64,000 bases of DNA from Pseudomonadota bacterium (GTDB lineage Bacteria; Myxococcota_A; UBA9160; PR03), in NCBI GenBank assembly GCA_003576805.1, contig QEVM01000002.1:5666-69665 (forward strand), read 5' to 3'. Positions 1 through 64,000 of this stretch are shown here, piece after piece. Positions within the stretch are counted from its first letter, which is position 1, and each line of letters starts with the position of its first letter. The position numbers were made by a program, and so were the translations under genes. The notes beneath the pieces are model-generated. The model did not search any database and had not been told where the DNA came from. It saw nothing but the letters and a program-made list of their open reading frames with translations.

Positions 1-76
1 TCGCGCGCGCGATGAGGTCGTCGGGCGTCTTGCCGGTCGCCTTCCGGATGTCGTCGAGATACGCCTGAAAGGTCAT
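1..76 (-). CDS. DUF4287-like protein, first 25 codons only (gene runs off the left edge)
   Basis: Reverse strand from ATG at 76 reads MTFQAYLDDIRKATGKTPDDLIARA, the typical N-terminus of DUF4287 proteins. It is absent from the ORF track because it is truncated. Confidence 0.5.
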   Translation of the reverse strand, partial: MTFQAYLDDIRKATGKTPDDLIARA

Positions 77-110
77 CGGGCCTCCGCGTCTTCCCGCGCG
101 CTAGATTGGA

Positions 111-124
111 TGTAGTCAACTACA
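111..124. promoter_or_regulatory. Candidate TetR operator: inverted repeat TGTAGT-ca-ACTACA abutting the tetR ATG
   Basis: Perfect 6-2-6 inverted repeat. It lies in the only AT-rich patch of the 48-bp divergent spacer between the DUF4287 start (76) and the tetR start (125). Confidence 0.35.
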
Positions 125-781
125 ATGAAGAAGTCAACCGGACGCAGGCGCCCGCGCCGCAAGTACGTGTCGGCGCTGCGCAGCGAGGCGGCCGACGCCA
201 CCAAGGCGCGCGTGCTCGGCGCCGCGCGCACGCTCTTCGTCCGCTCCGGCATCGACCGCGTCACGATCGCGCAGATCGCCGAGCGCGCCGGCGTCGCGGT
301 GTCGACCGTGTACGGGCTCTACAAGTCGAAGGAAGGGATCCTCCGCGCCCTGATGCGGGCGGCGCTGTTCGGCCCGCACTTCGAGGCCGCCATGGCGAAG
401 CTCGCCGGCGTCTCCGACCCGGCGGAGCAGATCGCGCTGACGGCGGAGGTGGCGCGCGCGGTGTACGAGGGCGAGAGCGCGGAGCTCGGGCTGCTGCGCG
501 GCGCGTCGGCGTTCTCGCCGGCGCTGCGCAAGCTGGAGCTCGAGTTCGAGCGCACGCGGCTCGAGATGCAAGAGGCGCGCGTGCGGCTGCTGTTCGCCCA
601 GCGCAAGCAGAGGCCGGGGCTCTCGCTCGACGAGGCGCGCCGCGTGCTGTGGATGTACACGAGCCGCGACGTCTACCGGATGCTCGTCCACGAGGGCGGC
701 TGGACGCCGGAGCGCTACCAGGCGTGGCTGGCGGAGACGCTGCTCGGCGCGCTGGTCGCCGACCGCTTCCAGCGGCGCTGA
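125..781 (+). CDS. TetR/AcrR family transcriptional regulator
   Basis: 218 aa. N-terminal HTH segment RVTIAQIAERAGVAVSTVYGLYKSKEGI is typical of TetR_N. Confidence 0.9.
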   Translation: MKKSTGRRRPRRKYVSALRSEAADATKARVLGAARTLFVRSGIDRVTIAQIAERAGVAVSTVYGLYKSKEGILRALMRAALFGPHFEAAMAKLAGVSDPAEQIALTAEVARAVYEGESAELGLLRGASAFSPALRKLELEFERTRLEMQEARVRLLFAQRKQRPGLSLDEARRVLWMYTSRDVYRMLVHEGGWTPERYQAWLAETLLGALVADRFQRR

Positions 782-823
782 CTCCGCCCGGCGTCGGACC
801 GCCTCGCCGGGCGCGGCGCGGCG

Positions 824-1744
824 TCAGTCGCCGCCGCCTTCCTCCAGCAGCGCGCGGCGCGCCTCGGCGAGCTCCGCCCGCTGCGCGTCGCTCACGGTCG
901 GGTAGGCGAGGTCGAGGCGCGCCAGCGTGTCGATCAGCGCCGCCGCGACGACGACGCGCGTGTACCACTTGTTGTCGGCGGGCACGACGTACCACGGCGC
1001 CCACTCGGTCGCGGTCTCGCGGATCATCTCCTCGTACGCGGCCATGTACTGCTTCCAGAAGCCGCGCTCGCGGGCGTCGCTCGCGGAGAACTTCCAGTTC
1101 TTGGCGGGGTCGTCGAGGCGCGCGAGGAAGCGCTTCTTCTGCTCCTTCTTGGAGACGTGCAGGAAGAACTTGCAGAAGGCGACGCCGTTGCGCGCCAGGT
1201 AGCGCTCGTGGTTGCGGATGTCCTCGTAGCGCTCCTCCCAGATCCGCTTGCCGACGAGCCGGGGCGGGATCTTCGCGCGCTCGAGCAGCTCCGGGTGCAC
1301 GCGGACGACGAGCACCTCCTCGTAGTAGGAGCGGTTGAAGATGCCGATGCGCCCGCGCTCGGGGACGTGCTTGTGCGTGCGCCAGAGGTAGTCGTGATCG
1401 AGGTCGATCGAGGTCGGCGCCTTGAAGGAGTAGACCTCGCAGCCCTGCGGGTTCACGCCCGACATCACGTGCTTGATCGCGCCGTCCTTGCCGGCCGCGT
1501 CCATCGCCTGGAACACGGCGAGCACGGCCCACTTGTCCTGCGCGTAGAGCTTGTCCTGCAGTGCGGCGAGCACGTCGATGCCGGTCTGCAGCGCGTCCTT
1601 GGCGCGCTCCTTGTCGTCCTGGTCGAGGTCGCCGGTGTCGCCCGGATCGACGTCGTCCAGGCGGAACGAGGCGCCGTCGCTGACGCGATACGGCTTGGCG
1701 AACGCGCGAGCGCGCTTCGGGACGTCTTCGTGCTCCAAGACCAT
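824..1744 (-). CDS. ppk2: Polyphosphate kinase 2 family (polyphosphate:nucleotide phosphotransferase)
   Basis: 306 aa. Carries the Walker-A-like FQAMDAAGKDGAIKHV, plus YLWRTHKHVPERGRIGIFNRSYYEEVLVVRVH and the DDPAKNWKFSASD lid motif, all characteristic of PPK2. Confidence 0.9.
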   Translation of the reverse strand: MVLEHEDVPKRARAFAKPYRVSDGASFRLDDVDPGDTGDLDQDDKERAKDALQTGIDVLAALQDKLYAQDKWAVLAVFQAMDAAGKDGAIKHVMSGVNPQGCEVYSFKAPTSIDLDHDYLWRTHKHVPERGRIGIFNRSYYEEVLVVRVHPELLERAKIPPRLVGKRIWEERYEDIRNHERYLARNGVAFCKFFLHVSKKEQKKRFLARLDDPAKNWKFSASDARERGFWKQYMAAYEEMIRETATEWAPWYVVPADNKWYTRVVVAAALIDTLARLDLAYPTVSDAQRAELAEARRALLEEGGGD

Positions 1745-1763
1745 GGGAACCTCCGGACGCCGT

Positions 1764-3185
1764 TCACGGCGCGAGCGGCAGAGGGATGGCAGGCGGGGCG
1801 GGGTACTGGTTCCAGCCGCCGCCGAGCGCGCGGTAGAGCGCGACGACGGCGAGCAGCTCGTCGCGCTGCGTCTGCGCGAGCGCGAACTCCGCCGGGTAGA
1901 GCTGCTGGAGCGCGTCGAGCACTTCGAGATAGTCCGAGAGGCCGCCGACGTAGCGCACCTTCGAGATGCGCACCGACTCGCGCAGCGCCGCGACCGCGCG
2001 CTCCTGCTGGACGCGCACGACGGCCAGCTTGTCGCGCGCCGTGAGCGCGTCCGAGACCTCGCCGAGCGCGTTCAGCACGGCGCCCTCGTAGGCGAAGCGC
2101 GCGGCGTCGGCGCCCGCCTGCGTGGACTCCCACGCGTACCAGGTCTGCCCGAAGGTGAGCAGCGGGCCGGCGGCCTGTCCCGCGAGCGACCAGATGCCGG
2201 TGCCCGATTCGAGTAGCGTCGAGAGCTCCGGGCTGACGCTGCCCCACAGCCCCGTGAGTCCGATGCGCGGGAAGAACTCGGCGAGCGCGGCGCCGATCTG
2301 GGCGTTCGCCGCGACGAGCGTCTGCTCGGCTTCGACGAGGTCGGGGCGGCGTTCGAGGAGCTGGGCCGGCACGCCGGCCGGGATCTCGGGCGGCGTGCTC
2401 TGCGCCTCGAGCGCGACGCCGCGCGCGATCGGGCCCGCGGGCCGGCCGAGCAGCAGCGAGAGCTCGTTCTCCTTCGCGACGATCGCCTGCTCGATCGCGG
2501 GAACCTCGGCCGCCGCCTGCGCGAGCGCGGCCTCCGCGCGCAGCGAGTCGAGCCGCGAGGTGACGCCGCCGAGGAACTGGCGCTCGAAGAGCTCGTAGGT
2601 CTCCTCGAACGAGCGGACCGAGTCGTGCGCGATCTCGAGCTCGCGGTCGAGCTCGCGCAGCTCGAAGTACGCGCGCGCCACCGCGGTGACGAGCGAGAGC
2701 ACGACGCCGCGCCGGCCGGCCTCGGTGGCGAGCATCTGCGCGCGCGCCGACTCCGTGCTGCGGCGGATACGGCCCCAGAGATCGATCTCCCACACGAAGT
2801 TCAGCGCGGCGAGGAAGGAGTCGGCGGTGCGCTGGCTGCCGTTGATCGCGCCCAGCGTCGTCCCCTTGCCGCGCGCGGCGTCGAACTCGCCGCCCACGCG
2901 CGGAAACAGCTCGCTGCGCGCGACGGCGGCGAGGTCGCGCGCCTGCTCGACGCGCGCCGCCGCGAGCAGGAGATCGCGGTTGGCGCCGAGCGCCTCGCGC
3001 ACGAGCGCGTCCAGCACGTCGTCGCGGAACACCTCGAACCACGGGAGATCGGCGATCGACGCGGCGTCGGCGCTCGCGTCGCGGAACGCGGGCGGCGTCG
3101 GCAGCTCGGGGCGCCGGTAGCTCGGTCCGATCGCGCACCCCGCCCCGAGCGCGAGCGCCAGCCACGCAGCCACGAATCGCTTCAC
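1764..3185 (-). CDS. RND efflux outer-membrane lipoprotein, NodT/OprM family
   Basis: Lies in the C-terminal part of ORF 1764..4760. GTG at 3185 gives VKRFVAAWLALALGAGCAIGPSYRRPELP (lipobox plus the NodT signature). The start overlaps the RND gene stop by 4 bp (GTGA). Confidence 0.85.
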   Translation of the reverse strand: MKRFVAAWLALALGAGCAIGPSYRRPELPTPPAFRDASADAASIADLPWFEVFRDDVLDALVREALGANRDLLLAAARVEQARDLAAVARSELFPRVGGEFDAARGKGTTLGAINGSQRTADSFLAALNFVWEIDLWGRIRRSTESARAQMLATEAGRRGVVLSLVTAVARAYFELRELDRELEIAHDSVRSFEETYELFERQFLGGVTSRLDSLRAEAALAQAAAEVPAIEQAIVAKENELSLLLGRPAGPIARGVALEAQSTPPEIPAGVPAQLLERRPDLVEAEQTLVAANAQIGAALAEFFPRIGLTGLWGSVSPELSTLLESGTGIWSLAGQAAGPLLTFGQTWYAWESTQAGADAARFAYEGAVLNALGEVSDALTARDKLAVVRVQQERAVAALRESVRISKVRYVGGLSDYLEVLDALQQLYPAEFALAQTQRDELLAVVALYRALGGGWNQYPAPPAIPLPLAP

Positions 3186-6100
3186 TCGCGGCCTCCCGCG
3201 ACGGGCGCGGGCGCCGGGCCGGCGGGTGGGGCCGGCGCCGGCTGCGCGTGCGCCTCGCCGTGGCCGGTGAGCCGCTCGATCACGGTGAAGAGCACCGGCA
3301 CGAGGAAGATCCCGAGCAGCGTCGCGACGAGCATGCCCATGATCACCGCGATGCCCATCTGCTGGCGCGAGACGGCGCCGGCGCCCGACGCGATCGCGAG
3401 CGGCACGCAGCCGAGGATGAACGCGAACGACGTCATCAGGATCGGCCGCAGCCGCAGGCGCGCGCCGCTCAGCGCGGCCTCGACGAGCGGCTTGCCCGAC
3501 TCGAGCTCGAGCTTGGCGAACTCGACGATCAGGATGGCGTTCTTGGCGGCGAGGCCGATCAGCATGACGAGGCCGATCTGGCCGAACACGTTCACCTCGA
3601 AGTCGCGCAGAAAGAGCCCGAGGAAGGCGCCGAGCACGGCGAGCGGCGTACCGAGCAGCACCGAGAAGGGCAGCGACCAGCTCTCGTACTGCGCGGCCAG
3701 GATCAGGAACACCATCACGATGGCGAGCACGAAGACGGTCGCGCCGCCGGCCGCGTTCTTCTCCTGGTACGACATGGCGTTCCAGGCGTATCCCATCTCG
3801 GCGGGCAGCACCTGGCTCGCCACCTCCTCGATCGCGGCCATCGCCTGCCCCGAGCTGTAGCCGGGCGCGGGCGAGCCGGTGACCTCGGCCGCGCGGTAGA
3901 GGTTGAAGCGCGTGGTGAACTCGGGACCGCCCACGTCGCGCGACTCCACCAGCGTCGAGAGCGGCACCATGTCGAGGTCGGCGTTGCGCACGTAGAACGC
4001 GCCGATGTCTTCGGCGCGGCGCCGGTACTCGGGCTCGGCCTGGAGGAACACCTTCCACTGGCGGCCGAAGCGGTTGAAGTCGTTGACGTAGGCGCCGCCC
4101 ATGAAGGCTTGCAGCGTCGAGTACACGCTTCGCAGGTCGACGCCCTGCTTGAGCGCCTTGTCGCGATCCACTTCGGCGTAGATCTGCGGCACCGACGCGC
4201 GGAACGGGCTGAACGCGGTCGCGATCTCGGGACGTTCGCGCAGCGCCTGCAGGAACGCGTCGAGATTGCGCGCCAGCGCCTCGACCGAGCCGCCGCTGCG
4301 GTCCTGGAGCATCACCGAGAAGCCGCCGCCCGTGCCGATGCCCTGGATGGGCGGCGGCAGGAACGCGAAGACCTGCGCGCCCGGGATCGCGGCGAGGCGG
4401 CGGTTCAGCGTGGCGAGGATCGCCTTGAAGCCGGTCTCGGGCGTGGTGCGCTCGTGCCACGGCTCGAGCGACACGAAGAAGAACGCGTTGTAGGTCGCCG
4501 AGCTCTGCGAGATCAGGCTGTAGCCGGCGATCGTGTTGTAGGCGCCGACGCCCTCGGTGTCGGCGAGGATCGCCTCGACCTGCTTGCACACCGCGTCCGT
4601 GCGCTCCATCGACGCCGCGTCGGGGAGCTGCACGTTGACGAAGAGGTAGCCCTGGTCCTCGTCGGGGACGAAGCCGGTGGGGAGCTTCCAGCCGAGCAGC
4701 CCGGCGGCGGCGGTCAGCGCGACGAGGCCGACGAGCGACCGCCCGGCGCGCCGCACGCACACGCCGGTCACGCCGACGTAGCCGTTGGTGGCACGGTCGA
4801 AGACGCGGTTGAAGGCCGCGAAGAAGCGGCCGAGCAGGCCCGTCGACGCGGCGGCGGGCTTCAGCAGCAGCGAGCAGAGCGCCGGCGAGAGCGTCAGCGC
4901 GTTGATCGCGGAGATGATCACGGAGATCGCGATGGTGAGCGCGAACTGCTGGTACATGCGCCCGGTGATGCCGGGCACGAACGCGACCGGCACGAACACG
5001 GCGGACAGCACCAGCGCGATCGCGATCACCGGCCCGCCCACCTCCTTCATCGCCCGGTTGGTCGCCTCGCGCGGACTCATGCCGTGCTCGATGTGGTGCT
5101 GCACCGCCTCCACGACGACGATCGCGTCGTCCACGACCAGGCCGATCGCGAGCACCAGCCCGAACAGCGAGAGCGTGTTGATCGAGAAGCCGAGCAGCGG
5201 GAAGACCGCGAAGGCGCCCACCAGCGAGACCGGCACCGCGATCAGCGGGATCAGCGTCGCGCGCCAGCTCTGCAGGAACAGGAAGACGACGAGGATCACG
5301 AGGATCATCGCCTCGTAGAGCGTGTGGCCGATCTCGACGATGCCCTCGGAGACGGCGAGCGTCGTGTCGAGCGAGGTGGCGTAGTCGAGGTCCTGCGGGA
5401 AGCGCGCCTTCGCTTCTTCCATGGTGCGCTTCAGGCCCTCGGCGACCTCGAGCGCGTTCGAGCCGGGGATCTGGTACGTGGCGACGATCGCGGCGGGCTT
5501 GCCGTCGAGCCGGCCGCGCTGGTTGTAGTTGAGCGCGCCGAGCTCGATGCGGGCGACGTCGCGCAGGCGGACCTGCGCGCCGCTCGGGTCGGAGCGCACG
5601 ACGATCGCGCCGAACTCCTCGGCGGACACGAGGCGGCCCTGCGCGCGGACGCTCCAGGTGAACTCCTGGCCCGCCGGCGCCGGCTCGCCGCCGATCTTGC
5701 CCGACGGGTTCACGGTGTTCTGCTTCTGGATGGCGTCGATCAGGTCCGGCACGGTGAGGCCGAGGCTCGTCAGCTGATCGGGCTTCACCCAGATGCGCAT
5801 CGCGTAGTCGCTGGTGCCGAAGATCACGACGTCGCCGACGCCGGGCACGCGCTTGAGCGCGTCCACGATGTTGATGTTCGCGTAGTTGCCGAGGAACTGA
5901 TCGCCGTAGCTGCCGTTCGGCGAGTAGAGCGAGAAGAGCAGCAGCGGGCTCGACGTGGACTTCTTCACCGTGACGCCGAAGTTGCGCACGTCCGGCGGCA
6001 GGCTCGCGGACGCCTGGTTCACGCGGTTCTGGACGAGCACGTTGTCCATGTCGATGTTCGTCTCGACTTCGAACGAGACGCGCAACGTCATGGTGCCGTC

Positions 6101-6382
6101 GTTGGCGTTCACCGAGCGCAGGTAGATCATGTAGTCGACGCCGTTGACCTGCTGCTCGATCGGCGTCGCCACCGACTGCTCGATGGTGAGCGCGTCGGCC
6201 CCGGTGTAGGTGGCGGAGACCTGGATCTCGGGCGGGACGATCTCGGGGAACTGCGCGATCGGCAGCCCGCCCATCGCGACGAGCCCGCCGATCACGGTCA
6301 CGATCGAGATCACGATCGCGACGATGGGGCGGCGGACGAAGAAGTAGTCGGCGCTCGCGGGCGGGGCGGGCTCGTGCGCCAA
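3182..6382 (-). CDS. RND multidrug efflux permease, HAE1/AcrB family
   Basis: 1066 aa. Begins FFVRRPIVAIVISIVTVIGGLVAMGGLPIAQFPEI and has the 12-TM AcrB architecture with two large periplasmic loops. TTG start. Confidence 0.95.
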   Translation of the reverse strand: MAHEPAPPASADYFFVRRPIVAIVISIVTVIGGLVAMGGLPIAQFPEIVPPEIQVSATYTGADALTIEQSVATPIEQQVNGVDYMIYLRSVNANDGTMTLRVSFEVETNIDMDNVLVQNRVNQASASLPPDVRNFGVTVKKSTSSPLLLFSLYSPNGSYGDQFLGNYANINIVDALKRVPGVGDVVIFGTSDYAMRIWVKPDQLTSLGLTVPDLIDAIQKQNTVNPSGKIGGEPAPAGQEFTWSVRAQGRLVSAEEFGAIVVRSDPSGAQVRLRDVARIELGALNYNQRGRLDGKPAAIVATYQIPGSNALEVAEGLKRTMEEAKARFPQDLDYATSLDTTLAVSEGIVEIGHTLYEAMILVILVVFLFLQSWRATLIPLIAVPVSLVGAFAVFPLLGFSINTLSLFGLVLAIGLVVDDAIVVVEAVQHHIEHGMSPREATNRAMKEVGGPVIAIALVLSAVFVPVAFVPGITGRMYQQFALTIAISVIISAINALTLSPALCSLLLKPAAASTGLLGRFFAAFNRVFDRATNGYVGVTGVCVRRAGRSLVGLVALTAAAGLLGWKLPTGFVPDEDQGYLFVNVQLPDAASMERTDAVCKQVEAILADTEGVGAYNTIAGYSLISQSSATYNAFFFVSLEPWHERTTPETGFKAILATLNRRLAAIPGAQVFAFLPPPIQGIGTGGGFSVMLQDRSGGSVEALARNLDAFLQALRERPEIATAFSPFRASVPQIYAEVDRDKALKQGVDLRSVYSTLQAFMGGAYVNDFNRFGRQWKVFLQAEPEYRRRAEDIGAFYVRNADLDMVPLSTLVESRDVGGPEFTTRFNLYRAAEVTGSPAPGYSSGQAMAAIEEVASQVLPAEMGYAWNAMSYQEKNAAGGATVFVLAIVMVFLILAAQYESWSLPFSVLLGTPLAVLGAFLGLFLRDFEVNVFGQIGLVMLIGLAAKNAILIVEFAKLELESGKPLVEAALSGARLRLRPILMTSFAFILGCVPLAIASGAGAVSRQQMGIAVIMGMLVATLLGIFLVPVLFTVIERLTGHGEAHAQPAPAPPAGPAPAPVAGGRE

Positions 6383-6386
6383 GCGG

Positions 6387-7607
6387 CTATCCCTGCGGCG
6401 CCGCAGCGGCCGCGGCGGTCTTGGGATTCACGACGACGCCGTCGCGCACCTTCTGGAGGCCCTCCACGACGATCCGGTCGCCGGGCGCGAGCCCCTTCTC
6501 GATGATCTGCAGGCTCTCGAAGCGCGGGCCGGGCTCGACCACGCGCATCGCGATCTTGTCGTCGGGCCCGACGAGCGCGACCTGGTGGACGCCCTGCATC
6601 TCGGCGACGGCGCGTTGCGGGACGAGCAGGGCGCCTTTGCGGAGCTCGGTGACGACGCGCACGCGCGCGTACTGGCCGGGGCGCAGCAGGAAGTCGGGGT
6701 TCGGGAACTCCGCGCGCACCTGGATCGTTCCGGTGCTCGGGTCGATGCCCTGCGAGGCGGGCACGCTGAAGCCCCGGTGCGGCCACGTGCTGCCGTCCGC
6801 GAGCAGCAGCTCGACCGAGGCGCCTCCGTCGCCGCGCGCCGCGTTCGCGCCGCCGTCGATGCGCTTGCGGAACGCTTCGGCGAAGCGGAGGTACTCGCGC
6901 TCGGAGAGCGGGAAGCGCACGCGGATGGGATCGACCTGCGAAACCGACGTCAGCGGCTGCGGATCGGTCGGGCCGACCAGATTGCCGAGCTGGGCGCGCG
7001 CGATGCCCGCGATGCCGTCGATCGGCGATCGCACCTCGGTGTAGCCGAGGTCGACCTGGGCGCTGTCCACGGCGGCCTGCGCCGCCTGCACCAGCGCCTC
7101 GTTCGCGCGCAGCGACTGGATCGCGTTGTCGAGCTCCTGGCGGCTGACCGCGCCCTCGCGCGCGAGCGGCGTGTACCGGTCGACGTCGAGCCGCGACTTC
7201 GCGAGCGCGGCGCGTGCGCGCCCGAGGTCGCCGCGCGCCTGGTCGAGCGCGGCGCGCGCGCTGCGCGGGTCGACGCGGAACAGCACGTCGCCCTTCTTCA
7301 CGATCGTGCCCTCGGCGTACTCGCGCGCGATCAGATAGCCCGGCACCTGCGCGCGGATCTCCGCGTCGACCGCGCCCTCGGTGGTGCCGATCCACTCCGA
7401 AGTGATCGGGACGTCGCGCTGGACGACCGGCGCGACGACGACGTCGACCGGCGGCGGCGGCGGCGCCGCAGGCTCGCCGCAGGCCCAGAGCGCCGACGCT
7501 GCGCCGATCGCGGCGCAGGCAGCCCGCACGCGCTCGTGGAGCCGCGGACGCGGTGCCGCTCCGGTCGCTCCGGTCGCCACGCTCGCCACGCGCCCTCCTC
7601 GCACCAC
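6387..7607 (-). CDS. RND efflux periplasmic adaptor (membrane fusion protein)
   Basis: 406-aa ORF. Has the lipoprotein-like AASALWACGEP, coiled-coil and lipoyl/beta-barrel motifs (GYLIAREYAEGTIVKKGDVLFRVD, VRSPIDGIAG). It ends 4 bp before the RND gene. The true start is probably downstream of 7607. Confidence 0.85.
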   Translation of the reverse strand: MVRGGRVASVATGATGAAPRPRLHERVRAACAAIGAASALWACGEPAAPPPPPVDVVVAPVVQRDVPITSEWIGTTEGAVDAEIRAQVPGYLIAREYAEGTIVKKGDVLFRVDPRSARAALDQARGDLGRARAALAKSRLDVDRYTPLAREGAVSRQELDNAIQSLRANEALVQAAQAAVDSAQVDLGYTEVRSPIDGIAGIARAQLGNLVGPTDPQPLTSVSQVDPIRVRFPLSEREYLRFAEAFRKRIDGGANAARGDGGASVELLLADGSTWPHRGFSVPASQGIDPSTGTIQVRAEFPNPDFLLRPGQYARVRVVTELRKGALLVPQRAVAEMQGVHQVALVGPDDKIAMRVVEPGPRFESLQIIEKGLAPGDRIVVEGLQKVRDGVVVNPKTAAAAAAPQG

Positions 7608-7784
7608 TGTGCGGTGAAGCGCGCATCATAAGGCCGGCGCGGCGCCGACCCAAGGGCGGAAGTCCCGGCGCGGCCCGCCCGCTTCTTGGGCAGCGCTGCG
7701 CGGCGCGCGAGCACGCTTCGACGCACGACGCAGCGGTGTCGCGCGCGAAACGGCGCATCCGGCGCGGCCGACGCATGCGCGCGA

Positions 7785-7800
7785 CGGCACGGCCGTTGCT
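7785..7800 (+). promoter_or_regulatory. Sigma-54 (-24/-12) type promoter upstream of amtB-glnK
   Basis: cGGCACggccgTTGCt at 7785-7800 matches TGGCAC-N5-TTGC with exact GG-to-GC spacing. It lies about 140 bp upstream of the amtB ATG. Confidence 0.5.
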
Positions 7801-7912
7801 TTGTCGTCGCGGCACGGGACTCGAACCCGGCGCGTCCGCCGTCGAGGCAGAAGGCGGCCGCTCGGGAGAGGGCGCGCGTGACGTCCACGGCGTCCGAGGC
7901 ACGAAGGCATGA

Positions 7913-9676
<1,764 letters not shown>

Positions 9677-9731
9677 GCGCTGCGATGGGTCGCGCGCCGT
9701 CCGGCACCACAGTACGGCGCGCGGAGGGGAA

Positions 9732-9764
9732 GGGCCGGCGATCGTCCTCGGCGGTCGCCGGCCC
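9732..9764. terminator. GC-rich hairpin between the convergent glnK and lipoprotein genes (possible bidirectional terminator)
   Basis: GGGCCGGCGA-13 nt-TCGCCGGCCC, a perfect 10-bp stem. There is no U-tract, so the assignment is tentative. Confidence 0.4.
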
Positions 9765-9783
9765 GATCTCGTTCGGGCCCTCG

Positions 9784-10650
9784 CTACAGCCCGAAGAGCG
9801 CGAGCCGCGACTCGACCTCGCCCAGCACGGCCGCGCCCCCCGTCGCGCCCGCGAGCGGCTGGAGCTTGCCGTCGGTGCGCAGCACCAGCGCGCCGCCTTC
9901 GAAGACCCAGCCCATCGACGGCGAACGCACCCAGAACAGCTCGCCGTCGCGGAAGTAGTAGGACGCGCTGCGGCCGAGTCCGCTGGTGTCCGCCGCGACC
10001 AGCTTCACGGGCCGCTCGCCGTCCACCCAGAGCTGCAGGCGCTCGGCGCCCTGCACCACCTCGCGCATGTCGAAGCGGTCGAGGCGCGTGTCGATCGCGC
10101 GCGCCTCTTGGCGCACCGCCGCGACGCGCGGGTCGAGGCCCGGCGGGTCCGGGTCGGGCGCGAGCACGCGGCCCGCCGAGACGGCCGCGGCGTCGGTGAC
10201 GCGGTCGAGCAGGATCTCCACGCGGCTCGGGTTGCCCGCGGTCAGCACGCGCACGTCGAACGGGCTCGCGAACCACAGCTCGCCGTCGGCGCGGATGCGC
10301 GCGCGCAGCGCGTAGGTGCGGCTCGCGTCGATCGAGCGCGGGTCGTACGGCAACGAGAAGGCGATCGGCGGCGGGCCGGGCTGGTCCATCAGGCGTTCGG
10401 CGACGAGCGGCTCCTGCTCGCCGTCGTCGCGCAGCTCGACGAGCTGGATCTCGACGCGCGCGCTCGGCGGCAGCGCGATCGGCTCGCGGTACACGAGCGT
10501 CCCGGTCAGGTGCGCGGCGTCGCGCGGCGCGCGCGACGACGACGCGCAGCCCGCGAGCGCCAGCGCGAGCGAGAGGGCCGCCGCGAGCGCGACCGGCCGG
10601 GCGATGCGCGCGGCCGTGTGGTCCGCGCAGCGAGCTTCGATGCCATCCAC
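9784..10650 (-). CDS. Lipoprotein with an N-terminal YbaY-like domain and an uncharacterised C-terminal half
   Basis: Lipobox LALALAGC. The segment LTGTLVYREPIALPPSARVEIQLVEL...IAFSLPYDPRSIDASRTYALRARIRADGELWF parallels the E. coli YbaY pattern. Confidence 0.55.
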   Translation of the reverse strand: MDGIEARCADHTAARIARPVALAAALSLALALAGCASSSRAPRDAAHLTGTLVYREPIALPPSARVEIQLVELRDDGEQEPLVAERLMDQPGPPPIAFSLPYDPRSIDASRTYALRARIRADGELWFASPFDVRVLTAGNPSRVEILLDRVTDAAAVSAGRVLAPDPDPPGLDPRVAAVRQEARAIDTRLDRFDMREVVQGAERLQLWVDGERPVKLVAADTSGLGRSASYYFRDGELFWVRSPSMGWVFEGGALVLRTDGKLQPLAGATGGAAVLGEVESRLALFGL

Positions 10651-10708
10651 CGCAACCGCCTCCTGTCCGTCGAACGGGCGCGCAGAGTAGCGGGAACGCC
10701 GCCGCGAC

Positions 10709-11011
10709 TCAGCGCACGGGACCGACCGACGACACCTCGTACCGCTGGATCGCGATGCGCCGCACGCCGAAGCCCGCGACGGCCCGCTGGAACGCGGCCA
10801 TGTGCGGCGCGGCGAAGTGGGCGTCGAGCGCCTGCTGCGACTCCCACTCCTCGAAGATGCGGAAGCGGCCCGGCTCGGCGAGGTCGGCCGAGAACGCGTA
10901 GCTGATGCAGCCGGGCTCGCCGCGCGTCGCCTCCATCATGCGCACGGCGGCGGCGACGGCGCCGTCGCGGTGCGCGGGGTCGATGTCGATCTCGCCGGCG
11001 ACCACGATCAC
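10709..11011 (-). CDS. Antibiotic-biosynthesis-monooxygenase (ABM) domain protein, YgiN-like
   Basis: 100 aa. EPGCISYAFSADLAEPGRFRIFEEWESQQALDAHFAAPHMAAF is a typical ABM ferredoxin-like fold signature. Confidence 0.75.
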   Translation of the reverse strand: MIVVAGEIDIDPAHRDGAVAAAVRMMEATRGEPGCISYAFSADLAEPGRFRIFEEWESQQALDAHFAAPHMAAFQRAVAGFGVRRIAIQRYEVSSVGPVR

Positions 11012-11023
11012 GGCGCGCTCCTC

Positions 11024-12352
11024 TCAGCGGAAGAAGACGAAGGTGACGACGACGAAGATCGGGACCAGGATCGCGGTCGAGTAGGCCATGTAGCCGAAGA
11101 AGCTCGGCATGCGCACGCCGCTCTCCTCGGCGATCGCCTTCACCATGAAGTTGGGTCCGTTGCCGATGTACGTGTTGGCGCCCATGAAGACGGCGCCGCA
11201 CGAAACCGCCGCCAGGATCGCCTCCGCGGCGGGGCCCGACGCCAGGTACGCCGCGAGATAGCGGCCCTCGAGCGGGATGCCGACGAGGCCGCTCGCCGTC
11301 GCGGCGAAGGTGAGATAGGTCGGCGCGTTGTCGAGGAAGCTCGACAGGATCCCGGCCGCCCAGAAGAAGTGCCACGGCTGCTGGATGCCGAAGGCCTCCG
11401 CGTTCGCGTTGAGCAGCAGCAGCGCGGGCGCCATCGTCACGAAGATGCCGGCGAACAGCACCGCGACCTCGATGATCGGCCCGAACGAGAACGAGTTGGC
11501 GATGCGCAGCTTCTCCGGCGTCAGCCCGTACGCGCCGACGGCGAGCGCAGCCATCGACGCCTCCTGGAAGCCGTAGGGCCACGGCTCGCCGCGGTTTCCG
11601 ATGCCGCTGCCGGCGGCGTAGATCACCAGCACGACGCCGATCAGGAAGAGGAAGTTGTGCGCGCCCTCGACGCGCAGCGGCTCGTGCTCGAGCACCTCCT
11701 CGAGCAGCGGCTCCGCCGTCTCCGCCTCCTCGCGGTTCAGCACGATCTGGTCCCAGACGTTGAAGACGAGGAGCAGCGCGCCGTTCACCACCAGCCACTG
11801 CTCCCACAGTCCGAAGGTCCAGGTGAACGGCACGCCCTTCAGGAAGCCGAGGAAGAGCGGCGGATCGCCGAGCGGCGTCAGCAGGCCGCCGCAGTTCGAC
11901 ACCACGAAGATGAAGAACACGACGACGTGGACCTTGCGCTTGCGCTCCTCGTTGGCGCGCAGCAGCGGGCGGATCAGCAGCATGGAGGCGCCGGTGGTGC
12001 CGATCCAGCTCGCGATCAGCGCGCCGAGCCCGAGCAGAGCGGTGTTCACGATCGGCGTGCCCGCCAGCGACCCGCGCACGTAGATGCCGCCGCTGATCAC
12101 GAACAGCGCGCCGAGCAGCGTCATGAACGAGACGTACTCGAGGATCTTGTGCTGGAGCTCGGCCGCGCCGTGGCCGCCGAGCGCGGTCAACAGGTAGGCG
12201 GCGGCCGGGACCGAGAACAGCGCGGCGACGATCGCCTTGTTGCGGTTCGACTCCCAGAAGTGCGGCGCGACGAGCGGCACGACGGCGATCGACAACAGCA
12301 TTCCGGCGAACGGCAGCGCCGACCACCACGCGACTTCGACGACGTGCTCCAA
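11024..12352 (-). CDS. ArsB/NhaD-superfamily (CitMHS-like) ion transporter, usually annotated as a sodium:proton antiporter
   Basis: 442 aa and polytopic. N-terminus WWSALPFAGMLLSIAVVPLVAPHFWESNRNK and the repeated hydrophobic architecture fit this family. Substrate unknown. Confidence 0.7.
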   Translation of the reverse strand: MEHVVEVAWWSALPFAGMLLSIAVVPLVAPHFWESNRNKAIVAALFSVPAAAYLLTALGGHGAAELQHKILEYVSFMTLLGALFVISGGIYVRGSLAGTPIVNTALLGLGALIASWIGTTGASMLLIRPLLRANEERKRKVHVVVFFIFVVSNCGGLLTPLGDPPLFLGFLKGVPFTWTFGLWEQWLVVNGALLLVFNVWDQIVLNREEAETAEPLLEEVLEHEPLRVEGAHNFLFLIGVVLVIYAAGSGIGNRGEPWPYGFQEASMAALAVGAYGLTPEKLRIANSFSFGPIIEVAVLFAGIFVTMAPALLLLNANAEAFGIQQPWHFFWAAGILSSFLDNAPTYLTFAATASGLVGIPLEGRYLAAYLASGPAAEAILAAVSCGAVFMGANTYIGNGPNFMVKAIAEESGVRMPSFFGYMAYSTAILVPIFVVVTFVFFR

Positions 12353-12397
12353 GCGCCCCTCCGGCGGGCCGGAGGGTTCGCCGTGGGGCTGGGGGTG

Positions 12398-13267
12398 TCA
12401 AGCCGCCGTGCGGCGATTCCGCGGGCGGCCGCGCCACGCGAGACCGACGAGGCCGAGCGCGAGCATCGCGAAGGTGTGCGCTTCGGGAACCATCGCGGGG
12501 CGCGGCCCGACGCCGACCCACAGCTCGTCGAGGAAGGCGCCGACGTTGCGGCTCTGGTTGATCGAGTAGCCGCTCGGCACGGTGAGTCCGCTCGATCCCG
12601 AGAAGCGCAGCCAGAAGGTTCCATTCGCGGGGATCGGCGCGAGTCCGTACGTCGCGAAGTCGATCAGCCCGCCGACGCCGCGGATCGAGTTGCCCGGCGC
12701 GTTGCCGTCGACGAAGCCCGCGGTGTTCGACGTGTTGAGCAGCGTGCCCTCGAAGCCGTTGCCGAGGTCGGTCCAGCTCGAGCCGTCGAGCGAGATCCAC
12801 GCCTGCAGTCCCGCCCAGCGCGGCCGCGAGCGCTGCAGCCAGAACTCGACGTCGAACTCGAGATGGAAGGCGGAGAGCGAGGCGCCGGTGTCGTTGCGGA
12901 ACGCGGCGGTCATGTCGCGCGTCGGGTTGCCCGTGCTCGTCGTGTACAGGCCGAGCGCGCGGTCTGCCGCGCCGGCCGCGCCGCCGTTGTACGCGTCGGT
13001 CGCGGGATTCGCGCTCGGCAGCGCGAGGCTCGTGTACTGCTCGCGCGGCGTCGCGCCCTGCAGGTCGAGGCTCCAGTACGAATCGGGCCCGACCGCCTGT
13101 CCCGGTGCGCGCGTGCCGGTGGGGCCCATCGAGTCGAAGCTCTCGTAGAGGCCGCCCGTCGCGGGCACCGAGTAGAAGAGCGCCATCGGCGCCGCTGCGG
13201 CTGGGCGCAGCGGCGCGGCGGCGATGCCGAGGAGGAGAACGACAAGGAGGATGGAATGGCGGCGCAT
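12398..13267 (-). CDS. Secreted PEP-CTERM-anchored protein, function unknown
   Basis: Internal ATG at 13267 gives the signal peptide MRRHSILLVVLLLGIAAAPLRPAAA. C-terminus VPEAHTFAMLALGLVGLAWRGRPRNRR has the PEP-CTERM layout (motif, TM helix, Arg cluster). Confidence 0.7.
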   Translation of the reverse strand: MRRHSILLVVLLLGIAAAPLRPAAAAPMALFYSVPATGGLYESFDSMGPTGTRAPGQAVGPDSYWSLDLQGATPREQYTSLALPSANPATDAYNGGAAGAADRALGLYTTSTGNPTRDMTAAFRNDTGASLSAFHLEFDVEFWLQRSRPRWAGLQAWISLDGSSWTDLGNGFEGTLLNTSNTAGFVDGNAPGNSIRGVGGLIDFATYGLAPIPANGTFWLRFSGSSGLTVPSGYSINQSRNVGAFLDELWVGVGPRPAMVPEAHTFAMLALGLVGLAWRGRPRNRRTAA

Positions 13268-13470
13268 CGGGCTCTCTCCGAGCCCGCGGTCCAGCGCACG
13301 CATCGGTCGGGTCTTCACCCGACCTGAGGGCCGCGGCACGCGCCGCGCGCGCCGCGCAGCGCGCCGCGCCGCGACTCCGGCAGCGCGCCGGCAGCGCGTG
13401 CGCAGCTCGGCACGGCGGCGCGACCCGCTACGATCCGCCGCTCCCACCGCACCGCTCGAGGAGATCCGCC

Positions 13471-14739
13471 ATGCGACGCCCGCCCTTCGTGCTGCTTGTC
13501 TGTGCGCTGCTGTTGCCGACGGCCGCGCGCGCGACCGTGTACACGGTGACGACGACCGCCGACGCGGGGGCCGGCTCGCTGCGCGAGGCGCTCGCCGCCG
13601 CGGACGCGGGCGACGTGATCGAGTTCGCGATCCCCGGCGAGGGCGTGCAACAGATCGCGCCGCAGAGCGCGCTGCCTGCGGTCGCCGCGGGCGTCACGAT
13701 CGACGCGACCACGCAGCCGGGCGCGAGCTGCGAGGCGTGGCCGCCGACGCTGCGGGTCGAGCTCTCCGGCGCGCAGGCGCCGGCGACCACGGACGGGCTC
13801 GTCGTCGCGGGCGACGGCGTCGTGATCGTCGGGCTCGCGATCTCGGGCTGGCCGCGCAACGGCGTCCTGGTGGACGGCGTTTCGGAGACCGTCATCGAGT
13901 GCAACTTCGTCGGCACCGACGCCGCCGGCGCGCAGGCGCAGAGCAACGGCGCCGACGGCATCCGCATCGTGGGCACCGGCGTCAACAACCTCGTGCGCGC
14001 CAACCTGCTCTCGGGCAACACGATCGACGGCATCCGCATCCAGGACGCGGACCGCACCGCCGTATGGGGCAACCGGATCGGCACCGACGCGACCGGCGCG
14101 CAGCCGCTCCCGAACGGCGGCGCCGGCGTCGAGCTGCTCGGCAGCGCGTCGCTCTCGTCGATCGGCTCGCCCACCGAGCCGAACCGCATCGAGGCCAACG
14201 GCGGCGGCGGCATCGTCGTCTCGGGCGCGGGCGCGTTCGGCAACGATCTCCTCTACAACTCGCTCGCGAAGAACGGCAGCGTCGGCATCGACCTCGTCGG
14301 CGCGCTGCTCGAGGACCCGAACGACCCGGGCGACGCCGACGCGGGCCCGAACCGCCTCCAGAACACGCCGGTGGTCTCGTCGGCCGCGTACGACGAGGGC
14401 GCGGGAACGCTGACCGTGACCTATCTCGTCGACACGCAGCTCGCGAACGCGGCCTATCCGCTCCTCGTGGCGGTGTACGGCGCGGACCTCGATCAGGAGG
14501 AGGGCGAGGTGCTGCTGGGCACGGTCACGTACACGGCGACGGACTTCGCGGCGGGCTCGGTGGCGAAGAGCTTCGTGCCGCAAGCCGCCGTCGCGATCGG
14601 CCAGTGGCTGGTGGCCGCGGCGCGCGACGATCTCGGCAACACGTCCGAGTACTCCGAGGCGATCGCCGTGCCCGAGCCCGGCGCGCTGGCGTGCGGCGCG
14701 CTCGCGCTCGCCGCGCTCCGCGCCCGCCGCCGGCGCTGA
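13471..14739 (+). CDS. Secreted parallel beta-helix repeat protein with a CSLREA-type N-terminal motif and a PEP-CTERM anchor
   Basis: ATG at 13471 gives the signal peptide MRRPPFVLLVCALLLPTAARA, followed by TVYTVTTTADAGAGSLREALAAADAGDVIEF. It has repeated NxxxGNxxDGI beta-helix turns and ends VPEPGALACGALALAALRARRRR. Confidence 0.75.
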   Translation: MRRPPFVLLVCALLLPTAARATVYTVTTTADAGAGSLREALAAADAGDVIEFAIPGEGVQQIAPQSALPAVAAGVTIDATTQPGASCEAWPPTLRVELSGAQAPATTDGLVVAGDGVVIVGLAISGWPRNGVLVDGVSETVIECNFVGTDAAGAQAQSNGADGIRIVGTGVNNLVRANLLSGNTIDGIRIQDADRTAVWGNRIGTDATGAQPLPNGGAGVELLGSASLSSIGSPTEPNRIEANGGGGIVVSGAGAFGNDLLYNSLAKNGSVGIDLVGALLEDPNDPGDADAGPNRLQNTPVVSSAAYDEGAGTLTVTYLVDTQLANAAYPLLVAVYGADLDQEEGEVLLGTVTYTATDFAAGSVAKSFVPQAAVAIGQWLVAAARDDLGNTSEYSEAIAVPEPGALACGALALAALRARRRR

Positions 14740-14740
14740 G

Positions 14741-15547
14741 TCAACCGAGCAGCGACGGACGCGCGCCGATCTCGGTGGACGCCACGTAGCCGTAGTCGAC
14801 GAAGAGGTTCACGCCGGAGACGAAGCGCGCCGCGTCGGAGCCGAGCAGCACCAGCGGCTCGGCCATCTCCTCGGGCGTCGCGTTGCGCCCGATCGGCGCG
14901 AGGAAGTGCTTCTCCAGGAACTCCTGGCCGGCCTGCTCGTGGAAGGCCGGCAGCATCGGCGTGTCGGTCGGCGCCGGCGAGAGGCAGTTCATCCGGATCT
15001 TGCGCGCGACCAGCTCCACGGCGCGCGCCTTCGTGTACCAGACGATGCACTGCTTCGAGAACAGGTAGCCGTTGTTCTTGTCGGCGTTCGCCTCGAGCCA
15101 GGCCTTGCCGGCCGCGAAGCCCGGCGTGCCGCAGAGCCCCTTCACGGCGTCGAGGTTCTTCTGCCAGCCCATGCCCGCGACCGACGTGATGCTCGCGACC
15201 GCGCCGCCTTGCGGGATGCGCGGTAGCACCGACTCCGTCAGGTGTCGCAGGCCGACGAAGTTCACGAGCGTCGTGTCGAGCGCAGTCCACGGCGGGCCGG
15301 GCAGGCCGGCGCAGTTGAAGTGCACGTGCACCCGCGCGGGCAGCCGCGCGACCGCCGCGTCGATCGACGCCGCGTCGCGCAGGTCCACCGCGATCGCCTG
15401 CTTCACCGGCGCGTCGATCGGCGCGACGTCGAGCGCGTGCACCTCGGCGCCGAGGTCGATCAGGACGCGCGCCGCCGCCGCGCCCATGCCGGTCGCCGCG
15501 CCGCTCACCACCACCGTCTTGCCCGCGTAGCCGAGGATGTCGCGCAT
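14741..15547 (-). CDS. Short-chain dehydrogenase/reductase (SDR)
   Basis: 268 aa. Has the Rossmann motif VVSGAATGMGAA and an SDR core with YLFSKQ (YxxxK). Confidence 0.9.
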   Translation of the reverse strand: MRDILGYAGKTVVVSGAATGMGAAAARVLIDLGAEVHALDVAPIDAPVKQAIAVDLRDAASIDAAVARLPARVHVHFNCAGLPGPPWTALDTTLVNFVGLRHLTESVLPRIPQGGAVASITSVAGMGWQKNLDAVKGLCGTPGFAAGKAWLEANADKNNGYLFSKQCIVWYTKARAVELVARKIRMNCLSPAPTDTPMLPAFHEQAGQEFLEKHFLAPIGRNATPEEMAEPLVLLGSDAARFVSGVNLFVDYGYVASTEIGARPSLLG

Positions 15548-15602
15548 CGATCGCCTCCTTCGCGCGGCACGGTAGACCGGCCGCGGAGGCCGCGGTAGCG
15601 CC

Positions 15603-17030
15603 TCACGTCGTCGCGAGCGCGGGCCTCCGGCGTGCGGCGTCGTTCGCCTCCTCGAACGCGTGCGCGACTTCGAGCACGCCGCGGTCGTCGCGCAAGCGGC
15701 CGACGATTTGGATGCCGACGGGCAGGCCTTCGGGCGTGAAGCCGGCGGGCACGGAGATCGCCGGCTGCAGCGTCGCGCTGATCCAGTACGCCGACTTCAT
15801 CCACGCGAGGTAGTGCTCCATCGGGACGCCGTCGATCTGCTTCGGCCAGTCGAGCTCCGCGTCGAACGCGGGCACCTGGTTCACCGCGCAGACGAGGAAG
15901 TCGTGGCGCGCGAAGAAGGCGCGCATGCGGGCCAGCAGCGCCGACTGCGCCGCCATCGCGCGGCCGACGTCCTGCGCGCGGAGCGCGAGACCCTGCTCGA
16001 CGTTCCAGATCGCTTCCGGCTTCATGAGCTCGCGGTGCGACGCGAGCAGCGGGCCGAGCAGCGTCGCGACGGTGAAGGCGCGCAGCGCGAGGAAGATCGC
16101 GTCGGCGTCGTGCAGCGCGGGGTCGGCGTCCTCGACGATGCAGCCGAGCTGCTCGAACACGGCGCGCTGCGCGGCGAGCACCTCGCGCACGCGGCGGTCG
16201 AGCGGGAGCCCGCCGAGATCGGGGCACCACGCGACGCGCACGCCGCGGAGGTCGCGGCCGAGCGGCGCGGCGAAGCGCGCGGCGTCGATGGGCAGCGACG
16301 CGGGATCGCGCGCGTCCTCGCCCGCGATGACGGAGAGCAGGAACGCCGCGTCCGCGACGTCGCGCGCCATCGGCCCGTGCACGGCCAGATTGCCGAACGG
16401 CAGCGACGACGGCGCGTCGGGCACGACGCCCGGCGACGGCCGGAAGCCGACGACGCCATTGAAGTGCGCCGGGTTGCGCAACGAGCCGCCCATGTCCCCG
16501 CCGTCCGCGAGCGGCAGCATGCCCGCCGCGAGCGCCGCGCCCGCGCCGCCGCTCGATCCGCCCGCGCTCTTGGTCGGATCCCACGGGTTGCGCGTCGTTC
16601 CGTACACGTCGTTGTAGGTGTGCGAGCCGAGCCCGAACTCGGGGACGTTCGTCTTCCCGATCGGGAGCGCGCCGGCGCGGCGGATGCGCTCGACGAGCAC
16701 GGAGTCGGACGCGGGCCGGTGATCGCGCAGGATGCGCGAGCCCATCGTGCACGGGAAGCCCGCCGCGGGCTGCATGTCCTTGAATGCCCACGGCAGTCCG
16801 TGCAGCGGTCCGACGTCTTCGCCGCGCGAGAGCCGCGCGTCCGCCGCGCCGGCGAGCGCGAGCGCGGTGTCGCGGTCGACGCGCGCGACGATCGCGTTCA
16901 GCGTGGGATCGAGCCGCTCGATGCGATCGAGATGAGCGCGCATCACCTCGCGCGCCGAGATCGTGCGATCCCGCAGCAGCGAGACGAGGGTGCGGGCGGG
17001 CAGGAAGCAGAGGTCGGTCGCGCCGGACAT
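15603..17030 (-). CDS. Amidase-signature family amidase
   Basis: 475 aa. GGSSGGAGAALAAGM is the amidase-signature Gly/Ser-rich motif, and KDMQPAAGFPCTMGS supplies the catalytic Lys context. Confidence 0.92.
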   Translation of the reverse strand: MSGATDLCFLPARTLVSLLRDRTISAREVMRAHLDRIERLDPTLNAIVARVDRDTALALAGAADARLSRGEDVGPLHGLPWAFKDMQPAAGFPCTMGSRILRDHRPASDSVLVERIRRAGALPIGKTNVPEFGLGSHTYNDVYGTTRNPWDPTKSAGGSSGGAGAALAAGMLPLADGGDMGGSLRNPAHFNGVVGFRPSPGVVPDAPSSLPFGNLAVHGPMARDVADAAFLLSVIAGEDARDPASLPIDAARFAAPLGRDLRGVRVAWCPDLGGLPLDRRVREVLAAQRAVFEQLGCIVEDADPALHDADAIFLALRAFTVATLLGPLLASHRELMKPEAIWNVEQGLALRAQDVGRAMAAQSALLARMRAFFARHDFLVCAVNQVPAFDAELDWPKQIDGVPMEHYLAWMKSAYWISATLQPAISVPAGFTPEGLPVGIQIVGRLRDDRGVLEVAHAFEEANDAARRRPALATT

Positions 17031-17040
17031 CGCGCCGATG

Positions 17041-18447
17041 CTACCCGGCGCGGCTCCGCCTCCGCTGCCGCCGTGTGCGGCGCCGCACGAGCACGAGCAG
17101 CGCGGCGAGCTGCGCCGCCGCGCTCGACGGCTCCGGCACCACGCGCAGCGCCGCGATCGCGATCGCCGCGCCGCCGCCGTCGCCGCCGATCTCCTGGAAG
17201 GACCAGAAGCGCGTCGGATCGCTCGGGTCGAGGACGGTCGCGCTGTAGTCGCCGAAGCGCGACACGGAATCGATCTGGATGTCGCCCGTGCCCGCGAGCA
17301 CCGCGATCGGCTCGCCGAACAGCGTCGTGCCGGCGTGCGTCTCGCCGAGCGCTGCGAACGAGGACGGCGGCAGCGACGGACCCGACGCGCTGAAGCCGAT
17401 CACCACGTGGCCGGCCGCGTTGGCGGCGATCGACGGGTACAGGTAGTCGAGCGCGTCGCTCTCGAGCACGCCTTCCTGCCGCACCGCGAGCGTCACGGCG
17501 TCGAGCTCGAGCCAGCGGATCGCCGCGCGTCCCGTGGCGCCCTGCGCGCAGTGCACGGCCCAGATCGCGTCGCCGATCTGCACGGGCGATGCGACGTGAC
17601 CGTCTCCGGTGTCGAGCAGGCCGGCGCCGGTCTGGAGCGCGTCGGGCGGCGTCGGCATCGGCGTGACCGAGAGGAACGGCCCGGCCGTGAGCGTCGGCGC
17701 GCTCGCGCTGCCGCCGATCCGGGTCGTCTGCACCGTGCCGACGAACGCGACGGCGGTCGAGAGCATCCAGCCGGGACGCCCCTCGCCTTCGAGCCGCGTC
17801 ACGGGCTGCGGCGCGAAGCCGGTCGTCGCGAGCGCGGCGCGCTCGAAGAGCGTGGCGCCGTCGATCGAGGGCGGGACGGCGAGCAGGTCCGCCTTCGGCA
17901 CGACCAGCACGTCCACCGAGATCGGGAGACCGCCGGCGACGCCCGCCTGGTGCATGTCGGACGCGATCGTCACCGTGTCGCCGTCGACGCCGATCGTCGG
18001 GAAGTCGGCCCAGGTGGCGTCGGTCGAGTCGCTGTCGAACGCCCAGCCGTCGAAGCCCTCGGTCGGGTCGTCGCTGCGCGAGACCGCGAGCAGGATCTCG
18101 TTCGACGTGTAGCGGCCGTTCAGCGCGACGACGAAGAAGCGGCCGCTCGCGGGGTCGTAGATCGCGCGCGGGTCGAAGGTGTCGTACGTCGCGACGCCCG
18201 CGTCGCTCCAGAACTCCGAGAGCGAGCCGCCTTCGACGTATTCGCCGTCGCTCTTGCGATGGACGTGGATGCCCGCGTTGGTCACCTCGAGCACGTGCGC
18301 GGGGCCGACCGCGCCCATCGTGTCCGGCGGATATCCGCCGCCGGCGCCGCGGAACGCGAGCGCGATCTCGAGCGAAGCCGCGCCGGCGGGCGTCGCCGTC
18401 GCCAGCAGGGCCACGAGCGCGAGCAGGGAAGGGCGCACGGCGCCCAC
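17041..18447 (-). CDS. Secreted PEP-CTERM-anchored protein, function unknown
   Basis: Signal peptide MGAVRPSLLALVALLATATPAGAAS. C-terminus VVPEPSSAAAQLAALLVLVRRRTRRQRRR is PEP-CTERM. Confidence 0.7.
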   Translation of the reverse strand: MGAVRPSLLALVALLATATPAGAASLEIALAFRGAGGGYPPDTMGAVGPAHVLEVTNAGIHVHRKSDGEYVEGGSLSEFWSDAGVATYDTFDPRAIYDPASGRFFVVALNGRYTSNEILLAVSRSDDPTEGFDGWAFDSDSTDATWADFPTIGVDGDTVTIASDMHQAGVAGGLPISVDVLVVPKADLLAVPPSIDGATLFERAALATTGFAPQPVTRLEGEGRPGWMLSTAVAFVGTVQTTRIGGSASAPTLTAGPFLSVTPMPTPPDALQTGAGLLDTGDGHVASPVQIGDAIWAVHCAQGATGRAAIRWLELDAVTLAVRQEGVLESDALDYLYPSIAANAAGHVVIGFSASGPSLPPSSFAALGETHAGTTLFGEPIAVLAGTGDIQIDSVSRFGDYSATVLDPSDPTRFWSFQEIGGDGGGAAIAIAALRVVPEPSSAAAQLAALLVLVRRRTRRQRRRSRAG

Positions 18448-18480
18448 CCTACCACGCCGCGTGTCGGAACGGGCGCGCGC

Positions 18481-20103
18481 TCAGCGCGTTTGCGCGCGGC
18501 CGCCGCCGCCGCCTTCCTCCATGTGGAAGAAGCCGGGATTGCCGCCCGCGAGCAGCGCCTCGCCGAGCACCGGGCGCGCGATCTGGCCGGCCGCGTCGAG
18601 CTGCTCGATGGCGCGGTCGAGATGGCGCGCGAGCGCCTCCATGTACTCGCTGAGCGCCTTGTGCACGATCGCGAACGACACCGCGTCCTTGAACGCGGAC
18701 GGACGCCGCACGAGCGCGGCGCCGAGTAGCTTCAGCGTGAACCACGCGCGCCGCGGGCCGGCGAGCAGCACGGTGTCGCGCAGGATGCGCGCGAGCAGCG
18801 CGAGGTCGCCCCGGCGGATGTTGAGGCCGCGCGTGATCTGGCCGCCCCGGCTCATCAGGAAGTCGAGCGTGCGGCGGTGGTAGTTGCGGAAGTCGTAGAG
18901 CTCGCCGATCAGCTGGCGGTAGCCCGCGTACAGCTCGCGCCGCGTCATGCTCTTCGGCTCGATGTTCGAGAACACGAACTGGTCGCCGAGCGACTCCTCG
19001 ACGAGCCGGCCCTCGCGCGCGACGCGCTCGTGCAGCGGCGTCTTCGGCATCGCCTGCAGCATGCCGGTCATCGACACCGGGATGCGCGCGTCCTGGATGA
19101 AGCGGAGCTGCTCCTCGAAGATGGTCGCGTCGTCGGCGTCGAAGCCGACGATCATCCCCGCCTGCACCTGGATGCCGTAGCCGTGGATCTTGCGGACGCT
19201 CTCCACCAGGTCGCCGCGCGTGTTCTGCGTCTTCTTCGTCTCCTGCAGCGACTCGACGCGCGGGCTCTCGATGCCGATGAAGACGGTCGTGAAGTTGGCG
19301 TCGCGCAGCAGCGCGAGCAGCTCGTCGTCCTGCGCCGCGTTGAGCGACACCTCGGTGTTGAAGTCCATCGGGAAGCCGTTCTCGCGGCCCCAGCGCGCCA
19401 TCTCGCGCAGCAGGTCCTTGGCGAGCTTCTTGTTGCCGATGAAGTTGTCGTCGACGACGAACACCTGCTTCGCGCCGAGCCGGTGGCACTCGGCGATCTC
19501 CGCCATCACCTGGTGCACCTGCTTGGCGCGCGGGCGGCGGCCGTACACGACGATGATGTCGCAGAACTCGCACTGGAAGGGACAGCCGCGCGCGAACTGG
19601 ATCGTCATCGCGTGGTAGCGGTCGACGTGCAGCAGGTCGAAGCGCGGCACCGGCGAGAGCGAGAGGTCGGGCTTCTCGGCGGGGCGGTACTCCGGCTTCC
19701 ACGATCCCGCCGCGAAGTCGCGCAGGAACTGCGGCCAGGTCTCCTCGGCCTCGTCGACGAAGAGCACGTCGCACTGGCCGCGCCACGCCTCGGGGCACAG
19801 CGACGCGTGCGGGCCGCCCACGACGACGAAGCGCCCGCGCCGGCGGAACTCCGCGATGATCTCGCGCATGCGGTCTTCGTGGACGATGTAGCCGGTGACG
19901 CCGACGACGTCGGCGTCCACGTCGAAGTCGATCTCCTCGACGTTCTCGTCGCAGAGCGTGATCTCGTGCTCGCGCGGCGTCATGCCCGCGACCGTCGGCA
20001 TCGAGAGGTTCGGGAAGATGCAGCGCTTGCCGAGGATCGGGAGGATGCGGTCGTAGGTCCAGAAGCTCGGCGGGTTCTTCGGCGTGACGAGATGGATCTT
20101 CAT
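18481..20103 (-). CDS. B12-binding-domain radical SAM protein (class B, DUF4070-type C-terminus)
   Basis: ATG at 20103 gives MKIHLVTPKNPPSFWTY. N-terminal cobalamin-binding-like domain, then the radical SAM cluster motif ARGCPFQCEFCDI (CxxxCxxC). 540 aa. Confidence 0.9.
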   Translation of the reverse strand: MKIHLVTPKNPPSFWTYDRILPILGKRCIFPNLSMPTVAGMTPREHEITLCDENVEEIDFDVDADVVGVTGYIVHEDRMREIIAEFRRRGRFVVVGGPHASLCPEAWRGQCDVLFVDEAEETWPQFLRDFAAGSWKPEYRPAEKPDLSLSPVPRFDLLHVDRYHAMTIQFARGCPFQCEFCDIIVVYGRRPRAKQVHQVMAEIAECHRLGAKQVFVVDDNFIGNKKLAKDLLREMARWGRENGFPMDFNTEVSLNAAQDDELLALLRDANFTTVFIGIESPRVESLQETKKTQNTRGDLVESVRKIHGYGIQVQAGMIVGFDADDATIFEEQLRFIQDARIPVSMTGMLQAMPKTPLHERVAREGRLVEESLGDQFVFSNIEPKSMTRRELYAGYRQLIGELYDFRNYHRRTLDFLMSRGGQITRGLNIRRGDLALLARILRDTVLLAGPRRAWFTLKLLGAALVRRPSAFKDAVSFAIVHKALSEYMEALARHLDRAIEQLDAAGQIARPVLGEALLAGGNPGFFHMEEGGGGGRAQTR

Positions 20104-20316
20104 GCGGCCCTCCGGCGCTGCGTGACGTCCGACGCAGACCCGACGCAGTCCTGCGCGTTCCGTACCAGCATGCGCGAACGGCGCGCCGAACGACTGTGAA
20201 AGTTCGGCAAAACGACTTCCCCGCCGGGCTCGACCCGGCACGGATGCGCGACTCGCGCCTCGCCGCCGCGGCTCGCCGGAAGGGAGTAGAATGCGCGCCG
20301 GCGGAGGAACGACACC

Positions 20317-20784
20317 ATGGATCTGCGAGAGCTCGAGGCGATCAAGCGGCTCAAGTACCAGTACTTGCGATGCCTCGACCAGAAGCGCTGGGAAGAGATC
20401 GCGACCTGCTTCACCGAAGACGCGACCTGCTCCTACAGCGGCGGCAGGTACGCGTTCTCCGGGCGCGCCGCGATCGTCGACTTCCTGCGCAAGGCGATGG
20501 GCGCGCCGAGCTTCCACTCGAGCCACCGCGTGCACCATCCCGAGATCGACTTCACGAGCCCGACCAGCGCCGTCGGGGTGTGGGCGCTCGAGGACGTGGT
20601 GATCGAGACGCGCGCGCAGATCACGATCCGCGGCGCGGCGTGGTACCGCGACGAGTACGTGAAGCAGGACGGCGTCTGGCGGATCCGCTCGACCGGTTAC
20701 GAGCGCACCTACGAGGAGCACGAGTCGCGCAAGGACCGGCCCGGCCTGCGGCTCACGGCGAGCGCCTGGGAGAAGGTCGATTGA
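20317..20784 (+). CDS. NTF2-like / SnoaL_4 (BaiE-like) family protein
   Basis: 155 aa. ELEAIKRLKYQYLRCLDQKRWEEIATCFTEDA...HHPEIDF...GVWRI is the typical SnoaL-like pattern. SD GGAGGA lies 9 bp upstream. Confidence 0.8.
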   Translation: MDLRELEAIKRLKYQYLRCLDQKRWEEIATCFTEDATCSYSGGRYAFSGRAAIVDFLRKAMGAPSFHSSHRVHHPEIDFTSPTSAVGVWALEDVVIETRAQITIRGAAWYRDEYVKQDGVWRIRSTGYERTYEEHESRKDRPGLRLTASAWEKVD

Positions 20785-21509
20785 GCGCCGAAGAGCGCCC
20801 GACGATCTATCCGCACTTCGACGCGACCAAGCTGTCGGGGCAGGGCGCCTGGGAGCAGAAGCGGCGGCTCGCGCGCGCGATGCGGCTCGTGATCGAGCGG
20901 CTGGTCCCGAGCAACGCGCCCGAAGACGAGCTGCGCCGGGCCGCCGGCGCGCTCGAGCGCTACGCCGAGGCGCTGACCGCGCATCCCCGCCTCAAGCACT
21001 TCCACGGCTTCGCGGAGAGCGCCAACGCCGGCGACGTCGGCGCCTTCTTCGACCAGAGCCCGATGATCGGGCTCGCCAACCCGCTCGCGCCGCCGATCAC
21101 GATCGGCCGCGCCGGCCCGCTCTCGGCGATCGCGTCGGTGACGTTCGGCACCGCCTACGAAGGGCCGCCGGGCTGCGTGCACGGCGGCTTCGTCGCGGCC
21201 GCCTTCGACGAGGTGCTCGGCTACGTGCAGTCGCTGGGCGGCAATCCGGGCATGACGGCGCGCCTCACCGTGCACTACCGCAGCCCGACGCCGCTCCACA
21301 CCGAGCTGATCTTCGAGGCGGAGCTGGAGCGCACCGAGGGCCGCAAGATCTTCTGCAAAGGCCGCGTGCGCGCGAACGGCGTGCTCACCGCCGAGGCCGA
21401 GGGCCTGTTCGTGTCGGTCGACCGCACGCGCTTCCAGGCGCTGCTCGAGGAGCGCGAGCGCCGCGAGGAGCGCGCCAAGCAGCGGACGGACGAAGGGAGG
21501 ACGCCGTGA
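20781..21509 (+). CDS. PaaI/hotdog-fold acyl-CoA thioesterase family protein
   Basis: TTG at 20781 overlaps the previous stop (TTGA). Hotdog core YEGPPGCVHGGFVAAAFDEVLGY...LTVHYRSPTPL...GRKIFCKGRV. The start codon is uncertain. Confidence 0.75.
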   Translation: MSAEERPTIYPHFDATKLSGQGAWEQKRRLARAMRLVIERLVPSNAPEDELRRAAGALERYAEALTAHPRLKHFHGFAESANAGDVGAFFDQSPMIGLANPLAPPITIGRAGPLSAIASVTFGTAYEGPPGCVHGGFVAAAFDEVLGYVQSLGGNPGMTARLTVHYRSPTPLHTELIFEAELERTEGRKIFCKGRVRANGVLTAEAEGLFVSVDRTRFQALLEERERREERAKQRTDEGRTP

Positions 21510-23674
21510 GCGAGCCGCGCGAGGTCCGCAGCTTCTGCCGCGTCTGCGAGCCCGCCTGCGGCCTGGTGGCGCGCGTCGAGCACGGCGAGCTCGTCGCGCT
21601 GCGGCCCGACCGCGCGCATCCCGTGACGCGGGGCTTCGCCTGCGACAAGGGCATCGCGGGCGTGGACGTGCACCGCGATCCCGACCGCCTCGACCATCCG
21701 CTGCGCCGCAGCGGGCGCGGCTTCGAGCGCGCGTCGTGGGACGACGCGATCGCGGACGTCGCGGCGCGTGCGCGCGCGATCGTGGACCGCGACGGCCCCG
21801 AAGCGGTCGCGTGGTACATGGGCAATCCGACCGCGTTCAACACGCTCGCGGGCCCGGCCGCCGGCGCGTTCTTCGCCCAGCTCCAGGCAAGCGCGCGAAC
21901 GCGCGCGCGCAGCGAGCCGCAGGCGAGCGAAGCCCATCGGACGTGCCGCGCGTTCTCGTCGGGCACGCAGGACTGCGCCAACAAGTTCGCGGGCAGCGAG
22001 GCGGTGTTCGGCTCCAGCACGGTGCACCCGATCCCCGACCTCGACCACACCGACCTGCTGCTGGTGATCGGCGCGAACCCGCGCGTCTCGCACGCGAGCT
22101 TCCTCTCGATCGCGGACCCGATCGAGAAGCTGCGGGCCGCGAAGCGGCGCGGTGCGCAGATCTGGTTCGTGAACCCGCGCCGCGTGGAGTCGGTGGCGCC
22201 GAGCACCGGCGAGTGGCTGCCGATCCGGCCCGACACCGACGCCTACTTCCTCGCCGCCTTGCTCTGCGAGCTCGAGCGCAGCGGCGGCTTCGACGAGGCC
22301 GCGCTCGCGGCGCACGGCAAGCACGTCGAGGGCCTGCGCGCCGTCGTGCGCCGCTACCCGCCCGAACGCGTCGCCGGCGTGACGGGCGTGCCGGCCGAAC
22401 GCGTGCGCGCGCTCGCGGCGGCCTGGCGCGACGCGGCGCGCGCCGGCGGCGCGTCGGTGCACATGTCGACCGGCGCGAACATGGGCCGGCAGGGCACGCT
22501 CGCGTACTGGCTGGTGCACATGCTCTCGTTCGCGACGGGCCAGCTCGACCGCCGCGGCGGCAACGTGCTCTCGGTCGGCTTCTACAAGAGCGCCAAGGCG
22601 GGCCGCCGCGACTTCGCCGAGAGCTTCGCCGACTCGGAGTTCGGCCGCGTCCGCCGCGGCGCGCTGCCCGGCAATCTGCTGCCGCACTACATCGGCGAGG
22701 CGGAGCGGCCGGTGCGCGCGCTCTTCGTGGTCGCGGGCAATCCGGTGCTCTCGATCGGCGGCGAGGCGAAGCTGCGCGCGGCGCTCGAGCAGCTCGAGCT
22801 GCTGGTGTGCGTGGACCTCTACCGCAACGCGACCGGCGAGTACGCGCACTGGCTGCTGCCCGCGGCCGACATGTACGAGCGCGCCGACGTCAACGTCACC
22901 GGCCTCGGCCTCCAGCACGAGCCGTGGGTGCAGTGGACCGACGCCGTCGTGCCGCCGCGCGGCGAGCGGCGCGAGGAGTGGTGGATCTTCGGGAAGCTGG
23001 CGCAGGCGTGCGGGCTGCGATCGCCCTTCGACGCCGGGCCCGCGCCCGACCTCTGGGGCCGCATCGACCACATGCTGCGCACGCGCGGCACGTCGCTCGA
23101 GGCGGTGCGCGCCGCGCCGCACGGCGTGCGCTTCGCGGACGGCAAGCAGCCGGGCGCGTTCTACGCGGAGCATCTGCAGACGCCCGACCGCAAGGTGGAC
23201 TGTTGCCCCGACGCGTTCGCCGGCGCCTTCGCGCGCTGCGACGCGATCTTCGCCGGGCTCGAAGCCGAAGGCGCCGCGCGGCTCAAGCTGATCACGCGGC
23301 GCGAGCCGTCGATGCACAACTCCTGGTACGCGAACCTGCCGGCGATGAAGCGCGGCGGGCGCGACCGCAACCGGCTCTGGGCGCACCCCGCCGATCTCGC
23401 CGCGCGCGGTCTCGCGGACGGCGCGAAGGCGCGCCTGTGGAACGAGCACGGCGCGCTCGAGGTCGAGGTCGCCGCCGACGACGGGCTCGTGCGCGGCGTC
23501 GTGGCGCTCGCGCACGGCTGGGGCCACGCGCGCGCGCCCGGCATGCGCGTCGCGCAGGCGGCGCCCGGCGTCAATCCGAACGCGCTGCTGCCGGTCGGGC
23601 CGGACAGCTTCGAGCCGCTCTCGAGCCAGGCGTTCATGACGGGCATCCCGGTCGAGATGGCGCCGCTCGGATGA
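21506..23674 (+). CDS. Molybdopterin (bis-MGD) oxidoreductase, cytoplasmic single-subunit type
   Basis: 722 aa, GTG start overlapping the previous stop (GTGA). N-terminal 4Fe-4S motif CRVCEPACG...FACDKG. Also has SSGTQDCANKFAGSEAVFG and a C-terminal molybdopterin dinucleotide-binding domain. No Tat signal. Confidence 0.9.
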   Translation: MSEPREVRSFCRVCEPACGLVARVEHGELVALRPDRAHPVTRGFACDKGIAGVDVHRDPDRLDHPLRRSGRGFERASWDDAIADVAARARAIVDRDGPEAVAWYMGNPTAFNTLAGPAAGAFFAQLQASARTRARSEPQASEAHRTCRAFSSGTQDCANKFAGSEAVFGSSTVHPIPDLDHTDLLLVIGANPRVSHASFLSIADPIEKLRAAKRRGAQIWFVNPRRVESVAPSTGEWLPIRPDTDAYFLAALLCELERSGGFDEAALAAHGKHVEGLRAVVRRYPPERVAGVTGVPAERVRALAAAWRDAARAGGASVHMSTGANMGRQGTLAYWLVHMLSFATGQLDRRGGNVLSVGFYKSAKAGRRDFAESFADSEFGRVRRGALPGNLLPHYIGEAERPVRALFVVAGNPVLSIGGEAKLRAALEQLELLVCVDLYRNATGEYAHWLLPAADMYERADVNVTGLGLQHEPWVQWTDAVVPPRGERREEWWIFGKLAQACGLRSPFDAGPAPDLWGRIDHMLRTRGTSLEAVRAAPHGVRFADGKQPGAFYAEHLQTPDRKVDCCPDAFAGAFARCDAIFAGLEAEGAARLKLITRREPSMHNSWYANLPAMKRGGRDRNRLWAHPADLAARGLADGAKARLWNEHGALEVEVAADDGLVRGVVALAHGWGHARAPGMRVAQAAPGVNPNALLPVGPDSFEPLSSQAFMTGIPVEMAPLG
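21885..21945 (-). repeat. In-frame relic of the 95-bp repeat family inside the molybdoenzyme gene
   Basis: 21911-21929 AGCGAGCCGCAGGCGAGCG is identical to the reverse complement of the repeat core. The flanks are similar but degenerate. It encodes ...RARSEPQASEAH..., while the intergenic copies read RRSEPQASG in the same sense. Confidence 0.7.
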
Positions 23675-25911
23675 GCGAGAAGACGGTGGTCGGCTACGCC
23701 GACCGCTTCTCCGTCGCGCCGGGCGAGAGCGTGCGCTTCTTCGTCAGCACCTACGCGCCCGGGCCGTACCGCGCCGACCTCGTGCGCGTCGTGCGCGGCG
23801 GCGAGATCGCGGGCGGACCTGAGGTGAACGCGGCGCTCGGACTGGGCGTCGAGCTCGAGCCGCTCGACGCGCCGTTCGCCGGCGCGTATCCGGGCCGCAC
23901 CCAGCGCGTCGCGATCGGCTCGTGCGCGACCATTCCGGCGTCGCCCGCGTTCGCGCAGCTCGCGAGCTTCGCGATCGAGGCGCTGGTGTGGCCGACGCGG
24001 CCGCTGCGCGGCGACGCGCAGGCGATCGCGAGCACCTGGTGCGAGGCGACACAGAGCGGCGTCGCCCTGCACCTCGACGCGGCGGGCGCGCTCGCGCTGC
24101 GTTTCGGCGACGGCAGCGGGCGCGTGGAGCGGTTCGCGACGGGTGTTCCGCTCCTCGAGCGCCGCTGGGCGTACGTCGCGGCGCGCTTCGACGCGGCGGC
24201 CGGCGCGCTCGAGCTGGTCTCGGAGCCGTTGCCCGTGGACGCGATCGCGGACCTCGTCGCGCGCGCGGGCCGCGCCAAGCGGCGCGTCGCGCCGGCAGGG
24301 CTCGCGTTCGGCGAAGGGCCGCTGCTGTTCGCGGCGTGGCGCGCCGAGCCGGGGGAGAAGCTCGTCACGGCCGCGCACTTCGACGGCCGCATCGAGGCGC
24401 CGCGCCTGTTCCGCCGCGCGGTCGCGATCGGCCTCGCCGCGTCGCACGCGCGCGGCCCGCGCGACCCGGAGCTCGTCGCCGCGTGGGACTTCGCGCGCGA
24501 CCTCGAGAGCGAGGCGATCCGCGACGCCGGCCCGCAGCGCCTCGACGGCGCGACCGTGAACCTGCCCACGCGCGCCGTGCCGGGCGCGCGCTGGGACGGC
24601 AGCGAGCACGACTGGCGCCGCGCGCCCGCGCACTACGGCGCGATCCACTTCCACGCCGACGACCTCGCCGACGCGGGCTGGGAGTCGGACTTCGCGTTCA
24701 CGGTGCCCGCCGATCTGCCGAGCGGCATCTACGCGGCGCGGCTCCGGCACGGCGCGTCGCAGGACGAGATCCCGTTCTGCGTGCGGCCGCCGCGCGGCGC
24801 GGCGACGGCGCCGCTCGCGTTCCTGGTGCCGAGCGCGTCCTATCTCTCGTACGCCAACGTGAGCCTGCACCTGCGGCCGGGCTCGATCTTCGGCGACCCG
24901 CCGCCGGTGCCGATCGCGAACGACCGCTTCTTCCTCGCGCACCCCGAGTGCGGGCTCTCGCAGTACGACTCGCACGCCGACGGCAGCGGCGTCGTCGTGT
25001 CGTCGCTGCACCGCCCGATCCTGAACCTCAAGGCGGCGGCGAATCCGTGGGGCTTCGCGGCCGACACGCTGATCTCCGCCTGGCTGCGCGCGAGCGGCCA
25101 GCCGTTCGACGTCCTCACCGACGAGGACCTGCACCGCGAGGGCGCCGCGCTGCTCGCGTCGTACCGCGCCGTCGTCACCGGCTCGCACCCCGAGTACTGG
25201 TCCACCGCGATGCTGGACGCGCTCGCGTCGTACCTCGAGCAGGGCGGCCGCTGGATGTACCTCGGCGGCAACGGCTTCTACTGGCGGATCGCGTTCCATC
25301 CGACGCGCCACGGCGTCATCGAGGTGCGCCGCGCCGAGGACGGCACGCGCGCCTGGATCGCCGAGCCCGGCGAGTACCACCACATGTGGGGCGGTGAGTA
25401 CGGCGGCCTGTGGCGGCGGCTCGGGCGGCCGCCGAACCGGCTCGTCGGCGTCGGCTTCGCGGCGCAGGGCGTCGACGCCGGCCGCTTCCGGCGCACGGCG
25501 GCGAGCCGCGATCCGCGCGCGGCGTTCCTGTTCGAGGGCGTCGCGGGCGAGACGATCGAGTCGGGCTCGTTCGTCGGCTCGGCGTCGTTCGAGATCGACC
25601 GCTTCGATCCCGCGCTCGGCTCGCCGCTGCACGCGCTCGTCGTCGCCCGCTCGGAGAACCACGCGCCCGCGATGCTGCGCACCAAGGAGGAGTTCCACGA
25701 GACGAAGGCGTGGGCGCCGGATCCCGCGGTGCGCGCCGACATGGTGTTCTTCGAGACGCCGCGCGGCGGGGCGGTGTTCTCGACCGGCTCGATCTCGTGG
25801 TCGCTCGGCCTGCTCGGCAACGGCGGCGACAACGACGTCGCGCGCGTCACGGGCAACGCGCTGCGCCGCTTCCTCGATCCGCGGCCCTTCGAGGCGCCGC
25901 CGCCGCGCTGA
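23671..25911 (+). CDS. N,N-dimethylformamidase large-subunit-like protein (LamG-like N-domain plus GATase-like C-domain)
   Basis: ATG at 23671 overlaps the previous stop (ATGA). 746 aa and collinear with the DMFase large subunit as I recall it: VVGYADRFSVAPGESVRFFVS, PPRGAATAPLAFLVPSASYLSYAN, VVTGSHPEYWS, GGNGFYWRIAFHP, VFSTGSISWS. Confidence 0.85.
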   Translation: MSEKTVVGYADRFSVAPGESVRFFVSTYAPGPYRADLVRVVRGGEIAGGPEVNAALGLGVELEPLDAPFAGAYPGRTQRVAIGSCATIPASPAFAQLASFAIEALVWPTRPLRGDAQAIASTWCEATQSGVALHLDAAGALALRFGDGSGRVERFATGVPLLERRWAYVAARFDAAAGALELVSEPLPVDAIADLVARAGRAKRRVAPAGLAFGEGPLLFAAWRAEPGEKLVTAAHFDGRIEAPRLFRRAVAIGLAASHARGPRDPELVAAWDFARDLESEAIRDAGPQRLDGATVNLPTRAVPGARWDGSEHDWRRAPAHYGAIHFHADDLADAGWESDFAFTVPADLPSGIYAARLRHGASQDEIPFCVRPPRGAATAPLAFLVPSASYLSYANVSLHLRPGSIFGDPPPVPIANDRFFLAHPECGLSQYDSHADGSGVVVSSLHRPILNLKAAANPWGFAADTLISAWLRASGQPFDVLTDEDLHREGAALLASYRAVVTGSHPEYWSTAMLDALASYLEQGGRWMYLGGNGFYWRIAFHPTRHGVIEVRRAEDGTRAWIAEPGEYHHMWGGEYGGLWRRLGRPPNRLVGVGFAAQGVDAGRFRRTAASRDPRAAFLFEGVAGETIESGSFVGSASFEIDRFDPALGSPLHALVVARSENHAPAMLRTKEEFHETKAWAPDPAVRADMVFFETPRGGAVFSTGSISWSLGLLGNGGDNDVARVTGNALRRFLDPRPFEAPPPR

Positions 25912-25928
25912 AGCGCGGCGAGTGGCGG

Positions 25929-26390
25929 CTACTGGAGGTGGCTGCGCAGCATCCAGGCGTTCTTCTCGTGCGCCTGGATGCGCCGGATGCCGAGGTCGGC
26001 GCTCGCCTCGTCGCCCGCCTTCTGCGCCGCTTCGACCAGCGCGGACGCGGTCTTCGCGACCGTCTCGCTGTCCGAGACGAGGTCGCGGATCATCTCGGTC
26101 GCCTTCGGGACGCGGCGCGCTTCCTTCACCGCGGCGAGGCGCGCGAACTCCGTGTACGAGCCGGGCGCCATCGCGCCGAGCGCGCGGATGCGCTCCGCGA
26201 TCTCGTCCACCGCGAGCGCGAGCTCGGTGTACTGGGTCTCGAACATCGTGTGCAGCGTCGTGAACATCGGACCGGTCACGTTCCAGTGGTAGTTGTGGGT
26301 CTTCAGGTAGAGCGTGTAGCTGTCGGCCAAAAGCTTCGAAGCCGCCTCCACCACCGTCCGATTGCCGTTGCTCGTGCGTCGCTGCGCCAT
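25929..26390 (-). CDS. dps: Dps (DNA-binding ferritin-like protein)
   Basis: ATG at 26390 with SD GGAGGGA. Motifs LKTHNYHWNVTGPMFTTLHTMFETQYTE and DEIAERIRALG are Dps ferroxidase-site motifs. 153 aa. Confidence 0.93.
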   Translation of the reverse strand: MAQRRTSNGNRTVVEAASKLLADSYTLYLKTHNYHWNVTGPMFTTLHTMFETQYTELALAVDEIAERIRALGAMAPGSYTEFARLAAVKEARRVPKATEMIRDLVSDSETVAKTASALVEAAQKAGDEASADLGIRRIQAHEKNAWMLRSHLQ

Positions 26391-26503
26391 CTGACTTCCC
26401 TCCGCGTTCGTTTTCCTCGTCCCGAACCAACCTAGAGCGCCTCGCAGCATCCGTCCAATGGATCGTACGGCTCGCTCTGATCGAGCACGGCTATGCTGCC
26501 GGC

Positions 26504-27403
26504 ATGACGCTGCAGGAGCTGCGGTATCTGGTGGCGCTCGCCGACACCGGGCACTTCGGACGCGCCGCGCGCGCCTGCGCGGTCAGTCAGCCGACGCTGT
26601 CCGCCGCGATCAAGAAGCTCGAGAGCGAGCTCGGCGTGCTGGTGGTCGAGCGCACGCGGCGGCGCGTCGCCATCACCGAGGTCGGCCGCGTGCTGGTCGA
26701 GCAGGCGCGCGTCGTGCTCGACGAGGCGCGCCGCTTCGAGGAGCTCGCGACCCAGGGCCGCGCGCCGCTGGTGGGCGACTTCCGGCTCGGCGTGATCCCG
26801 ACGATCGGACCGTATCTGCTGCCGCACGTCGTGCGCAGCCTGCGCAGCGCGTTCCCCGCGCTGCGCCTGTTGCTGCGCGAGCTGCAGACCGACCCGCTGC
26901 TCGCGGAGCTGCGCGCAGCGCGGCTCGACGCCGGCCTGCTCGCGCTGCCCATCGCGGGCGACGACCTCGAGCGCGCGCCGCTCTACGACGAGCCCTTCGT
27001 GCTCGCGCTGCCGCGCGGCCACCCGCTCGCGAAGAAGGCGCGCGTGCGCACCGACGCGCTCGCCGAGCTGCCGCTGCTGCTGCTCGAGGAAGGGCACTGC
27101 CTGCGCGACCAGGCGCTCGAGGTGTGCGGCCGCGTCTCGTCGCGCGCACGCGAGGAAGTGTCGGGCGCGAGCCTCGAGACGCTGCGCAACATGGTGGCGG
27201 CGGGCGTCGGCGCGACGCTCCTCCCGCAGCTCGCCGCCGCGGGCGCGCAGAGCCGGCGCGACGTCGAGATCGTCGGCCTCGTCCCCGAGCCCACGCGCCG
27301 CGTCGCGCTGCTCGGGCGCAAGGCCTACGCGCGCGTCGAGTCCGCGCAGGCGCTGGCGGCGCACCTGCGCGCGCACCTTCCCGCGTCGGTGTCGCCGTGT
27401 TGA
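26504..27403 (+). CDS. oxyR: LysR-family peroxide sensor OxyR
   Basis: 299 aa. HTH LRYLVALADTGHFGRAARACAVSQPTLSAAIKKLE. Redox cysteines in LEEGHCLRDQALEVCG, then SLETLRNMVAAGVG, nearly collinear with E. coli OxyR. Divergent from dps. Confidence 0.93.
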   Translation: MTLQELRYLVALADTGHFGRAARACAVSQPTLSAAIKKLESELGVLVVERTRRRVAITEVGRVLVEQARVVLDEARRFEELATQGRAPLVGDFRLGVIPTIGPYLLPHVVRSLRSAFPALRLLLRELQTDPLLAELRAARLDAGLLALPIAGDDLERAPLYDEPFVLALPRGHPLAKKARVRTDALAELPLLLLEEGHCLRDQALEVCGRVSSRAREEVSGASLETLRNMVAAGVGATLLPQLAAAGAQSRRDVEIVGLVPEPTRRVALLGRKAYARVESAQALAAHLRAHLPASVSPC

Positions 27404-27407
27404 CCGC

Positions 27408-27896
27408 TCAGAAGCGCAGCAGCTCGGTTTCGAGCGTCGCGAGATCGACGATGCCGACGGCGTTCCAGCCGGGCAGGTGGCCGGCGCACTCGCCGGGATT
27501 GAAGACGAGCCGGCCGTCGCCGCGCCGCTCTTCCACGTGGCGGTGCGTGTGGCCGTGCAGCGCGACGTCGTGGTCGTCCGCGCGGCCGCCGAGGTCGCGC
27601 GGGTCGTGCACGACCACGATGCGGCGTTCGGCGAGGTGGAGCACGAGCGGCGGATCGGCCAGCTCGATCCGCCAGTGCGCCGCCGCCGCCTCGAGCGACG
27701 CGCGCTCGCCGGCGTCGTTGTTGCCGTAGACGCCGGCGAGCGGAGCGTCGAGCCGCGCGAGCAGCTCGAGCGTCGCCGCCTGGGTGATGTCGCCGGTGTG
27801 GATCACGCGATCCACGCCGGCGCGATTGAACAGCTCCACGATGCGCGCGACGTTCGCGAGGTGGTTGTGCGTGTCGGAGACAACGCCGAGCTTCAT
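27408..27896 (-). CDS. Metallophosphoesterase, YfcE/MJ0936 family
   Basis: 162 aa. Motifs VVSDTHN, HTGDI, GNND, GHTH. Confidence 0.85.
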   Translation of the reverse strand: MKLGVVSDTHNHLANVARIVELFNRAGVDRVIHTGDITQAATLELLARLDAPLAGVYGNNDAGERASLEAAAAHWRIELADPPLVLHLAERRIVVVHDPRDLGGRADDHDVALHGHTHRHVEERRGDGRLVFNPGECAGHLPGWNAVGIVDLATLETELLRF

Positions 27897-28166
27897 GGGG
27901 TCTGCCCGCTCGCCTGCGGCTCGCTACGGCGGAAGCGGGGTTCGTACTCCGATCGTTGCTGCGCGCTTCGTGGGCGACCGCGAGCCTGATGGGGTCGGCC
28001 CGCTCGCCTGCGGCTCGCTACGGCGGAAACGGGCGCTTTGGCTTCGGTCGTTGCTTCGCGCTTCGTGGGCGACCGCGAGCCTGATGGGGTCGGCCCGCTC
28101 GCCTGTGGCTCGCTACGGCGGAAACGGGCGCTTTGGCTTCGGTCGTTGCTTCGCGCTTCGTGGGCG
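27897..28166. repeat. Tandem array A of a ~95-bp structured repeat (units of 94, 95 and ~81 bp)
   Basis: Units start at 27897, 27991 and 28086. Each has the core GCCCGCTCGCCTG(C/T)GGCTCGCTACGGCGGAA(A/G)CGGG(C/G). The array fills the whole gap between the thiolase stop (28174) and the phosphoesterase start (27896). Confidence 0.9.
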
Positions 28167-28173
28167 GAGAGCG

Positions 28174-29322
28174 TTACGCGACCTTCTCGAGGACGTGGAT
28201 CGCGCAGGCGGAGCCGAGGCCGATCACGTGGGTCATGCCGAGGCGGGCGTTCGGGACCTGGCGCTTGCCGGCTTCGCCGCGCAGGTGGGTGGTGACCTCG
28301 TAGACGTTCGCGATGCCGGTCGCGCCGAGCGGGTGGCCCTTCGAGAGCAGGCCGCCCGAGACGTTGACCGGCACCTTGCCGCCGAGCGCGGTCGCGCCGC
28401 TGTCGATCATGCGGCCCGCCTCGCCGTCGCCGCACAGGCCGAGGTTCTCGTAGTGCAGGATCTCGGCGGTCGCGAAGCAGTCGTGCAGCTCGACGAGGTT
28501 GATGTCCTCCGGGCCGCAGCCCGCCATCTCGTAGGCCTTCTTGGCCGCGAGCCGGGTGCAAGTGTTGACGTCCGGCATGACGAGGTCGCGCTCCTGCCAC
28601 GGATCGCTCGTCAGCACCGACGCCTTCACGCGCACGGCGCGCTTCAGGAGGCCCAGCTCCCTCGCCTTGCGCTCGCTGCACAGCACCGCGGCGGCCGAGC
28701 CGTCGACGTTCACCGAGCACATCAGCTTGGTGTTGGGGTACGCGATCATCTCCGCGCCCATCACCTGCTCGAGCGGCGTCTCGATCTGGTACATCGCCTT
28801 CGGGTTCATGGTCGAGTGGTGGTGGTTCTTCACCGACACCTTGGCGAACTGCTCGAAGGTCGTGCCGTACTTGCGCGCGTGCTCCTGGCCGGCCTCCGCG
28901 AACACCGCCGGCATCGTCATCGAGCCGAGCAGGCCTTCCTTCGGGATGCCGCCGCCGCCGCCGCCGCCGCCGAGCAGGCCGCTGCCCATCTTCTCGACGC
29001 CGACCGCGAGCACGACGTCGTAGATGCCCGCCTTGATCGCCATCCAGCCTTCGCGAAAGGCGGTCGCGCCGGTGGCGCAGGCGTTGGCGCAGTTGACCAC
29101 CGGGATGCCGGTCTGGCCGATCTGCTGCAGCACGCGCTGGCCGACCATCGCGCCGGCCTGCCCGAGGTTGCCGCAGTAGAGCGCCTCCATGTCCTGGATC
29201 TCGAGGCCGCAGTCGTCGAGGGCCATCAGCGCGGCCTGCGCGCCGAGCGCCTCGACCGCCGGGCCGGTGCCCGCCTTCATGAACTTGATCATGTCGATGC
29301 CGACGACGTAGACGTCGCTCAT
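28174..29322 (-). CDS. Thiolase-fold protein, SCP-x / lipid-transfer-protein type
   Basis: 382 aa. Motifs VVNCANACATGATAF (active-site Cys context), NVSGGLLSKGHPLGATG and LGLGSAC. Contains a G8 run. Confidence 0.9.
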   Translation of the reverse strand: MSDVYVVGIDMIKFMKAGTGPAVEALGAQAALMALDDCGLEIQDMEALYCGNLGQAGAMVGQRVLQQIGQTGIPVVNCANACATGATAFREGWMAIKAGIYDVVLAVGVEKMGSGLLGGGGGGGGIPKEGLLGSMTMPAVFAEAGQEHARKYGTTFEQFAKVSVKNHHHSTMNPKAMYQIETPLEQVMGAEMIAYPNTKLMCSVNVDGSAAAVLCSERKARELGLLKRAVRVKASVLTSDPWQERDLVMPDVNTCTRLAAKKAYEMAGCGPEDINLVELHDCFATAEILHYENLGLCGDGEAGRMIDSGATALGGKVPVNVSGGLLSKGHPLGATGIANVYEVTTHLRGEAGKRQVPNARLGMTHVIGLGSACAIHVLEKVA

Positions 29323-29335
29323 TGCTCTTCTCCTG

Positions 29336-29500
29336 TGGGGTTGCTCGTTCGTGCAAGCTTGGTGAAGGGCCCGCTCGCCTGCGGCTCGCTACGGCGGAAA
29401 CGGGCGCCTTTGCTTCGATCGTTGATTTGCCCTTCGTGTACGACCGCGAGCCTGATGGGTCGGCCCGCTCGCCTGCGGCTCGCTACGGCGGAAACGGGGC
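29336..29500. repeat. Array B of the same repeat family (degenerate tail plus one full unit plus one truncated unit)
   Basis: Cores at 29369-29405 and 29463-29499 match array A with 0-1 mismatches. The array fills the 186-bp gap between the DUF35 gene stop (29509) and the thiolase start (29322). Confidence 0.9.
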
Positions 29501-29508
29501 TGCGTGCG

Positions 29509-29919
29509 CTAGCGCGGCTCGAAGAAGTACGAGAGGTACGAGTTGCCCTCGCGGTCCTTGCGGCCGAGCGCGTCCTTGTAGACGACGCGCACGGGCATGC
29601 CGAACTGGATCTTCTTGGGATCGGGGTCGACGCCGATCAGGTTGCCCTTCACCGTGCCGCCGCCGTCGAGGTCGACGATCGCCGACACGTACGGCACCTG
29701 GATGCCGGGGAACGAGCGGCACACGATCGAGTAGACGTAGAGCTTGCCTTCGTTCGAGAGCTTGGTGGGCGCCAGCTTGCCGCGCGTGCCGCACTTCGAG
29801 CAGACGTCGCGCGCGCCCAGAAAGATGGACCCGCAGCTGCCGCACTTGTGCCCCTCGAGGTACGGGTCGCCGGACTCGGGGATCTTCAGGTAGTCGACGA
29901 CGGGCAGGGGATTGGACAT
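29509..29919 (-). CDS. Zn-ribbon plus OB-fold protein (DUF35 family), usual partner of SCP-x-type thiolases
   Basis: 136 aa. Rubredoxin-like CGSCGSIFLGARDVCSKCG followed by an OB-fold segment. Confidence 0.85.
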   Translation of the reverse strand: MSNPLPVVDYLKIPESGDPYLEGHKCGSCGSIFLGARDVCSKCGTRGKLAPTKLSNEGKLYVYSIVCRSFPGIQVPYVSAIVDLDGGGTVKGNLIGVDPDPKKIQFGMPVRVVYKDALGRKDREGNSYLSYFFEPR

Positions 29920-29953
29920 CGGGCGGGATTCTCCTTCTGGCTCGGGATGCGAT

Positions 29954-29967
29954 TGACTCGCGAGTCA
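29954..29967. promoter_or_regulatory. Perfect 14-bp palindrome TGACTCGCGAGTCA upstream of the DUF35-thiolase operon (candidate operator)
   Basis: Read directly from the sequence. It lies 35-48 bp upstream of the DUF35 ATG (29919). Confidence 0.3.
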
Positions 29968-30063
29968 GGGCTGCGGAGCATGCCAGCGACGAACGGCGGG
30001 CGCAACGTTCGACGGCGGCTCCCGCGCGCGCGAGCGAGGCGGCGGCGCCCGCGAGCGCGCCGC

Positions 30064-31395
30064 TCACGTCTCGACGGCGAACAGCTGCCAGGTTTCGGGG
30101 ACGCCCTTGAGCGCGTGCTCGCCGCGATCGCTGAAGCGGAGCCCGGAGCCCGCGACCAGCTCCTTCACGGTGCGCGACACGCGGACCTCGCCGCCGGGCG
30201 CCGACGCGGCGATGCGCGCGCCCACGTGGACGGCGAGGCCGGTGACCTTGTCGCCGACGAGCAGACACTCGCCGGTGTGGAGCCCTGCGCGGAGCGCGAC
30301 ACCCAGGCGGCTCACCCCGTCGCGCGCGGCGCACGCGCAGCGGATCGCACGCGCCGGGCCGTCGAACGCCGCCAGGAACCCGTCGCCCGCGGTGTCGACC
30401 TCGCGGCCCCCGAAGCGCGCGACCTCGCGGCGCAGGATCGCGTGATAGCTCGCGAGGACCTCGCTCCAGCGGCGGTCGCCGAGACGCGCCACGAGCGCCG
30501 TCGAATCGGTGAGATCGGTGAACAGCACGGTCGCGAGCACCCGATCGCGCTCCGCCACGGCAGGCGGCGTCTCGCCGGTCAGGAACTCCTGCACGGCGCG
30601 CAGGATGGGCTCGGGATCGCCGGTCCACGCGAAGTGGTCGGCGCCCGGCAGCTCGACGTAGCGCGCGCCCTCGATGTGCTCGGCCAGGTAGCGGCCCGCG
30701 GCGGCAGGGACGACGCGATCCTGCGCCCGGTGCAACACCAGCGTCGGCACGCGCACCGAGGGCAGCACGTCGCGCACGTCGGTGTCGGGGAGCGCGCCCA
30801 GCAGCGTGCGGATGCCGCCCGGGCTCACGGACAGCCGCTCGTAGCGGCTCCAGCGCTCGCGGAAGGTCGGGTCGTCGGCCTGCGACGGAGCGAACAGCGC
30901 CGCAGCGCTGCCGCGCCCCCAGCCCTCGACCACGCGCTCGACGAACGGGTCGAAGCGCTCGCGCGGGTGGCCCGCGGAGTAGCCGGGCTCGTTCACGAGC
31001 CGCGCGAAGGTGTTGCACAGGATCAGCGCGGAGGTCCGCTCGGGGTGGCTGGCCGCGAAGAGCGTGCACATCGGACCGCCTTCGGAGATGCCGAGCAGCG
31101 CTGCGCGCGACACGCCGGCGGCGTCGAGCACCGCGCGCACGTCGTCCATGCGCTCCTCGAGGTTCGGCAGTCGGGCGACGCGATCGGAGAGACCGGTGCC
31201 GCGCCGGTCGAGCAGGATCAGGCGACTGAACGCGGCGAGTCGACGCAGAAAGGCCGCGACGTCCGGCTCCTCCCACGCGTGTTCGACGTGGGACACCCAG
31301 CCCGGCACGACGACCAGATCCACCGGCCCGCCGCCGACGACCTGGTAGGCGATGCTGAGGTCGCCGCTCCTCGCGTAGCGTGTCTCGATGGCCAA
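30064..31395 (-). CDS. Alpha/beta-hydrolase fused to a class III adenylate/guanylate cyclase domain (LipJ-like architecture)
   Basis: 443 aa. N-terminal alpha/beta-hydrolase fold (LGISEGGPM nucleophile elbow). C-terminal cyclase VLFTDLTDSTALVARLGD...DTAGDGFLAAFDG...LRAGLHTGE. Confidence 0.85.
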   Translation of the reverse strand: MAIETRYARSGDLSIAYQVVGGGPVDLVVVPGWVSHVEHAWEEPDVAAFLRRLAAFSRLILLDRRGTGLSDRVARLPNLEERMDDVRAVLDAAGVSRAALLGISEGGPMCTLFAASHPERTSALILCNTFARLVNEPGYSAGHPRERFDPFVERVVEGWGRGSAAALFAPSQADDPTFRERWSRYERLSVSPGGIRTLLGALPDTDVRDVLPSVRVPTLVLHRAQDRVVPAAAGRYLAEHIEGARYVELPGADHFAWTGDPEPILRAVQEFLTGETPPAVAERDRVLATVLFTDLTDSTALVARLGDRRWSEVLASYHAILRREVARFGGREVDTAGDGFLAAFDGPARAIRCACAARDGVSRLGVALRAGLHTGECLLVGDKVTGLAVHVGARIAASAPGGEVRVSRTVKELVAGSGLRFSDRGEHALKGVPETWQLFAVET

Positions 31396-31441
31396 AGCGG
31401 CCGCATCCTAGTGACTCCGGCGCGCGCGCGTCCAGCGCTCG

Positions 31442-32875
31442 TCACGACGGCGTCTGCACCGTCCTCGCGGCGAGCACCGTCTTCCAGCGTCCGGTGCGGT
31501 AGCGATACGTCAGCAGGATCGCCTTCACGACGTAGTCGCCGATCAGCGCGGCGAAGATCCACTCGACCGAGAGGCCGCGCCACGCGAAGAGCGCGGCGAG
31601 CGTGACGCGCGCGCCGAGCAGCCCGCACGCGACCGCGAAGAGCGGGAAGCGCGTGTCGCCCGCGCCGCGCAGCGCGCCGCCCATCGCGTACTCGATCGCC
31701 ATCAGCGGCTGCACCGAGCCGAGGATGTAGATGAAGACGACGGTGAGCCGCACGACCTCCGGGTCGTCGATCATGAAGCGCGCGAGCGGCTCGGCGGCGA
31801 GCACGATCGCGAGCCCGAACGCGGCCTGCGCCGCGAGCGCGCCGCGCAGCGCGCGCCAGCCGCTGCGCACCGCGCCCTCGGGATCGCCCGCGCCGAGGTG
31901 CTGGCCGACCAGCGTCGAGGCGGCGATCGAGAAGCCCCAGCCGACCAGGAACGAGAACGCGAGGATCGCGACGCCGATGCCGTAGGCAGCGTAGGGCGCC
32001 GTGCCGTAGAGCGACACGATCCAGAGGAACGCGAGGAAGCCCACCTGCCACACCAGCTGCTCGAGGCCGGCGGGGTAGCCGATGTCGAGGATGCGCCGCA
32101 CGCGCGGCCGCTCCCACACGTCGGGCGGGCCGACCTGCAGCACGAGCAGCCCGCGCCACCAGAGCAGCACCAGCGCGAGTGCGCCGGCGGTGAAGGCGAT
32201 GCCGCTCGCGATCGCCGCGCCCTTCACGCCCAGCGCCGGCAGCCCGAAGCGCCCGTACACCAGCCCGTACACGAGCCCGATGTTGAGCACGTTGGTGAAC
32301 GCGCCGATCGCGAGCGGCGTGCGCGTGTCGCCGGCCGCGCGCAGCGCCGAGCCGAGCGCGAAGTGCACCGCGAAGGCGATCTGGAAGGGCGCGAGCCAGC
32401 GGATGAACTCCGCGGCGAGGTCGATCGTGCCCGGCTCCAGGCGGAACACGCCGGCGAGCGCGTGCGGCAGCGCGAAGGCCGGCACGCTCACGACCAGCGC
32501 GATCGCGGTGCAAAGGCCGAGCGACGCCTTCGTCACGCGCTCGGCCTCGGCGCGGTCGCCGCCGCCCCACGCGCGTGCGACCAGCGCCGTCGTGCCGGCC
32601 GTCACCGCGATCAGCAGCGCCTGGAGCACGAAGTAGATGCGGCTGCCGGTCGTGACGGCCGCGACCGCCGGTGCGCCGAGCGAGCCGACGATCTTGGTGT
32701 CCACGAAGCCCACCAGCGAGGTCAGCAGGTTCGTCAGGATCGCCGGCCACGCGAGCTGCCAGATGCCGAGCGGCACGATCGGCGCGAGCGCCACGGCGGC
32801 GGCGGCCGAAGCCGCGCGCGCGGGCGGATCGCTCTCCGCGGGCGGAGGCGCGGCGGACCCGGGCGCTTCGCTCAC
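31442..32875 (-). CDS. MATE family efflux transporter
   Basis: Has IWQLAWPAILTNLLTSLVGFVDTKIVGSLG and a 12-TM MATE pattern. I place the start at GTG 32875, overlapping the PhyH stop (GTGA). The start is uncertain. Confidence 0.85.
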   Translation of the reverse strand: MSEAPGSAAPPPAESDPPARAASAAAAVALAPIVPLGIWQLAWPAILTNLLTSLVGFVDTKIVGSLGAPAVAAVTTGSRIYFVLQALLIAVTAGTTALVARAWGGGDRAEAERVTKASLGLCTAIALVVSVPAFALPHALAGVFRLEPGTIDLAAEFIRWLAPFQIAFAVHFALGSALRAAGDTRTPLAIGAFTNVLNIGLVYGLVYGRFGLPALGVKGAAIASGIAFTAGALALVLLWWRGLLVLQVGPPDVWERPRVRRILDIGYPAGLEQLVWQVGFLAFLWIVSLYGTAPYAAYGIGVAILAFSFLVGWGFSIAASTLVGQHLGAGDPEGAVRSGWRALRGALAAQAAFGLAIVLAAEPLARFMIDDPEVVRLTVVFIYILGSVQPLMAIEYAMGGALRGAGDTRFPLFAVACGLLGARVTLAALFAWRGLSVEWIFAALIGDYVVKAILLTYRYRTGRWKTVLAARTVQTPS

Positions 32876-33606
32876 GCCCGGCCCGCGATCATCCAGGAGT
32901 GGGGATCCTCGAGGACGGGCCGGTTGCCCTCCGACGCCATCTTCACGTGCGGATGGCAGTAGCGGACGAAGAGGCCCGGGCGCGGCGACGCCGAGTGGTT
33001 GGGGCCCGAGCGGTGCAGCGTGAGCCCCGTGAACGCGACGCCTTCGCCGGCGCGCATCGGCAGCGCGATCGCGTCCGCGCCCGCGGCGGCTTCGCGCAAC
33101 AGCGGATTCACCGCCGCGCGGCCGTGCTCGAGCAGCCCGCGCGCGTGCGAGCGCGGCACGACCCACAAGCAGCCGTTCGTCTCGTCGACGTCCACGAGCG
33201 CGACCCAGAGCGTCAAGTCGTGCGGCGGATCGAGCCGCCCGTAGCCGTCGTCCTGGTGGAACGGGATGTCGCTGCGCTGCTCGGCGCGGTCGGGCAGCTT
33301 GGTGACGAACTGCTGGTGCGTGAGGCAGACGTCGGGGCCGAGCAGCTGCACCACCGCGGGCACGTGGCGCCCCTGCGTGCAGAAACGCCGCACCGGCTCG
33401 GAGCGGTGGCAGAGCTGGACGTTCACGAAGAGCGTCTGGTTCGCCGGACCGCCGTACGCGACCGAGAGCCGGAAGCGCTCCTCCTCGGCGCGCAGCGCCG
33501 CGAGCTCGGCGTCGCCGAGCACCGGGCCGAGCGGCAGGAAGCCCTCCTCGCGATAGCGCGCGATCTGCTCGGGCGTGAGCGGGGGGAGGGCCGACATCGC
33601 GCGCAT
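32872..33606 (-). CDS. Phytanoyl-CoA dioxygenase (PhyH) family Fe(II)/2-oxoglutarate oxygenase
   Basis: Has LTPEQIARYREEGFLPLGPVL, the facial triad context IPFHQDDGY, and LTLHRSGPN. The start is ATG 33606 or 33597. Confidence 0.8.
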   Translation of the reverse strand: MRAMSALPPLTPEQIARYREEGFLPLGPVLGDAELAALRAEEERFRLSVAYGGPANQTLFVNVQLCHRSEPVRRFCTQGRHVPAVVQLLGPDVCLTHQQFVTKLPDRAEQRSDIPFHQDDGYGRLDPPHDLTLWVALVDVDETNGCLWVVPRSHARGLLEHGRAAVNPLLREAAAGADAIALPMRAGEGVAFTGLTLHRSGPNHSASPRPGLFVRYCHPHVKMASEGNRPVLEDPHSWMIAGRA

Positions 33607-33658
33607 CTTAGCCTCGGCTCGGATAGGCTTGCCGCGGGCGTTCGAAGAGGAGAATGCG

Positions 33659-34147
33659 ATGCCTTCGCTGCACGACTTCCAGGCGCGCGCCATCGGCGGC
33701 GAGGAGCGCTCGCTGCGCGAGTTCGCGGGCAAGGCGGCGCTCGTCGTCAACGTCGCGTCGAAGTGCGGCCTGACGCCGCAGTACGCCGGGCTGCAGAAGC
33801 TCTACGAGACGTACCGCGCGCGCGGCTTCGAGGTGCTCGGCTTCCCGTGCAACCAGTTCGCGGGCCAGGAGCCCGGCAGCGACGCCGAGGTGCAGCAGTT
33901 CTGCGAGCGCAGCTTCGGCGTCGGCTTCCCGCTGTTCTCCAAGATCGACGTCAACGGCCCGCAGCAGCACCCGCTCTACGCGTGGCTGACGTCGCTGGAC
34001 GCGCAGCCGGAGGGCGCGGGCGACGTCAAATGGAACTTCGGGAAGTTCGTGGTCGGGCGCGACGGCGCGGTGGTCGCGCGCTTCGCGCCGCCGACCGCGC
34101 CCGACGATCCCGCGCTCGTCGCCGCGATCGAGAAGGCGCTGGGCTGA
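33659..34147 (+). CDS. gpx: Glutathione peroxidase (Cys type, BtuE-like)
   Basis: ATG at 33659 with SD GAAGAGGAG. Motifs VVNVASKCGLTPQY, LGFPCNQFAGQEPG and WNFGKFVV. Confidence 0.93.
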   Translation: MPSLHDFQARAIGGEERSLREFAGKAALVVNVASKCGLTPQYAGLQKLYETYRARGFEVLGFPCNQFAGQEPGSDAEVQQFCERSFGVGFPLFSKIDVNGPQQHPLYAWLTSLDAQPEGAGDVKWNFGKFVVGRDGAVVARFAPPTAPDDPALVAAIEKALG

Positions 34148-34158
34148 GGCACGCCCGC

Positions 34159-34518
34159 TTGCCCGAAGCGCAGGGAACGGCGCTCTGCCGCGCCGACGAG
34201 ATCGCCGACGGCGCGGCGCGCGGCTTCGCGATCGGGCCGCGCCGGCTGCGCATCTTCGTCGCGCGCCGCGGCGGCGCGCTGTACGCCTACGTGAACCGTT
34301 GCCCGCACGTCGGCACGCCGCTCGACTGGGCGCCCGACGAGTTCTTCGACCGCGAGCGGCGCCATCTCGTGTGCGCGACGCACGGCGCGCTCTTCCGCGT
34401 CGAGGACGGCGAGTGCATCGCCGGCCCGTGCCAGGGCGACCGCCTCGAGCCGTTCCCGATCGCGGTGCGCGACGGCGTCGTCGTCGCCTTCGACGAGCTC
34501 GCCGCCGACTTCGAGTGA
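34159..34518 (+). CDS. Small Rieske [2Fe-2S] domain protein
   Basis: CPHVG...CATHGALF is the CxH...CxxH pattern. The TTG start at 34159 is inferred and uncertain. Confidence 0.75.
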   Translation: MPEAQGTALCRADEIADGAARGFAIGPRRLRIFVARRGGALYAYVNRCPHVGTPLDWAPDEFFDRERRHLVCATHGALFRVEDGECIAGPCQGDRLEPFPIAVRDGVVVAFDELAADFE

Positions 34519-34573
34519 CGCCGCGCGTGAGCTAGGGTCGCCGCTTCCCCTCCATCGTTTTCGAGGAGACGCC

Positions 34574-35056
34574 ATGGCGATCCAGGTCGGAGAGAAGCTG
34601 CCCGCCGCCACGTTCCAGGTGCCGACCGCGGGCGGCATCGAGGCCCGCACCACCGAGCAGCTCTTCGCGGGCAAGAAGGTCGTGCTGTTCTCGGTGCCCG
34701 GCGCGTTCACGCCCACCTGCTCCGCGAAGCACCTGCCGGGCTTCGTGCAGAAGGCGGACGAGATCCGTGCCAAGGGAATCGACGCGATCGTGTGTCTGGC
34801 GGTGAACGACGCCTTCGTGATGGGCGCCTGGGCGAAGGACCAGAACGTCGGCGACCGCGTGATCATGGCCGCGGACGGCAACGGCGCCTTCGCGAAGGCG
34901 CTCGGCCTCGACTTCGACGGCGCGCGCTTCGGCATGGGGCTGCGCTCGCAGCGCTTCGCGCTCGTCGCCGACGACGGCGTCGTCACCCACCTCGCCGTCG
35001 AGGCGCCGGGCAAGTTCGAGGTGTCGAGCGCGGAGGCGGTGCTGGCGAAGCTCTAG
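34574..35056 (+). CDS. Peroxiredoxin, Prx5 subfamily
   Basis: 160 aa. FSVPGAFTPTCSAKHLPGF is the Prx5 peroxidatic-Cys motif. Confidence 0.92.
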   Translation: MAIQVGEKLPAATFQVPTAGGIEARTTEQLFAGKKVVLFSVPGAFTPTCSAKHLPGFVQKADEIRAKGIDAIVCLAVNDAFVMGAWAKDQNVGDRVIMAADGNGAFAKALGLDFDGARFGMGLRSQRFALVADDGVVTHLAVEAPGKFEVSSAEAVLAKL

Positions 35057-35775
35057 TGGCGTCGCGCGACGGCCGCGAGCGCGAGCAGCGCGCCGCCGCC
35101 CGCCGCGAGCGCGCCCGGCTCGGGCAGCGTCGCGAGCAGCCACTGGTACGAGTTCTGCGCCGTGCCGCCGCACTGACAGGTGCGCGGCGTGTCCTCGCCG
35201 CAGTCGCCCGTCTCGTCGAGGAACTGCTTGGGCAGCGGCCCGTCGAGATAGGTCATCACGTCCGCCGCGAGCAGCACGCGGTCGAGCCCGAGCAGCGCGC
35301 CGGCCGCCTGCGCTGCGTTCCAGCAGATGTCGAGCGGCGCGTCGCCCAAGAGGTTCGCGAACGCGAACGCGACGCCGTTGGCGATCACGCGGTCGCCGGC
35401 GCACGTGATCGGCGACACGTTGCCGACGCCCGCCGGGAGCCCGATCTGCTGCGGCGTCCCCGCGACCGCGATCTCGAGGTGGCCGGCCTCGCCCGGGTCG
35501 ACGTCCGTCACGACGGCGTCGAACGGCGCGAAGGCGTCCTGCACGCAGGCGACGACGGCGTCCCAGCTCGCGTCGCCGTGCGCGAAGGCGGACACGACGC
35601 TCGTCGCATCGACCACGCTCGACGCGTTCGTGCGCGCGTCGTCCGGGCCCGCCGTGTACGCGCAGCCCGCGCTGCAGCGGTCGAGGAAGATCGCGGTCGT
35701 CGCGCGCGCGTCGCCGGCGGCGGCGAGCGCCAGCAGCGCCGCCGCGAGCGCCGCGCACGTCCGGGGTTCGATCAC
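35053..35775 (-). CDS. Cys-rich secreted PEP-CTERM-anchored protein, function unknown
   Basis: Signal peptide MIEPRTCAALAAALLALAAAGDARA. C-terminus LPEPGALAAGGGALLALAAVARRH. Confidence 0.6.
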   Translation of the reverse strand: MIEPRTCAALAAALLALAAAGDARATTAIFLDRCSAGCAYTAGPDDARTNASSVVDATSVVSAFAHGDASWDAVVACVQDAFAPFDAVVTDVDPGEAGHLEIAVAGTPQQIGLPAGVGNVSPITCAGDRVIANGVAFAFANLLGDAPLDICWNAAQAAGALLGLDRVLLAADVMTYLDGPLPKQFLDETGDCGEDTPRTCQCGGTAQNSYQWLLATLPEPGALAAGGGALLALAAVARRH

Positions 35776-35790
35776 GACGTTCTCCTAGTG

Positions 35791-36986
<1,196 letters not shown>

Positions 36987-36990
<4 letters not shown>

Positions 36991-37640
36991 GCGAAGAGCG
37001 CGCCTCCGAAGCGGTCGCCGAACGCCATGCCGTCGAGCGCGCGGCGCGTCAGCGGTCCGTGGCCCTTGCTCGCCGGCCAGCCGATCGGCACGAACGCGGC
37101 CGTCGCCCACGGCTGCGGGATCTCGAGCAGCGCGATCACCTCGCGCTCGGCCTTGCACAGCAGCGTCGTCAGCACGCAGCCGAGCCCCTCGTTGCGGCAC
37201 GCGAGGAGCAGGTTCTGCACCGCGGGATAGATCGACGCGCCGCCCACCACCGAGGGGCGCCCGAGCCCCTCGTCCGTGATCGCCATGCGGCGCACGTCGA
37301 ACACGAAGACCGCGATCACCGGCGACACGTCGAGGTGTGCGGCGAGGTGGTTCGCCGCGCCGAGCATGCGGTCGCGCTTGGCGGCGGCCTCGCCCGTCAG
37401 CCCGCGCGACGCCTCCATGTACTCCTTCGAGTACTCCTGCCAGAGCGGCAGGTAGAGGTCGCGCAGCGCGCGGCGCTTGGCGGCGTCGCGCACGACGACA
37501 ATCCGCCACGGCTGTGCGTTGCCGCCGGTCGGGCCCCACGTCGCCGCCTCGAGCACGCGCCGCAGCACGTCGTCGGGAATGGGATCCGGCTTGTGCCGCC
37601 GCACCGCGCGCGTGGTGCGCATCGCCTCGTAGAGATCCAT
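36987..37640 (-). CDS. Nitroreductase family protein
   Basis: ATG at 37640 gives [46 protein letters not shown]. Its stop overlaps the ACAD start (ATGA). Confidence 0.85.
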
Positions 37641-37725
37641 CGCTCGCCCCCTCCTCGGCCGCTCGGGGAGCGCGAGCATACAACGCCGGCGCGAACGCCC
37701 TTGACCCGACCCCACCGCCGCACGC

Positions 37726-38886
37726 ATGCTGCGCGCCATGCGAAGCGCCGCGTTGCTCGCTCTCGCCGTCGTCGCGACCGCGGCTCCGCCCGGCGCCGCC
37801 GCGATCTTCGTCAACGAGATCATGGCCAGCCCGGGAGCGGCGGACTGGAACCAGGACGGCGTCGCGGACGCGCTCGCGGACGAGTACGTCGAGATCGTGA
37901 ACCGCGGCGCGCGCGAGGTGGACGTCGGCGGCTGGACGCTCTCCGACGAGGTCGGCGTGCGCCACGTGATCGCGTTCTTCACGATTCTGCGTCCGGGCGG
38001 CGCGCTCGTGGTGTTCGGCGGCGGAAGCCCGGCGGGCCTCCCCGGCTTCGCGGTCGCCGCTTCGACCGGCGCGCTCGGGCTGAACAACGCGGGCGACACG
38101 CTCGAGCTCCACGACGGGACGGCCGTCGTCGACAGCGTGGCGTACGGGTCCGCCACGGCGGGCGTCTCGTGGAACCGCGCGCCCGACGCGGAAGCGTCGG
38201 CTCCGCTCGCGCTGCACGACGCGGTCCCCGGCGCGGTCGGCGACGGCTCGCCCGGGCGCGGTGCGGATCAGGCCGAGTTCCAGGCGCCGCCGCTCTCGCT
38301 GCCGTTCATCAACGAGTGGCTGCCGCGCCCGCTGACGCTCGCGAACGACTGGAACGGCGACGGCGTCGCAGACGACCTCGGCGACGAGTTCGTGGAGATC
38401 GTGAACCCCGCGGACGGCACGACGATCGACCTCGAAGGCTGGACGCTGCGCGACGCGGCGACGCCGTATCACACGTTCGCGCCGGGCACGTTGCTCGCGC
38501 CGGGCGCGTCGATCGTGGTGGTCGCGGGCGTGCCGGCCGGCATCCCCGGTCTCGCGGTGCAGGGCATCAGTTGGGGCAACATCAGCAACAGCCTCGAGGA
38601 CCTCTACCTCGCCGACGAGCAAGGCGACCTCGTCAGCCACGTGCGCCACGACGGCCAGACCGCCGACATCGCGTGGAACCGCGATCCCGACGCGTCGCCG
38701 AGCACGCCGTTCTTCGCGCTGCACTACGACGTCTCGCCCGGCCATCTCTTCTCGTCGCCGGGCCGCGCGGCGGACGGCACGCCGTTTCCGACGCCGGAGC
38801 CGCACGGCGCGCCGCTCGCGGCGGCGCTGGCGCTGGGCGCGCTCGCGAGGCGGCGCGCGCGGAGGCGGATCCGCATTCGCGCGTGA
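37726..38886 (+). CDS. Secreted protein with two lamin-tail (LTD) domains and a PEP-CTERM anchor
   Basis: Signal peptide present. There are two copies of the pattern (I/F)(V/I)NE...DEYVEIVN...(V/I)DLxGWTLxD. C-terminus [27 protein letters not shown]. Confidence 0.75.
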
Positions 38887-38942
38887 GGCGGCGCCGCGCA
38901 GCACGGCGCCCCGGGCGTGCGGCGTCTAAGCTGACCCTTCCG

Positions 38943-39833
38943 ATGCTCGAGCGATCCACCGCCTCCGCACCCGACGAGCTGCTGCGCACCATCTCCGCCG
39001 ACGGCAGCGTGTCGGTGCGCGTCGTCGTCGCGACGCGGCTCGTGCGCGAGGCGGCGCGGCGGCACCAGACCGCGCCGACGGCGACGGTCGCGCTCGGGCG
39101 TGCGCTGATGGGGACGCTGCTGCTCGCGACCGAGGCGCAGGACGGCGAGCGCGTGCAGGTGCAGGTCCGCGGCGACGGCCCGCTCGGGACGATCACGGTG
39201 ACGGCGTCGAGCGCGGGCGACGTGCGCGGCTACGTCGCGCGGCCGGACACCGACCTGCCATTGCGGCGCGAGCGCTTCGACGTGCCGGGCGCGGTCGGGC
39301 TCGGCCTGCTCAGCGTCGAGCGCAACCACCCGTCGTGGAAGCAGCCCTACAACGGCATCGTGCCGCTCGTCTCGGGCGAGATCGCGACCGACCTCGCGCA
39401 CTACCTGCTCGAGAGCGAGCAGAAGCCGAGCGCGGTCGCGCTCGGCGTGTACGTCGGCGCGGGCGGCGAGGTGCAGGGCGCCGGCGGCTACCTCGTGCAG
39501 TCGCTGCCGGGCGCCGACGACGCCGCGCTGCGCGTGCTCGAGCAGCGCGTCGCCGCGCTCGTGCAGCCGTCGGCGCTCGTGCGCGAGGGCGCGGGCGCGA
39601 CCGCGCTGCTCGACCGCCTCGTCGGCGGCCTCGGCGCGCAGCCCGTGCAGCGCGTCCGCCCGCGCTTCCGCTGCTCGTGCAGCATGGAGCGCGTGCGCCG
39701 CGCGCTCGTCTTCCTCGGCGACGACGAGATCCGCGACATCCTCGCCAAGAACGAGACGCTCGAGGTGCGCTGCGAGTTCTGCGCCGAGATGTACTACGTG
39801 CCGCCCGACCGCGTCGCGGCGCTCGCCGGCTGA
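38943..39833 (+). CDS. hslO: Redox-regulated chaperone Hsp33
   Basis: ATG at 38943. Has the Hsp33 core and the C-terminal zinc centre FRCSCS...CEFCAEMY (CxCx...CxxC). Confidence 0.92.
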   Translation: MLERSTASAPDELLRTISADGSVSVRVVVATRLVREAARRHQTAPTATVALGRALMGTLLLATEAQDGERVQVQVRGDGPLGTITVTASSAGDVRGYVARPDTDLPLRRERFDVPGAVGLGLLSVERNHPSWKQPYNGIVPLVSGEIATDLAHYLLESEQKPSAVALGVYVGAGGEVQGAGGYLVQSLPGADDAALRVLEQRVAALVQPSALVREGAGATALLDRLVGGLGAQPVQRVRPRFRCSCSMERVRRALVFLGDDEIRDILAKNETLEVRCEFCAEMYYVPPDRVAALAG

Positions 39834-39849
39834 CGCGCGGGCGCGGCGC

Positions 39850-41205
39850 TCAGCCGGCGTCCGGAGCGGCGGCGCGGAGCCGGCGCTGCGCGACCGCGTG
39901 CCACACGAGCCCGGCGCCGATCCCCGCGAGGCCGGTGAGCCAGATCGCGGGCTCGACCCAGAACGCGAGCCCGAGGCACGAGGCGAGCCCGCAGGCCGGC
40001 ACCCAGCGGCCGTAGAGCCGCTGCTCCGCGGGAAGCCGCAGCGCCGCGAGATTGGTGAGGGCGTAGTAGACGAGCACCGTGAAGGCGCTCAGGGACCACG
40101 TCGTGCGCACGCTGCCCGTCAGCGTCAGCGCGGCGATCGCGCAGCCCACCGCGACGACCGCCGCGCGCGGCGAGCGCCGCTCGCCGCCGAGGCGCGCGAA
40201 GCGCCGCGGCATGTCGCCGCGGCGCGACATCGCGAGCAGCACGCGGGAGAGGCCGAGCAGGAGATTCAGCAGCACGCCGAGCATCGCGGTCACCGCGCCC
40301 GCGGCCACCAGCCACGCGACGGCCGGCACGCCGAAGCCGCGCGCGACGATCTCGAGCGGCGCGGCCGCGGCGCGCGTCGCCTCCGCGAGGCGCGGCGCAC
40401 CGGCCGCCGCCACCGCCACGAACGCGACGGCGACGTAGAGCGCCATCGTCGTGACGAGCGTCACGACGATCGCCTTCGGGATGCTGCGCGCGGGATCGCG
40501 GATTTCCTCGCCGAGGGTCGCGATGCGTCCGTATCCGGTGTAGGCCACGAACGCGAGCGCGGTGGCGTGCAGGAGATCGCGCCACGCGGCGCCGTCCCCG
40601 CCGTAGAAGTCGGCGAGGTGCGCGGGCGCGCCGCGCAGCGCCGACGGCAGGCCGGCCACGACGAAGGCCGCCAGCGCGAGCAGCGTGAGCGAGACGATCG
40701 CCGCGTTGGCGCGGCTCGAGCGCTGCATGCCGCTCGCGACGAGGAGCGTGAGTACGCCCACCGCCGCGAGCGCGAGCGCGACCTGCGCCGCGCCGCCCGC
40801 GTGCCCCAGCGCGCCGAGCACGTAGCCGGCGAAGCCGAGGGCCGCCGTCGCCGCGGAGGCCGACTTCGCGCACAGGAACGTCCAACCGGCCGTGAAGCCC
40901 GCCGCCGGGCCGAGGTAGCGGTAGCCGTACTCGTAGGTCCCGCCGCTCACGGGGTGGCTCGCCGCGAGCTGCGCGCTCGAGAGCCCATTGAACGTGGCGA
41001 CGGCCGCGGCGAGCGCGACCGCGAGAATGACGGAGGGCCCCGCGACGCCCGCCGCGAGACCGATGCTGACGAAGATCCCCGTTCCGAGGATCGAGCCGAG
41101 GCCCATGAGCACTGCCCCCGGCAGGCCGACGATGCGCGGGAGTGCGTCCGGCCCGTCGCCCGGCGCGGGCGCGGTCAGAGGTAGGGCTCCACGCGCTCGC
41201 GCCAC
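39850..41205 (-). CDS. APC-superfamily amino acid/organocation permease
   Basis: Has LPRIVGLPGAVLMGLGSILGTGIFV and a 12-TM APC pattern. The start is uncertain: GTG 41205 (31-bp overlap with the upstream gene) or CTG 41178. Confidence 0.85.
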   Translation of the reverse strand: MARARGALPLTAPAPGDGPDALPRIVGLPGAVLMGLGSILGTGIFVSIGLAAGVAGPSVILAVALAAAVATFNGLSSAQLAASHPVSGGTYEYGYRYLGPAAGFTAGWTFLCAKSASAATAALGFAGYVLGALGHAGGAAQVALALAAVGVLTLLVASGMQRSSRANAAIVSLTLLALAAFVVAGLPSALRGAPAHLADFYGGDGAAWRDLLHATALAFVAYTGYGRIATLGEEIRDPARSIPKAIVVTLVTTMALYVAVAFVAVAAAGAPRLAEATRAAAAPLEIVARGFGVPAVAWLVAAGAVTAMLGVLLNLLLGLSRVLLAMSRRGDMPRRFARLGGERRSPRAAVVAVGCAIAALTLTGSVRTTWSLSAFTVLVYYALTNLAALRLPAEQRLYGRWVPACGLASCLGLAFWVEPAIWLTGLAGIGAGLVWHAVAQRRLRAAAPDAG

Positions 41206-42170
41206 GCGGATTCCGGGTCGTCCAGCATCCCGAGCCGGCGCGCGCAGTCGTAGAGGAGCACGCGGTCGGAGCCGGGGCGGCGCGGCGCCTTCGGGTGCAC
41301 GGAGTCGGACGGCAGCCCGCCGGTGAGGTGGAGGAACTGCGCGGCGGCGTGCTTGTAGGCGGGGATGGGCTCGCGGAAGCCGACGTTGCCGAGGTGCTGG
41401 AGGTCGTCGTTGCGCGCGAGGAAGCCGACGTCGCCGGAGCCGAGCGCGGCGTCGCGCGCGGCGAAGCGCTCGGGCGCGAAGGTGGCGAGCCCGAGCAGGT
41501 AGTCGCTGCCGTAGACGACCAGGTCGATCGCGAGGTCGTTGCCGGTGTAGACGCTCCACGACGGCCGCGCGCGGTCGCGCGCCGCCAGCCGGCGCAGCTC
41601 GGTGGCGCGGTCGAGCGACGAGTGCTTCGCGCCGTGCAGCTCGGGGATCTCGAGCAGGCGCGCGAAGGTCTCGTCGTCCCAGATCTCGCCGTGCGGCGCG
41701 AAGCGCGGCGAGAGCTCGAAGGCGAGCGCGCCGTTCGCCGTCGCGGCCGCGACCTCCGCGTAGAGCGCCGCCTTCTGCGGCGCGGGGAGCAGCTTCATGC
41801 GCGGGCACTGCACGATCACCGGCGTGCCGCCGCGGCGCTCGATCGCGGCGATCGCCTCGCGGTACGCCGCGCCCGGATCCGCCGCGCCGAGCGCGTACGC
41901 GCCGGCGTAGAAGCCGCTGCCGGGCGGCAGCGCGCGGCGCGCGGCGTCGAGCACGGCCTCGCGCTCGGCGGGGGCGAGCAGGTCGCCGAAGCCGGTGTCC
42001 ATGTTCACGGCGACGTCGAGGCCGGCCTCGCGCGTGCGCGCGACGTGCGCCTCGAACGCGGCCCAGTCGATCGCGTCGTCGGCGCGGTACGGCAGCAGCG
42101 CGGCGGCGATGCCGTGCGGGCGCCGCAGCGACGCGCGCGCCCAGGTGTCCGTCAGCGTGGTCGGTCTCAT
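41175..42170 (-). CDS. DHDPS/N-acetylneuraminate-lyase-like TIM-barrel protein (divergent)
   Basis: ATG at 42170 gives MRPTTLTD. Has GIAAALLPYRADDAIDWAAFEAHVARTREAGLDVAVNMDTGFGDLL and a GAKHSS Lys context. The family assignment is moderate. Confidence 0.65.
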   Translation of the reverse strand: MRPTTLTDTWARASLRRPHGIAAALLPYRADDAIDWAAFEAHVARTREAGLDVAVNMDTGFGDLLAPAEREAVLDAARRALPPGSGFYAGAYALGAADPGAAYREAIAAIERRGGTPVIVQCPRMKLLPAPQKAALYAEVAAATANGALAFELSPRFAPHGEIWDDETFARLLEIPELHGAKHSSLDRATELRRLAARDRARPSWSVYTGNDLAIDLVVYGSDYLLGLATFAPERFAARDAALGSGDVGFLARNDDLQHLGNVGFREPIPAYKHAAAQFLHLTGGLPSDSVHPKAPRRPGSDRVLLYDCARRLGMLDDPESAWRERVEPYL

Positions 42171-43633
42171 GCGCGCGCCTTTCGCTTGGCGGCCTCGAGC
42201 GCGGCGTGCTCGGGGCGCTCGCGGTAGAAGCCGTCGAGCGGATAGCAGCCCGACACCAGCCCGTTGCGCGGCGCCGTCGTGCAGTCGCTGAAGGTGCGGC
42301 ACAGCTTGCCGCGCGCGAGCGCGCGGCCGGCGAGCGCGTCGGCCGGCAGCTCGGGATACGAGAGCGCCATGCGGCCGAGGCCGACGGCGTCGAACCAGCC
42401 GTCGCGCAGGCAGGCCTGCGCGACGTGCGAGATCCACTCCTGGAGGTACGTCCAGCCCGACGAGAGCACGATCGCGTCCGGCACCGCCTGCTTCAGCGCG
42501 CGCGCCGCGCCGAGCAGGCGCGCGACGCCGGCGAGCGGGTCCTCCGGCGGCGGATAGCCGTCGCTCGGCGGGAAGAGGGCGGGGCGCTGCGCGTGCGGCG
42601 CGTAGTACGGGCTCGCCGACGTGACGTTCACCCAGCGCACGCCGCGCGCGGCGAGCCCCTGCACGAACGCGATCGGCTCGGCGAGGTCGATGCGGCTCGG
42701 ATCCTCCGCGTCGATGCCGAAGCCGACGCCGTACGGCGTCGGGTGCGGCTCGGGCTCGCCGCGGCCGTGCGCGCCGCGCCGGTGCGGCACGACGTCGAAG
42801 AGCGAGAGCCGCACGCCGATCGCGAGCCGCGGCGCCGCGGCGCGCACGGCGTCGATCGTCGCGAAGGCGAGCCGCGTGCGGTCGGCGAGCGACGGGCCGC
42901 CCCAGCGGCCCGTGCGCGTGCGCGCCGAGAGGAACTCGTGCAGCAGGTAGCCGTGGCAGTGCTTCACGTCGACGAAGTCGTAGCCGCAGCGCTCGGCCAG
43001 CGCGGCGGCGCGCGCGAAGTCGTCGATCAGCGCGTCCACCTCGCCGTCGGCGAGCACGGCGGCGTCGTCGGCGATGCCGACGCGCGCGTCGAGGATCGGG
43101 TGCCGGTACGCGACGCGCGGCCGGCGGCGTCCCGGCTCCGGCACCGACCAGCGCCCGCTGTGCGTCAGCTGGAGGCCGACGACCGGCGCGGGATGCCCGC
43201 TGCGCCGCGCCTCGCCCAGCAGCGCCTCGCGCAGCGCCGCGAGCCCGCGCTCGGTGTGCGCGGCGGCGACGAGCTGGTGCGGGTTGGCGCGGCCGTCGGC
43301 GCGCACCGCGACCGCCTCGCCGCCCCAGATCCAGCCCGCGCCCGACGCACCGAAGCGTCGCCAGCGGCGCAGCGTCAGCTCGCCGGGATTGCCGTCCTCG
43401 CTGCCGTCCCAGCCCTCCATCGGCTGGACCGCGAAACGGTTGGGCGCGACGAGGTTCGACGCGCCGAGCGCGCCGCGCGGGCCGTCGCCGAGCGCGAGCG
43501 GCCGCGCGAGCGGCGCGTCCGCGCCGGTCTCGACGGCGTCGTCGCACGGCAGCTCCGCACCGATCGCGGCGAGCCGCGCGCGCAGCGCGGCGGGCGTGCG
43601 CAGCGACGCGACGCGCGGCCAACGCTCGCTCAC
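42167..43633 (-). CDS. NADH:flavin oxidoreductase, Old Yellow Enzyme-type TIM barrel
   Basis: GTG at 43633. Motifs NRFAVQPMEG, GLQLTHSGR and FDFVDVKHCHGYLLHEFLS. 488 aa. Confidence 0.85.
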   Translation of the reverse strand: MSERWPRVASLRTPAALRARLAAIGAELPCDDAVETGADAPLARPLALGDGPRGALGASNLVAPNRFAVQPMEGWDGSEDGNPGELTLRRWRRFGASGAGWIWGGEAVAVRADGRANPHQLVAAAHTERGLAALREALLGEARRSGHPAPVVGLQLTHSGRWSVPEPGRRRPRVAYRHPILDARVGIADDAAVLADGEVDALIDDFARAAALAERCGYDFVDVKHCHGYLLHEFLSARTRTGRWGGPSLADRTRLAFATIDAVRAAAPRLAIGVRLSLFDVVPHRRGAHGRGEPEPHPTPYGVGFGIDAEDPSRIDLAEPIAFVQGLAARGVRWVNVTSASPYYAPHAQRPALFPPSDGYPPPEDPLAGVARLLGAARALKQAVPDAIVLSSGWTYLQEWISHVAQACLRDGWFDAVGLGRMALSYPELPADALAGRALARGKLCRTFSDCTTAPRNGLVSGCYPLDGFYRERPEHAALEAAKRKARA

Positions 43634-44457
43634 GGCGCCTCCAGCTCCTGGAGCAGCGCGCGCAGCCACGCCGCGTCCTCCGCGAGCTTCGCCTCCACCG
43701 GCTTCGGCTCCCAGGAGAGGAACTCGATCGTGAGCGGGCCGGCGTAGCCCGCCGCGAACGCGGCGGCGAGGATCGCGCGGTAGTCGAGCACGCCGCGCGC
43801 GAGCGACGCGCCGGGCGGCATCGGCCCGCTGCCGTCCTTGGCCGGCTGCACGTTCTTCAGGTGGTAGTAGCGCGCGAGCGGAACGAGCCGGCGCGCGTCG
43901 TCGGGCTGCGCCGCGGCCTCGCGCTGCGGCAGCAGGTCGAGCACCTGGTAGTTGAGCGCGAAGTTCGGGCGAGCGACGGCGGCGAACAGGCGGTCGATAC
44001 GCGCGGGCGTGTCGGCAAACGAACCGGCGTGGCGCTCGACGACGACGTCGATGCCGGCGGGCGCGGCCGCGTCGCAGGCGGCGCGCAGCAGCGCGGCGAC
44101 CTCCGCGAAGCCCTCTTCGGGCGCGCCGGCGATCGGCTCGGCCCACACGCGCAGCAGCGGGGCGCCGAGCGCCTCGGCGATGCGCACCGCCTGCTCGGCC
44201 GCGCGCGCGTCCACCGCCGACGCACCGCCGACTTCGGCGCGGCCGAGGTACGAGCCGTACGCGATCACGCGCGCGCCGGCGTCGCGGACCGCGCGCGCCG
44301 TGGCGCGGTGCACGTCCAACGGCGCCGCGGGATCGACGTGCGGCGCGCGCGCGGTCGCCTCGATGCCGTCGAGCCCGCTCGCGACGGCGAGCTCGGCGAC
44401 CGCGGCGAGCGGGCGATCCATGGCGGAGATCGAGCACAGTCCCAGCAGATGTTTCAC
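43630..44457 (-). CDS. Sugar phosphate isomerase/epimerase (xylose-isomerase-like TIM barrel)
   Basis: GTG at 44457 (or ATG 44421). Its stop overlaps the OYE start (GTGA). The AP_endonuc_2-like pattern ends in PLTIEFL. Confidence 0.8.
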   Translation of the reverse strand: MKHLLGLCSISAMDRPLAAVAELAVASGLDGIEATARAPHVDPAAPLDVHRATARAVRDAGARVIAYGSYLGRAEVGGASAVDARAAEQAVRIAEALGAPLLRVWAEPIAGAPEEGFAEVAALLRAACDAAAPAGIDVVVERHAGSFADTPARIDRLFAAVARPNFALNYQVLDLLPQREAAAQPDDARRLVPLARYYHLKNVQPAKDGSGPMPPGASLARGVLDYRAILAAAFAAGYAGPLTIEFLSWEPKPVEAKLAEDAAWLRALLQELEAP

Positions 44458-45464
44458 GCGATCCGCTCCCAGTCCGCGAGCCGCACCTCGTGCGCGAGCG
44501 GCGCGCCCTGCGCGAGCCGCTCGATCTCGTCGATCGCGAGCGTCGCGAGGCGCTGCGTCTCGGCGCCCATCGCGCCCGCGACGTGCGGCGTCAGGAACAC
44601 GTTGGGCAGATCGTAGAGCGGCGACTCGGCGGGCAGGATCTCCGGATCGGTGGTGTCGATCACCGCGTCGATGCGCCCGCTCGCGAGCTCCGCCGCGAGC
44701 GCGTCGCCGTCCACCAGCGCGCCGCGCGCGGTGTTGACGAAGACGGCGCCGTCGCGCAGCAGCGCGAGGCGGCGCGCGTCGATCAGATGGCGCGTCGCGG
44801 GCAGCGACGGCGCGTGCAGCGAGACCACGTCGGAGCGGCGCAGCAGGTCGTCGATCTCCACCCACTCCGCGCCGAGCGACGCCGCCTCGGCGGCGGACAC
44901 GAACGGGTCGTGGAGGAGCAGCGCGAAGTCGAAGGCGCGCAGGCGCTCGAGCACGAGCCGGCCGATGCGCGAGGCGCCGACGACGCCGACCGTCTTCCCG
45001 TAGTTCCCGATCGCGGGCACCTCGCGCGGCCACATCCGGAAGCCGCGCACCTCGCGATAGAGCCGCTGCAGCCGGAACGCGCGCTTGCCGGCGAGCAGGA
45101 TCGCCGCGACGGTGAACTCCGCGACCGGCACCGCGTTGGCGGCCGCCGCCGACGACACGCGCACGCCGCGCGCCAGCACGTCGGGATCGACGTGGCCCTT
45201 CACCGTGCCGGCGGCGTGCACGACGGCGCGCAGCTTCGGCGCGCGGGCGAGCAGCGCCGCGTCGATGCGCGGCGAGCCCCAGCCCGTGAGCAGGATCTCC
45301 GCCTGCGGCAGCAGCGCGCCGGCGCGCGCGTCGTCGAAGCGGGCGAGCGGCGCGGCGTCGGGCACGTCGGCGATCGCGGCGAGGCGCGCGCGGTGCGCGT
45401 CGGTCATGAGCTCGGTCGTCAGCGCCGGCGCCATCGCCAGCACGACCGTCGGGCGCTGCGCCAC
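44454..45464 (-). CDS. D-isomer-specific 2-hydroxyacid dehydrogenase, NAD-binding
   Basis: 336 aa. Motifs GKTVGVVGASRIGRLV (Rossmann), NTARGALVD and TPHVAG. Confidence 0.9.
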   Translation of the reverse strand: MAQRPTVVLAMAPALTTELMTDAHRARLAAIADVPDAAPLARFDDARAGALLPQAEILLTGWGSPRIDAALLARAPKLRAVVHAAGTVKGHVDPDVLARGVRVSSAAAANAVPVAEFTVAAILLAGKRAFRLQRLYREVRGFRMWPREVPAIGNYGKTVGVVGASRIGRLVLERLRAFDFALLLHDPFVSAAEAASLGAEWVEIDDLLRRSDVVSLHAPSLPATRHLIDARRLALLRDGAVFVNTARGALVDGDALAAELASGRIDAVIDTTDPEILPAESPLYDLPNVFLTPHVAGAMGAETQRLATLAIDEIERLAQGAPLAHEVRLADWERIA

Positions 45465-45508
45465 GCTCGATCTCCCCGGGTTGCGCGGAGCCGCGTACAG
45501 TAGCCGAC

Positions 45509-47551
45509 GTGGATCGCGCGCTCGCCTGGCCCGCTTCGCTCCCGCCCGACGATCGCGAGCGCGCGCCGTACACCGGCTTCGCGCGCGCGCACTGGGAGCA
45601 CGTCGCGGACGCGCTGCTCGCCGGCGTGCGGCGCTTCGCGTCGCCGCGCGGCGCGCTGCTCGCGCTGCCCGGCGGCCCGACGAGCATGAACGGCGCGCGC
45701 TCCGACGGACTCGAAGGCTTCGCGCGCACGTTCCTGCTCGCGGCGTTCCGGCTGCGCGGCGCGGACGGGCGCGCGCCCGGCGATCTCGCCGCGCGCTGCG
45801 CCGACGGGCTCGCCGCGGGCACCGAGCCCGGCCACGACGAGAGCTGGCCGGCGATCACGCCGACCTCGCAGCCGATGGTCGAGGCGGCGTCGATCGCGCT
45901 CGCGCTCTTCGAGACGCGGCCGTGGATCTGGGACGCGCTGCCCGACGCGGTCAGGCAGCGCACCGTCGCGTGGCTCTCGACGTCGTTCACGGGGCCGGCG
46001 CACCCGAACAACTGGCTGCTGTTCCCCGTCGTGGTGGACGCGTTCCTCGCTTCCGTCGGCGCGCCGCACCGGCCCGATCTCGCGGAGCGCAACCTCGCGC
46101 TCGTCGACGCGATGTACCGGCGCGACGGCTGGTACAGCGACGGCCCGGGCCGCCACTACGACCACTACGTCGGCTGGGCCATCCACTTCTACACCGTCTG
46201 GTGGCTGCGGATGGGCGGCGCCGCGCGCGATCCGGCGCGCGCCGCCCGCACCCGCGCGCGCATCCGGCGCTTCCTCGAAGACTTCGAGCACCTCTTCGCC
46301 GCCGACGGCGCGCCGCTCCACCAGGGCCGCTCGCTGATCTACCGCTTCGCCGCCGCCGCGCCGCTGTGGGCGGGCGCGATCGCCGGCGCGACGCCGCTCG
46401 CTCCCGGCGCGACGCGCCGCATCGCGAGCGGCGCGCTCCGCCACTTCCTCGCGCACGGCGCGATCGAGGACGGCCTCCTCACGATGGGCTGGCACCGCGC
46501 GTTCCCCGCGATGGCGCAGCGCTACTCGGGGCCGGCGTCGCCGTACTGGGCGAGCAAGGGCTTCGCGGGGCTCGTGCTGCCGAGCGCGCACCCGGTGTGG
46601 ACGGACGTCGAGGCGCCGCTGGCGGTCGAGCGCGGCGACTTCTGCCGCGCGCTCTCCGAGCCCGGCTGGCTGGTGCGCGGCACGCGAGCCGACGGCGTCG
46701 TGCGCGTCGCGAACCACGGCAGCGATCACTTCCCCGCGATTCCGCTCGGCGCGAGCGCCGCGCACGGCGACGATCCCTTCTACCGCAAGCTCGGCTACGC
46801 CACGCACGCGGGCCCGTGTCTCGGCGCCGAGGCCGACGCCGCGGACTGCGACGCGCAGGTGTCGCTGCTCGACGAGGCGGGCGTCGCGTCGCGACGCGCG
46901 CGCATCCACCCGATCGCGTGCGCCGACCGCTTCGCGGCGTCGTGCTTCTTTCCGGGCGAGCGCCACGTGATCGGGACGCAGCCGTTCCCGCTCTGGCTGG
47001 AGCGCGTCGAGACGGTGTCGATCGCGCGCGGCGCGCTCGAGGTGCGCATCCACCACGCGATGGCGTACCGCCCGCGCCGGCTGCGCGACGGCGGCTACGC
47101 GCTCGCCGGCGACGCCGCGCCCGCCGTCGAGCGCGGGCCGGGCTGGTGCGCGGTGCGGCGCGCCGACGGGCTCGTGTCCGCCGTCGTCGGGCTGCACGGC
47201 TTCGGCGCGGCGGACGCCGTCCGCTTCGAGGACGCGAACGCGTTCGGCCGCCTCGCGGCGGCGCCGTTCCTGCTCGGCGCCGATCTCGTGGGGCCCGAAG
47301 CGGTCTACGTGTCGCTGCACGCGTTCGGCGCGCAGCCGTTCGAGCCGGACGCGCTGCGCGCCGAGGTGCGCGCGCTGCGGGTCCGCGGCCGCCTCGTCGA
47401 GCTCGCCTTCGCCGACGGCGAGCGCTGCCTCGTGCAGCTCGTCGCGGCGGATGCGATCGACGTCGCGCTCGGCGGCGTGCGCGTCGCGGGCGCGGTGCGC
47501 TTCGCGCGCCTCGCGGCCGACGGCGCGCTGTTCGTCCGGCTGGACGGATGA
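45509..47551 (+). CDS. DUF2264 domain protein (cytoplasmic, no signal peptide)
   Basis: 680 aa, GTG start. N-terminus ERAPYTGFARAHWEHVADALL...SDGLEGFARTFLLAAFRL matches the DUF2264 N-terminal pattern as I recall it. Confidence 0.8.
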   Translation: MDRALAWPASLPPDDRERAPYTGFARAHWEHVADALLAGVRRFASPRGALLALPGGPTSMNGARSDGLEGFARTFLLAAFRLRGADGRAPGDLAARCADGLAAGTEPGHDESWPAITPTSQPMVEAASIALALFETRPWIWDALPDAVRQRTVAWLSTSFTGPAHPNNWLLFPVVVDAFLASVGAPHRPDLAERNLALVDAMYRRDGWYSDGPGRHYDHYVGWAIHFYTVWWLRMGGAARDPARAARTRARIRRFLEDFEHLFAADGAPLHQGRSLIYRFAAAAPLWAGAIAGATPLAPGATRRIASGALRHFLAHGAIEDGLLTMGWHRAFPAMAQRYSGPASPYWASKGFAGLVLPSAHPVWTDVEAPLAVERGDFCRALSEPGWLVRGTRADGVVRVANHGSDHFPAIPLGASAAHGDDPFYRKLGYATHAGPCLGAEADAADCDAQVSLLDEAGVASRRARIHPIACADRFAASCFFPGERHVIGTQPFPLWLERVETVSIARGALEVRIHHAMAYRPRRLRDGGYALAGDAAPAVERGPGWCAVRRADGLVSAVVGLHGFGAADAVRFEDANAFGRLAAAPFLLGADLVGPEAVYVSLHAFGAQPFEPDALRAEVRALRVRGRLVELAFADGERCLVQLVAADAIDVALGGVRVAGAVRFARLAADGALFVRLDG

Positions 47552-49593
47552 CGGCGCACGACCCGGTCGGGCATCCGATCCTCGCCTACGAGCTGCGCCC
47601 GCGCGGCCCGGCGCCCGCCGGCATCCCGGCCGAGCCCCTCGTCGATCCGCACGCCGAGCGCGCCGCGCCCGGCGACTACGACGCGCGGCGCGCCGCCTTC
47701 CTCGACTTCGTGCGGCGCAGCCCGACGCCGTCGCACCTCGCCGCGGTCTTCCACGAGGTGGCGCGCGTCGCCGCGGGCGGGCCCGTGCACGCGCCGCTCT
47801 TCGAGGCGGCGCTCGACTACGTGGACGCGCGCCTCGACTGCGCCGACTTCGTCCAGCACGGCCTGCTGCGGCTGCTGCTCCAGCTCGCCGGCGAGCCGCG
47901 CCTGCCGCGCGCGCTGCTCGCGCGCGCGAAGCGCACGACGCTCGGCTTCAAGTACCACCCGTCCGAGCCCGGCGCGGACTCGCTCTGCACCTGGACCGAA
48001 AACCACCAGATTTTGTTCGCGGCGGCGGATCTCGTCGCGTCGGAGCGCTTCCCGGACGAGGTCTTCGCGAACACCGGCGAGCGCGGCCGCGAGCGCCGCG
48101 CGCGCGCGCGCGGCCGCGTGCTGCGCTGGCTCGACCTGCGTTTCCGCACCGGCTTCTCCGAGTGGCTCTCGCACGTCTACTACGACGAGGACCTCGTCGC
48201 GCTGCTGACGCTCGTCGACTTCTCGCTGGACGCGGAGATCCGCACGCGCGCGGCGATGGTCGCGGACGTCGTCCTGCTCGACATGGCGCTCCATCACTTC
48301 CGCGGCGCGTTCGCGTCCACGCACGGCCGCTCCTACGAGCGCGCCAAGAAGTGGACGCGCGAGGAGAACACCACCGACGCGGCGAAGCTGCTCTTCGGCG
48401 CCGGCTCGTTCGCGCGCAGCGAGAACCAGTGCGCCGTGTCGCTGGCGCTCTCGCCGCGCTACCGGCCGCCGCCCGCGATCCTCGCGATCGCCGCCGACGG
48501 CGAGCGAGCAGCCGTCACCGTCCGCCAGCGCATGGGCATCGCGCTCGGCGACCTCGCGCGCTTCGGGCTCGATCCGCGCCGCGACGAGGACGCCTTCGCG
48601 CTGCTCGCGATGGAGGCGTACACGGACCCGCGCACGATCGCGGCGTTCGTGCGCCTGCTCGAGCGCTGGCGCTGGTGGGACAACGCCTTCTTCGCGCCGT
48701 TCGCGGCGAGCCGCGCGCTGCTGCGCGGGCTCGCGCGCGTGCGCGCGCTGCCGCTCGTCGCGAAGGCGTTCGAGTGGGATCTCGCGCGCAACGCGCGGCC
48801 GGCGGTCGACCTCGTCACGCACCGCACGCCCGACACCCAGCTCTCGAGCGCGCTCGACTGGCGGCCCGGCTTCGGCGGCGACCAGCAGCACGTGTGGCAC
48901 GCGTCGCTCGGCGGCGACGCGGTCTGCTTCACGACGCATCCGGGGCCCATCTCCGCGCGCTCGCCGGGCTGGTGGACGGGGAGCGCCGTGCTGCCGCGCG
49001 TCGCGCAGGTGGAGAACGTCGCGATCGCGCTCTACCGCATCCACCGGCGTCCCGCGCTGCACGTCGCGAGCCGCCCTCTCTTCACGCACGCCTGGCTGCC
49101 GCGCGACCGCTTCGACGAGCTGCGCGAGCAGGGCGGCTGGCGCTTCGCGCGCCGCGGCGACGGCTACCTCGCGCTCTTCGCGAGCCCGGCGGCGCACTGG
49201 AACGAGTCGCCCGACGCGGGCGAGGACCGCGGCCGCGAGCTCGTCGCGCACGGCCGCGAGACGGTCTGGATTTGCGAGCTGGGACGCCGGGCTAGCGACG
49301 GACCCTTCGACGACTTCGCGAGCCGGATCGCGGCGGCGCCGCTCGCGGTCCGCGGGCTCGCGGTCGCGTACGAGTCGCCGTCCCAGGGCCGGCTCGAGTT
49401 CGCGTGGCGCGGCCCGCTGCGCCAGCGCGGCCGCGCGGTCCCGCTGCGCGACTTCCCCCGCTACGACGCGCCGTGGGTGCGCGCGGACTACCCGTCGGAG
49501 CGCATCGAGGTGCGCGCCGGCGGGCACGGGCTCGCGCTCGACTGGCCGCGCGGCGTCCGCGCGCTGCACGGGCCCGTCACAGAGGCGTGCTAG
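47548..49593 (+). CDS. Uncharacterised 681-aa protein, paralogue A (helical N-half plus beta-rich C-half; no signal peptide)
   Basis: ATG at 47548 overlaps the DUF2264 stop (ATGA). Clearly homologous to 53570..55831 (TENHQILF/SENHQIIF, SEWLSHVYYDEDL/DEWHSNVYYQKDV, LHHFRGAFASTHGRSY/LHNFRGAFAATRGRTY). Confidence 0.75.
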   Translation: MTAHDPVGHPILAYELRPRGPAPAGIPAEPLVDPHAERAAPGDYDARRAAFLDFVRRSPTPSHLAAVFHEVARVAAGGPVHAPLFEAALDYVDARLDCADFVQHGLLRLLLQLAGEPRLPRALLARAKRTTLGFKYHPSEPGADSLCTWTENHQILFAAADLVASERFPDEVFANTGERGRERRARARGRVLRWLDLRFRTGFSEWLSHVYYDEDLVALLTLVDFSLDAEIRTRAAMVADVVLLDMALHHFRGAFASTHGRSYERAKKWTREENTTDAAKLLFGAGSFARSENQCAVSLALSPRYRPPPAILAIAADGERAAVTVRQRMGIALGDLARFGLDPRRDEDAFALLAMEAYTDPRTIAAFVRLLERWRWWDNAFFAPFAASRALLRGLARVRALPLVAKAFEWDLARNARPAVDLVTHRTPDTQLSSALDWRPGFGGDQQHVWHASLGGDAVCFTTHPGPISARSPGWWTGSAVLPRVAQVENVAIALYRIHRRPALHVASRPLFTHAWLPRDRFDELREQGGWRFARRGDGYLALFASPAAHWNESPDAGEDRGRELVAHGRETVWICELGRRASDGPFDDFASRIAAAPLAVRGLAVAYESPSQGRLEFAWRGPLRQRGRAVPLRDFPRYDAPWVRADYPSERIEVRAGGHGLALDWPRGVRALHGPVTEAC

Positions 49594-49616
49594 GAGACGG
49601 CCTCGAAGGAGGCGGC

Positions 49617-50117
49617 ATGTCGGCCAAGAAGCGCGAGAAGAAGGCTCGGAAGAAGACGGAGAAGAAGCAGGCCAAGCAGGCGAAGAAGCAGGAGAAGCAG
49701 GCCCGGAAGACCGCGCGGGCGCAAGGCCCGGAGCCGGTGAAGACGGGCAAGGGCGCGACGCCGCTCGAGGTCGCGCAGGCCGTCGTCCCGCTGCTCCGCT
49801 CGGGCGCGGCGCACGAGGTCGAGAGCGCGTGGCTCGCGCCGGGCGTCGAGTCGGTCGAGGGCGCCGGCGTCGCGCTCGCGTGGTCCGGCAAGCCCGCCGT
49901 GCTCGCGAAGTACCGCGCGTGGGAGGCCGACCACGAGATCCACTCGATGCAAGTCGACGGCCCGTGGGTCGGCGCGACCGGCTTCGCGCTGCGCTACGCG
50001 ATCGACGTCACGCAGAAGTCGACCGGGCAGCGCTCGCAGATGGAAGAGATCGCGGTGTACACGGTGAAGAACGGCAAGATCGTGCGCGAGGAGTTCCACT
50101 TCCGCGTGCCGGGATAG
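49617..50117 (+). CDS. NTF2/SnoaL-like domain protein with a Lys-rich basic N-terminal tail
   Basis: ATG at 49617 with SD GAAGGAGG. Tail MSAKKREKKARKKTEKKQAKQAKKQEKQARKTARAQ. The C-terminus ...EIAVYTVKNGKIVREEFHF is SnoaL-like. Confidence 0.65.
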   Translation: MSAKKREKKARKKTEKKQAKQAKKQEKQARKTARAQGPEPVKTGKGATPLEVAQAVVPLLRSGAAHEVESAWLAPGVESVEGAGVALAWSGKPAVLAKYRAWEADHEIHSMQVDGPWVGATGFALRYAIDVTQKSTGQRSQMEEIAVYTVKNGKIVREEFHFRVPG

Positions 50118-50141
50118 CGGCGCGCACGCGAGCGCGTCCCT

Positions 50142-51833
50142 CTACGCGCCCCGACGCGCCGCCAGCTTCAGCGACTCCGCCCGCGCGCGCTCCTTGCGAT
50201 CGAGCGCGCGCAGGAGCTGGATGCGCACCCTGCGCCGCGCGCTCTGCATGCTGCCGCGCTCGCCCGCGAGGTCGCGCAGGAAGGCGGGCGAGTCGACGTC
50301 GAGCGGCGGCCAGCGGAAGCTGCCGTCCGGCTCCGCGCGCACGAACACGAGCCCGGACTCGTCTCCCTGCACGAGCCGCCAGTCGGGCCTCGCGTAGAAC
50401 CACGCGATCAGCTGCCGCGCGTGGAACGTCGGGTTCAGCAGCACCGTTCCGAACCGGTACTTGGCGTCGAGCCGCAGGAACTCGCGCGGCGTGACGAAGC
50501 GCAGCGCGGCGAGCTTCTTCGGTCCGTAGATCTCGAGGCGGCCGTCCACGAGCACCTCGTAGCGCGGGTGGAGCCGCCAGCTCAGATAGCCGCCGTCCCA
50601 CATGTGGTGCGCGATGGGGCCCGGCGGGCGCTCGCGCTCGATCCAGTCCGTGGCGAGCGCGGGCACGTAGAGGCCGACCACGCCGACGCCGCGCTCGTGG
50701 ACGGTGCCGATGCGCGCGTGGTAGCTGCCTCGCGCGACGTCGACCGCCGCGATCAGCAACGCGGCCGCGACCGCCGCGTTCGCCGCGTGACGCGCCCACG
50801 CGGAGCGCATGCGCCCGTCGAGCCACTCGTTCGCGTTGCGGACGAACAGCGGCGCGGCCACGATCGCGAACAGCGCGAGGTTGCGGTTCGCCATCAGCCC
50901 CAACGCCAGGAAGGCCGCGAAGGCGAGCAGGTCGGCGCTGCGGTCGCGGTTGCGGCGCCAGTTGGCCGCGATCGCCGCGGCGCAGGCGAGCGCGAGCGCC
51001 GCCGGCGCGACCGCCATCGCGCGCGGCACGGCCGGGTGCCAGAGCGGCACGAGCTCGAGGTTGTATCCCCGTCCCATGCCGTCGTCGCCGCCCGGCCCGA
51101 TCATGCCGAGCTGGCGCAGCGGGTAGAGCGCTCCGTCGGCGAAGTTCGGATTCGCGAACGACGCCAGGCACGCGAGCACGACGACGCGCAGCAGCCGCTG
51201 CGCGCGGCCGCTGCGCGCGGGCTCGCGCGCGGCGCGGAGCTGCTCCGAGACGAGCTCGATCGCACAGAGCGCGATGCCGAGCGCGAACAGTCCGTGGACG
51301 TTCGCCCAGAGCAGCTGGAGCGGCACGATCGCGTACACCAGCGCGTCGTTGCGGCGCCGGTCGCGTGCGAGGAGCGCCACGACGCCCGCGAGGAGCACGA
51401 ACGAGAGCAGCTCCGGTCGGTCGCGGAAGCGCTCGCTCGCGACGAGCAGCATCGCGCCGAGCCCCAGCCCGGCGACGAAAGGGCGCTCGCGCCGCCAGCC
51501 CACGGTGGCGAGGATCGCGACGAGCAGCGCCACCAGCGCGGCCTTCACGACGACGACGCCCGCGTGATCGGCGACGGAGTGGACGCCCGCGAGCGCGAGC
51601 TGGAACAGCCAGTGCACGTCGATCCAGCGCGCGTCGGGCACGCTGTAGGTGAAGACGTCGGCGCGCGGCACCGCGCCCGTCTCGGCGATCCAGTAGCCGG
51701 TGCGCAGGTGCCACCAGTAGTCGGTGCTGAGGATCTTCTCGAGGCCGGTGGCGACCGCCAGCGCCAGCAGCGCGGCGCCCACGCCGAAGACGATCCACCG
51801 GCTCGGTGCGTCGGAGCGGAGCGGCGAGTTCAT
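50142..51833 (-). CDS. Polytopic membrane protein with a large C-terminal soluble domain (GT-C-like glycosyltransferase fold suspected)
   Basis: ATG at 51833. 563 aa with more than 10 predicted TM helices. First loop YWWHLRTGYWIAETGAVPRADVFTYS. Function not established. Confidence 0.65.
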   Translation of the reverse strand: MNSPLRSDAPSRWIVFGVGAALLALAVATGLEKILSTDYWWHLRTGYWIAETGAVPRADVFTYSVPDARWIDVHWLFQLALAGVHSVADHAGVVVVKAALVALLVAILATVGWRRERPFVAGLGLGAMLLVASERFRDRPELLSFVLLAGVVALLARDRRRNDALVYAIVPLQLLWANVHGLFALGIALCAIELVSEQLRAAREPARSGRAQRLLRVVVLACLASFANPNFADGALYPLRQLGMIGPGGDDGMGRGYNLELVPLWHPAVPRAMAVAPAALALACAAAIAANWRRNRDRSADLLAFAAFLALGLMANRNLALFAIVAAPLFVRNANEWLDGRMRSAWARHAANAAVAAALLIAAVDVARGSYHARIGTVHERGVGVVGLYVPALATDWIERERPPGPIAHHMWDGGYLSWRLHPRYEVLVDGRLEIYGPKKLAALRFVTPREFLRLDAKYRFGTVLLNPTFHARQLIAWFYARPDWRLVQGDESGLVFVRAEPDGSFRWPPLDVDSPAFLRDLAGERGSMQSARRRVRIQLLRALDRKERARAESLKLAARRGA

Positions 51834-51960
51834 GGATCGGCCTCCGTGTCCGAAGCGGGGGCTGAACCTAGCGTCCAGCGCGGCGCACGGAATCGAGTGC
51901 GCAGTTCGCTCGCAGCGCGCGCTGCGCGTCGCTCGCTTGCGCGCGCGCGCGTTCGGCGAG

Positions 51961-53565
51961 ATGCTGCGCGGCGCGATGCGCGCTCGCGCCCGACTCGTCT
52001 GCTTCGCGCGACTCGCCGCGCTGCTCGCGGCGGCAGGCGCCGCGCTCGCGTGCGGCGCGGGCGAGGGCGATCTCGCGGGCGTCGATCCCGCCGCGTTCGC
52101 CGACGCCGCGCAGGGCGCCGCGGCGCCGGCGTCGGTGATCGCGCCGCTCGCGGCGGACGCCGCGCCCGCGCGCAAGCCGAACGTGGTGCTGATCGTGGCC
52201 GACGACCTCGGCTGGGGCGACCTCGGGTCGTACGGCGGCGCGCTCGCGACGCCGTCGATCGACCGGCTCGCCGCGGAGGGCGTGCGCTTCACCGACTTCT
52301 ACGCGAGCGCGCCGGTCTGCTCGCCGTCGCGCGCGGGCCTGCTCACCGGCCGCTATCCGCTGCGCACCGGCATCAGCTACATCGTGTTCGCGGCCGAGGC
52401 GTCGTTCCGGCAGCGGCTCTCGCTGCTGGCCGCGAAGCTCGGCACGCGGCTCGGCGCCAGCGACTTCCACGACTCGTTCGTCGCCGGGCTGCCCGCTTCC
52501 GAAATCACGATCGCCGAGGCGCTGCGCGTCGCGGGCTACGCGACCGGCATGGTCGGCAAGTGGCACCTCGGCGACTTCTCGCACGACCGCCAGTACCTGC
52601 CCACGCGCCACGGCTTCGACTTCTTCGAGGGGCTGCCGCACTCGAACGACGAGTTCCCGGTCGCGTACTGGCGCGGCGAGCAGGAGCAGACGCCCGACAT
52701 CGGCCTCGCCCAAGAGGGGATCACCGCGGACCTGACGCGCGCGGCGATCGAGTTCGTCGAGGCGAACCGCGACCGCCCGTTCTTCCTCTACTTCGCGCAC
52801 AAGAACGTGCACCTGCCGCTCTACCCCGCGGAGCGCTTCCGCGGCGCGTCGCCGGCCGGCGCGTACGGCGACTCGGTCGCGGAGCTCGACGCGAGCGTCG
52901 GCGAGATCGTGGCGGCGCTCGCGCGGCTCGGCCTGCGCGACGACACGCTCGTGCTGTTCACGAGCGACAACGGGCCCTGGTTCCAGGGCAGCGCCGGCGG
53001 GCTGCGCGGGCGCAAGGGAATGCCGTTCGAGGGAGGAGTGCGCGTGCCGCTCCTCGCGTCGTGGCCCGGCGCGCTGCCGGCGGGCCGCGTCGTCGGCGCG
53101 CCGGCGATGAACATCGACGTCTTCCCGACGCTGCTCGCGCGCGCCGGCCTGGCCGCGCCGCGCGACCGCGCGATCGACGGCCGCGACCTCTGGCCGCTGC
53201 TCACGGGCGCTGCGTCGGCGTCGCCGCACGAGGCGCTCTTCTTCTTCCACGACAAGCAGCTCGACGGCGTGCGCGCCGGCGCCTGGAAGTACTACCGGCA
53301 CGTGAACCGCCTGTGCTGGCCGCTGCCGTACGACAAGCCCGGCACGCTGCCCGGCGAGCAGACCGCCGGCTACGTGCACGCCGACGCGAAGACGGGCCGC
53401 AGCGCGAACCTGCTCGACGCGGGCCCGATGCTCTACGACCTCGCGCGCGATCCCGGCGAGGCGTACGACGTCGCCGAGCGCCGGCCCGACGAAGCCGCGC
53501 GCCTCGAAGCGCTCGCCGCCGCCTGGGAGGCGGCGTTCGTCGCGAACCCGCGCGGCTGGCGCTGA
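51961..53565 (+). CDS. Lipoprotein sulfatase (Cys-type, formylglycine-dependent)
   Basis: Lipobox AGAALACG. Motifs PNVVLIVADDLGWGDLG, CSPSRAGLLTGRYP (CxPxR) and GKWHLG. Confidence 0.92.
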   Translation: MLRGAMRARARLVCFARLAALLAAAGAALACGAGEGDLAGVDPAAFADAAQGAAAPASVIAPLAADAAPARKPNVVLIVADDLGWGDLGSYGGALATPSIDRLAAEGVRFTDFYASAPVCSPSRAGLLTGRYPLRTGISYIVFAAEASFRQRLSLLAAKLGTRLGASDFHDSFVAGLPASEITIAEALRVAGYATGMVGKWHLGDFSHDRQYLPTRHGFDFFEGLPHSNDEFPVAYWRGEQEQTPDIGLAQEGITADLTRAAIEFVEANRDRPFFLYFAHKNVHLPLYPAERFRGASPAGAYGDSVAELDASVGEIVAALARLGLRDDTLVLFTSDNGPWFQGSAGGLRGRKGMPFEGGVRVPLLASWPGALPAGRVVGAPAMNIDVFPTLLARAGLAAPRDRAIDGRDLWPLLTGAASASPHEALFFFHDKQLDGVRAGAWKYYRHVNRLCWPLPYDKPGTLPGEQTAGYVHADAKTGRSANLLDAGPMLYDLARDPGEAYDVAERRPDEAARLEALAAAWEAAFVANPRGWR

Positions 53566-53569
53566 GCGC

Positions 53570-55831
53570 TCAGCGCACGTCGAAGACGACGCGCTGGCCC
53601 TTCTCGAAGCGGTGGTAGAGCGCGGCGCCGGTCTCGGGATCCTGGGCGGTGAGGTCCAGGTCGAGGTGCTCGATGCGCGTCCACGGATTGTCCATGCGCG
53701 GGTAGTCCGTGAGCGCGACCGGCGCGCCGTCCACCAGGAACGGGCCCGTCCACGAGAACTCGAGCGCGCCCTGGCTCGGCGACTCGTAGCGCACCTCGAA
53801 GAACGGCCCGCGCGAGCCGCGCGGGATGTCGGTGGTGACCGGCGTCACGCTGACCGCCGCGTTGCGCACCGCCACCTGGAAGGCGGCGAACGAGCCCGAC
53901 TCGGACAGGCTGCCCAGCTCGACGATCCACACGTTGTCGGGTCCGCCGGGCGCGACGAGGTCGAAGGGCTGCAGCATGCCGTTCGTCGCGACGTTCGGGC
54001 CGTGGTCCACGAACTCGGCGAGGCGCCACGAGTAGAGCGCGATGTAGCCGTCGCCGAAGCGGCCGAAGGTCCAGTGGCCGTCGCGCACGACCTCGTCGAA
54101 GTGGTCCTGCGGGAAGTAGGCGTGCGTGTACGGCTCGTAGCGCGTGAGCGGGCGGAACACGCCCGGCGCGACGGTGTACTGCGGCGCGTAGAGGTGGATG
54201 CCGACGTTCTCGTGCTGCGCGCTGCGCGGCTGCGACGCGGTGCCGGTCCAGCTCCCCGGCTCGCCGTCGTCGCTCCAGTCGAGCGTCTGGCGCGGCGCGG
54301 TGCCCGGGTGCGTGGTGAAGACCAGCGCGTTCGGGTCGAAGGTCGCCTGCCACGAGTGGTACTGGTTGCCGCGCGAGCCCTTCCGGTGGTCCTGCGCGGT
54401 GGACATCAGGTAGTCCGCCGTGCGGTAGGTGTAGGTGTTCACCTCTTCGTTCAGCGGCGACGACGCGGCGTGCGGCAGCGCCTGCGCGGCGATCTGCGCG
54501 AAGGCGAGCGAGCCGACCGCGTCGCGGATCTCGACGTACGGCTGGAACAGCTCGGAGTCCCAGAGCGAGTACTTGTCCGCCACCTCGAAGACCATCGGCA
54601 GCACCGGCCACGTCGTCAGCGCGCTCATCGCCCAGTAGATGGGCAGGTTCGCCTCGTCGCGGTAGTCGAAGCCGTACGGGGCGGGCGGCGGCGGGATCGC
54701 GCCGGTCTCGTCGATCACGACGTTGCCGTCCTCGTCGCGCGGCAGCTCCGCGAACTCGTCGATCGGGATGCCCATGCGCTCGCGGTCCACGAAGGGCGTC
54801 TCGCTGCGGCCGGCGTTCTCGATCAGCTTCGGCAACGCGTACTTCTTCGCGCGCGCGAACAGCACCGCGCCGGCGTCGGTGCGCGACTCGTACGGGTAGG
54901 GCGACTCGTCGAAGAGCAGCTTCTGCAGCCCGTAGGTGTCGTCGTGCAGCGACGTCATCTTGTCCTTCTTGTAGGTGCGCCCGCGCGTCGCGGCGAAGGC
55001 GCCGCGGAAGTTGTGGAGCGCGAGGTCGAGCAGCACGCGGTCGAGCAGCATCGCCGCGCGCGTCGCGATCTCCGGCTCGTCGGCGTGCTCGACGAGCGTC
55101 AGCAGCGGCGTCACGTCCTTCTGGTAGTAGACGTTGCTGTGCCACTCGTCGAAGCCGAAGCGCGCCTTGTGGTCGAGCCACCAGAGGATCCGCTCGCGCG
55201 CGTGCGCGCGGTGCTCCTCGCCGGTCATGCCGGTGGTGGTGAAGGTGCGGTCGGGCCAGGTCTGGCCGGCCAGGTACTCGAGCGTGTGGAAGATGATCTG
55301 GTGGTTCTCGCTCCAGTACCACATGTCGTCGACGATCCCGGGCGGCGTCGGCTGCGTGTACCAGAACTTGAAGGCGAGGATCGCGTCCTCGGTCTTCTGC
55401 CACAGCTCGGGAACGACGACGGCGCGCGGGTGGTCGCGATAGCCGAGCAGCGCGTTGATCAGGTAGAGGACGTCGAAGTCGCTGGTGTCCTCGAAGGTCG
55501 AGATCTTGGTGAAGATCGCGTCCCAGGCGTCGGCGCCGAACGCGCCTTCGGGCGCCTGGTAGCCGGGGTCGCGGAGCTCGCGCTCCATGTGCGCGATCGC
55601 GCTGAGCGGGCTGCCGGTCGCGAGCGCGCCGGTCGCGTGCTCGAGGAACGCCTGGCGCCGCGGCGCGAACTCCGCCTCGTCCAGCGTGCCCGGGCCGACC
55701 AGCCCGCCGGGCGGGAGCTGGTCGCAGGCGGGAGCGGCGACGAGCGCCAGCAGCAGGCCGCCGAGCACGCGCGAGCGCCGCGCGCCGGCTCGGCCGGAGC
55801 ATCGTTCGAGCAATCGCCGCCGAATCGTCAC
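53570..55831 (-). CDS. Uncharacterised 753-aa lipoprotein, paralogue B of 47548..49593
   Basis: Signal/lipobox LLLALVAAPAC. Collinear homology with paralogue A through both halves. Confidence 0.75.
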   Translation of the reverse strand: MTIRRRLLERCSGRAGARRSRVLGGLLLALVAAPACDQLPPGGLVGPGTLDEAEFAPRRQAFLEHATGALATGSPLSAIAHMERELRDPGYQAPEGAFGADAWDAIFTKISTFEDTSDFDVLYLINALLGYRDHPRAVVVPELWQKTEDAILAFKFWYTQPTPPGIVDDMWYWSENHQIIFHTLEYLAGQTWPDRTFTTTGMTGEEHRAHARERILWWLDHKARFGFDEWHSNVYYQKDVTPLLTLVEHADEPEIATRAAMLLDRVLLDLALHNFRGAFAATRGRTYKKDKMTSLHDDTYGLQKLLFDESPYPYESRTDAGAVLFARAKKYALPKLIENAGRSETPFVDRERMGIPIDEFAELPRDEDGNVVIDETGAIPPPPAPYGFDYRDEANLPIYWAMSALTTWPVLPMVFEVADKYSLWDSELFQPYVEIRDAVGSLAFAQIAAQALPHAASSPLNEEVNTYTYRTADYLMSTAQDHRKGSRGNQYHSWQATFDPNALVFTTHPGTAPRQTLDWSDDGEPGSWTGTASQPRSAQHENVGIHLYAPQYTVAPGVFRPLTRYEPYTHAYFPQDHFDEVVRDGHWTFGRFGDGYIALYSWRLAEFVDHGPNVATNGMLQPFDLVAPGGPDNVWIVELGSLSESGSFAAFQVAVRNAAVSVTPVTTDIPRGSRGPFFEVRYESPSQGALEFSWTGPFLVDGAPVALTDYPRMDNPWTRIEHLDLDLTAQDPETGAALYHRFEKGQRVVFDVR

Positions 55832-55940
55832 TGCACTTCTCCCGCGTTCGAGCTTCGCCGTCCAGGTCCGCGCATTCTAACCGGAAAGGGACTCCGCGCG
55901 GGCGCCATGGCGCGGGCCCGCGCTTGGCTCTGGCGAACGA

Positions 55941-58061
55941 GTGTCCGATCCTAGCGGCATGGCTCCCGAGCAAGCGCGCCCGACGCCCCGCCCCGACTGG
56001 TTCCTCAATCGCGAGCTCTCGTGGCTCGCCTTCAACCGCCGGGTGCTCGACGAGGCGCAGGACGCCGGCAACCCGCTGCTCGAACGCGTGAAGTTCCTTT
56101 CGATCGTGGACTCCAACCTCTCGGAGTTCTTCGAGATCCGCGTCGCCGGTCTGCGCCAGCAGGCGGAGGCCGGCATCACCGTGCGCGAGCCGGACGGCAT
56201 GACGCCCGCGCAGGCGCTCGAGGCGATCGGCCGCGTCGCGCGCGAGCAGGTGCGCGAGCTGTACGCCTGCTGGAACGACGGGCTCAAGCCCGCGCTCGAG
56301 AAGGAGGGCGTCGACTTCCCGCACCCGGAGCGCCTGCCCGCCGCGCAGCAAACCTGGCTGCGCGAGCACTTCCACCGCGAGATCTTCCCGGTCCTGACGC
56401 CGATCGCGCTCGACCCCGCGCACCCGTTCCCGTTCGTCGCGAGCGGCAGCCTCAACATCGCCGCGCTGCTCGACACCGACGACCCGGAGGAGCCGGTGCG
56501 GCTCGCGGTCGTGCAGGTGCCGCGCGTGATGGCGCGCGTGTTCCGCGTGCCGGGCGGCGAGGCCGGCCGGCGCACCTACGTGTTCCTCGCCGACGTGATC
56601 CGCTGGCAGCTCCCCGAGCTGTTCGCCGGCGCGAAGATCCTCGACCACACCGCCTTCCGCGTGACGCGCAACTCGAACCTGTACGTCGACGAGGAGGAGG
56701 TCGAGAACCTGCTCACCGCGATCGAGCAGGAGCTGCGGCGCCGCCGCCGCGGCGATCCGGTGCGGCTCGAGGTGCGCGCACCCGTCGGCGAGCGGCTGCG
56801 CCAGGAGCTGCTCGAGGTGCTCGACCTCGAGGCGCGCGATCTGTACGAGTGCGCGGGCCCGGTCAACATCTCGCGCCTCTCCCAGCTCCTCGACTACGAG
56901 TCGGACGCGCGGCTCGCCGCGCCGCGCTTCGTCGCGCCGCTGCACCCCGCGCTGCGCGAGCCGACCAAGCTGTTCCCGACGATCCGCGCCGGCGACCTGC
57001 TGCTGCACCACCCGTTCGACTCGTTCGAGAGCGTGGTGGACTTCCTCGAGCAGGCGGCGCAGGACCCGCGCGTGCTCGCGATCAAGCAGACGCTCTACCG
57101 CACGACCGAGGACTCGCCGATCGCGCGCGCGCTGCTCGAGGCCGCCGAGCGCGGCAAGCAGGTGACCGCGCTGGTCGAGATCAAGGCGCGCTTCGACGAG
57201 GAGAAGAACATCCGCTGGGCGCGCCGCATGGAGGAGGCGGGCGTCCAGATCGTGTACGGCCTGGTCGGCCTGAAGACGCACTGCAAGCTGATGCTCGCGG
57301 TGCGGCGCGAAGAGGACGGCATCCGCCGCTACGCGCACATCGGCACGGGCAACTACAACCACACGACCGCGCGCCAGTACACCGACTTCGGCCTGTTCAC
57401 CGCCGACCCGGACGTCACCGCCGAGGTGGCGAGCGTCTTCAATTTGCTGACGAGCCTCTCGTCGCGCGAGCGCTGGACGCACCTCATGGTGGCGCCCTTC
57501 ACGCTGCGCACGGGCCTGCTCGACCGCATCGGGCGCGAGGCCGAGAACGCGCGCGCCGGCCGGCCGGCCTCGATCGTCGCGAAGCTCAACGCGATCCAGG
57601 ACGAGGAGATCATCGAGGCGCTCTACAGCGCGTCGCAGGCGGGCGTCGAGATCGACCTCGTGGTGCGCGGCATCTGCACGCTGCGGCCCGGCGTGCCGGG
57701 GCTCTCCGAGCGCATCCGCGTGCGCTCCATCGTGGACCGCTTCCTCGAGCACACGCGCGTCGTGCGCTTCGAGAACGCCGGCGCGCGCGAGCTGTGGATC
57801 GGCAGCGCCGACTGGATGCCGCGCAACCTGCGCGGCCGCGTCGAGGTGATGTGCCGGATCCGCTCCGAAGCGGTCGTGCAGCGTCTCGAGGAGATCCTCG
57901 ACGTCTACCGGCACGACGACGTGAAGGCGCGCGAGCTCGGCCCCGACGGCGTGTACCGCCGCGTGCCGGCGTCGACGGGCGTCCGCGCGCAGGAGTGGCT
58001 GATGCAGCGCGCGCTCGCGGCCGCGGCGCTGCCGATCGCGGCCACGCGCCCCGGAGAGTGA
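55941..58061 (+). CDS. ppk: Polyphosphate kinase 1
   Basis: 706 aa. Has FLNRELSWLAFNRRVLDEAQDAGNPLLERVKFLSIVDSNLSEFFEIRVAGL and two PLD-like C-domains (HCKLMLAVRRE). The start is GTG 55941 or ATG 55959. Confidence 0.95.
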   Translation: MSDPSGMAPEQARPTPRPDWFLNRELSWLAFNRRVLDEAQDAGNPLLERVKFLSIVDSNLSEFFEIRVAGLRQQAEAGITVREPDGMTPAQALEAIGRVAREQVRELYACWNDGLKPALEKEGVDFPHPERLPAAQQTWLREHFHREIFPVLTPIALDPAHPFPFVASGSLNIAALLDTDDPEEPVRLAVVQVPRVMARVFRVPGGEAGRRTYVFLADVIRWQLPELFAGAKILDHTAFRVTRNSNLYVDEEEVENLLTAIEQELRRRRRGDPVRLEVRAPVGERLRQELLEVLDLEARDLYECAGPVNISRLSQLLDYESDARLAAPRFVAPLHPALREPTKLFPTIRAGDLLLHHPFDSFESVVDFLEQAAQDPRVLAIKQTLYRTTEDSPIARALLEAAERGKQVTALVEIKARFDEEKNIRWARRMEEAGVQIVYGLVGLKTHCKLMLAVRREEDGIRRYAHIGTGNYNHTTARQYTDFGLFTADPDVTAEVASVFNLLTSLSSRERWTHLMVAPFTLRTGLLDRIGREAENARAGRPASIVAKLNAIQDEEIIEALYSASQAGVEIDLVVRGICTLRPGVPGLSERIRVRSIVDRFLEHTRVVRFENAGARELWIGSADWMPRNLRGRVEVMCRIRSEAVVQRLEEILDVYRHDDVKARELGPDGVYRRVPASTGVRAQEWLMQRALAAAALPIAATRPGE

Positions 58062-58089
58062 GCGCGGCGCGCGGCCGCGCGCGCCCGCG

Positions 58090-59469
58090 CTACTGCGCCG
58101 GAACGCGCTGCGCCGCGCCGTCGCGCAGCGCGAGCTGGTCGCGGATCTGCTCGTGCCGCCGCCGCGTCAGCGGATAGGCGCGCAGCAGCAGCACGCCGGC
58201 CACCAGGAAGAACGCGGGCGCGGCGCCCGTCATCCAGCGGATCGCCTCGCGCGCGGTCTCGCTCTGCTCGGCGCCCTTGCGGTAGCCGACCAAGTCGAGG
58301 ATCGACATCACCAGGAACACTCCGAGCGCGCCGCCGAGCTTGCGCAGGAAGGTGAAGACGCCGTTGTAGAGCCCCTCGCGGCGCTCGCCGGTCTCGAGGT
58401 CGTCCTGGTCGATCACCTCGCCGAGCATCGACCACGGCATCAGATCGACGACCGCGTAGCCGACGCCGACGACCGGCACGTAGGCGAAGATCACCCAGCG
58501 CGGCCACTCGGGCGTGATCCACACCAGGCCGAGCGACGTCACCGCCCACCACAGCGAGCCGATCGTGAACACCTCGGCCTTGTCGCGGCCCTGCGAGAGG
58601 CGCAGCCAGAAGGGCAGGGCGAGCACCACCGAGGACAGGAACAGGATCATCACGAGCTCGAAGTCGTCGGGGCGCAGCAGCCAGAAGGTCGTGTAGAGGA
58701 TCAGCAGCGCGCCGGCGAGGTCCATCGCGATGCGGCCCATGATGTAGACGAGCGTGAGCTGCAGGAAGGTGCGGTGGAAGAAGACGACCTTCAGGCTCTC
58801 GAAGTGACCCTGCTCGGACGGGCGCGTGCGGAACTCGGGGCGCTCGAAGGTGACGCGGTGCACGGCGATCCAGGGCAGCGCCATCGCCACGCCGAAGATC
58901 GCGCCCGCCGTCGCGAAGCCCTCCTTGCCGCCGCCGAGCGCCTCCGCGACCGGCCGCACCGCGACCGCCGCGAACACGCCGACGAGCGAGCCCAGCGTGC
59001 GATAGGTGTTGAGCGACGTGCGCGCGTCGTAGTCGGTCGCCATCTCCGGCAGGATCGCCATGTACGGCACCGTGAGGACCGTCATCGAGAGCGCGTGCAC
59101 CAGGTAGATCGCGGTGTAGTAGGCGAAGCGGCCCTCGGTGGACGCGAACGGCGCGTCCACCCAGAGCAGCCAGAACGAGACGCCGTAGGGGATCGCGCCG
59201 ATCAGGAACCACGGCCGGCGCCGCCCGCCGCGCCACGGCGTGCGGTCGCTGATGCGGCCCATCAGCGGATCGGCGAAGGCGTCGAGCGCGCGCGCGATCA
59301 GCGGCACCAGGCCCGCGAGCGCCGCGCGCAGGTCCACCACCTGGGGCAGGAAGTACGAGGCGTAGATCAGCGAGAGCGCCGCGAGCGAGGTGTTGATGGT
59401 GACGTCGCCGAGCGCGTAGACGCTCTTGCGCGCCGGCGTGAGCGGCGGGTGGCGGCCGGCGTCGTTCAC
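58090..59469 (-). CDS. MFS transporter, glycoside-pentoside-hexuronide (GPH/MFS_2) type
   Basis: GTG at 59469 overlaps the xth stop (GTGA). Has DAFADPLMGRISDRTPWRGGRRRPWFLIGAIP, the GPH loop 2-3 motif. 459 aa. Confidence 0.85.
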   Translation of the reverse strand: MNDAGRHPPLTPARKSVYALGDVTINTSLAALSLIYASYFLPQVVDLRAALAGLVPLIARALDAFADPLMGRISDRTPWRGGRRRPWFLIGAIPYGVSFWLLWVDAPFASTEGRFAYYTAIYLVHALSMTVLTVPYMAILPEMATDYDARTSLNTYRTLGSLVGVFAAVAVRPVAEALGGGKEGFATAGAIFGVAMALPWIAVHRVTFERPEFRTRPSEQGHFESLKVVFFHRTFLQLTLVYIMGRIAMDLAGALLILYTTFWLLRPDDFELVMILFLSSVVLALPFWLRLSQGRDKAEVFTIGSLWWAVTSLGLVWITPEWPRWVIFAYVPVVGVGYAVVDLMPWSMLGEVIDQDDLETGERREGLYNGVFTFLRKLGGALGVFLVMSILDLVGYRKGAEQSETAREAIRWMTGAAPAFFLVAGVLLLRAYPLTRRRHEQIRDQLALRDGAAQRVPAQ

Positions 59470-60275
59470 GCGACGACCGCGGCGTCGAGCTCGACGCCGG
59501 CCGGGCAGTGGTCGGAGCCGCGCACGTGCGGCTCGATCCAGGCGCCGGTCGCGAACTTCATCGCGGCGGGCGAGGCGAGCACGTAGTCGATGCGCCAGCC
59601 GACGTTGCGCTCGCGCGCGCCGATGCGCTGGCTCCACCACGTGTAGTGGCCCGGCTCCGACACGAAGCTGCGGAACACGTCGACCCAGCCCGCCGCGAGC
59701 CAGCGGTCGATCTCGGCGCGCTCCTCGGGCAGGAAGCCGCTCGTCGTCTGGTTGCTGCGCGGGTTGGCGAGGTCGATCTCGCGGTGCGCGGTGTTGAAGT
59801 CGCCCAGCACGAGCACGCGCAGGCCCGCGCGCCGCAGGCGCTCGGCGCGCTCGAAGAGCGCGCGGTAGAAGCCGAGCTTGTACGGCACCCGGCTGTTGTC
59901 GCGGTCGCGCCCGCTGCCCTTCGGGAAGTAGGCGTTCGCGACGGCCAGCCGGCCCCAGCGGCCGACGAGGAGCCGGCCCTCGACGTCGAAGCGCGCGTCG
60001 CCGAGCGCGCGGAAGCTCGCGTCCGGCTTGCGGCGCGCGTAGAGCGCGACGCCGCTGTAGCCGCGCCGCTCCGCGGGCGCGAACTCGGCGTGCCAGCCGC
60101 GCGGCGCGCGCACGTCGGGCGGCAGCTCGTCCGGCAGCGCGCGCACCTCCTGGAGGCCGACGACGTCCGCGCGCGAGCCCGCCAGCCAGTCGGCGAAGCC
60201 CTTGCGCGCGCACGCGCGCAGGCCGTTCACGTTCCAGGTGACGATGCGGAGCGTCCGGCGCCGCGGCCCGCTCAT
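59466..60275 (-). CDS. xth: Exodeoxyribonuclease III
   Basis: ATG at 60275. Motifs LRIVTWNVNGLRA, VVGLQEV, GDFNTAH, RIDYVL and SDHCP. Confidence 0.93.
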   Translation of the reverse strand: MSGPRRRTLRIVTWNVNGLRACARKGFADWLAGSRADVVGLQEVRALPDELPPDVRAPRGWHAEFAPAERRGYSGVALYARRKPDASFRALGDARFDVEGRLLVGRWGRLAVANAYFPKGSGRDRDNSRVPYKLGFYRALFERAERLRRAGLRVLVLGDFNTAHREIDLANPRSNQTTSGFLPEERAEIDRWLAAGWVDVFRSFVSEPGHYTWWSQRIGARERNVGWRIDYVLASPAAMKFATGAWIEPHVRGSDHCPAGVELDAAVVA

Positions 60276-60586
60276 CCGCGTTCCGCGCAGGTGCGCGCGA
60301 TCGCGCCGAACACCGCGAGGATCAGCCACAGCGCCGCGACGCCGAGCCGCAGCGGGTTCGTCGCGCGCGGCGTCTCCTGCGCCTCTTCGGGCGCGTTCTC
60401 GGGGAAGGAGCGCACCATCTCTTCTTCCTGCGCCGCCGCGATCTCGCGCGCGGAGAGGCTCGTCGCGCCGCCCGGCCGGACGGGCATCACGCGCCCGCCG
60501 CAGTGCAGGCATTGCTTCGTGCCGGGCGGGTGCGAAACGTGGCACGCCGGGCACCAGGCTTCGTGCAGGTAGCCGGCGTCCGTCAT
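60272..60586 (-). CDS. Small Zn-ribbon protein with a C-terminal TM helix
   Basis: 104 aa. CPACHVSHPPGTKQCLHCGG plus LRLGVAALWLILAVFGAI. Both ends overlap their neighbours by 4 bp (ATGA), which supports a real coupled cistron. Confidence 0.5.
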   Translation of the reverse strand: MTDAGYLHEAWCPACHVSHPPGTKQCLHCGGRVMPVRPGGATSLSAREIAAAQEEEMVRSFPENAPEEAQETPRATNPLRLGVAALWLILAVFGAIARTCAERG

Positions 60587-61164
60587 GCCGCGAGCCGGAT
60601 CGCGCCGGCCGCGAGCAGGCGCCGCACCTTGAGACCGAGGCGCAGCACGCTGTCGTCGTCGGCGACGTCTTCGAGCGCGTCCATCTCGAACCAGTCGAGC
60701 GCGTGCGACTCGTCGCTCGCCGCGACGGTCTGCCCCGGCGCAGCGACCAGCACGAAGCGGACGTCGTGGTGCTCGTGGCGCGGCTCGGCGCCGCGCGCGG
60801 GGATCGCGTGCACGTCGACGTCCACCGGCACCGGCGCGTCGGCGGCGTAGCCGAAGTGCAGCCGCGCGAGGCCCGACTCCTCGCGCGCCTCGCGCAGCGC
60901 GACCGCGGCGACGTCCGGGTCGCCGTCGGCGTGTCCGCCGAGCTGCAGCCAGCGGCCGAGCTTGCGGTGGTGCGTCAGCAGGAAGCGGCGCCCGTCGGGC
61001 GAGAGCACCCAGGCCGACGCCGTCACGTGTCCCGGCGCGCACGTGCGCAGGAAGCAGTCGGCGTGCGTCTCGACGAGCGCGCGCACGCGGTCGGCGCACG
61101 CCGCTTCCTCCGGATGCGCGGCGCGGTAGCGCGCGAGCAGATCGAGCAGGGCCTTTCGGTGCAA
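60583..61164 (-). CDS. NUDIX hydrolase
   Basis: 193 aa. Nudix box GGHADGDPDVAAVALREAREESGL. Confidence 0.85.
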   Translation of the reverse strand: MHRKALLDLLARYRAAHPEEAACADRVRALVETHADCFLRTCAPGHVTASAWVLSPDGRRFLLTHHRKLGRWLQLGGHADGDPDVAAVALREAREESGLARLHFGYAADAPVPVDVDVHAIPARGAEPRHEHHDVRFVLVAAPGQTVAASDESHALDWFEMDALEDVADDDSVLRLGLKVRRLLAAGAIRLAA

Positions 61165-61223
61165 CGGCGCCTCGCAGGTCGGGCTCGCGGCGATCCTAGC
61201 TTGCGCGCGGAGCGCGCAGCCAG

Positions 61224-61811
61224 CTACTTCAGCTCGGCCGCGCTCTGGATGATGCTGCCGACGAGGCCGTACGCGCGCGCCTCCTCCGGGCCCATCCAGA
61301 AGTTGCGGTCGGTGTCCTCCGCGACCTTCTCGAGCGGCTGGCCGGTGGCGTCGGCGATCGCCTGGTTGAGCCGCGCGCGCGCGCGCAGCAGCTCCTCGGC
61401 CTCGATGTGGATGTCGGAGGCGCGGCCGTGCGCGCCGCCCATCGGCTGGTGGATCATGAAGCGCGTGTTCGGCAGCGCGAAGCGGCGCTCGCGCGGCGCC
61501 GCGATGTAGATGTGCACGCCCGCGCTCGCGACCCAGCCGGTGCCGACGATGCGCACCGGCGCCTCGACGTAGCGGATCATGTCGTGGATCGAGTCGCCGG
61601 CCTCGACGTGCCCGCCCTCGGAGTGCAGGAAGATCGTGATCGGGTCGTTCGAATCCGAGGCGAGCGCCAGCAGCTGCGCGGTCACGGCCTGGGCGACCTT
61701 CGAGGTGATCTCGCCGTGGATCAGCACGGTGCGGGCCTTCAGCAGCCGCTCCGCGATCTGCGGCTGCAGCACCGCGAACGACGGGGTCACCTCCTCCTCA
61801 CGGCCGGCCAT
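61224..61811 (-). CDS. clpP: ClpP-family serine protease subunit (divergent N-terminus)
   Basis: 195 aa. Triad contexts GWVASAG (Ser), MIHQP (His) and DTDRNFWM (Asp). It lacks the canonical N-terminal VPxVIEQ..RGER axial-loop sequence. Confidence 0.85.
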   Translation of the reverse strand: MAGREEEVTPSFAVLQPQIAERLLKARTVLIHGEITSKVAQAVTAQLLALASDSNDPITIFLHSEGGHVEAGDSIHDMIRYVEAPVRIVGTGWVASAGVHIYIAAPRERRFALPNTRFMIHQPMGGAHGRASDIHIEAEELLRARARLNQAIADATGQPLEKVAEDTDRNFWMGPEEARAYGLVGSIIQSAAELK

Positions 61812-61851
61812 CGGGTCCCTCCTGGCTCTTCGGGGGCGCCCAGCCTAACCG

Positions 61852-62712
61852 ATGCGCCGGGCCCCGGACATCGCGGCGGACGCTGCCGCGCGGCTCGGGT
61901 ACATTGGCTCGCCCGCTGGAGGTCGACCCCCCTTGACCCCCTCTCGCAACATCGCCCGCGCCCGCGCGGGACGCCGCCGCCCGTGGTGGACGTCGCTGTC
62001 CGACGAGGCGCTGCTCGACGTGCCGCTCGCGAAGCTCGGGCTCACGATCGCCGGCTCGCGACTCGAGCCGCTGCTCGCGCGCCTCGGCCGCGAGCTCGAG
62101 CGCGCCGGCATCCGCCGCTTCCGCCCGCACGCGTGGCTCTCGACCGGCTGGTTCACGCCGCACGGCATGACCGGCTTCGCGATCCCGTTCTACGCGGCGC
62201 ACCCGCGCCTCGTCGTGCTCGAGCGGCGCATGATCGGCTACGCGGAAGGCGGCGACGCGATGGGCTGCATGCGCATCCTGCGCCACGAGGCGGGGCACGC
62301 GATCGACAACGCGTATCGCCTGCACCGCCGCGCGAGCTGGCGTTCGCACTTCGGTCCGTTCGGCGAGCCGTATCGCTCGACCTATCGCCCGCGCGGCGAC
62401 CGCGCGCAGTTCGTCGAGAACATCGGACACGGCTACGCGACCAGCCATCCGTGCGAGGACTGGGCGGAGACGTTCGCGGTGTGGCTCGCGCCCGGCTCGC
62501 GCTGGCGCACGCGCTACGCGGGATTGCCGGCGCTGCGCAAGCTCTGCTACGTCAACGAGCTGGTGCACGAGATTCGAGACCTTCCCCCCGTGGTGCACGT
62601 CCGGGAGCGCGTCGATCCCCTCGCCGAGCAGCGCGCGACTCTTCGGGAGTACTACGCGCGCAAGGGCACCAAGCTCGGACGTGCCCGCCTGCGAGGGGAG
62701 TTCCTGCGATGA
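61852..62712 (+). CDS. Putative zinc-binding metallopeptidase (HExxH; Peptidase_Mx-like)
   Basis: LRHEAGHAIDNAY and HPCEDWAETFAVWL. The start is uncertain; an alternative is in-frame TTG at 61933. Confidence 0.7.
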   Translation: MRRAPDIAADAAARLGYIGSPAGGRPPLTPSRNIARARAGRRRPWWTSLSDEALLDVPLAKLGLTIAGSRLEPLLARLGRELERAGIRRFRPHAWLSTGWFTPHGMTGFAIPFYAAHPRLVVLERRMIGYAEGGDAMGCMRILRHEAGHAIDNAYRLHRRASWRSHFGPFGEPYRSTYRPRGDRAQFVENIGHGYATSHPCEDWAETFAVWLAPGSRWRTRYAGLPALRKLCYVNELVHEIRDLPPVVHVRERVDPLAEQRATLREYYARKGTKLGRARLRGEFLR

Positions 62713-63737
62713 AGCAGCTGCGAGTCCTGGTCCTGACGCACGCCGACCTGGTGCCACCGGACTCGCTCGAAGGACGCAGCGAACGCGAGATCGCGCTCTG
62801 GCGCAAGGAGTACGACGTCTGCGCCGGGCTGCGCGAGCTGGGCCATGAGGTGCAGGTGCTCGGCGTGTCGCACGACCTCGCGCCGATCCGCCAGCACGTC
62901 GAGGGCTTCCAGCCGGACGTGGTGTTCCAGCTCCTGATGGAGTTCCAGGACGTCGCGGTCTACCAGGCGCACGTGACCGGCTACCTCGAGCTGCTGCGCG
63001 TCCCGTACGCCGGCTGCAACCCGCGCGGCCTGCTGCTCGCGCGCGACAAGGCGCTCTCCAAGCTGCTCTTCCGCGTGCACCGCATCCCGACGCCGGGCTT
63101 CGTGGTGTTCCCGCGCGAACGCAAGATCCGCGTGCCCAAGAAGCTCGACTACCCGCGCATCGTGAAGTCGGTGGACGAGGAGGCCTCGCTCGGCATCGCG
63201 CAGGCGTCGATCGTCTACGACGAGGAGAAGCTGCGCGAGCGCGTCGCCTTCGTGCACCGGCGCGTCGGCACCGACGCGATCGCCGAGCAGTACGTCGCGG
63301 GCCGCGAGCTCACGATCGGCGTGCTCGGCAACGACCGCCTGACGACGTTCCCCGTCTGGGAGATGTTCTTCGAGAACCTGCCCGAGGGCGCGGAGCCGAT
63401 CGCGACGGCGCGCGTCAAGTGGGACCCCGACTATCAGAAGCGCGTCGGGATCGAGACCGGCCCGGCCGAGAAGGTCGCGCCCGAGAAGGCGGCGGAGATC
63501 GCGCGCATCGCCAAGCGCACCGTGCGCGCGCTCGGCCTCTCGGGCTACGCGCGCATCGACCTGCGCCTCACCGAGGACGGCCGCCTCTACGTGATCGAGG
63601 CCAACCCCAACCCGGACTTGACGCGCGACGAGGACTTCGCGCGCTCGGCCGCCGACGCGGGGCTCGACTACCCGTCGCTGCTCCAGCGCATCCTGCTGCT
63701 CGGGCTGCGCCACCCGTCGCCCTGGAAGGCGAACTAG
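62709..63737 (+). CDS. ATP-grasp ligase, D-alanine--D-alanine ligase-like family
   Basis: ATG at 62709 overlaps the previous stop (ATGA). 342 aa. Has MKQLRVLVLTHADLVPPDSLEG and ATP-grasp motifs YPRIVKSVDEEASLGI, EQYVAGRELTIGVLG, ARIDLRL and YVIEANPNPD. Confidence 0.85.
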   Translation: MKQLRVLVLTHADLVPPDSLEGRSEREIALWRKEYDVCAGLRELGHEVQVLGVSHDLAPIRQHVEGFQPDVVFQLLMEFQDVAVYQAHVTGYLELLRVPYAGCNPRGLLLARDKALSKLLFRVHRIPTPGFVVFPRERKIRVPKKLDYPRIVKSVDEEASLGIAQASIVYDEEKLRERVAFVHRRVGTDAIAEQYVAGRELTIGVLGNDRLTTFPVWEMFFENLPEGAEPIATARVKWDPDYQKRVGIETGPAEKVAPEKAAEIARIAKRTVRALGLSGYARIDLRLTEDGRLYVIEANPNPDLTRDEDFARSAADAGLDYPSLLQRILLLGLRHPSPWKAN

Positions 63738-63793
63738 CTGGATTCGGTCCGGGGATCCGTGGCAGGATCGGCCGCGCTGCACCGGAGGTCCCC

Positions 63794-64000
63794 GTGACGC
63801 CGATCCCGCGCGTTATCGCCGCCTGCGCCGTTCTCGTCACGACCGCGTCGCTCTGCGCCAGCGACGCGCTGGCGTGGCAGTCTCACTATCTGCGCGCGCA
63901 GGCGGGCAACAGCTTCCAGGTCGAGTCGACGAGCACGCCGAGCGAGACGTCGGTGGAGAAGCTGAACCAGACCGGCGTGGCGGGCGTCGACGACTACGTC
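63794..64000 (+). CDS. Possible secreted protein, N-terminal fragment (runs off the right edge)
   Basis: GTG at 63794 preceded by GGAGG. Reads VTPIPRVIAACAVLVTTASLCASDALA (signal-peptide-like), then an open frame to the window end. Confidence 0.35.
   Translation, partial: MTPIPRVIAACAVLVTTASLCASDALAWQSHYLRAQAGNSFQVESTSTPSETSVEKLNQTGVAGVDDYV

What the first reader, a model, noticed from the sequence alone, without database searches (positions are those of the whole stretch)
20317..25911. Four-gene translationally coupled operon: NTF2-like, hotdog thioesterase, Mo-oxidoreductase, dimethylformamidase-large-subunit-like
The three junctions are all 4-bp start/stop overlaps: TTGA at 20781, GTGA at 21506 and ATGA at 23671. 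That argues for co-expression in fixed stoichiometry. The last gene is collinear with the large subunit of N,N-dimethylformamidase, which uses a 2-Tyr-1-carboxylate mononuclear iron site. No small-subunit gene is present. The Mo-enzyme is a signal-less single subunit with one N-terminal 4Fe-4S motif, and no electron-transfer partner is encoded nearby. I do not recognise this four-gene combination as a characterised pathway. One hypothesis is that an amide or formamide C-N bond is hydrolysed by the DMFase-like protein. The released formyl, aldehyde or acid product would then be oxidised by the Mo-enzyme. The thioesterase and NTF2-fold protein would handle a CoA-linked or cyclic intermediate.
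Basis: partly seen in the sequence, partly recalled or inferred. Interest (0 to 1): 0.66.

Follow-up and report, generated by a model that had tools for sequence, protein, structure and literature searches.

The report
Young mosaic operon, not a pathway
Four tightly packed genes (a SnoaL-like protein, a thioesterase, an orphan molybdenum enzyme and an iron amidase of the dimethylformamidase family) are really there and correctly identified, but comparison with about 170 related loci shows the combination is a recent, lineage-specific juxtaposition rather than a conserved new pathway.

Summary
Four co-oriented genes at 20317-25911 are coding (GC3 0.94-0.97), joined by TTGA, GTGA and ATGA overlaps, with the stated domains. 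Gene D is collinear with DMFase and keeps all six residues that DMFase mutagenesis showed essential (Y394, Y432, E508, H506, N534, E641).

- 4-bp overlaps are the commonest junction in this window (13 of 34 same-strand pairs).
- A missing small subunit is normal for the family. D's best structural match is the single-chain N-acetyl-(R)-beta-phenylalanine acylase.
- Only the closest relative (Mo-enzyme 84% identical) shares the A-B-C-D order.
- At 72-79% identity the order is SnoaL-hotdog-DUF4394, often an opposite-strand gene, then the Mo-enzyme, with no D.
- None of 80 reference-genome loci holding the Mo-enzyme has a DMFase-like gene within 10 kb.
- None of 81 DMFase-family loci has a Mo-enzyme, SnoaL or hotdog neighbour.
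- The Mo-enzyme lacks the Cys/Sec-His pair and the RGQNNVQG arginine of formate dehydrogenases, so formate oxidation is unlikely.

Verdict: a recently assembled operon of independently distributed genes. D is probably an active Fe(III) amidohydrolase of unknown substrate. Low interest. The orphan Mo-enzyme clade, with an acetylene-hydratase-like Cys-Glu, is a side lead.

The parts
20104..20316 (.). Divergent intergenic region between the B12-radical-SAM gene (minus strand) and gene A. It presumably holds the operon promoter.
   Evidence: Gene map and sequence. No sigma-70 consensus or Rfam element was found. The divergent rSAM and SnoaL arrangement is conserved in L001 and L169.
20317..20784 (+). 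Gene A: SnoaL_4 / NTF2-like protein, 155 aa.
   Evidence: GC3 0.94. Pfam SnoaL_4 at 2.5e-31. GGAGG Shine-Dalgarno sequence upstream. Orthologues at 76-94% identity lie next to B in L001-L005 and L033.
20781..21509 (+). Gene B: THEM4/PaaI-like hotdog acyl-CoA thioesterase with an N-terminal extension of about 120 aa, 242 aa in total.
   Evidence: GC3 0.96. Pfam 4HBT. PDB matches are 2OV9 at 7.5e-24 and THEM4 at 2.8e-14, and the HGG...D motif is present. The family is very conserved, with 7209 hits and hundreds at 73-90% identity. It occurs in contexts without the Mo-enzyme.
21506..23674 (+). Gene C: cytoplasmic single-subunit Mo/W-bis-pyranopterin enzyme with an N-terminal 4Fe-4S site, 722 aa. 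It belongs to an orphan clade.
   Evidence: Three Pfam domains. All NCBIfam equivalogs score far below their cutoffs. C11, C14, E15, C18, C46 and C157 are invariant. There is no His after the ligand Cys, and the Fdh Arg motif is deleted. The profile is equidistant from FdhF, PsrA, FdhH and AH. 407 loci were found in GTDB species genomes, with no conserved neighbour.
21890..21946 (+). In-frame 54-nt (18-aa) lineage-patchy insertion inside gene C, just before the Mo-ligand Cys157.
   Evidence: In the alignment it is present in the window and P0009, and absent from P0002 and the other ten sequences displayed there. It is single-copy in the window and has no unusual structure.
23671..25911 (+). 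Gene D: DMFase-family (DMFA2_C) Fe(III) amidohydrolase, stand-alone large-subunit type, 746 aa.
   Evidence: Pfam at 4.5e-91. PDB matches are 8HUY acylase at 1.2e-134 and 6LVB DMFase at 6e-127, both full length. Y394, Y432, E508, H506, N534 and E641 correspond to DMFase Y399, Y440, E521, H519, N547 and E657 and are invariant in 20 homologues. D has no Shine-Dalgarno sequence of its own. Its codon usage is typical of the window. An orthologue sits after the Mo-enzyme gene only in L005.
25929..26354 (-). Convergent ferritin/Dps-like gene that bounds the operon. In relatives it lies directly after the Mo-enzyme gene.
   Evidence: Pfam Ferritin at 8.9e-29. It is adjacent to C in L001-L004, L007-L009, L029 and L033.

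Best explanation
The segment is a genuine, probably co-transcribed four-gene unit in an uncultured high-GC bacterium of Myxococcota type. It is a young mosaic of genes with independent evolutionary distributions, not a conserved pathway module.

How it arose (inferred). In relatives the layout is a SnoaL_4-thioesterase pair, divergent from a B12-radical-SAM gene, followed by DUF4394. A variable opposite-strand gene often comes next, then a separately distributed stand-alone Mo/W enzyme, with a convergent ferritin-like gene after it. In the window's sub-lineage the DUF4394 gene and the opposite-strand gene were lost, and a DMFase-family gene was appended at the 3' end. That produced a compact A-B-C-D string.

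What the parts do.
- Gene D is predicted to be a catalytically competent, single-subunit Fe(III) amidohydrolase. By analogy with DMFase, a 2-Tyr-1-Glu iron centre would activate water, E641 would act as base and N534 would stabilise the oxyanion. The substrate would be an N-acyl or N-formyl amine that remains unidentified.
- D has no ribosome-binding site of its own, so its translation probably depends on coupling to C. That fits a gene riding on an existing transcript.
- Gene C is an orphan Cys-ligated Mo/W enzyme that is not a formate dehydrogenase.
- Gene B is an acyl-CoA thioesterase.
- Gene A is an NTF2-fold protein of unknown role.

Shown: gene reality, domains, catalytic residues, synteny pattern. 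Inferred: co-transcription, order of the rearrangements, enzymatic competence, lack of obligate functional coupling.
For: Gene calls and junctions come, and domains.

Synteny series, by identity of the Mo-enzyme to the window's:
- 84% (L005): A-B-C-D, with D 76% identical over the 215 aa present.
- 79% (L004): A-B-DUF4394-C, then convergent ferritin, no D.
- 79% (L173): A-B-DUF4394, an opposite-strand gene, then C. The contig ends after C.
- 75% (P0009 and P0016 contigs): no D.
- 74% (L001-L003): a sulfatase on the opposite strand lies between DUF4394 and C, no D.
- 72% (L033): same pattern.
- 70-71% (L008, L009): no A, B or D.

Broad survey:
- None of 80 GTDB loci, with C at 52-76% identity across Myxococcota, Actinomycetota, Binatota, beta- and gammaproteobacteria, has D within 10 kb.
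- No neighbour is shared by more than 17 of the 80 loci.
- None of 81 DMFA2_C loci (835 kb) has C, A or B nearby.
- D's nearest relatives, at 57-60% identity, lie in unrelated contexts.
- B occurs alone or with A, without C.

Other support:
- D's catalytic residues are conserved and match the DMFase mutagenesis results (PMC7686228).
- 4-bp overlaps are commonplace in this window.
- D lacks a Shine-Dalgarno sequence.
- D's codon usage is native-like.
Against: - The tight packing, with overlaps and no internal terminators or promoters detected, is what a functional operon would also look like.
- The arrangement persisted in two organisms that have diverged to 84% (C) and 76% (D) identity, so it is not a one-off assembly artefact and may be under selection.
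- SnoaL lies directly upstream of a distant C orthologue in L061 (C 56%, A 61% identity). That hints at some real A-C link.
- Most relatives come from short metagenomic contigs, and the sub-lineage that carries D is sampled only twice.
- Lack of conserved synteny cannot prove lack of functional coupling in this lineage.
Confidence: 0.68

Rival explanations
1. D hydrolyses an amide or formamide. C oxidises the released formyl, aldehyde or acid product. B and A process a CoA-linked or cyclic intermediate. This would be a lineage-specific but genuinely integrated catabolic operon.
For: - The genes are tightly packed and co-oriented, with 4-bp overlaps.
- The arrangement is retained in L005.
- D has an intact active site.
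- D lacks its own Shine-Dalgarno sequence, so its expression is tied to C.
Against: - C and D do not co-occur in any of 80 + 81 surveyed loci, nor in relatives at 70-79% identity.
- In most relatives C is separated from A-B by an opposite-strand gene, so A-B and C are not even co-transcribed there.
- C lacks the His and Arg residues of formate dehydrogenases and has no redox partner nearby.
- B is a highly conserved gene found in many unrelated contexts.
Confidence: 0.12
2. A-B-(DUF4394)-C is the real functional module, for example an acyl-CoA-linked substrate transformed by the Mo/W enzyme. D is an unrelated passenger appended to it.
For: - A-B-DUF4394-C is contiguous on one strand in L004.
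- A, B and C lie in the same neighbourhood throughout the clade at 72-84% identity.
- There is an independent SnoaL-to-C adjacency in the distant locus L061.
Against: - Opposite-strand genes of varying identity interrupt the string before C in L001, L033, L173 and the P0009 contig.
- L008 and L009, at 70-71% identity, have C without A or B.
- 77 of 80 broader loci lack A and B next to C.
- The A-B pair occurs without C in L169, and B occurs alone in L167 and L170.
Confidence: 0.15
3. D is a bona fide N,N-dimethylformamidase and the operon is a DMF or methylformamide degradation locus.
For: - NCBI and JGI name the protein N,N-dimethylformamidase.
- It is collinear with 6LVB over its full length and has all catalytic residues.
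Against: - D is slightly closer to the N-acetyl-beta-Phe acylase (454 bits) than to DMFase (428 bits), so it is an orthologue of neither.
- No small-subunit gene is adjacent, and the DMFase large subunit alone is inactive (PMC7686228).
- No dimethylamine or methylamine dehydrogenase genes are nearby.
- The family is large and mostly lacks the small subunit.
Confidence: 0.03

Closest known systems
N-acetyl-(R)-beta-phenylalanine acylase (PDB 8HUY, 8I59, 8I5A)
   Same: It is the best solved relative of gene D (E 1.2e-134, residues 5-740 aligned to 9-752). The three-domain architecture is the same. The Tyr, Tyr and Glu ligand positions and the HPEY motif are conserved. It is deposited as a single molecular species with no small subunit, like D.
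   Different: The two have diverged considerably (454 bits over about 740 aligned residues), so D is not an orthologue. D's substrate is unknown. D's nearest relatives (60% identity) sit beside a class-III aminotransferase and DUF6206, but D itself sits after a Mo-enzyme gene.
N,N-dimethylformamidase large subunit DmfA2 (Paracoccus sp. DMF; PDB 6LVB; PMC7686228)
   Same: D is collinear with it over the full length (E 6e-127). D has all three Fe ligands (Y399, Y440, E521), plus H519, N547 and E657, and also F693 (F675 in D).
   Different: DMFase is alpha2beta2 and needs the 15-kDa small subunit for activity, and no such gene is adjacent here. DMFase is specific for small formamides. D is equally distant from the acylase.
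Formate dehydrogenase catalytic subunits (FdhF of HDCR 7QV7; FdhH 1AA6)
   Same: These are the best-scoring solved relatives of gene C (197 and 164 bits with the family profile). They share the Fe4S4 + Molybdopterin + Molydop_binding architecture and are cytoplasmic.
   Different: C has Cys-Ala instead of Cys/Sec-His at the metal ligand, and a deletion over the RGQNNVQG motif that carries the essential Arg. It scores 192 bits against a 666-bit cutoff for TIGR01591. The public name 'formate dehydrogenase' is probably wrong.
Acetylene hydratase (Syntrophotalea acetylenica; PDB 2E7Z)
   Same: It is a monomeric, partner-less Fe4S4 + bis-MGD enzyme. The family profile aligns ungapped at C9/C12/D13/C16 to C11/C14/E15/C18, and at the W-ligand C141 to C157. 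Asp13 is described as specific to the AH subfamily, and the D13E mutant is active (PMC12096430).
   Different: Overall similarity is no higher than to Fdh or Psr (155 bits, rank 7). AH Trp293 aligns to Leu/Met. The family occurs in organisms I know as typical aerobes, such as Alcanivorax, Ilumatobacteraceae and Burkholderiaceae, whereas AH is an oxygen-sensitive W(IV) enzyme.
THEM4/THEM5 and Rhodococcus 2OV9 hotdog thioesterases
   Same: Gene B aligns with 2OV9 over residues 32-212 (7.5e-24) and with THEM4 over its hotdog domain. The HGG...D motif is present.
   Different: The substrate is unknown. B belongs to a very conserved bacterial clade of about 235-242 aa with its own N-terminal extension.

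Membership tests
DMFase / DMFA2_C family (2-Tyr-1-carboxylate Fe amidohydrolases) | Full-length collinearity with the large subunit (Ig-like, pentraxin-like and ThuA-like domains) | tested here: met
   Residues 4-739 align with 6LVB residues 4-758 at E 6e-127. Pfam DMFA2_C scores 4.5e-91.
DMFase / DMFA2_C family (2-Tyr-1-carboxylate Fe amidohydrolases) | Fe ligands Tyr399, Tyr440 and Glu521 | tested here: met
   They correspond to Y394, Y432 and E508, which are invariant in 20 homologues. The ligand identities come from PMC7686228.
DMFase / DMFA2_C family (2-Tyr-1-carboxylate Fe amidohydrolases) | Catalytic His519, Asn547 and Glu657 (mutants are inactive) | tested here: met
   They correspond to H506, N534 and E641, which are invariant.
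N,N-dimethylformamidase sensu stricto (alpha2beta2 DmfA1/DmfA2) | Small-subunit gene adjacent to the large-subunit gene | tested here: not met
   There is no room for one. C overlaps D's start by 4 bp, and a convergent ferritin gene ends 17 bp after D. The rest of the window was not searched with a small-subunit sequence.
N,N-dimethylformamidase sensu stricto (alpha2beta2 DmfA1/DmfA2) | Hydrolysis of DMF or NMF | not testable with these tools
   This needs an enzyme assay.
N-acetyl-(R)-beta-phenylalanine acylase | Orthology to the Burkholderia enzyme | tested here: inconclusive
   It is the best PDB hit (454 bits) but only marginally better than DMFase (428 bits). No tree was built.
Mo/W-bis-pyranopterin (DMSO reductase) superfamily | Molybdop_Fe4S4, Molybdopterin and Molydop_binding domains, with the CxxCxxxC...C cluster motif | tested here: met
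   for the domains. C11, C14, C18 and C46 are invariant.
Formate dehydrogenase (FdhF/FdhH type) | Sec/Cys ligand followed by His, plus the Arg of the RGQNNVQG motif | tested here: not met
   The motif is C157-Ala, and the query has a 12-residue gap opposite 'plrgqnnvqgac' of 7QV7. TIGR01591 scores 192 bits against a 666-bit cutoff. The roles of the His and Arg are from my own knowledge of FdhH (His141, Arg333).
Acetylene hydratase subfamily | W-ligand Cys141 and an acidic residue (Asp13) after the second cluster Cys | tested here: met
   C157 and E15 align ungapped. The definition of the feature comes from PMC12096430.
Acetylene hydratase subfamily | Closer overall similarity to AH than to other DMSOR subfamilies | tested here: not met
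   AH ranks 7th at 155 bits, behind FdhF (197), PsrA (169) and FdhH (164).
Hotdog 4HBT / PaaI-THEM4 thioesterases | 4HBT domain with the HGG...D catalytic motif | tested here: met
   Pfam 4HBT at 5.8e-8. The sequence VHGGFVAAAFDEV aligns to 2OV9 and THEM4.
Conserved operon / functional gene cluster | The gene order recurs across lineages beyond close relatives | tested here: not met
   The A-B-C-D order occurs only in the window and L005. It is absent from the other close relatives examined (70-79% identity) wherever the side downstream of the Mo-enzyme gene is visible, and from all 80 + 81 surveyed loci.

The most novel reading that the evidence does not exclude
Gene C could found a widespread clade (at least 400 species genomes) of stand-alone, partner-less Mo/W enzymes that carries the acetylene-hydratase hallmark: a ligand Cys plus an invariant acidic residue after the second Fe-S cysteine. 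Such a clade might catalyse new, possibly non-redox, hydration-type chemistry. In this one sub-lineage it would have recruited an Fe(III) amidohydrolase, so that amide hydrolysis by D feeds or follows the Mo/W step as a genuinely new two-metal route.
Probability: 0.08. Interest if true: 0.65.

Novelty: new member of a known kind. Interest (0 to 1): 0.22.

Why it matters
As found, it matters little. The region shows how compact operons with overlapping stop and start codons can arise recently by deletion and 3' appending. It also shows that tight packing alone is poor evidence for a pathway in high-GC genomes.

Two practical points follow.
1. Annotating D as 'N,N-dimethylformamidase' and C as 'formate dehydrogenase' is probably misleading. 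Metagenomic surveys that count such genes as DMF degraders or formate oxidisers will over-call.
2. Both families are large and almost wholly uncharacterised. The stand-alone DMFA2_C amidohydrolases have two characterised substrates. The orphan Cys-Glu Mo/W clade has none. Either would reward biochemical work independently of this operon.

Tried and rejected
- I clustered all ORFs within 5 kb of the Mo-enzyme gene across the loci holding a Mo-enzyme relative, to find a conserved partner such as an electron carrier. Nothing was shared by more than 17 loci, and spurious high-GC ORFs add noise.
- A promoter and terminator scan of 19900-26600 found no promoter-like site. The one terminator-like site lies inside D and is below the chance expectation.
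- An Rfam scan of 19000-27500 for a Moco or other riboswitch found nothing credible.
- Literature searches for a DMFase and molybdopterin link returned no papers. Searches for the acylase structure paper found nothing open-access.
- PF26354, an N-terminal domain in the roughly 860-aa DMFA2_C homologues that might be a fused small subunit, could not be identified because it is not in the Pfam copy.
- The 18-aa insertion in C was checked as a possible repeat or mobile element. It is single-copy and has no unusual fold.
- Recent foreign origin of D was rejected on codon usage, where D ranks second most typical of 34 genes.
- C147 as the Mo ligand, which is how phmmer aligned it, was rejected. It lies inside the lineage-specific insertion, and C157 is the invariant Cys.
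- Structure prediction and fold search were not run. Full-length sequence matches at E below 1e-120 already fix D's fold, and the tools return no residue-level superposition.

Full report
**1. The observation**

The window is 70-77% GC, so raw ORF lists are unreliable. A third-position GC test singles out four co-oriented genes with GC3 of 0.94-0.97:
- A, 20317-20784
- B, 20781-21509
- C, 21506-23674
- D, 23671-25911

The junctions are TTGA, GTGA and ATGA, as reported. Pfam confirms SnoaL_4, 4HBT hotdog, the three Mo-bis-pyranopterin domains including Fe4S4, and DMFA2_C. NCBIfam gives no equivalog for any of the four. C reaches only 192 bits on the formate-dehydrogenase model, whose cutoff is 666.

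The overlaps are not exceptional. Of 34 same-strand adjacent gene pairs in the window, 13 overlap by exactly 4 bp.

**2. Surroundings**

Upstream and divergent lie a B12-binding radical-SAM/DUF4070 gene, a 468-aa protein with no Pfam hit, an amidase and an SDR. Downstream lie a convergent ferritin-like gene (17 bp after D), a LysR regulator, a metallophosphoesterase, an SCP-x-type thiolase with a ChsH2-like OB-fold partner, and a hydrolase-cyclase fusion. No ferredoxin, flavoprotein or cytochrome is nearby. No promoter-like site, credible terminator or Rfam element was found. A, B and C have GGAGG-type ribosome-binding sites, but D has none.

**3. Gene D**

The best solved relatives are N-acetyl-(R)-beta-phenylalanine acylase (8HUY, E 1.2e-134) and the DMFase large subunit (6LVB, E 6e-127). 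Both align over the whole length.

The DMFase paper identifies Y399, Y440 and E521 as the Fe(III) ligands. It shows that the Y440A, E521A, H519A, N547A and E657A mutants are inactive (PMC7686228). From the alignment these residues map to Y394, Y432, E508, H506, N534 and E641. All are invariant in an alignment of D with 19 homologues at 47-60% identity. F693 of the neighbouring subunit maps to F675. So D very probably binds iron and is catalytically competent.

The missing small subunit is not an anomaly. A survey found the large subunit in 924 of 20,762 complete genomes but the small subunit in only 41 genomes or MAGs (bioRxiv 10.1101/2021.03.18.435917). The acylase is deposited as one molecular species. 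D is about equally distant from both characterised enzymes, so its substrate cannot be assigned. Its codon usage is among the most typical in the window.

**4. Gene C**

C has no twin-arginine leader (my reading of the sequence). Its cluster motif is C11-x2-C14-x3-C18...C46.

In an alignment of 25 family members at 64-100% identity, the invariant cysteine at the metal-ligand region is C157, in SGTQDCANKF. C147, which phmmer aligned to the ligand Cys of Fdh and Nap, lies inside an 18-aa insertion that most members lack. The residue after the ligand Cys is Ala, not His. The query also has a 12-residue gap opposite the 'plRGQNNVQGac' motif of FdhF. From my own knowledge, His141 and Arg333 are essential in FdhH, so C is not a formate dehydrogenase, whatever its public name says.

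With the family profile, solved enzymes score FdhF 197, PsrA 169, FdhH 164 and acetylene hydratase 155 bits. This makes C's family a separate, uncharacterised clade.

One feature stands out. The invariant Glu15 aligns ungapped with Asp13 of acetylene hydratase, and C157 aligns with its W-ligand Cys141. A recent review calls Asp13 specific to the AH subfamily and notes that the D13E mutant remains active (PMC12096430). The five Fdh, Psr and Nap sequences aligned have Gly, Ser or Phe at that position. This is a lead only. Overall similarity does not favour AH, and AH Trp293 aligns to Leu/Met.

**5. Genes A and B**

B matches the Rhodococcus hypothetical protein 2OV9 and human THEM4 and THEM5, and it has the HGG...D motif. 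Its family is very large and very conserved, with 7209 hits and hundreds at 73-90% identity. A is a SnoaL_4 NTF2-fold protein.

**6. Synteny: the decisive evidence**

C has hundreds of relatives at 63-84% identity, mostly from Myxococcota MAGs. D's next full-length relative is only 60% identical.

| Mo-enzyme identity to window | Locus | Gene order | Gene D |
|---|---|---|---|
| 84% | L005 | SnoaL (partial), hotdog, Mo-enzyme, DMFase-like | present, 76% identical over the 215 aa before the contig ends, 2-bp spacer |
| 79% | L004 | SnoaL, hotdog, DUF4394, Mo-enzyme, then convergent ferritin and LysR | absent |
| 79% | L173 | SnoaL, hotdog, DUF4394, opposite-strand gene, Mo-enzyme | contig ends, cannot tell |
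| 75% | P0009 and P0016 contigs | similar to L173; no opposite-strand gene in the P0016 contig | absent |
| 74% | L001-L003 | opposite-strand sulfatase before the Mo-enzyme gene | absent |
| 72% | L033 | similar | absent |
| 70-71% | L008, L009 | no SnoaL or hotdog | absent |

A scan of one genome per GTDB species returned 407 loci encoding relatives. In the best 80, at 52-76% identity across several phyla, tblastn found no D homologue within 10 kb. SnoaL plus hotdog occurred only in L033. L061 had SnoaL alone directly upstream, and L010 had a hotdog gene 5 kb away on the other strand. No neighbour was shared by more than 17 loci.

In the reciprocal test, 81 DMFA2_C loci (39-60% identity to D, 835 kb in total) contain no C, A or B homologue. 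D's closest relatives follow a class-III aminotransferase and a DUF6206 gene, or stand alone. B homologues at 77-84% identity occur with the radical-SAM gene and SnoaL but no Mo-enzyme, or in unrelated contexts.

**7. Interpretation**

Each gene has its own distribution, and the compact A-B-C-D string exists only in the window and its nearest sampled relative. The simplest history is loss of DUF4394 and a variable opposite-strand gene, which fused two transcription units, plus the addition of D at the 3' end. Lacking its own ribosome-binding site, D would be translated by coupling to C. Co-expression is therefore likely, but comparative genomics gives no support for an obligatory four-enzyme pathway.

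A sub-lineage-specific functional link cannot be excluded. The arrangement has survived divergence to 84% and 76% identity, and one distant locus repeats the SnoaL-to-Mo-enzyme adjacency.

**8. Novelty and score**

All four proteins belong to known families, and D is a new member of the DMFase and acylase family with an intact iron site. The gene combination is not a described pathway, but it is not conserved either. I rate the finding 'new member of a known kind' with low interest. The most interesting residue is the orphan Mo/W clade with an acetylene-hydratase-like Cys-Glu pair, which I give a low probability of representing new chemistry.

Noticed in passing
window 21890-21946 (inside gene C): This is an in-frame 54-nt (18-aa) insertion, SARTRARSEPQASEAHRTC, about 10 residues before the invariant Mo-ligand Cys157. 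P0009 (75% identity) shares it, but the closest relative P0002 (84%) and the other ten aligned family members displayed lack it. It is single-copy and not unusually structured. It misled phmmer into aligning C147 to the ligand Cys.
   Followed up: partly
window 21506-23674 (gene C) and loci L007-L086: The Mo/W-enzyme clade, with 407 loci in GTDB species genomes, has an invariant Glu right after the second Fe-S cysteine. That is the position of acetylene hydratase Asp13, said to be specific to the AH subfamily. The clade has no conserved neighbour or redox partner. The public name 'formate dehydrogenase' looks wrong, because the His and the RGQNNVQG Arg are absent.
   Followed up: partly
L006 7793-12253; L172 4767-9262: The nearest full-length relatives of gene D (60% identity) sit in a conserved Aminotran_3 - DUF6206 - DMFA2_C string. 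That suggests N-acyl-amine deacylation followed by transamination in that subclade.
   Followed up: no
window 18481-20784; L001 841-4826; L169 1371-3557: A B12-binding radical-SAM/DUF4070 gene lies upstream of, and divergent from, the SnoaL_4-hotdog pair in several genomes. The two are directly adjacent in the window and L169, and separated by two genes in L001. The arrangement occurs with or without the Mo-enzyme gene.
   Followed up: no
window 23646-23673: Gene D has no recognisable Shine-Dalgarno sequence upstream, unlike A, B and C. The same holds in L005, where the junction is TAG-TC-ATG.
   Followed up: partly
window 17041-18447 (-), 12398-13186 (-), 13489-14739 (+): The 468-aa protein has no Pfam hit, a signal-peptide-like N-terminus and a hydrophobic-then-Arg-rich C-terminus. 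It sits near two PEP-CTERM proteins, one of them a beta-helix/NosD-like protein. This may be an exosortase-substrate neighbourhood.
   Followed up: no
P0134-P0137, P0143, P0158 and others (DMFA2_C homologues of about 850-880 aa): A subset of DMFase-family proteins carries an extra N-terminal domain, PF26354, that is absent from the Pfam copy available here. Whether it is a fused small-subunit equivalent is unknown.
   Followed up: partly
window 7941-9676 and 33629-35056: An amtB-glnK pair lies at 7941-9676. A glutathione peroxidase - Rieske - peroxiredoxin trio lies at 33629-35056, and the same trio also appears downstream in the contig carrying relative P0016.
   Followed up: no

Follow-up and report, generated by a model that had tools for sequence, protein, structure and literature searches.

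What are the 95-nt repeats that fill both intercistronic gaps of a three-gene operon, and are they peculiar to this locus or members of a dispersed family? The window (the whole 64-kb stretch of DNA that was analysed) carries this operon on its minus strand, and Pfam domains (OB_ChsH2_C/zf-ChsH2, Thiolase_N/C and Metallophos_2) supported the three gene identities proposed earlier. Genes and repeat arrays are listed in operon order.

29509..29919, minus strand: first operon gene, a DUF35 / ChsH2-type OB-fold and zinc-ribbon protein (Pfam PF01796, 1.5e-15; PF12172)
29323..29508, minus strand: array B, one 5'-truncated and one long unit, then the thiolase's own ribosome-binding region
29328..29334, minus strand: native thiolase Shine-Dalgarno sequence, AGGAGAA, kept downstream of the inserted units
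28174..29322, minus strand: second operon gene, a thiolase of the SCP-x type (Pfam PF22691, 1.9e-40)
27897..28173, minus strand: array A, three long-form units head-to-tail of ~90, 95 and 94 nt in operon-sense order
27408..27896, minus strand: third operon gene, a Metallophos_2 phosphoesterase (Pfam PF12850, 3.2e-27, match from residue 1)

The DUF35 protein shares 83% identity with its orthologue at another metagenomic locus (L002) and the thiolase 88-100% with its orthologues, while the N-terminus of the phosphoesterase lines up with those of orthologues. The 37-nt core occurs five times, read on the plus strand, with starts at 27904, 27998, 28093, 29369 and 29463 and with 2, 0, 1, 0 and 1 mismatches, respectively, which confirms the initial annotation of five copies in one orientation in both gaps with 0-2 mismatches. 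Shuffled sequence yielded no match, and no copy is expected by chance; in the rest of the window nhmmer found no further copy (next best match E = 0.33). Array A fills the entire gap that runs from the thiolase stop codon (28174-28176) to the phosphoesterase ATG (27896-27894), exactly as had been described, and Tandem Repeats Finder reported it at 27887-28166 (period 95, 3.0 copies, 93% matches, score 467). Of its earlier unit lengths, 94 and 95 bp stood, and the third, put at ~81 bp, is actually ~87-90 nt. Each unit ends in CAT (operon-sense), the final CAT overlapping the phosphoesterase ATG. Array B was correctly said to occupy the 186-nt gap between DUF35 and thiolase genes with two copies of the core; the degenerate unit tail described beside the thiolase start is in part a 3' flank variant of the element (CTTCACCAAGCTTGC) and in part the thiolase ribosome-binding region (CCCACAGGAGA), which is conserved in repeat-free orthologues. 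The sequences between cores are themselves repeated, so that unique spacers are absent, as noted before, and the CRISPR arrangement of identical repeats with unique spacers is not found.

The core is widely dispersed beyond this locus. An exact 25-mer was found on 4 contigs of the Myxococcota MAG Prado149, in at least 17 copies, and a 20-base gapped pattern matched at least 120 metagenome stretches. Among the matches listed, our census comprised 222 copies in 141 arrays on 126 sequences, with unrelated gene neighbours. More than 100 non-orthologous loci in independent assemblies (NCBI MAGs, JGI and ENA metagenomes) carry the core; the 64-kb window has one locus, and none occurs in L128 and L132 (21 kb each). 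Rfam returned no match at the gathering score (Sphinx_1 alone, 18.8 bits against a gathering score of 34, E = 2.6), and the literature searched yielded nothing relevant on the core sequence or on REPs of myxobacteria. The suggestion of a dispersed REP/BIME-sort family, apparently undescribed in Rfam and the literature searched, is thus upheld by its occurrence in other genomes and at non-orthologous loci, by the lack of an Rfam match and by conserved pairing (see below). A phage or plasmid origin was rejected (one match in IMG/VR, none in PLSDB).

The dispersed unit is shorter than the 95-bp repeat first taken as the basic element, since units of 42-49 nt are equally common. Around a conserved core, CGTAGCGAGCC-NNN-GGCGAGCGG, it forms a module of ~42-46 nt made of a GTAG motif, an imperfect hairpin and a YCAY motif, with the operon-sense consensus TTCC(CGC/GCC)-GTAG-CGAGCC-NNN-GGCGAGCGG-(CG/GC)AG-N3-5-YCAY. 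A longer composite, the 95-nt unit, is dispersed too; its conserved flanks consist of a 5' CGAAGC-rich arm and a 3' CAT-AGGCTCGCGGTCG arm. YCAY stands at +28 to +30 in 74% of copies, compared to 16% in a control window. GTAG lies 5' of the stem in all pattern-selected copies, an invariance that, like that of the central 19 bases, is partly built in because both collection scans had GTAG in their pattern; copies found by nhmmer only carry GTAG or the decayed forms GCAG, GTGG, GTAA and GTCG. The core also contains two direct GCGAGC(G/C) repeats at a fixed spacing (13 bp apart), and its G·A mismatches are never changed to Watson-Crick pairs. In E. coli REPs, the mismatch bulge of the stem is required for cleavage. 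Terminal inverted repeats of the MITE kind are absent, apart from a weak match of CGACCG to CGGTCG that certain long forms show. No target-site duplication of fixed length was seen (CTAG stands on both sides at L049 only), and the heterogeneous left flanks rule out a fixed insertion target. Two further ideas were abandoned: that the 3' arm derives from the 5' end of the phosphoesterase gene was not convincing (19/30 matches in the window, weaker against the L002 gene start), and a small protein encoded by plus-strand 31-codon ORFs with TGATG overlaps was rejected, as the repeat period is not divisible by 3, the core frame differs between the two subfamilies and ATG and TGA are not conserved.

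Five hairpins in the window follow the structure supported by the family as a whole, in which a 3-bp outer helix, a bulged GTA and a stem with two conserved G·A mismatches lead to a variable 3-nt loop. Each coincides with a core match.

27904..27930, minus strand: core hairpin copy 1, sense GCC-GTA-GC-GA-GCC-GCA-GGC-GA-GC-G-GGC
27998..28024, minus strand: core hairpin copy 2
28093..28119, minus strand: core hairpin copy 3, with the loop ACA, not GCA
29369..29395, minus strand: core hairpin copy 4
29463..29489, minus strand: core hairpin copy 5

Across 120 distinct copies, 96.8% of cells are paired in this GTA-bulge hairpin, compared to 21-40% in slid controls, and RNAalifold on the long forms gave the same hairpin as consensus. 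The hairpin covaries: two adjacent outer pairs show double compensatory changes (CG to GC and GC to CG) in 35 of the 120 copies, a count reached by none of 500 shuffles, and these 35 cells may stem from one or two ancestral events dividing two subfamilies. Pairing is therefore conserved across copies, as had been anticipated, in a different fold (GTA bulged, tandem G·A stem, 3-nt loop) from that of the initial annotation. The core fold given there (GCCCG/CGGGC and CGCC/GGCG, 13-nt loop) does no better than shuffles, with 62% of cells paired in 120 members; only for the window's GCA-loop subfamily is it the minimum-free-energy fold, and we rejected it as the family structure. The second, junction hairpin proposed there (GGGCGACC...GGTCGGCCC) is perfect in the window copies and one or two others only and is not conserved. 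RNAalifold did not pair the 5' arm of the 95-nt form with its distant 3' arm, and a kink-turn was rejected by inspection because the bulge and the G·A pairs are separated by two Watson-Crick pairs.

Orthologous operons of related genomes hold 0, 2, 3 or 4 repeats per gap. Counting the DUF35-thiolase and the thiolase-phosphoesterase gap in turn, the window and L002 each have 2+3 copies, L130 has 0+4 and L128/L129 have 0+0, the empty gaps measuring 29 and 49 nt; at least 2 copies are present in L039, and the DUF35-thiolase gap of L132 is without a repeat. A CCAGGAGA motif at the native thiolase Shine-Dalgarno sequence is also present in the empty orthologous gaps. Arrays occupy the same operon in at least four lineages, and differences of a single unit separate L016 from L020 and L033 from L040. 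Because the gaps (29-49 nt when empty) are vacant in orthologues and copy number runs from 0 to 4, the operon copies are secondary insertions, as had been supposed, with fast turnover.

The arrays are strictly directional. Among the matches listed, all 81 adjacent pairs within 300 nt are head-to-tail and none is inverted, and a relaxed search (E up to 10) within ±300 nt of every array found no inverted partner; the alternating orientation of REPINs and BIMEs is thus not seen (0/81). The loop triplet is common to 71% of adjacent pairs, compared to 28% for copies from other arrays on the same contig and 18% for random pairs, and identity at unconstrained positions falls likewise from 73% to 59% and 51%. 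As neighbours are far more alike than distant copies, the arrays grow by local duplication.

We consider it about 70% probable that the repeats are a non-autonomous, GTAG-type REP/BIME-like family in a clade of uncultured, high-GC Myxococcota. The hairpin is a short GC-rich palindrome (27 nt, 3+2+3 bp stem, 3-nt loop) with GTAG on its 5' side, as in GTAG-type REPs, though an additional outer helix encloses the GTA. When the window and 125 loci (0.58 Mb) were searched by tblastn with E. coli RayT as query, no RAYT or Y1 transposase came up, and the genes bracketed by inverted copies are housekeeping genes (thioesterase, HhH-GPD glycosylase, NYN protein, rhomboid, SDR); the way of moving is therefore something we infer. 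REP-associated tyrosine (HUH/Y1) transposases recognise single-stranded DNA by a GTAG guide, a stem containing mismatches and, close by, a CA or CT dinucleotide for cleavage. Since the module has this anatomy, the family would spread, or would once have spread, via such an enzyme acting in trans. After insertion into a short intergenic gap, slippage or unequal recombination would multiply the unit locally head-to-tail, with units gained and lost quickly. In the window, both intercistronic gaps were presumably invaded in an ancestor common to this genome and MAG Prado149. The units, which lie in sense orientation, are most probably co-transcribed in the operon mRNA, where extra stable hairpins could block 3' exonucleases or serve as processing sites. 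The phosphoesterase ATG lies 6 nt past the base of the last hairpin, and we agree with the earlier reading that no Shine-Dalgarno sequence stands 5' of it; with its AUG directly behind a hairpin, translational coupling may have been lost and expression probably lowered or uncoupled.

A much less probable reading is a distinct class of hairpin element, and not a further REP family, that would spread and amplify strictly head-to-tail, would home to gene boundaries and might be moved by a non-RAYT enzyme or kept by the host as an intercistronic expression module. At many loci the element lies 0-20 nt from start or stop codons. If such a class exists, its 3' TCAT(G) would repeatedly come to lie at start codons, or at stop codons of convergent genes; it would have donated a start codon to the phosphoesterase in the window and L002, where the 3' CAT(G) coincides with that codon, and would be tolerated in-frame inside prepilin leader peptides, copies being found also inside coding leaders of prepilin-like genes.

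It is somewhat more doubtful still that the copies are primarily a host-selected cis-acting RNA module, an intercistronic hairpin that sets the stability or translation of the adjoining cistrons and is not primarily mobile. Such a module would fit the sense bias in co-directional gaps (30 arrays sense, 13 antisense, among the matches listed), the downstream neighbours, of which 59 of 92 among the matches listed share the strand of the element, the proximity to start and stop codons together with the conserved 3' CAT(G) at the phosphoesterase start, the persistence of arrays at one operon in at least four lineages, and compensatory pairs of the sort that an RNA helix would produce. However, ~30% of co-directional copies are antisense, and among the matches listed a further 15 arrays lie in convergent and 11 in divergent gaps, besides the copies in coding leaders. 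Neighbouring genes are functionally diverse (an acyl-CoA dehydrogenase lies downstream in ~8 of the 59 cases), and a regulon was rejected. Closely related operons work without a copy, and sites hold from 0 to 4. Hairpins and arrays have no extra folding stability over shuffles of the same composition (z-scores -2.2 to +1.6), and conservation is strongest in sequence (the mismatches and GTAG) and not in the helices.

We regard as improbable a further proposal, that a host protein (nucleoid-associated, a regulator or gyrase-like) binds the core as double-stranded DNA and recognises it through the GCGAGC direct repeats. The fixed spacing of these repeats, G·A positions that never become Watson-Crick, conservation in excess of what a hairpin needs and tolerance of both orientations all agree with it, yet the coupled CG-to-GC swaps on both sides of the core fit intrastrand pairing best, no regulator gene regularly accompanies the element, orthologous sites differ in whether they carry it, and the tandem amplification and half-element duplications resemble repeat dynamics rather than operator evolution. 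Finally, the confinement of the window's repeats to one operon and the 91-100% likeness of neighbouring units might suggest that there is no wider family and that this contig was merely duplicated in tandem here or misassembled; the same core on independent assemblies at non-orthologous loci refutes this.

Read as a REP-like family, the element is selfish or semi-domesticated DNA of a common sort, if with some unusual habits, and is otherwise an expected element that brings no surprise. With it, Myxococcota, which the published surveys of GTAG-hairpin repeats do not cover, gain a well-defined family of this type, and its natural pairs of filled and empty sites show the speed of array turnover inside operons. 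For MAG annotation, the family makes spurious ORFs, obscures true start codons and accounts for intercistronic gaps of unusual length, and it probably breaks up assemblies as well. Its head-to-tail organisation and overlap with start and stop codons make it a test case for REP-like target choice and operon reshaping.

Several known systems share parts of this pattern. Like Correia elements of Neisseria and the ERIC/REP stabilisers of enterobacteria, the repeats lie inside operons, are probably transcribed and could alter mRNA processing and relative cistron expression, whereas Correia and ERIC elements measure 100-150 bp, end in inverted repeats and duplicate a defined target, features that we did not see. 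The miniatures of IS200/IS605 elements (PATEs and others), which move by way of single-stranded hairpins, similarly have no terminal inverted repeats or consistent target duplication and show a gene-orientation bias, and recognition of our element, too, would depend on a subterminal hairpin, but they keep both IS ends, each with a hairpin, in contrast to the much shorter, single hairpin here. Enterobacterial BIMEs are likewise mosaics of REP cores and linker motifs in operon gaps with unit numbers varying between strains; there, Y and Z REPs alternate in opposite orientations and are bound by IHF or gyrase, while here all units are direct. GTAG REPs, as defined in PMC3733652 (Myxococcota are not among the phyla listed there), and their RAYT/TnpAREP partners in E. 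coli (REP), Pseudomonas (REP/REPIN) and Stenotrophomonas (SMAG; Nunvar 2010, Di Nocera 2013, Corneloup 2021) differ in that GTAG is unpaired at the foot of the hairpin, compared to a GTA bulged between 3-bp outer helix and stem, and in that head-head and tail-tail dimers dominate and head-to-tail dimers are rare (PMC3733652), compared to 81/81 head-to-tail pairs here among the matches listed; in our Myxococcota hosts, no RAYT gene has been found so far in the 0.58 Mb searched. Both are nonetheless short GC-rich imperfect palindromes after GTAG with a 3-nt loop, two stem mismatches and a CA or CT dinucleotide near the hairpin, both have dispersed intergenic copies, often a few nt from stop codons, and both form subfamilies by complementary stem changes and clusters with flanking motifs. 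GTAG, mismatched stem, 3-nt loop and the position of YCAY match the substrate determinants of TnpAREP (PMC8266576) and the definition of GTAG REPs (PMC3733652).

We confirmed the layout that the initial annotation had described for the minus-strand DUF35-thiolase-phosphoesterase operon, with five cores and both intercistronic gaps (186 nt and 277 nt) wholly occupied by repeats:

29509-29919, minus strand: DUF35/ChsH2-type OB-fold protein
29369 and 29463, plus strand: copies of the 37-nt core, 0-2 mismatches
28174-29322, minus strand: thiolase
27904, 27998 and 28093, plus strand: copies of the 37-nt core, 0-2 mismatches
27408-27896, minus strand: Metallophos_2 phosphoesterase

No match to this core, the segment shared by the repeat units, is expected in shuffled sequence. 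Tandem Repeats Finder resolved 27887-28166 into 3.0 copies with a period of 95 nt and 93% matches, and an in-register alignment from a repeat finder run on the window contained four 92-95-nt and five 42-nt copies; a profile of the unit found no further copies in all 64 kb, whose G+C content is 73%. Each unit in the thiolase-phosphoesterase gap (array A) is also readable as a 31-codon plus-strand ORF (MGSARSPAARYGGNGRFGFGRCFALRGRPRA; 27989-28086) whose TGA overlaps the next ATG; these ORFs arise incidentally at the CATCAG junction, are unconserved in the family and were rejected. Tandem Repeats Finder reported three other repeats in the window (43463-43589, 45305-45398 and 49626-49702), two of them arrays repeating every 36 nt and the third an AAGAAGCAGG-type repeat, probably coding low-complexity sequence. 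The product of the gene upstream of the operon (30064-31395, minus strand) joins an alpha/beta-hydrolase to an adenylate/guanylate cyclase catalytic domain.

The core is also present beyond the window. When one genome per species was scanned for an exact 25-mer, it turned up in a single Myxococcota MAG only, isolate Prado149, on four contigs, and a profile search of this MAG gave at least 17 copies. From these copies the conserved part was defined, in operon-sense orientation (minus strand of the window), as CGTAGCGAGCC-NNN-GGCGAGCGG; this gapped pattern matched at least 120 metagenome stretches, mainly from wetland and sediment samples, only once in viral contigs and not at all in plasmids. 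Among the sequences collected, including the metagenome matches listed, nhmmer found 222 copies in 141 arrays, of which 76 contained one copy, 51 two, 12 three and 2 four. No Rfam family matched (a lone chance hit had E = 2.6, far under the gathering score), and neither the core sequence nor REPs in myxobacteria were found in the literature searched, where the main survey of GTAG and CGTC repeats leaves myxobacteria unmentioned. Set against Rfam and this literature, the repeat family appears to be new, of an already known kind of element (REP/BIME-like).

The repeats are best read as a REP/BIME-like family of non-autonomous elements because they are dispersed, polymorphic in insertion and tolerated in both orientations, and because copies occur in all intergenic classes and in dispensable coding leaders, unlinked to one gene class; the likeness had been suggested initially, and the GTAG-hairpin anatomy described below also supports it. 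Orthologous DUF35-thiolase operons differ in unit number, that is, by gain and loss.

Repeat copies at orthologous operons (thiolase identity to window; DUF35-thiolase gap; thiolase-phosphoesterase gap)
Window: reference; 2 copies; 3 copies
L002 (Prado149): 94%; 2 copies; 3 copies
L039: 93%; gap outside sequence; at least 2 copies
L130 (GCA_031396445.1): 94%; empty, 40 nt; 4 copies
L128/L129 (GCA_027493655.1): 89%; empty, 29 nt; empty, 49 nt
L132: 88%; empty, 29 nt; element-free downstream, next gene not phosphoesterase

The thiolase ribosome-binding motif CCAGGAGA is common to filled and empty sites, so the repeats have been inserted upstream of this motif; together with the empty gaps of 29-49 nt, this bears out the earlier proposal of secondary insertion into the operon. 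Orthologous sites differing by one unit were also found at two further pairs of loci (L016 vs L020, L033 vs L040). The upstream neighbours of the operon are different at every orthologous locus examined; DUF35-thiolase is kept at all of them, with the phosphoesterase next at all except L132.

Relative to genes called with a rough home-made GC3-based caller, 30 arrays lie in sense and 13 in antisense orientation in co-directional gaps, with 15 in convergent and 11 in divergent gaps. The element frequently abuts the edge of a gene with its 3' end: 25/33 cases have a convergent gene's stop codon 2-21 nt from the core, and 19/59 have a plausible start 7-18 nt from it. Read on the reverse strand, TCA within the 3' TCAT is often the TGA stop of the convergent gene, whose last codons the element overlaps or supplies (L005:5890-5930, L023, L084, L066, L063, L088 and others). 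The phosphoesterase starts at the ATG within the terminal CATG of the element, both in the window (27894-27903) and at L002:2215-2230; as first noted, the window gene has no Shine-Dalgarno sequence, and its AUG stands 6 nt past the base of the last hairpin. At L039 and L130, this gene retains a GGAG ribosome-binding site and a GTG/CTG start ~50 nt after the last unit, and at the empty site L128 the phosphoesterase ATG has GAGG upstream. Copies were also found in coding sequence: at L019, one or two in-frame copies, spaced 75 nt (25 codons), lie in the unusually long N-terminal leaders of three prepilin-like genes with a GFTLIE motif (L019:1845-2438, L019:2294-3178 and L019:3941-5038; also L026), the first leader running from an ATG after AAGGAGG to …HKAGFTLIE. 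Prepilin peptidase would cut the leader off, which may explain the tolerance of insertion.

Neighbouring genes are diverse (acyl-CoA dehydrogenases, SDRs, GatC, glycosyltransferases, ABC ATPase, pseudopilins, thioesterase, endonuclease III-like glycosylase, rhomboid). Directly downstream of the element, ~8/59 sense cases (L003, L005, L013, L022, L033, L040, L110, L111) have an acyl-CoA dehydrogenase gene (N-terminus MDFSFSDEQ or MIDFQPTDEQ). Lipid-catabolism genes are common near the repeats, which may simply mirror the gene repertoire of the host clade.

A host-selected intercistronic RNA module is favoured by the sense bias, the proximity of start codons and the persistence of arrays at the DUF35-thiolase-phosphoesterase operon. 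However, antisense, convergent, divergent and intragenic copies, the diversity of neighbours and the orthologous operons that are functional though empty argue against it, as do unremarkable folding energies, with no excess over shuffled sequence of the same composition for hairpins or whole arrays. Under the REP/BIME-like reading, the moderate sense bias could stem from single-strand insertion biased by replication direction.

Aligned on the GTAG anchor, copies share a basic module of ~42-46 nt, TTCC(CGC|GCC) GTAG CGAGCC NNN GGCGAGCGG (CG|GC)AG; YCAY comes next, at +28 to +30, in 74% of copies (16% in a control window). Spacings within arrays group around 42, 45-49, 74-75 and 92-96 nt, so that the 95-nt unit of the window is a long composite form, whose 5' arm (…ACGAAGCNC…ACGAYCGAAGC-N6-GCCCGTTTCC) and 3' arm (CAT-N-AGGCTCGCGGTCG) are found again at many unrelated loci. 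Some copies (L001, L004, L026, L051, L071, L073, L086, L091, L102, L112) have another, different module immediately behind the core, a near-perfect GGCGCC-GAAG-GCGCC hairpin with CCAG after it, suggesting mosaic composition from several motifs. Two subfamilies were distinguished, the majority CCCGC…CGAG and the window type CCGCC…GC(A/C)(G/C). At four left junctions (L038, L049, L120, L123) a short-form copy begins right after CTAG, which L049 carries left and right of the element; a target or a duplication could lie behind this, but other left flanks are heterogeneous.

Two folds were tested on an alignment of 120 distinct copies. The supported hairpin comprises an outer 3-bp helix, a bulged GTA, 2 bp, tandem G·A/A·G, 3 bp and a 3-nt loop, with 96.8% of cells paired, compared to 21-40% when the fold was slid by 1-3 columns as a control. 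Two variable pairs co-swap (CG to GC and GC to CG) in 35 sequences, which 0/500 shuffles reached, and these compensatory cells may descend from one or two events. The inner stem is invariant because its sequence was a requirement of the scans; in copies deviating there, pairs are broken and not compensated. RNAalifold on 29 long-form copies returned this hairpin alone. The core fold proposed initially (GCCCG/CGGGC and CGCC/GGCG, 13-nt loop) failed as a family structure, with 62.4% of cells paired in the same alignment, the shuffle level; it is the minimum-free-energy fold of the window copies (-20.2 kcal/mol, z = -2.2) and is absent from the majority subfamily. The proposed junction hairpin across unit borders is perfect in the window copies and one or two others only, and is not conserved in the family. 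A double-stranded DNA protein-binding site based on two GCGAGC direct repeats would account for sequence-level conservation but leaves the coupled outer-stem swaps unexplained. A purely local duplication or artefact is excluded by the Prado149 and metagenome copies.

All adjacent pairs within 300 nt (81/81) are head-to-tail, and a relaxed search found no inverted partner near any array.

Similarity between copies (same loop triplet; identity at unconstrained positions)
Adjacent copies: 71%; 73%
Copies in other arrays, same contig: 28%; 59%
Random copy pairs: 18%; 51%

Neighbouring copies are thus most alike, so local duplication is the main way in which arrays grow. Half-elements are duplicated in tandem too, either 5' halves (L009:~1290-1385 and L093:~5560-5640; 21-nt repeats of TTCCCGC(G/A)TAGCGAGCC) or 3' halves (L008, L015, L063, L088; repeats of GGCGAGCGGCG..TTCAC), as slippage between the GCGAGC direct repeats inside the element would produce.

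The interest of the family lies in its head-to-tail-only arrays, its overlap with start and stop codons and its in-frame copies in prepilin leaders. Substrates of TnpAREP, the REP-associated tyrosine transposase (RAYT), feature a GTAG guide, a mismatched stem, a short loop and a nearby CA/CT (PMC8266576; definitions in PMC3733652), and a mismatch bulge of this sort is needed for cleavage in E. coli REPs (PMC8266576). The element shares the GTAG guide, two conserved stem mismatches, the short loop and CA/CT nearby. Membership of the REP family is incomplete, as no RAYT was found in the 0.58 Mb searched or among genes bracketed by inverted copies. Furthermore, head-to-tail dimers are rare in known GTAG families, whereas the arrangement here is exclusively head-to-tail, and, compared to GTAG REPs, the GTA of this element is enclosed by an additional helix.

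Follow-up and report, generated by a model that had tools for sequence, protein, structure and literature searches.

The locus lies in a 64-kb window (the whole stretch of DNA analysed, 64,000 nucleotides) and consists of two divergent arms with further genes downstream of the plus-strand arm. The following features were identified.

39850..41106/41205, minus strand: APC-family amino-acid permease (Pfam AA_permease, 164 bits)
41175..42170, minus strand: DHDPS/NAL-like class I aldolase-type protein, DUF993-like, 331 aa (DUF993, 28.6 bits against a cutoff of 24)
42167..43633, minus strand: divergent OYE-fold flavoenzyme with an N-terminal extension, 488 aa (Pfam Oxidored_FMN, 78 bits; AF2; Foldseek)
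43630..44457, minus strand: XI-like TIM-barrel enzyme, 275 aa (Pfam AP_endonuc_2, 88 bits)
44454..45464, minus strand: D-isomer-specific 2-hydroxyacid dehydrogenase, 336 aa (Pfam 2-Hacid_dh_C, 165 bits)
45465..45508, no strand: divergent spacer of 44 bp, carrying the conserved element GTACAGTAGC
45509..47551, plus strand: DUF2264 protein, 680 aa, β-D-glucuronate 4,5-dehydratase homolog (PF10022, 377 bits; PDB 9o4u/9nwf)
47548..49593, plus strand: U681, 681 aa, predicted cytoplasmic (AF2 fold, Foldseek, family invariants)
49617..50117, plus strand: SnoaL-like accessory protein with a Lys-rich N-terminus, 166 aa (Pfam SnoaL_5, 48 bits)
50142..51833, minus strand: polytopic membrane protein, 563 aa (multiple hydrophobic segments)
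51976..53565, plus strand: formylglycine-type (S1) sulfatase, 529 aa from the Logan-called start (Pfam Sulfatase, 200.8 bits)
53570..55813, minus strand: U747, secreted or lipoprotein-type paralog of U681, 747 aa (35% identity to U681)

Genes were called twice, with a GC3 frame plot and independently in the Logan assemblies SRR7051044 and SRR7051045 of the same organism, and the frame plot and both assemblies gave the same gene set. The divergent locus as first described was thereby confirmed as real: the minus-strand chain of 2-hydroxyacid dehydrogenase, XI-like TIM barrel, OYE-like enzyme, DHDPS-like protein and APC permease was reproduced, and the GTGA junctions at 44454-57 and 43630-33, the ATGA junction at 42167-70 between the OYE-like and DUF993-like genes, the ATGA at 47548-51 by which the DUF2264 and U681 genes are translationally coupled, and the 44-bp gap between the arms are all present in the sequence. 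Since four-base start/stop overlaps are common in high-GC operons, they mark operon structure and nothing unusual. The labels of the first-pass annotation generally agreed with Pfam, except that its 'DHDPS/NAL-like' protein scores as DUF993 and shows only weak DHDPS similarity. Pfam searches and gene calls revealed no kinase or regulator gene between 38.9 and 58 kb, and the description of a divergent catabolic locus, built partly from uncharacterised families and devoid of both, is supported. Its extent had been drawn too short, with the secreted U681 paralog and the sulfatase overlooked; because these lie just downstream, the functional island reaches about 55.8 kb.

A search of the 44-bp spacer for shared elements yielded a conserved GTACRSTASC element but no sigma-70 consensus site. 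The element, GTACAGTAGC, is located at 45495-45504, 4 nt 5′ of the DUF2264 start codon, and the window has a single copy of its motif where 0.11 would be expected. Eight other Myxococcota-type loci also have GTACRSTASC at the equivalent site, upstream of a U681 or DUF2264 homolog. On the other side of the spacer, a GGAG ribosome-binding site is present 8 nt upstream of the 2-hydroxyacid dehydrogenase start.

Comparison with other genomes revealed that the 'seven-gene block' is a conserved five-gene core with variable accessories. The core, in which the 2-hydroxyacid dehydrogenase, XI-like, OYE-like and DHDPS/DUF993-like genes diverge from U681, is syntenic in at least six other Myxococcota-type MAGs; all four chain genes diverge from a U681 homolog in loci L003, L008, L013, L014, L016 and L017, and three of the four are found in L015. 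The synteny proposed for the whole block held for this core in six other loci but not for DUF2264, present in only two relatives' loci (L012 and L014), nor for the APC permease, present in none of the 89 loci compared. Outside this group, the order DUF993-OYE-ThuA-GFO-MFS_2-U681 occurs in seven Chloroflexota loci and OYE-DUF993-U681 in a Spirochaetales MAG (L037), and the DUF993-like gene was always next to the OYE-like gene in the loci compared. The transporters recurring near the module elsewhere are of the MFS_2, ABC and EamA types.

Among the chain enzymes, the 488-aa protein matches Oxidored_FMN over residues 65-283 only, and its AF2 model (pLDDT 87, pTM 0.90) found thermophilic-like OYE ene-reductases of the TsER/YqjM type as top Foldseek matches (E 2e-21, target-normalised TM 0.80), by which it is predicted to carry the FMN-binding TIM barrel of the OYE class. 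Alignment to 5ocs and NemA set K224-H225-C226-H227-G-Y229 against H-x-x-H-G-Y, the first active-site His being replaced by an invariant Lys (K224) and the second His and the proton-donor Tyr (Y229) being kept; an invariant C445-x5-C451-x11-C463 motif is found at the C-terminus. The 331-aa protein matches PDB DHDPS structures at E 4e-7 and contains G180-x-K182-H-S-S and D58-T59-G60, of which K182 and D58-T59-G60 are invariant in 14 orthologs from two phyla. We take these motifs to be the counterparts of the DHDPS/NAL motifs G-x-K-x-[ST]-[ST] and G-T-T-G, with K182 presumably the Schiff-base lysine, and to judge from its sequence the protein belongs to the DHDPS/NAL class I aldolase superfamily, which includes DUF993. 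The XI-like protein, whose best PDB sequence match was a weak one to AsbF, is a candidate sugar-acid isomerase or dehydratase, and the nearest PDB relatives of the 2-hydroxyacid dehydrogenase are PGDH, glycerate dehydrogenase and glyoxylate reductase.

The DUF2264 protein had been regarded as an unknown, a label now out of date, as the family is that of the GH154/BcGDH β-glucuronate dehydratase (PMC12269599; PDB 9o4u, 9nwf). The protein lacks a signal peptide and has its catalytic domain at 26-370 and beyond it a C-terminal domain of 310 aa that is unassigned; its PF10022 match (377.5 bits, cutoff 25) covers profile positions 2-352 of 353, and its E-values against 9o4u and 9nwf are 4.8e-23 and 3.6e-22. 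The essential active-site residues of BcGDH are N176, N177, W178, F181, Y229, R285, Y289 and Y354, together with E74 and R78 (PMC12269599). In the phmmer alignment to 9o4u (chain index equal to residue number minus 5), the counterparts of N176/N177/W178/F181 lie in N-N-W-L-L-F, and those of Y229, R285, Y289 and Y354 are Y220, R274, Y278 and Y339; E74 and R78 fall outside the aligned stretch, and a corresponding E69-x3-R73 motif was seen by eye only. These alignments identify the protein as a homolog of the GH154/BcGDH-type β-glucuronate 4,5-dehydratases with its predicted active-site residues intact. A GH88/GH105 partner, usual for GH154, was not found in the 64-kb window by tblastn with three GH88 domains and the Rhizobium and Thioclava GH88 proteins.

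Fold and family searches of U681 gave lyase matches with Foldseek but none in Pfam, where none of 57 family members had a match at E<=5; NCBIfam likewise gave no match, and neither the single sequence nor a 57-sequence profile matched a PDB sequence. The AF2 model (pLDDT 92.9, pTM 0.94) comprises a helical α-toroid (44-412) and a β-sandwich of strands (420-675). All six Foldseek matches against the PDB at E<=1e-3 were PL8 or PL15 lyases (probability 0.82-0.99), and PL35, chondroitinase ABC and heparinase III came next; global TM-scores to the PL structures were low, at 0.2-0.3. E151-N152-H153, Y211 and R261 are invariant and H514 nearly so among members at 25-39% identity, and the invariant residues are placed at helix N-termini in the model. 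The spacing between the His and the Tyr is 58 residues, and that in PL15/17/21 is 54-56. U681 belongs to an unnamed family of very large size, with 3,646 clusters counted in the representative library and a predicted polysaccharide-lyase-like two-domain architecture.

The genomic context of this family points to uronate metabolism. A Glyco_hydro_88 domain is fused, at either end, in five of nine long members, and one such GH88::U681 fusion, 48% identical to U681, directly follows an MFS_2 gene; an MFS_2 (GPH) transporter gene stands immediately upstream of U681 homologs in 42-44 loci. GH88 lies immediately downstream of the U681-family gene in Rhizobium anhuiense (hyp-GH88-GH28-ABC-LacI), Thioclava (hyp-GH88-ABC-LacI-kduD-kduI, beside rhamnose genes), Sinorhizobium NGR234 (kduD-kduI, then hyp-GH88-GH28) and Subdoligranulum (a hyp-GH88 pair), with KduI/KduD near in two of them.

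Downstream of U681, the SnoaL-like gene has a counterpart at the same position only in L012 among the loci compared, and the 563-aa membrane protein, without a Pfam match, is absent from the related loci and found in this window only. The sulfatase carries a C-S-P-S-R motif, fitting C/S-x-P-x-R, and a signal or lipoprotein-like N-terminus. U747 aligns with U681 over its full length (E 6e-103), keeps the W-S-E-N-H and Y-Y motifs and begins with a signal-like peptide ending in Cys; its orthologs stand beside U681 homologs in L012 (77%) and L016 (71%).

We favour, at a probability of roughly 55%, the reading that the locus is an island, built around the five-gene core, for the cytoplasmic catabolism of oligosaccharides that contain uronic acid and are possibly sulfated. 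Secreted U747 and the sulfatase would trim an extracellular acidic glycan, and the oligosaccharides would then be imported; U681 homologs of other phyla are coupled with a GPH-type MFS_2 gene. Within the cytoplasm, U681 may cleave at uronate by β-elimination via N152/H153/Y211 with R261/H514, and the DUF2264 protein may dehydrate saturated terminal glucuronate; both reactions would lead to a Δ4,5-unsaturated uronate and on to the α-keto acid 4-deoxy-5-keto-uronate. Conversion of the latter by the four minus-strand enzymes would proceed without phosphorylation, with the XI-like enzyme as the proposed isomerase, the 2-hydroxyacid dehydrogenase as the reductase, the Schiff-base lysine enzyme (DUF993-like) as an aldolase or dehydratase, and the OYE-like enzyme perhaps reducing an enone or enoate intermediate, the weakest step of the scheme. 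Because no kinase is encoded, any lower route here would be non-phosphorylative.

The published minimal GAG-degrading set includes lyase, sulfatase, GH154 and GH88 (PMC12269599; PMC13260240), and the lyase-like, sulfatase and GH154 genes found here fit it except for GH88. In the chondroitin pathway of Bacteroides caccae PUL25, the BcPL35 lyase acts with BcGDH/GH154 and BcGH88 (PMC12269599), and haloarchaeal GAG loci combine lyase, sulfatase, GH88, GH154 and transporter (PMC13260240). As in those systems, a GH154-type dehydratase with its catalytic residues kept stands beside a lyase-fold enzyme and a sulfatase, and Δ4,5-unsaturated uronate would be made by both lyase and dehydratase; unlike them, the window has no GH88/GH105, SusC/D, ABC system or KduI/KduD, its lyase-fold protein falls outside the named PL families, and its downstream enzymes (OYE-like, DHDPS-like, XI-like and 2-hydroxyacid dehydrogenase) are unusual. 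U681 shares its predicted architecture with the toroid and β-sandwich lyases (PL8 hyaluronate/chondroitin AC, PL15 Atu3025, PL12 heparinase III and PL35) and, for its family, the genomic pairing with GH88, and its Asn-His pair with a Tyr about 58 residues on at helix N-termini and its His in the β-domain may be further common features, but it shows no detectable sequence similarity to PL8, PL12, PL15 or PL35 even by the 57-sequence profile, and TM-scores stay at the low values given above. The four-gene chain occupies the position beside U681-family genes held in Thioclava and NGR234 by KduI/KduD of the canonical unsaturated-uronate pathway (KduI/KduD/KdgK/KdgA(Eda)) and resembles that pathway in its isomerase, reductase and aldolase-type make-up, whereas none of its proteins is homologous to KduI, KduD, KdgK or Eda and it has an extra flavin ene-reductase-type enzyme. 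Pfam and NCBIfam found no KduI/KduD/KdgK/KdgA homolog at 30-64 kb; of the Thioclava proteins used as queries, KduI matched nothing in the window and KduD gave no more than a weak match of generic SDR type at 14.8-15.1 kb.

The make-up of the chain also recalls another type of pathway, in which a neutral or mixed glycoside would be degraded by oxidation, β-elimination and reduction. The 2-hydroxyacid dehydrogenase (ThuA and Gfo/Idh/MocA in Chloroflexota and Spirochaetota) would then make a 3-keto sugar, the XI-like enzyme would be a β-eliminase or hydratase, the OYE-like enzyme would reduce the enone, and U681 would be a non-lyase, for example an enzyme of glycoside cleavage or of hydration. 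In known 3-keto-glycoside pathways the eliminases and hydratases are XI-like TIM barrels, and an enone is an obvious ene-reductase substrate. Of about 80 loci, 32-37 have ThuA and Gfo/Idh/MocA genes immediately upstream of MFS_2-U681; such genes accompany U681 homologs in Chloroflexota and Spirochaetota, and in Haladaptatus an XI-like gene and several Gfo/Idh/MocA genes come after the U681 homolog. ThuAB is described as a 3-ketoglycoside dehydrogenase, and the pairing of XI-like enzyme and dehydrogenase here resembles the ThuAB/Gfo pathways of Sinorhizobium/Agrobacterium (ThuAB) and B. thetaiotaomicron (BT2157-2160) (PMC8121099). Unlike those pathways, the window contains neither ThuA nor Gfo/Idh/MocA genes. 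We know of no role for a D-2-hydroxyacid dehydrogenase as a sugar C3 oxidase, nor, to our knowledge, do ThuAB/Gfo pathways include a lyase-fold protein, GH88 or GH154. Such a route, which we consider unlikely, would leave unexplained the GH88 fusions and the GH88/KduI/KduD/GH28 adjacency, the coupling of U681 to a glucuronate dehydratase, and the exclusively lyase-type fold matches with the E-N-H/Y/R/H constellation.

The first-pass annotation had taken the APC permease to hint at a nitrogen-containing substrate, such as an amino sugar or amino-acid conjugate, imported for a seven-gene operon pair. The permease gene runs in the same direction as the minus chain, no more than 68 bp from it, oxidation of C-N bonds is conceivable in principle for an FMN enzyme of the wider OYE/TMADH superfamily, and the amino-disaccharide chondrosine has served as an assay substrate for BcGDH (PMC12269599). 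However, the 31-bp overlap reported for the permease is doubtful, as it requires a GTG start at 41205 (451 aa), whereas NCBI and Logan both place the start at M34, 41106 (418 aa), leaving a 68-bp gap; the gene is missing even from L008, L013 and L014, the nearest relatives, whose flanks are identical, and the permease homologs at 70-79% identity each stand alone in unrelated surroundings. The OYE-like model has its matches among ene-reductases rather than amine dehydrogenases, and the recurrent transporters are of the other types listed above. The permease is most likely an unrelated neighbour outside the pathway; the amino-substrate idea is not supported and is given very little weight. It also seems quite improbable that the minus chain is a small-molecule module merely inherited beside a separate glycan module of U681 and DUF2264. 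L091 has the four-gene chain with an EamA transporter and no U681, many loci (L001, L007, L018, L019 and others) have U681 homologs without the chain, and the locus occupies a variable spot between Hsp33 and PPK; but linkage of U681 homologs to the DUF993-like and OYE-like genes is seen in three phyla, in differing gene orders, divergent in Myxococcota and co-directional in Chloroflexota and Spirochaetota, which makes inheritance alone a strained explanation, and the shared spacer holds a conserved cis-element.

As to the favoured reading of uronic-acid oligosaccharide catabolism, the link to a lower uronate-type pathway drawn at the outset was right in spirit, with U681 relatives standing beside GH88, KduI and KduD in cultured bacteria. 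The U681 family is coupled, by fusion and by adjacency, to enzymes that consume Δ4,5-unsaturated uronates, and its predicted fold suggests a polysaccharide lyase of a new kind.

Because the G+C content of the window is 70-77%, raw ORF lists were unreliable, and the gene layout was taken from a codon-position GC plot together with a GC3-based gene caller. The same genes were obtained as in the first-pass annotation, whose family labels were upheld by Pfam and NCBIfam and whose GTGA, GTGA, ATGA and ATGA junctions (at 44454, 43630, 42167 and 47548) were found in the sequence. The locus consists of the following features, where U681 denotes a 681-aa protein:

39850-41205, minus strand, APC permease (GC3 calls, Pfam/NCBIfam)
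41175-42170, minus strand, DUF993/DHDPS-like protein (GC3 calls, Pfam/NCBIfam)
42167-43633, minus strand, OYE-like protein (GC3 calls, Pfam/NCBIfam)
43630-44457, minus strand, XI-like TIM barrel (GC3 calls, Pfam/NCBIfam)
44454-45464, minus strand, D-2-hydroxyacid dehydrogenase (GC3 calls, Pfam/NCBIfam)
45465-45508, divergent spacer of 44 bp between the minus chain and DUF2264
45509-47551, plus strand, DUF2264 (GC3 calls, Pfam/NCBIfam)
47548-49593, plus strand, U681 (GC3 calls; no family match)

The permease gene itself stood, but its supposed 31-bp overlap is doubtful, as NCBI and Logan both start the protein at M34 (418 aa), leaving a 68-bp gap. In two assemblies made independently from this organism (SRR7051044 and SRR7051045), the same genes stood in the same order, so the locus is not an assembly chimera. 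The source is the MAG of an uncultured "Proteobacteria bacterium" (locus tag DCC71_00620), whose closest relatives carry the label Myxococcota or Deltaproteobacteria. Scanning the window for Rfam families and tRNAs gave no matches. Elsewhere in the window, a molybdopterin oxidoreductase gene and an overlapping gene for a 746-aa protein with a C-terminal N,N-dimethylformamidase β-subunit-like domain (DMFA2_C) occupy 21506-25911 (+) and are followed by a LysR regulator at 26504-27403. A right-handed β-helix (Beta_helix/NosD) protein, of a fold common to pectate lyases and GH28 enzymes, is encoded at 13471-14739 (+), 25 kb from the locus, and a secreted protein containing a pair of lamin-tail (LTD) domains at 37726-38886 (+), between a nitroreductase gene and Hsp33.

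Conservation was assessed by searching 80 loci from genomes, plus several contigs from metagenomes, all encoding U681 homologs, with every protein of the window locus; 89 loci entered the permease screen. In a close relative (L008), the flanks from Hsp33 to PPK were identical to those of the window, and between them lay the four-gene minus chain opposite a divergent U681 homolog, with no further gene except one downstream 334-aa gene without family. The chain was likewise divergent from a U681 homolog in four further loci (L003, L013, L016 and L017), and three of its four genes were present in L015. L014 had the same core as L008 plus DUF2264 at the same place as in the window, while L012 combined DUF2264, U681 and SnoaL with an ortholog (77% identical) of U747, a 747-aa paralog of U681. 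None of the 89 loci carried the APC permease, and its homologs (70-79% identical, one of them in Enhygromyxa) were stand-alone genes in unrelated neighbourhoods. Thus, with the permease absent throughout and DUF2264 variable, what had been described as a seven-gene block resolves into a five-gene core with variable accessories. The permease, whose absence and stand-alone homologs speak against it as the pathway importer, is best treated as a bystander, and the nitrogen-containing substrate that had been deduced from it therefore loses its basis. The 333-334-aa protein occurred with the four-gene chain in L091 (11435-12436) and next to U681 in L008 (12054-13058); the two copies were 59% identical, had no Pfam or PDB match and had no counterpart in the window.

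To characterise U681, we searched it against Pfam, NCBIfam and PDB sequences and obtained no match, even with a 57-sequence profile, nor did Pfam at relaxed thresholds match any of the 57 family members. The protein has more than 700 close homologs, and when 1.84 billion representative proteins were searched with a profile, 3,646 clusters (50% identity; E<=1e-3) were returned, with members in Myxococcota, Chloroflexota, Spirochaetota, Alphaproteobacteria, Firmicutes and haloarchaea. Its AlphaFold model (pLDDT 92.9, pTM 0.94) combined an all-helical N-terminal toroid with a C-terminal β-sandwich. All six Foldseek matches in the PDB at E<=1e-3 were polysaccharide lyases, namely PL8 hyaluronate/chondroitin AC lyases and PL15 alginate lyase; below these six ranked chondroitinase ABC, heparinase III and a chondroitinase of PL35. 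TM-scores were only 0.2-0.3, so this is a resemblance of fold class and not a close match. At 25-39% identity the invariant residues of the family included E151-N152-H153, Y211 and R261, with H514 nearly invariant. The Asn-His pair and the Tyr about 58 residues further on may resemble the catalytic residue sets in PL15, PL17 and PL21. Nothing relevant was found in the literature on a described new PL family matching U681.

Five of nine long members of the U681 family carried a Glyco_hydro_88 domain, the domain of unsaturated uronyl hydrolases, either N- or C-terminal. One such fusion, with 48% identity to U681 along the whole protein, directly followed an MFS_2 (GPH) transporter gene; an MFS_2 gene stood directly upstream of the U681 homolog in 42-44 loci. 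In Rhizobium anhuiense the order was hypothetical (840 aa)-GH88-GH28-ABC transporter-LacI, and the Rhizobium family member kept S-E-N-H, A-Y-Y, G-R-A-Y and T-H-A-Y at the invariant positions. Thioclava showed hypothetical-GH88-ABC-LacI-kduD-kduI with adjoining rhamnose catabolic genes, Sinorhizobium fredii NGR234 kduD-kduI and then hypothetical-GH88-GH28, and Subdoligranulum hypothetical-GH88. Because of these GH88 fusions and GH88, GH28, KduI, KduD and MFS_2 neighbours, consistent across several phyla, the family probably produces or processes Δ4,5-unsaturated uronates located at the non-reducing end of oligosaccharides taken up by the cell, and a β-eliminative lyase would be the simplest reading. 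Two further neighbourhoods were recorded. In Chloroflexota locus L009, a PcRGLX_1st (PL26-type exo-rhamnogalacturonan lyase-like) gene (15458-17809) lies 3.5 kb from the U681 homolog, which has Amidohydro_2, SDR and MFS_2 genes ahead of it. A haloarchaeal homolog with 37% identity (Haladaptatus sp. DYSN1 plasmid, NZ_CP120472.1 321011-346786) has an XI-like isomerase gene following it and at least eight Gfo/Idh/MocA oxidoreductase genes, together with acetylxylan esterase and GNAT genes, around it, and looks like an unusual sugar-oxidation island.

DUF2264, previously counted among the poorly characterised proteins of the locus, belongs to a family that is now characterised. Literature searches for "DUF2264" and "DUF993" found no papers, and the link was reached through PDB matches and the literature on "GH154". 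The catalytic domain matched 9o4u and 9nwf ("β-D-glucuronic acid dehydratase"), and the current Pfam label of PF10022 is already "BcGHD". A 2025 JBC study of Bacteroides caccae PUL25 reported that GH154 is a dehydratase and not a hydrolase, converting non-reducing-end β-glucuronate to a Δ4,5-unsaturated uronate primed for GH88 (PMC12269599). The residues essential in BcGDH (N176, N177, W178, F181, Y229, R285, Y289 and Y354; PMC12269599) aligned with N-N-W-x-x-F, Y220, R274, Y278 and Y339 of the window protein. Like BT3677, the latter has a second, C-terminal domain without family assignment; no signal peptide was found in its sequence. The locus shows a GH154-type dehydratase, predicted to be cytoplasmic, in a non-Bacteroidota host and without a GH88 partner nearby.

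Neither a sigma-70 consensus promoter nor a terminator was found in the spacer (45465-45508). GTACRSTASC matched only once in the window, at GTACAGTAGC (45495-45504), where chance predicts 0.11 matches, and eight further loci of Myxococcota type, two of which lack the minus chain, also have the element just upstream of their U681 or DUF2264 homolog. It is a conserved element, putatively either promoter -10-like (TAnnnT) or an operator, and in the window and L014 DUF2264 has been inserted between it and U681.

Beyond U681, a SnoaL-like protein and a polytopic membrane protein precede a sulfatase and U747. U747 is encoded on the minus strand at 53570-55813. It is a paralog of U681 along its entire length (35% identity, E 6e-103) with a signal or lipoprotein-like N-terminus, and its orthologs adjoin U681 homologs in L012 and L016. 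The adjoining S1 sulfatase (51976-53565, plus strand) has a C-S-P-S-R motif and a signal peptide. It is divergent from the 563-aa polytopic membrane protein without family (50142-51833, minus strand); neither was found at the corresponding position in related loci. Compared with the minimal GAG-degrading set (PMC12269599; PMC13260240), the window has a lyase-like enzyme, a sulfatase and GH154, while GH88 is missing; this match suggests that the core has been extended in the source genome toward a sulfated, glucuronate-bearing polymer. An MFS_2 (GPH) transporter gene at 58090-59469 (-), beside an Exo_endo_phos gene, is conserved in L008, L013 and L014, where it lies some 3-8 kb downstream of U681. 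Since its product is about 31% identical to the MFS_2 proteins directly ahead of U681 homologs in Chloroflexota, it may be the real importer.

In the minus-strand chain, the DHDPS-like protein has an invariant G-x-K182-H-S-S at the Schiff-base lysine position of DHDPS/NAL enzymes. The OYE-like protein forms a complete OYE-fold barrel (model pLDDT 87; target-normalised TM 0.8 to YqjM/TsER-type ene-reductases), with an invariant Lys (K224) in place of the first substrate-binding His, the Tyr proton donor retained, a 55-residue N-terminal extension and an additional invariant C445-x5-C451-x11-C463 in its tail. Its thousands of close homologs are all annotated only as NADH:flavin oxidoreductase. 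The ene-reductase matches rejected an amine dehydrogenase, and NCBIfam gave no support for the XI-like enzyme as hydroxypyruvate isomerase. The DHDPS-like and OYE-like genes were adjacent wherever present, and the pair joined U681 homologs in three phyla in differing orders. In Myxococcota the pair is divergent from U681, whereas seven Chloroflexota loci have DUF993-OYE-ThuA-GFO-MFS_2-U681 and a Spirochaetales MAG has OYE-DUF993-U681. The XI-like enzyme and the 2-hydroxyacid dehydrogenase were Myxococcota-specific among the loci compared. The whole chain occurred without U681 in L091, next to an EamA transporter, and may therefore accept a monomer directly.

GH88/GH105, KduI, KduD and KdgK were absent from the 64-kb window, which counts against the uronate reading, and tblastn for GH88 gave no match in the window or the 89 loci. 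As KduI and KduD lie near the U681-family gene in Thioclava and NGR234, the chain would take the place of the KduI/KduD/KdgK/KdgA route with non-orthologous enzymes and no kinase, and would act on 4-deoxy-5-keto-uronate, an α-keto acid. We infer the roles of the individual enzymes, most tentatively that of the OYE, for which a search of the literature on uronate pathways found nothing relevant. In a 3-keto-glycoside route, the XI-like and OYE enzymes would find a natural place, and ThuA with Gfo/Idh/MocA, a pair known for 3-keto-glycoside formation (PMC8121099), are the commonest partners of U681 homologs outside Myxococcota (32-37 loci). However, it leaves the links to GH88, GH154, KduI and KduD unexplained, and we consider it unlikely. 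The most far-reaching form of the uronate reading, to which we give a probability of roughly 0.35, is that U681 founds a new, very large poly/oligosaccharide-lyase family whose unsaturated-uronate product would be consumed in Myxococcota and Chloroflexota by an undescribed kinase-less route, built on Lys-for-His OYE-type and DHDPS-like Schiff-base enzymes in place of KduI/KduD/KdgK/KdgA.

Taken together, the first-pass observation was confirmed and its interpretation supported in part. The locus is most likely a uronate-glycan utilisation locus, a known sort of system, which combines the recently characterised GH154/BcGDH with a large unnamed lyase-like family and a putative, undescribed lower pathway. 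Much carbon resides in acidic glycans (pectins, glycosaminoglycans, ulvan, gum-type arabinogalactans and bacterial exopolysaccharides), whose degradation is predicted with the help of CAZyme catalogues. A family that comprises about 3,600 clusters and is annotated everywhere as "hypothetical", despite its lyase-like fold and its GH88, GH28, KduI/KduD and sugar-transporter neighbours, is therefore a blind spot in those catalogues. As members occur in the tractable Sinorhizobium fredii NGR234, Rhizobium and Thioclava, the prediction is directly testable, and the co-conserved OYE-like/DHDPS-like pair may reveal an alternative fate of unsaturated uronates.
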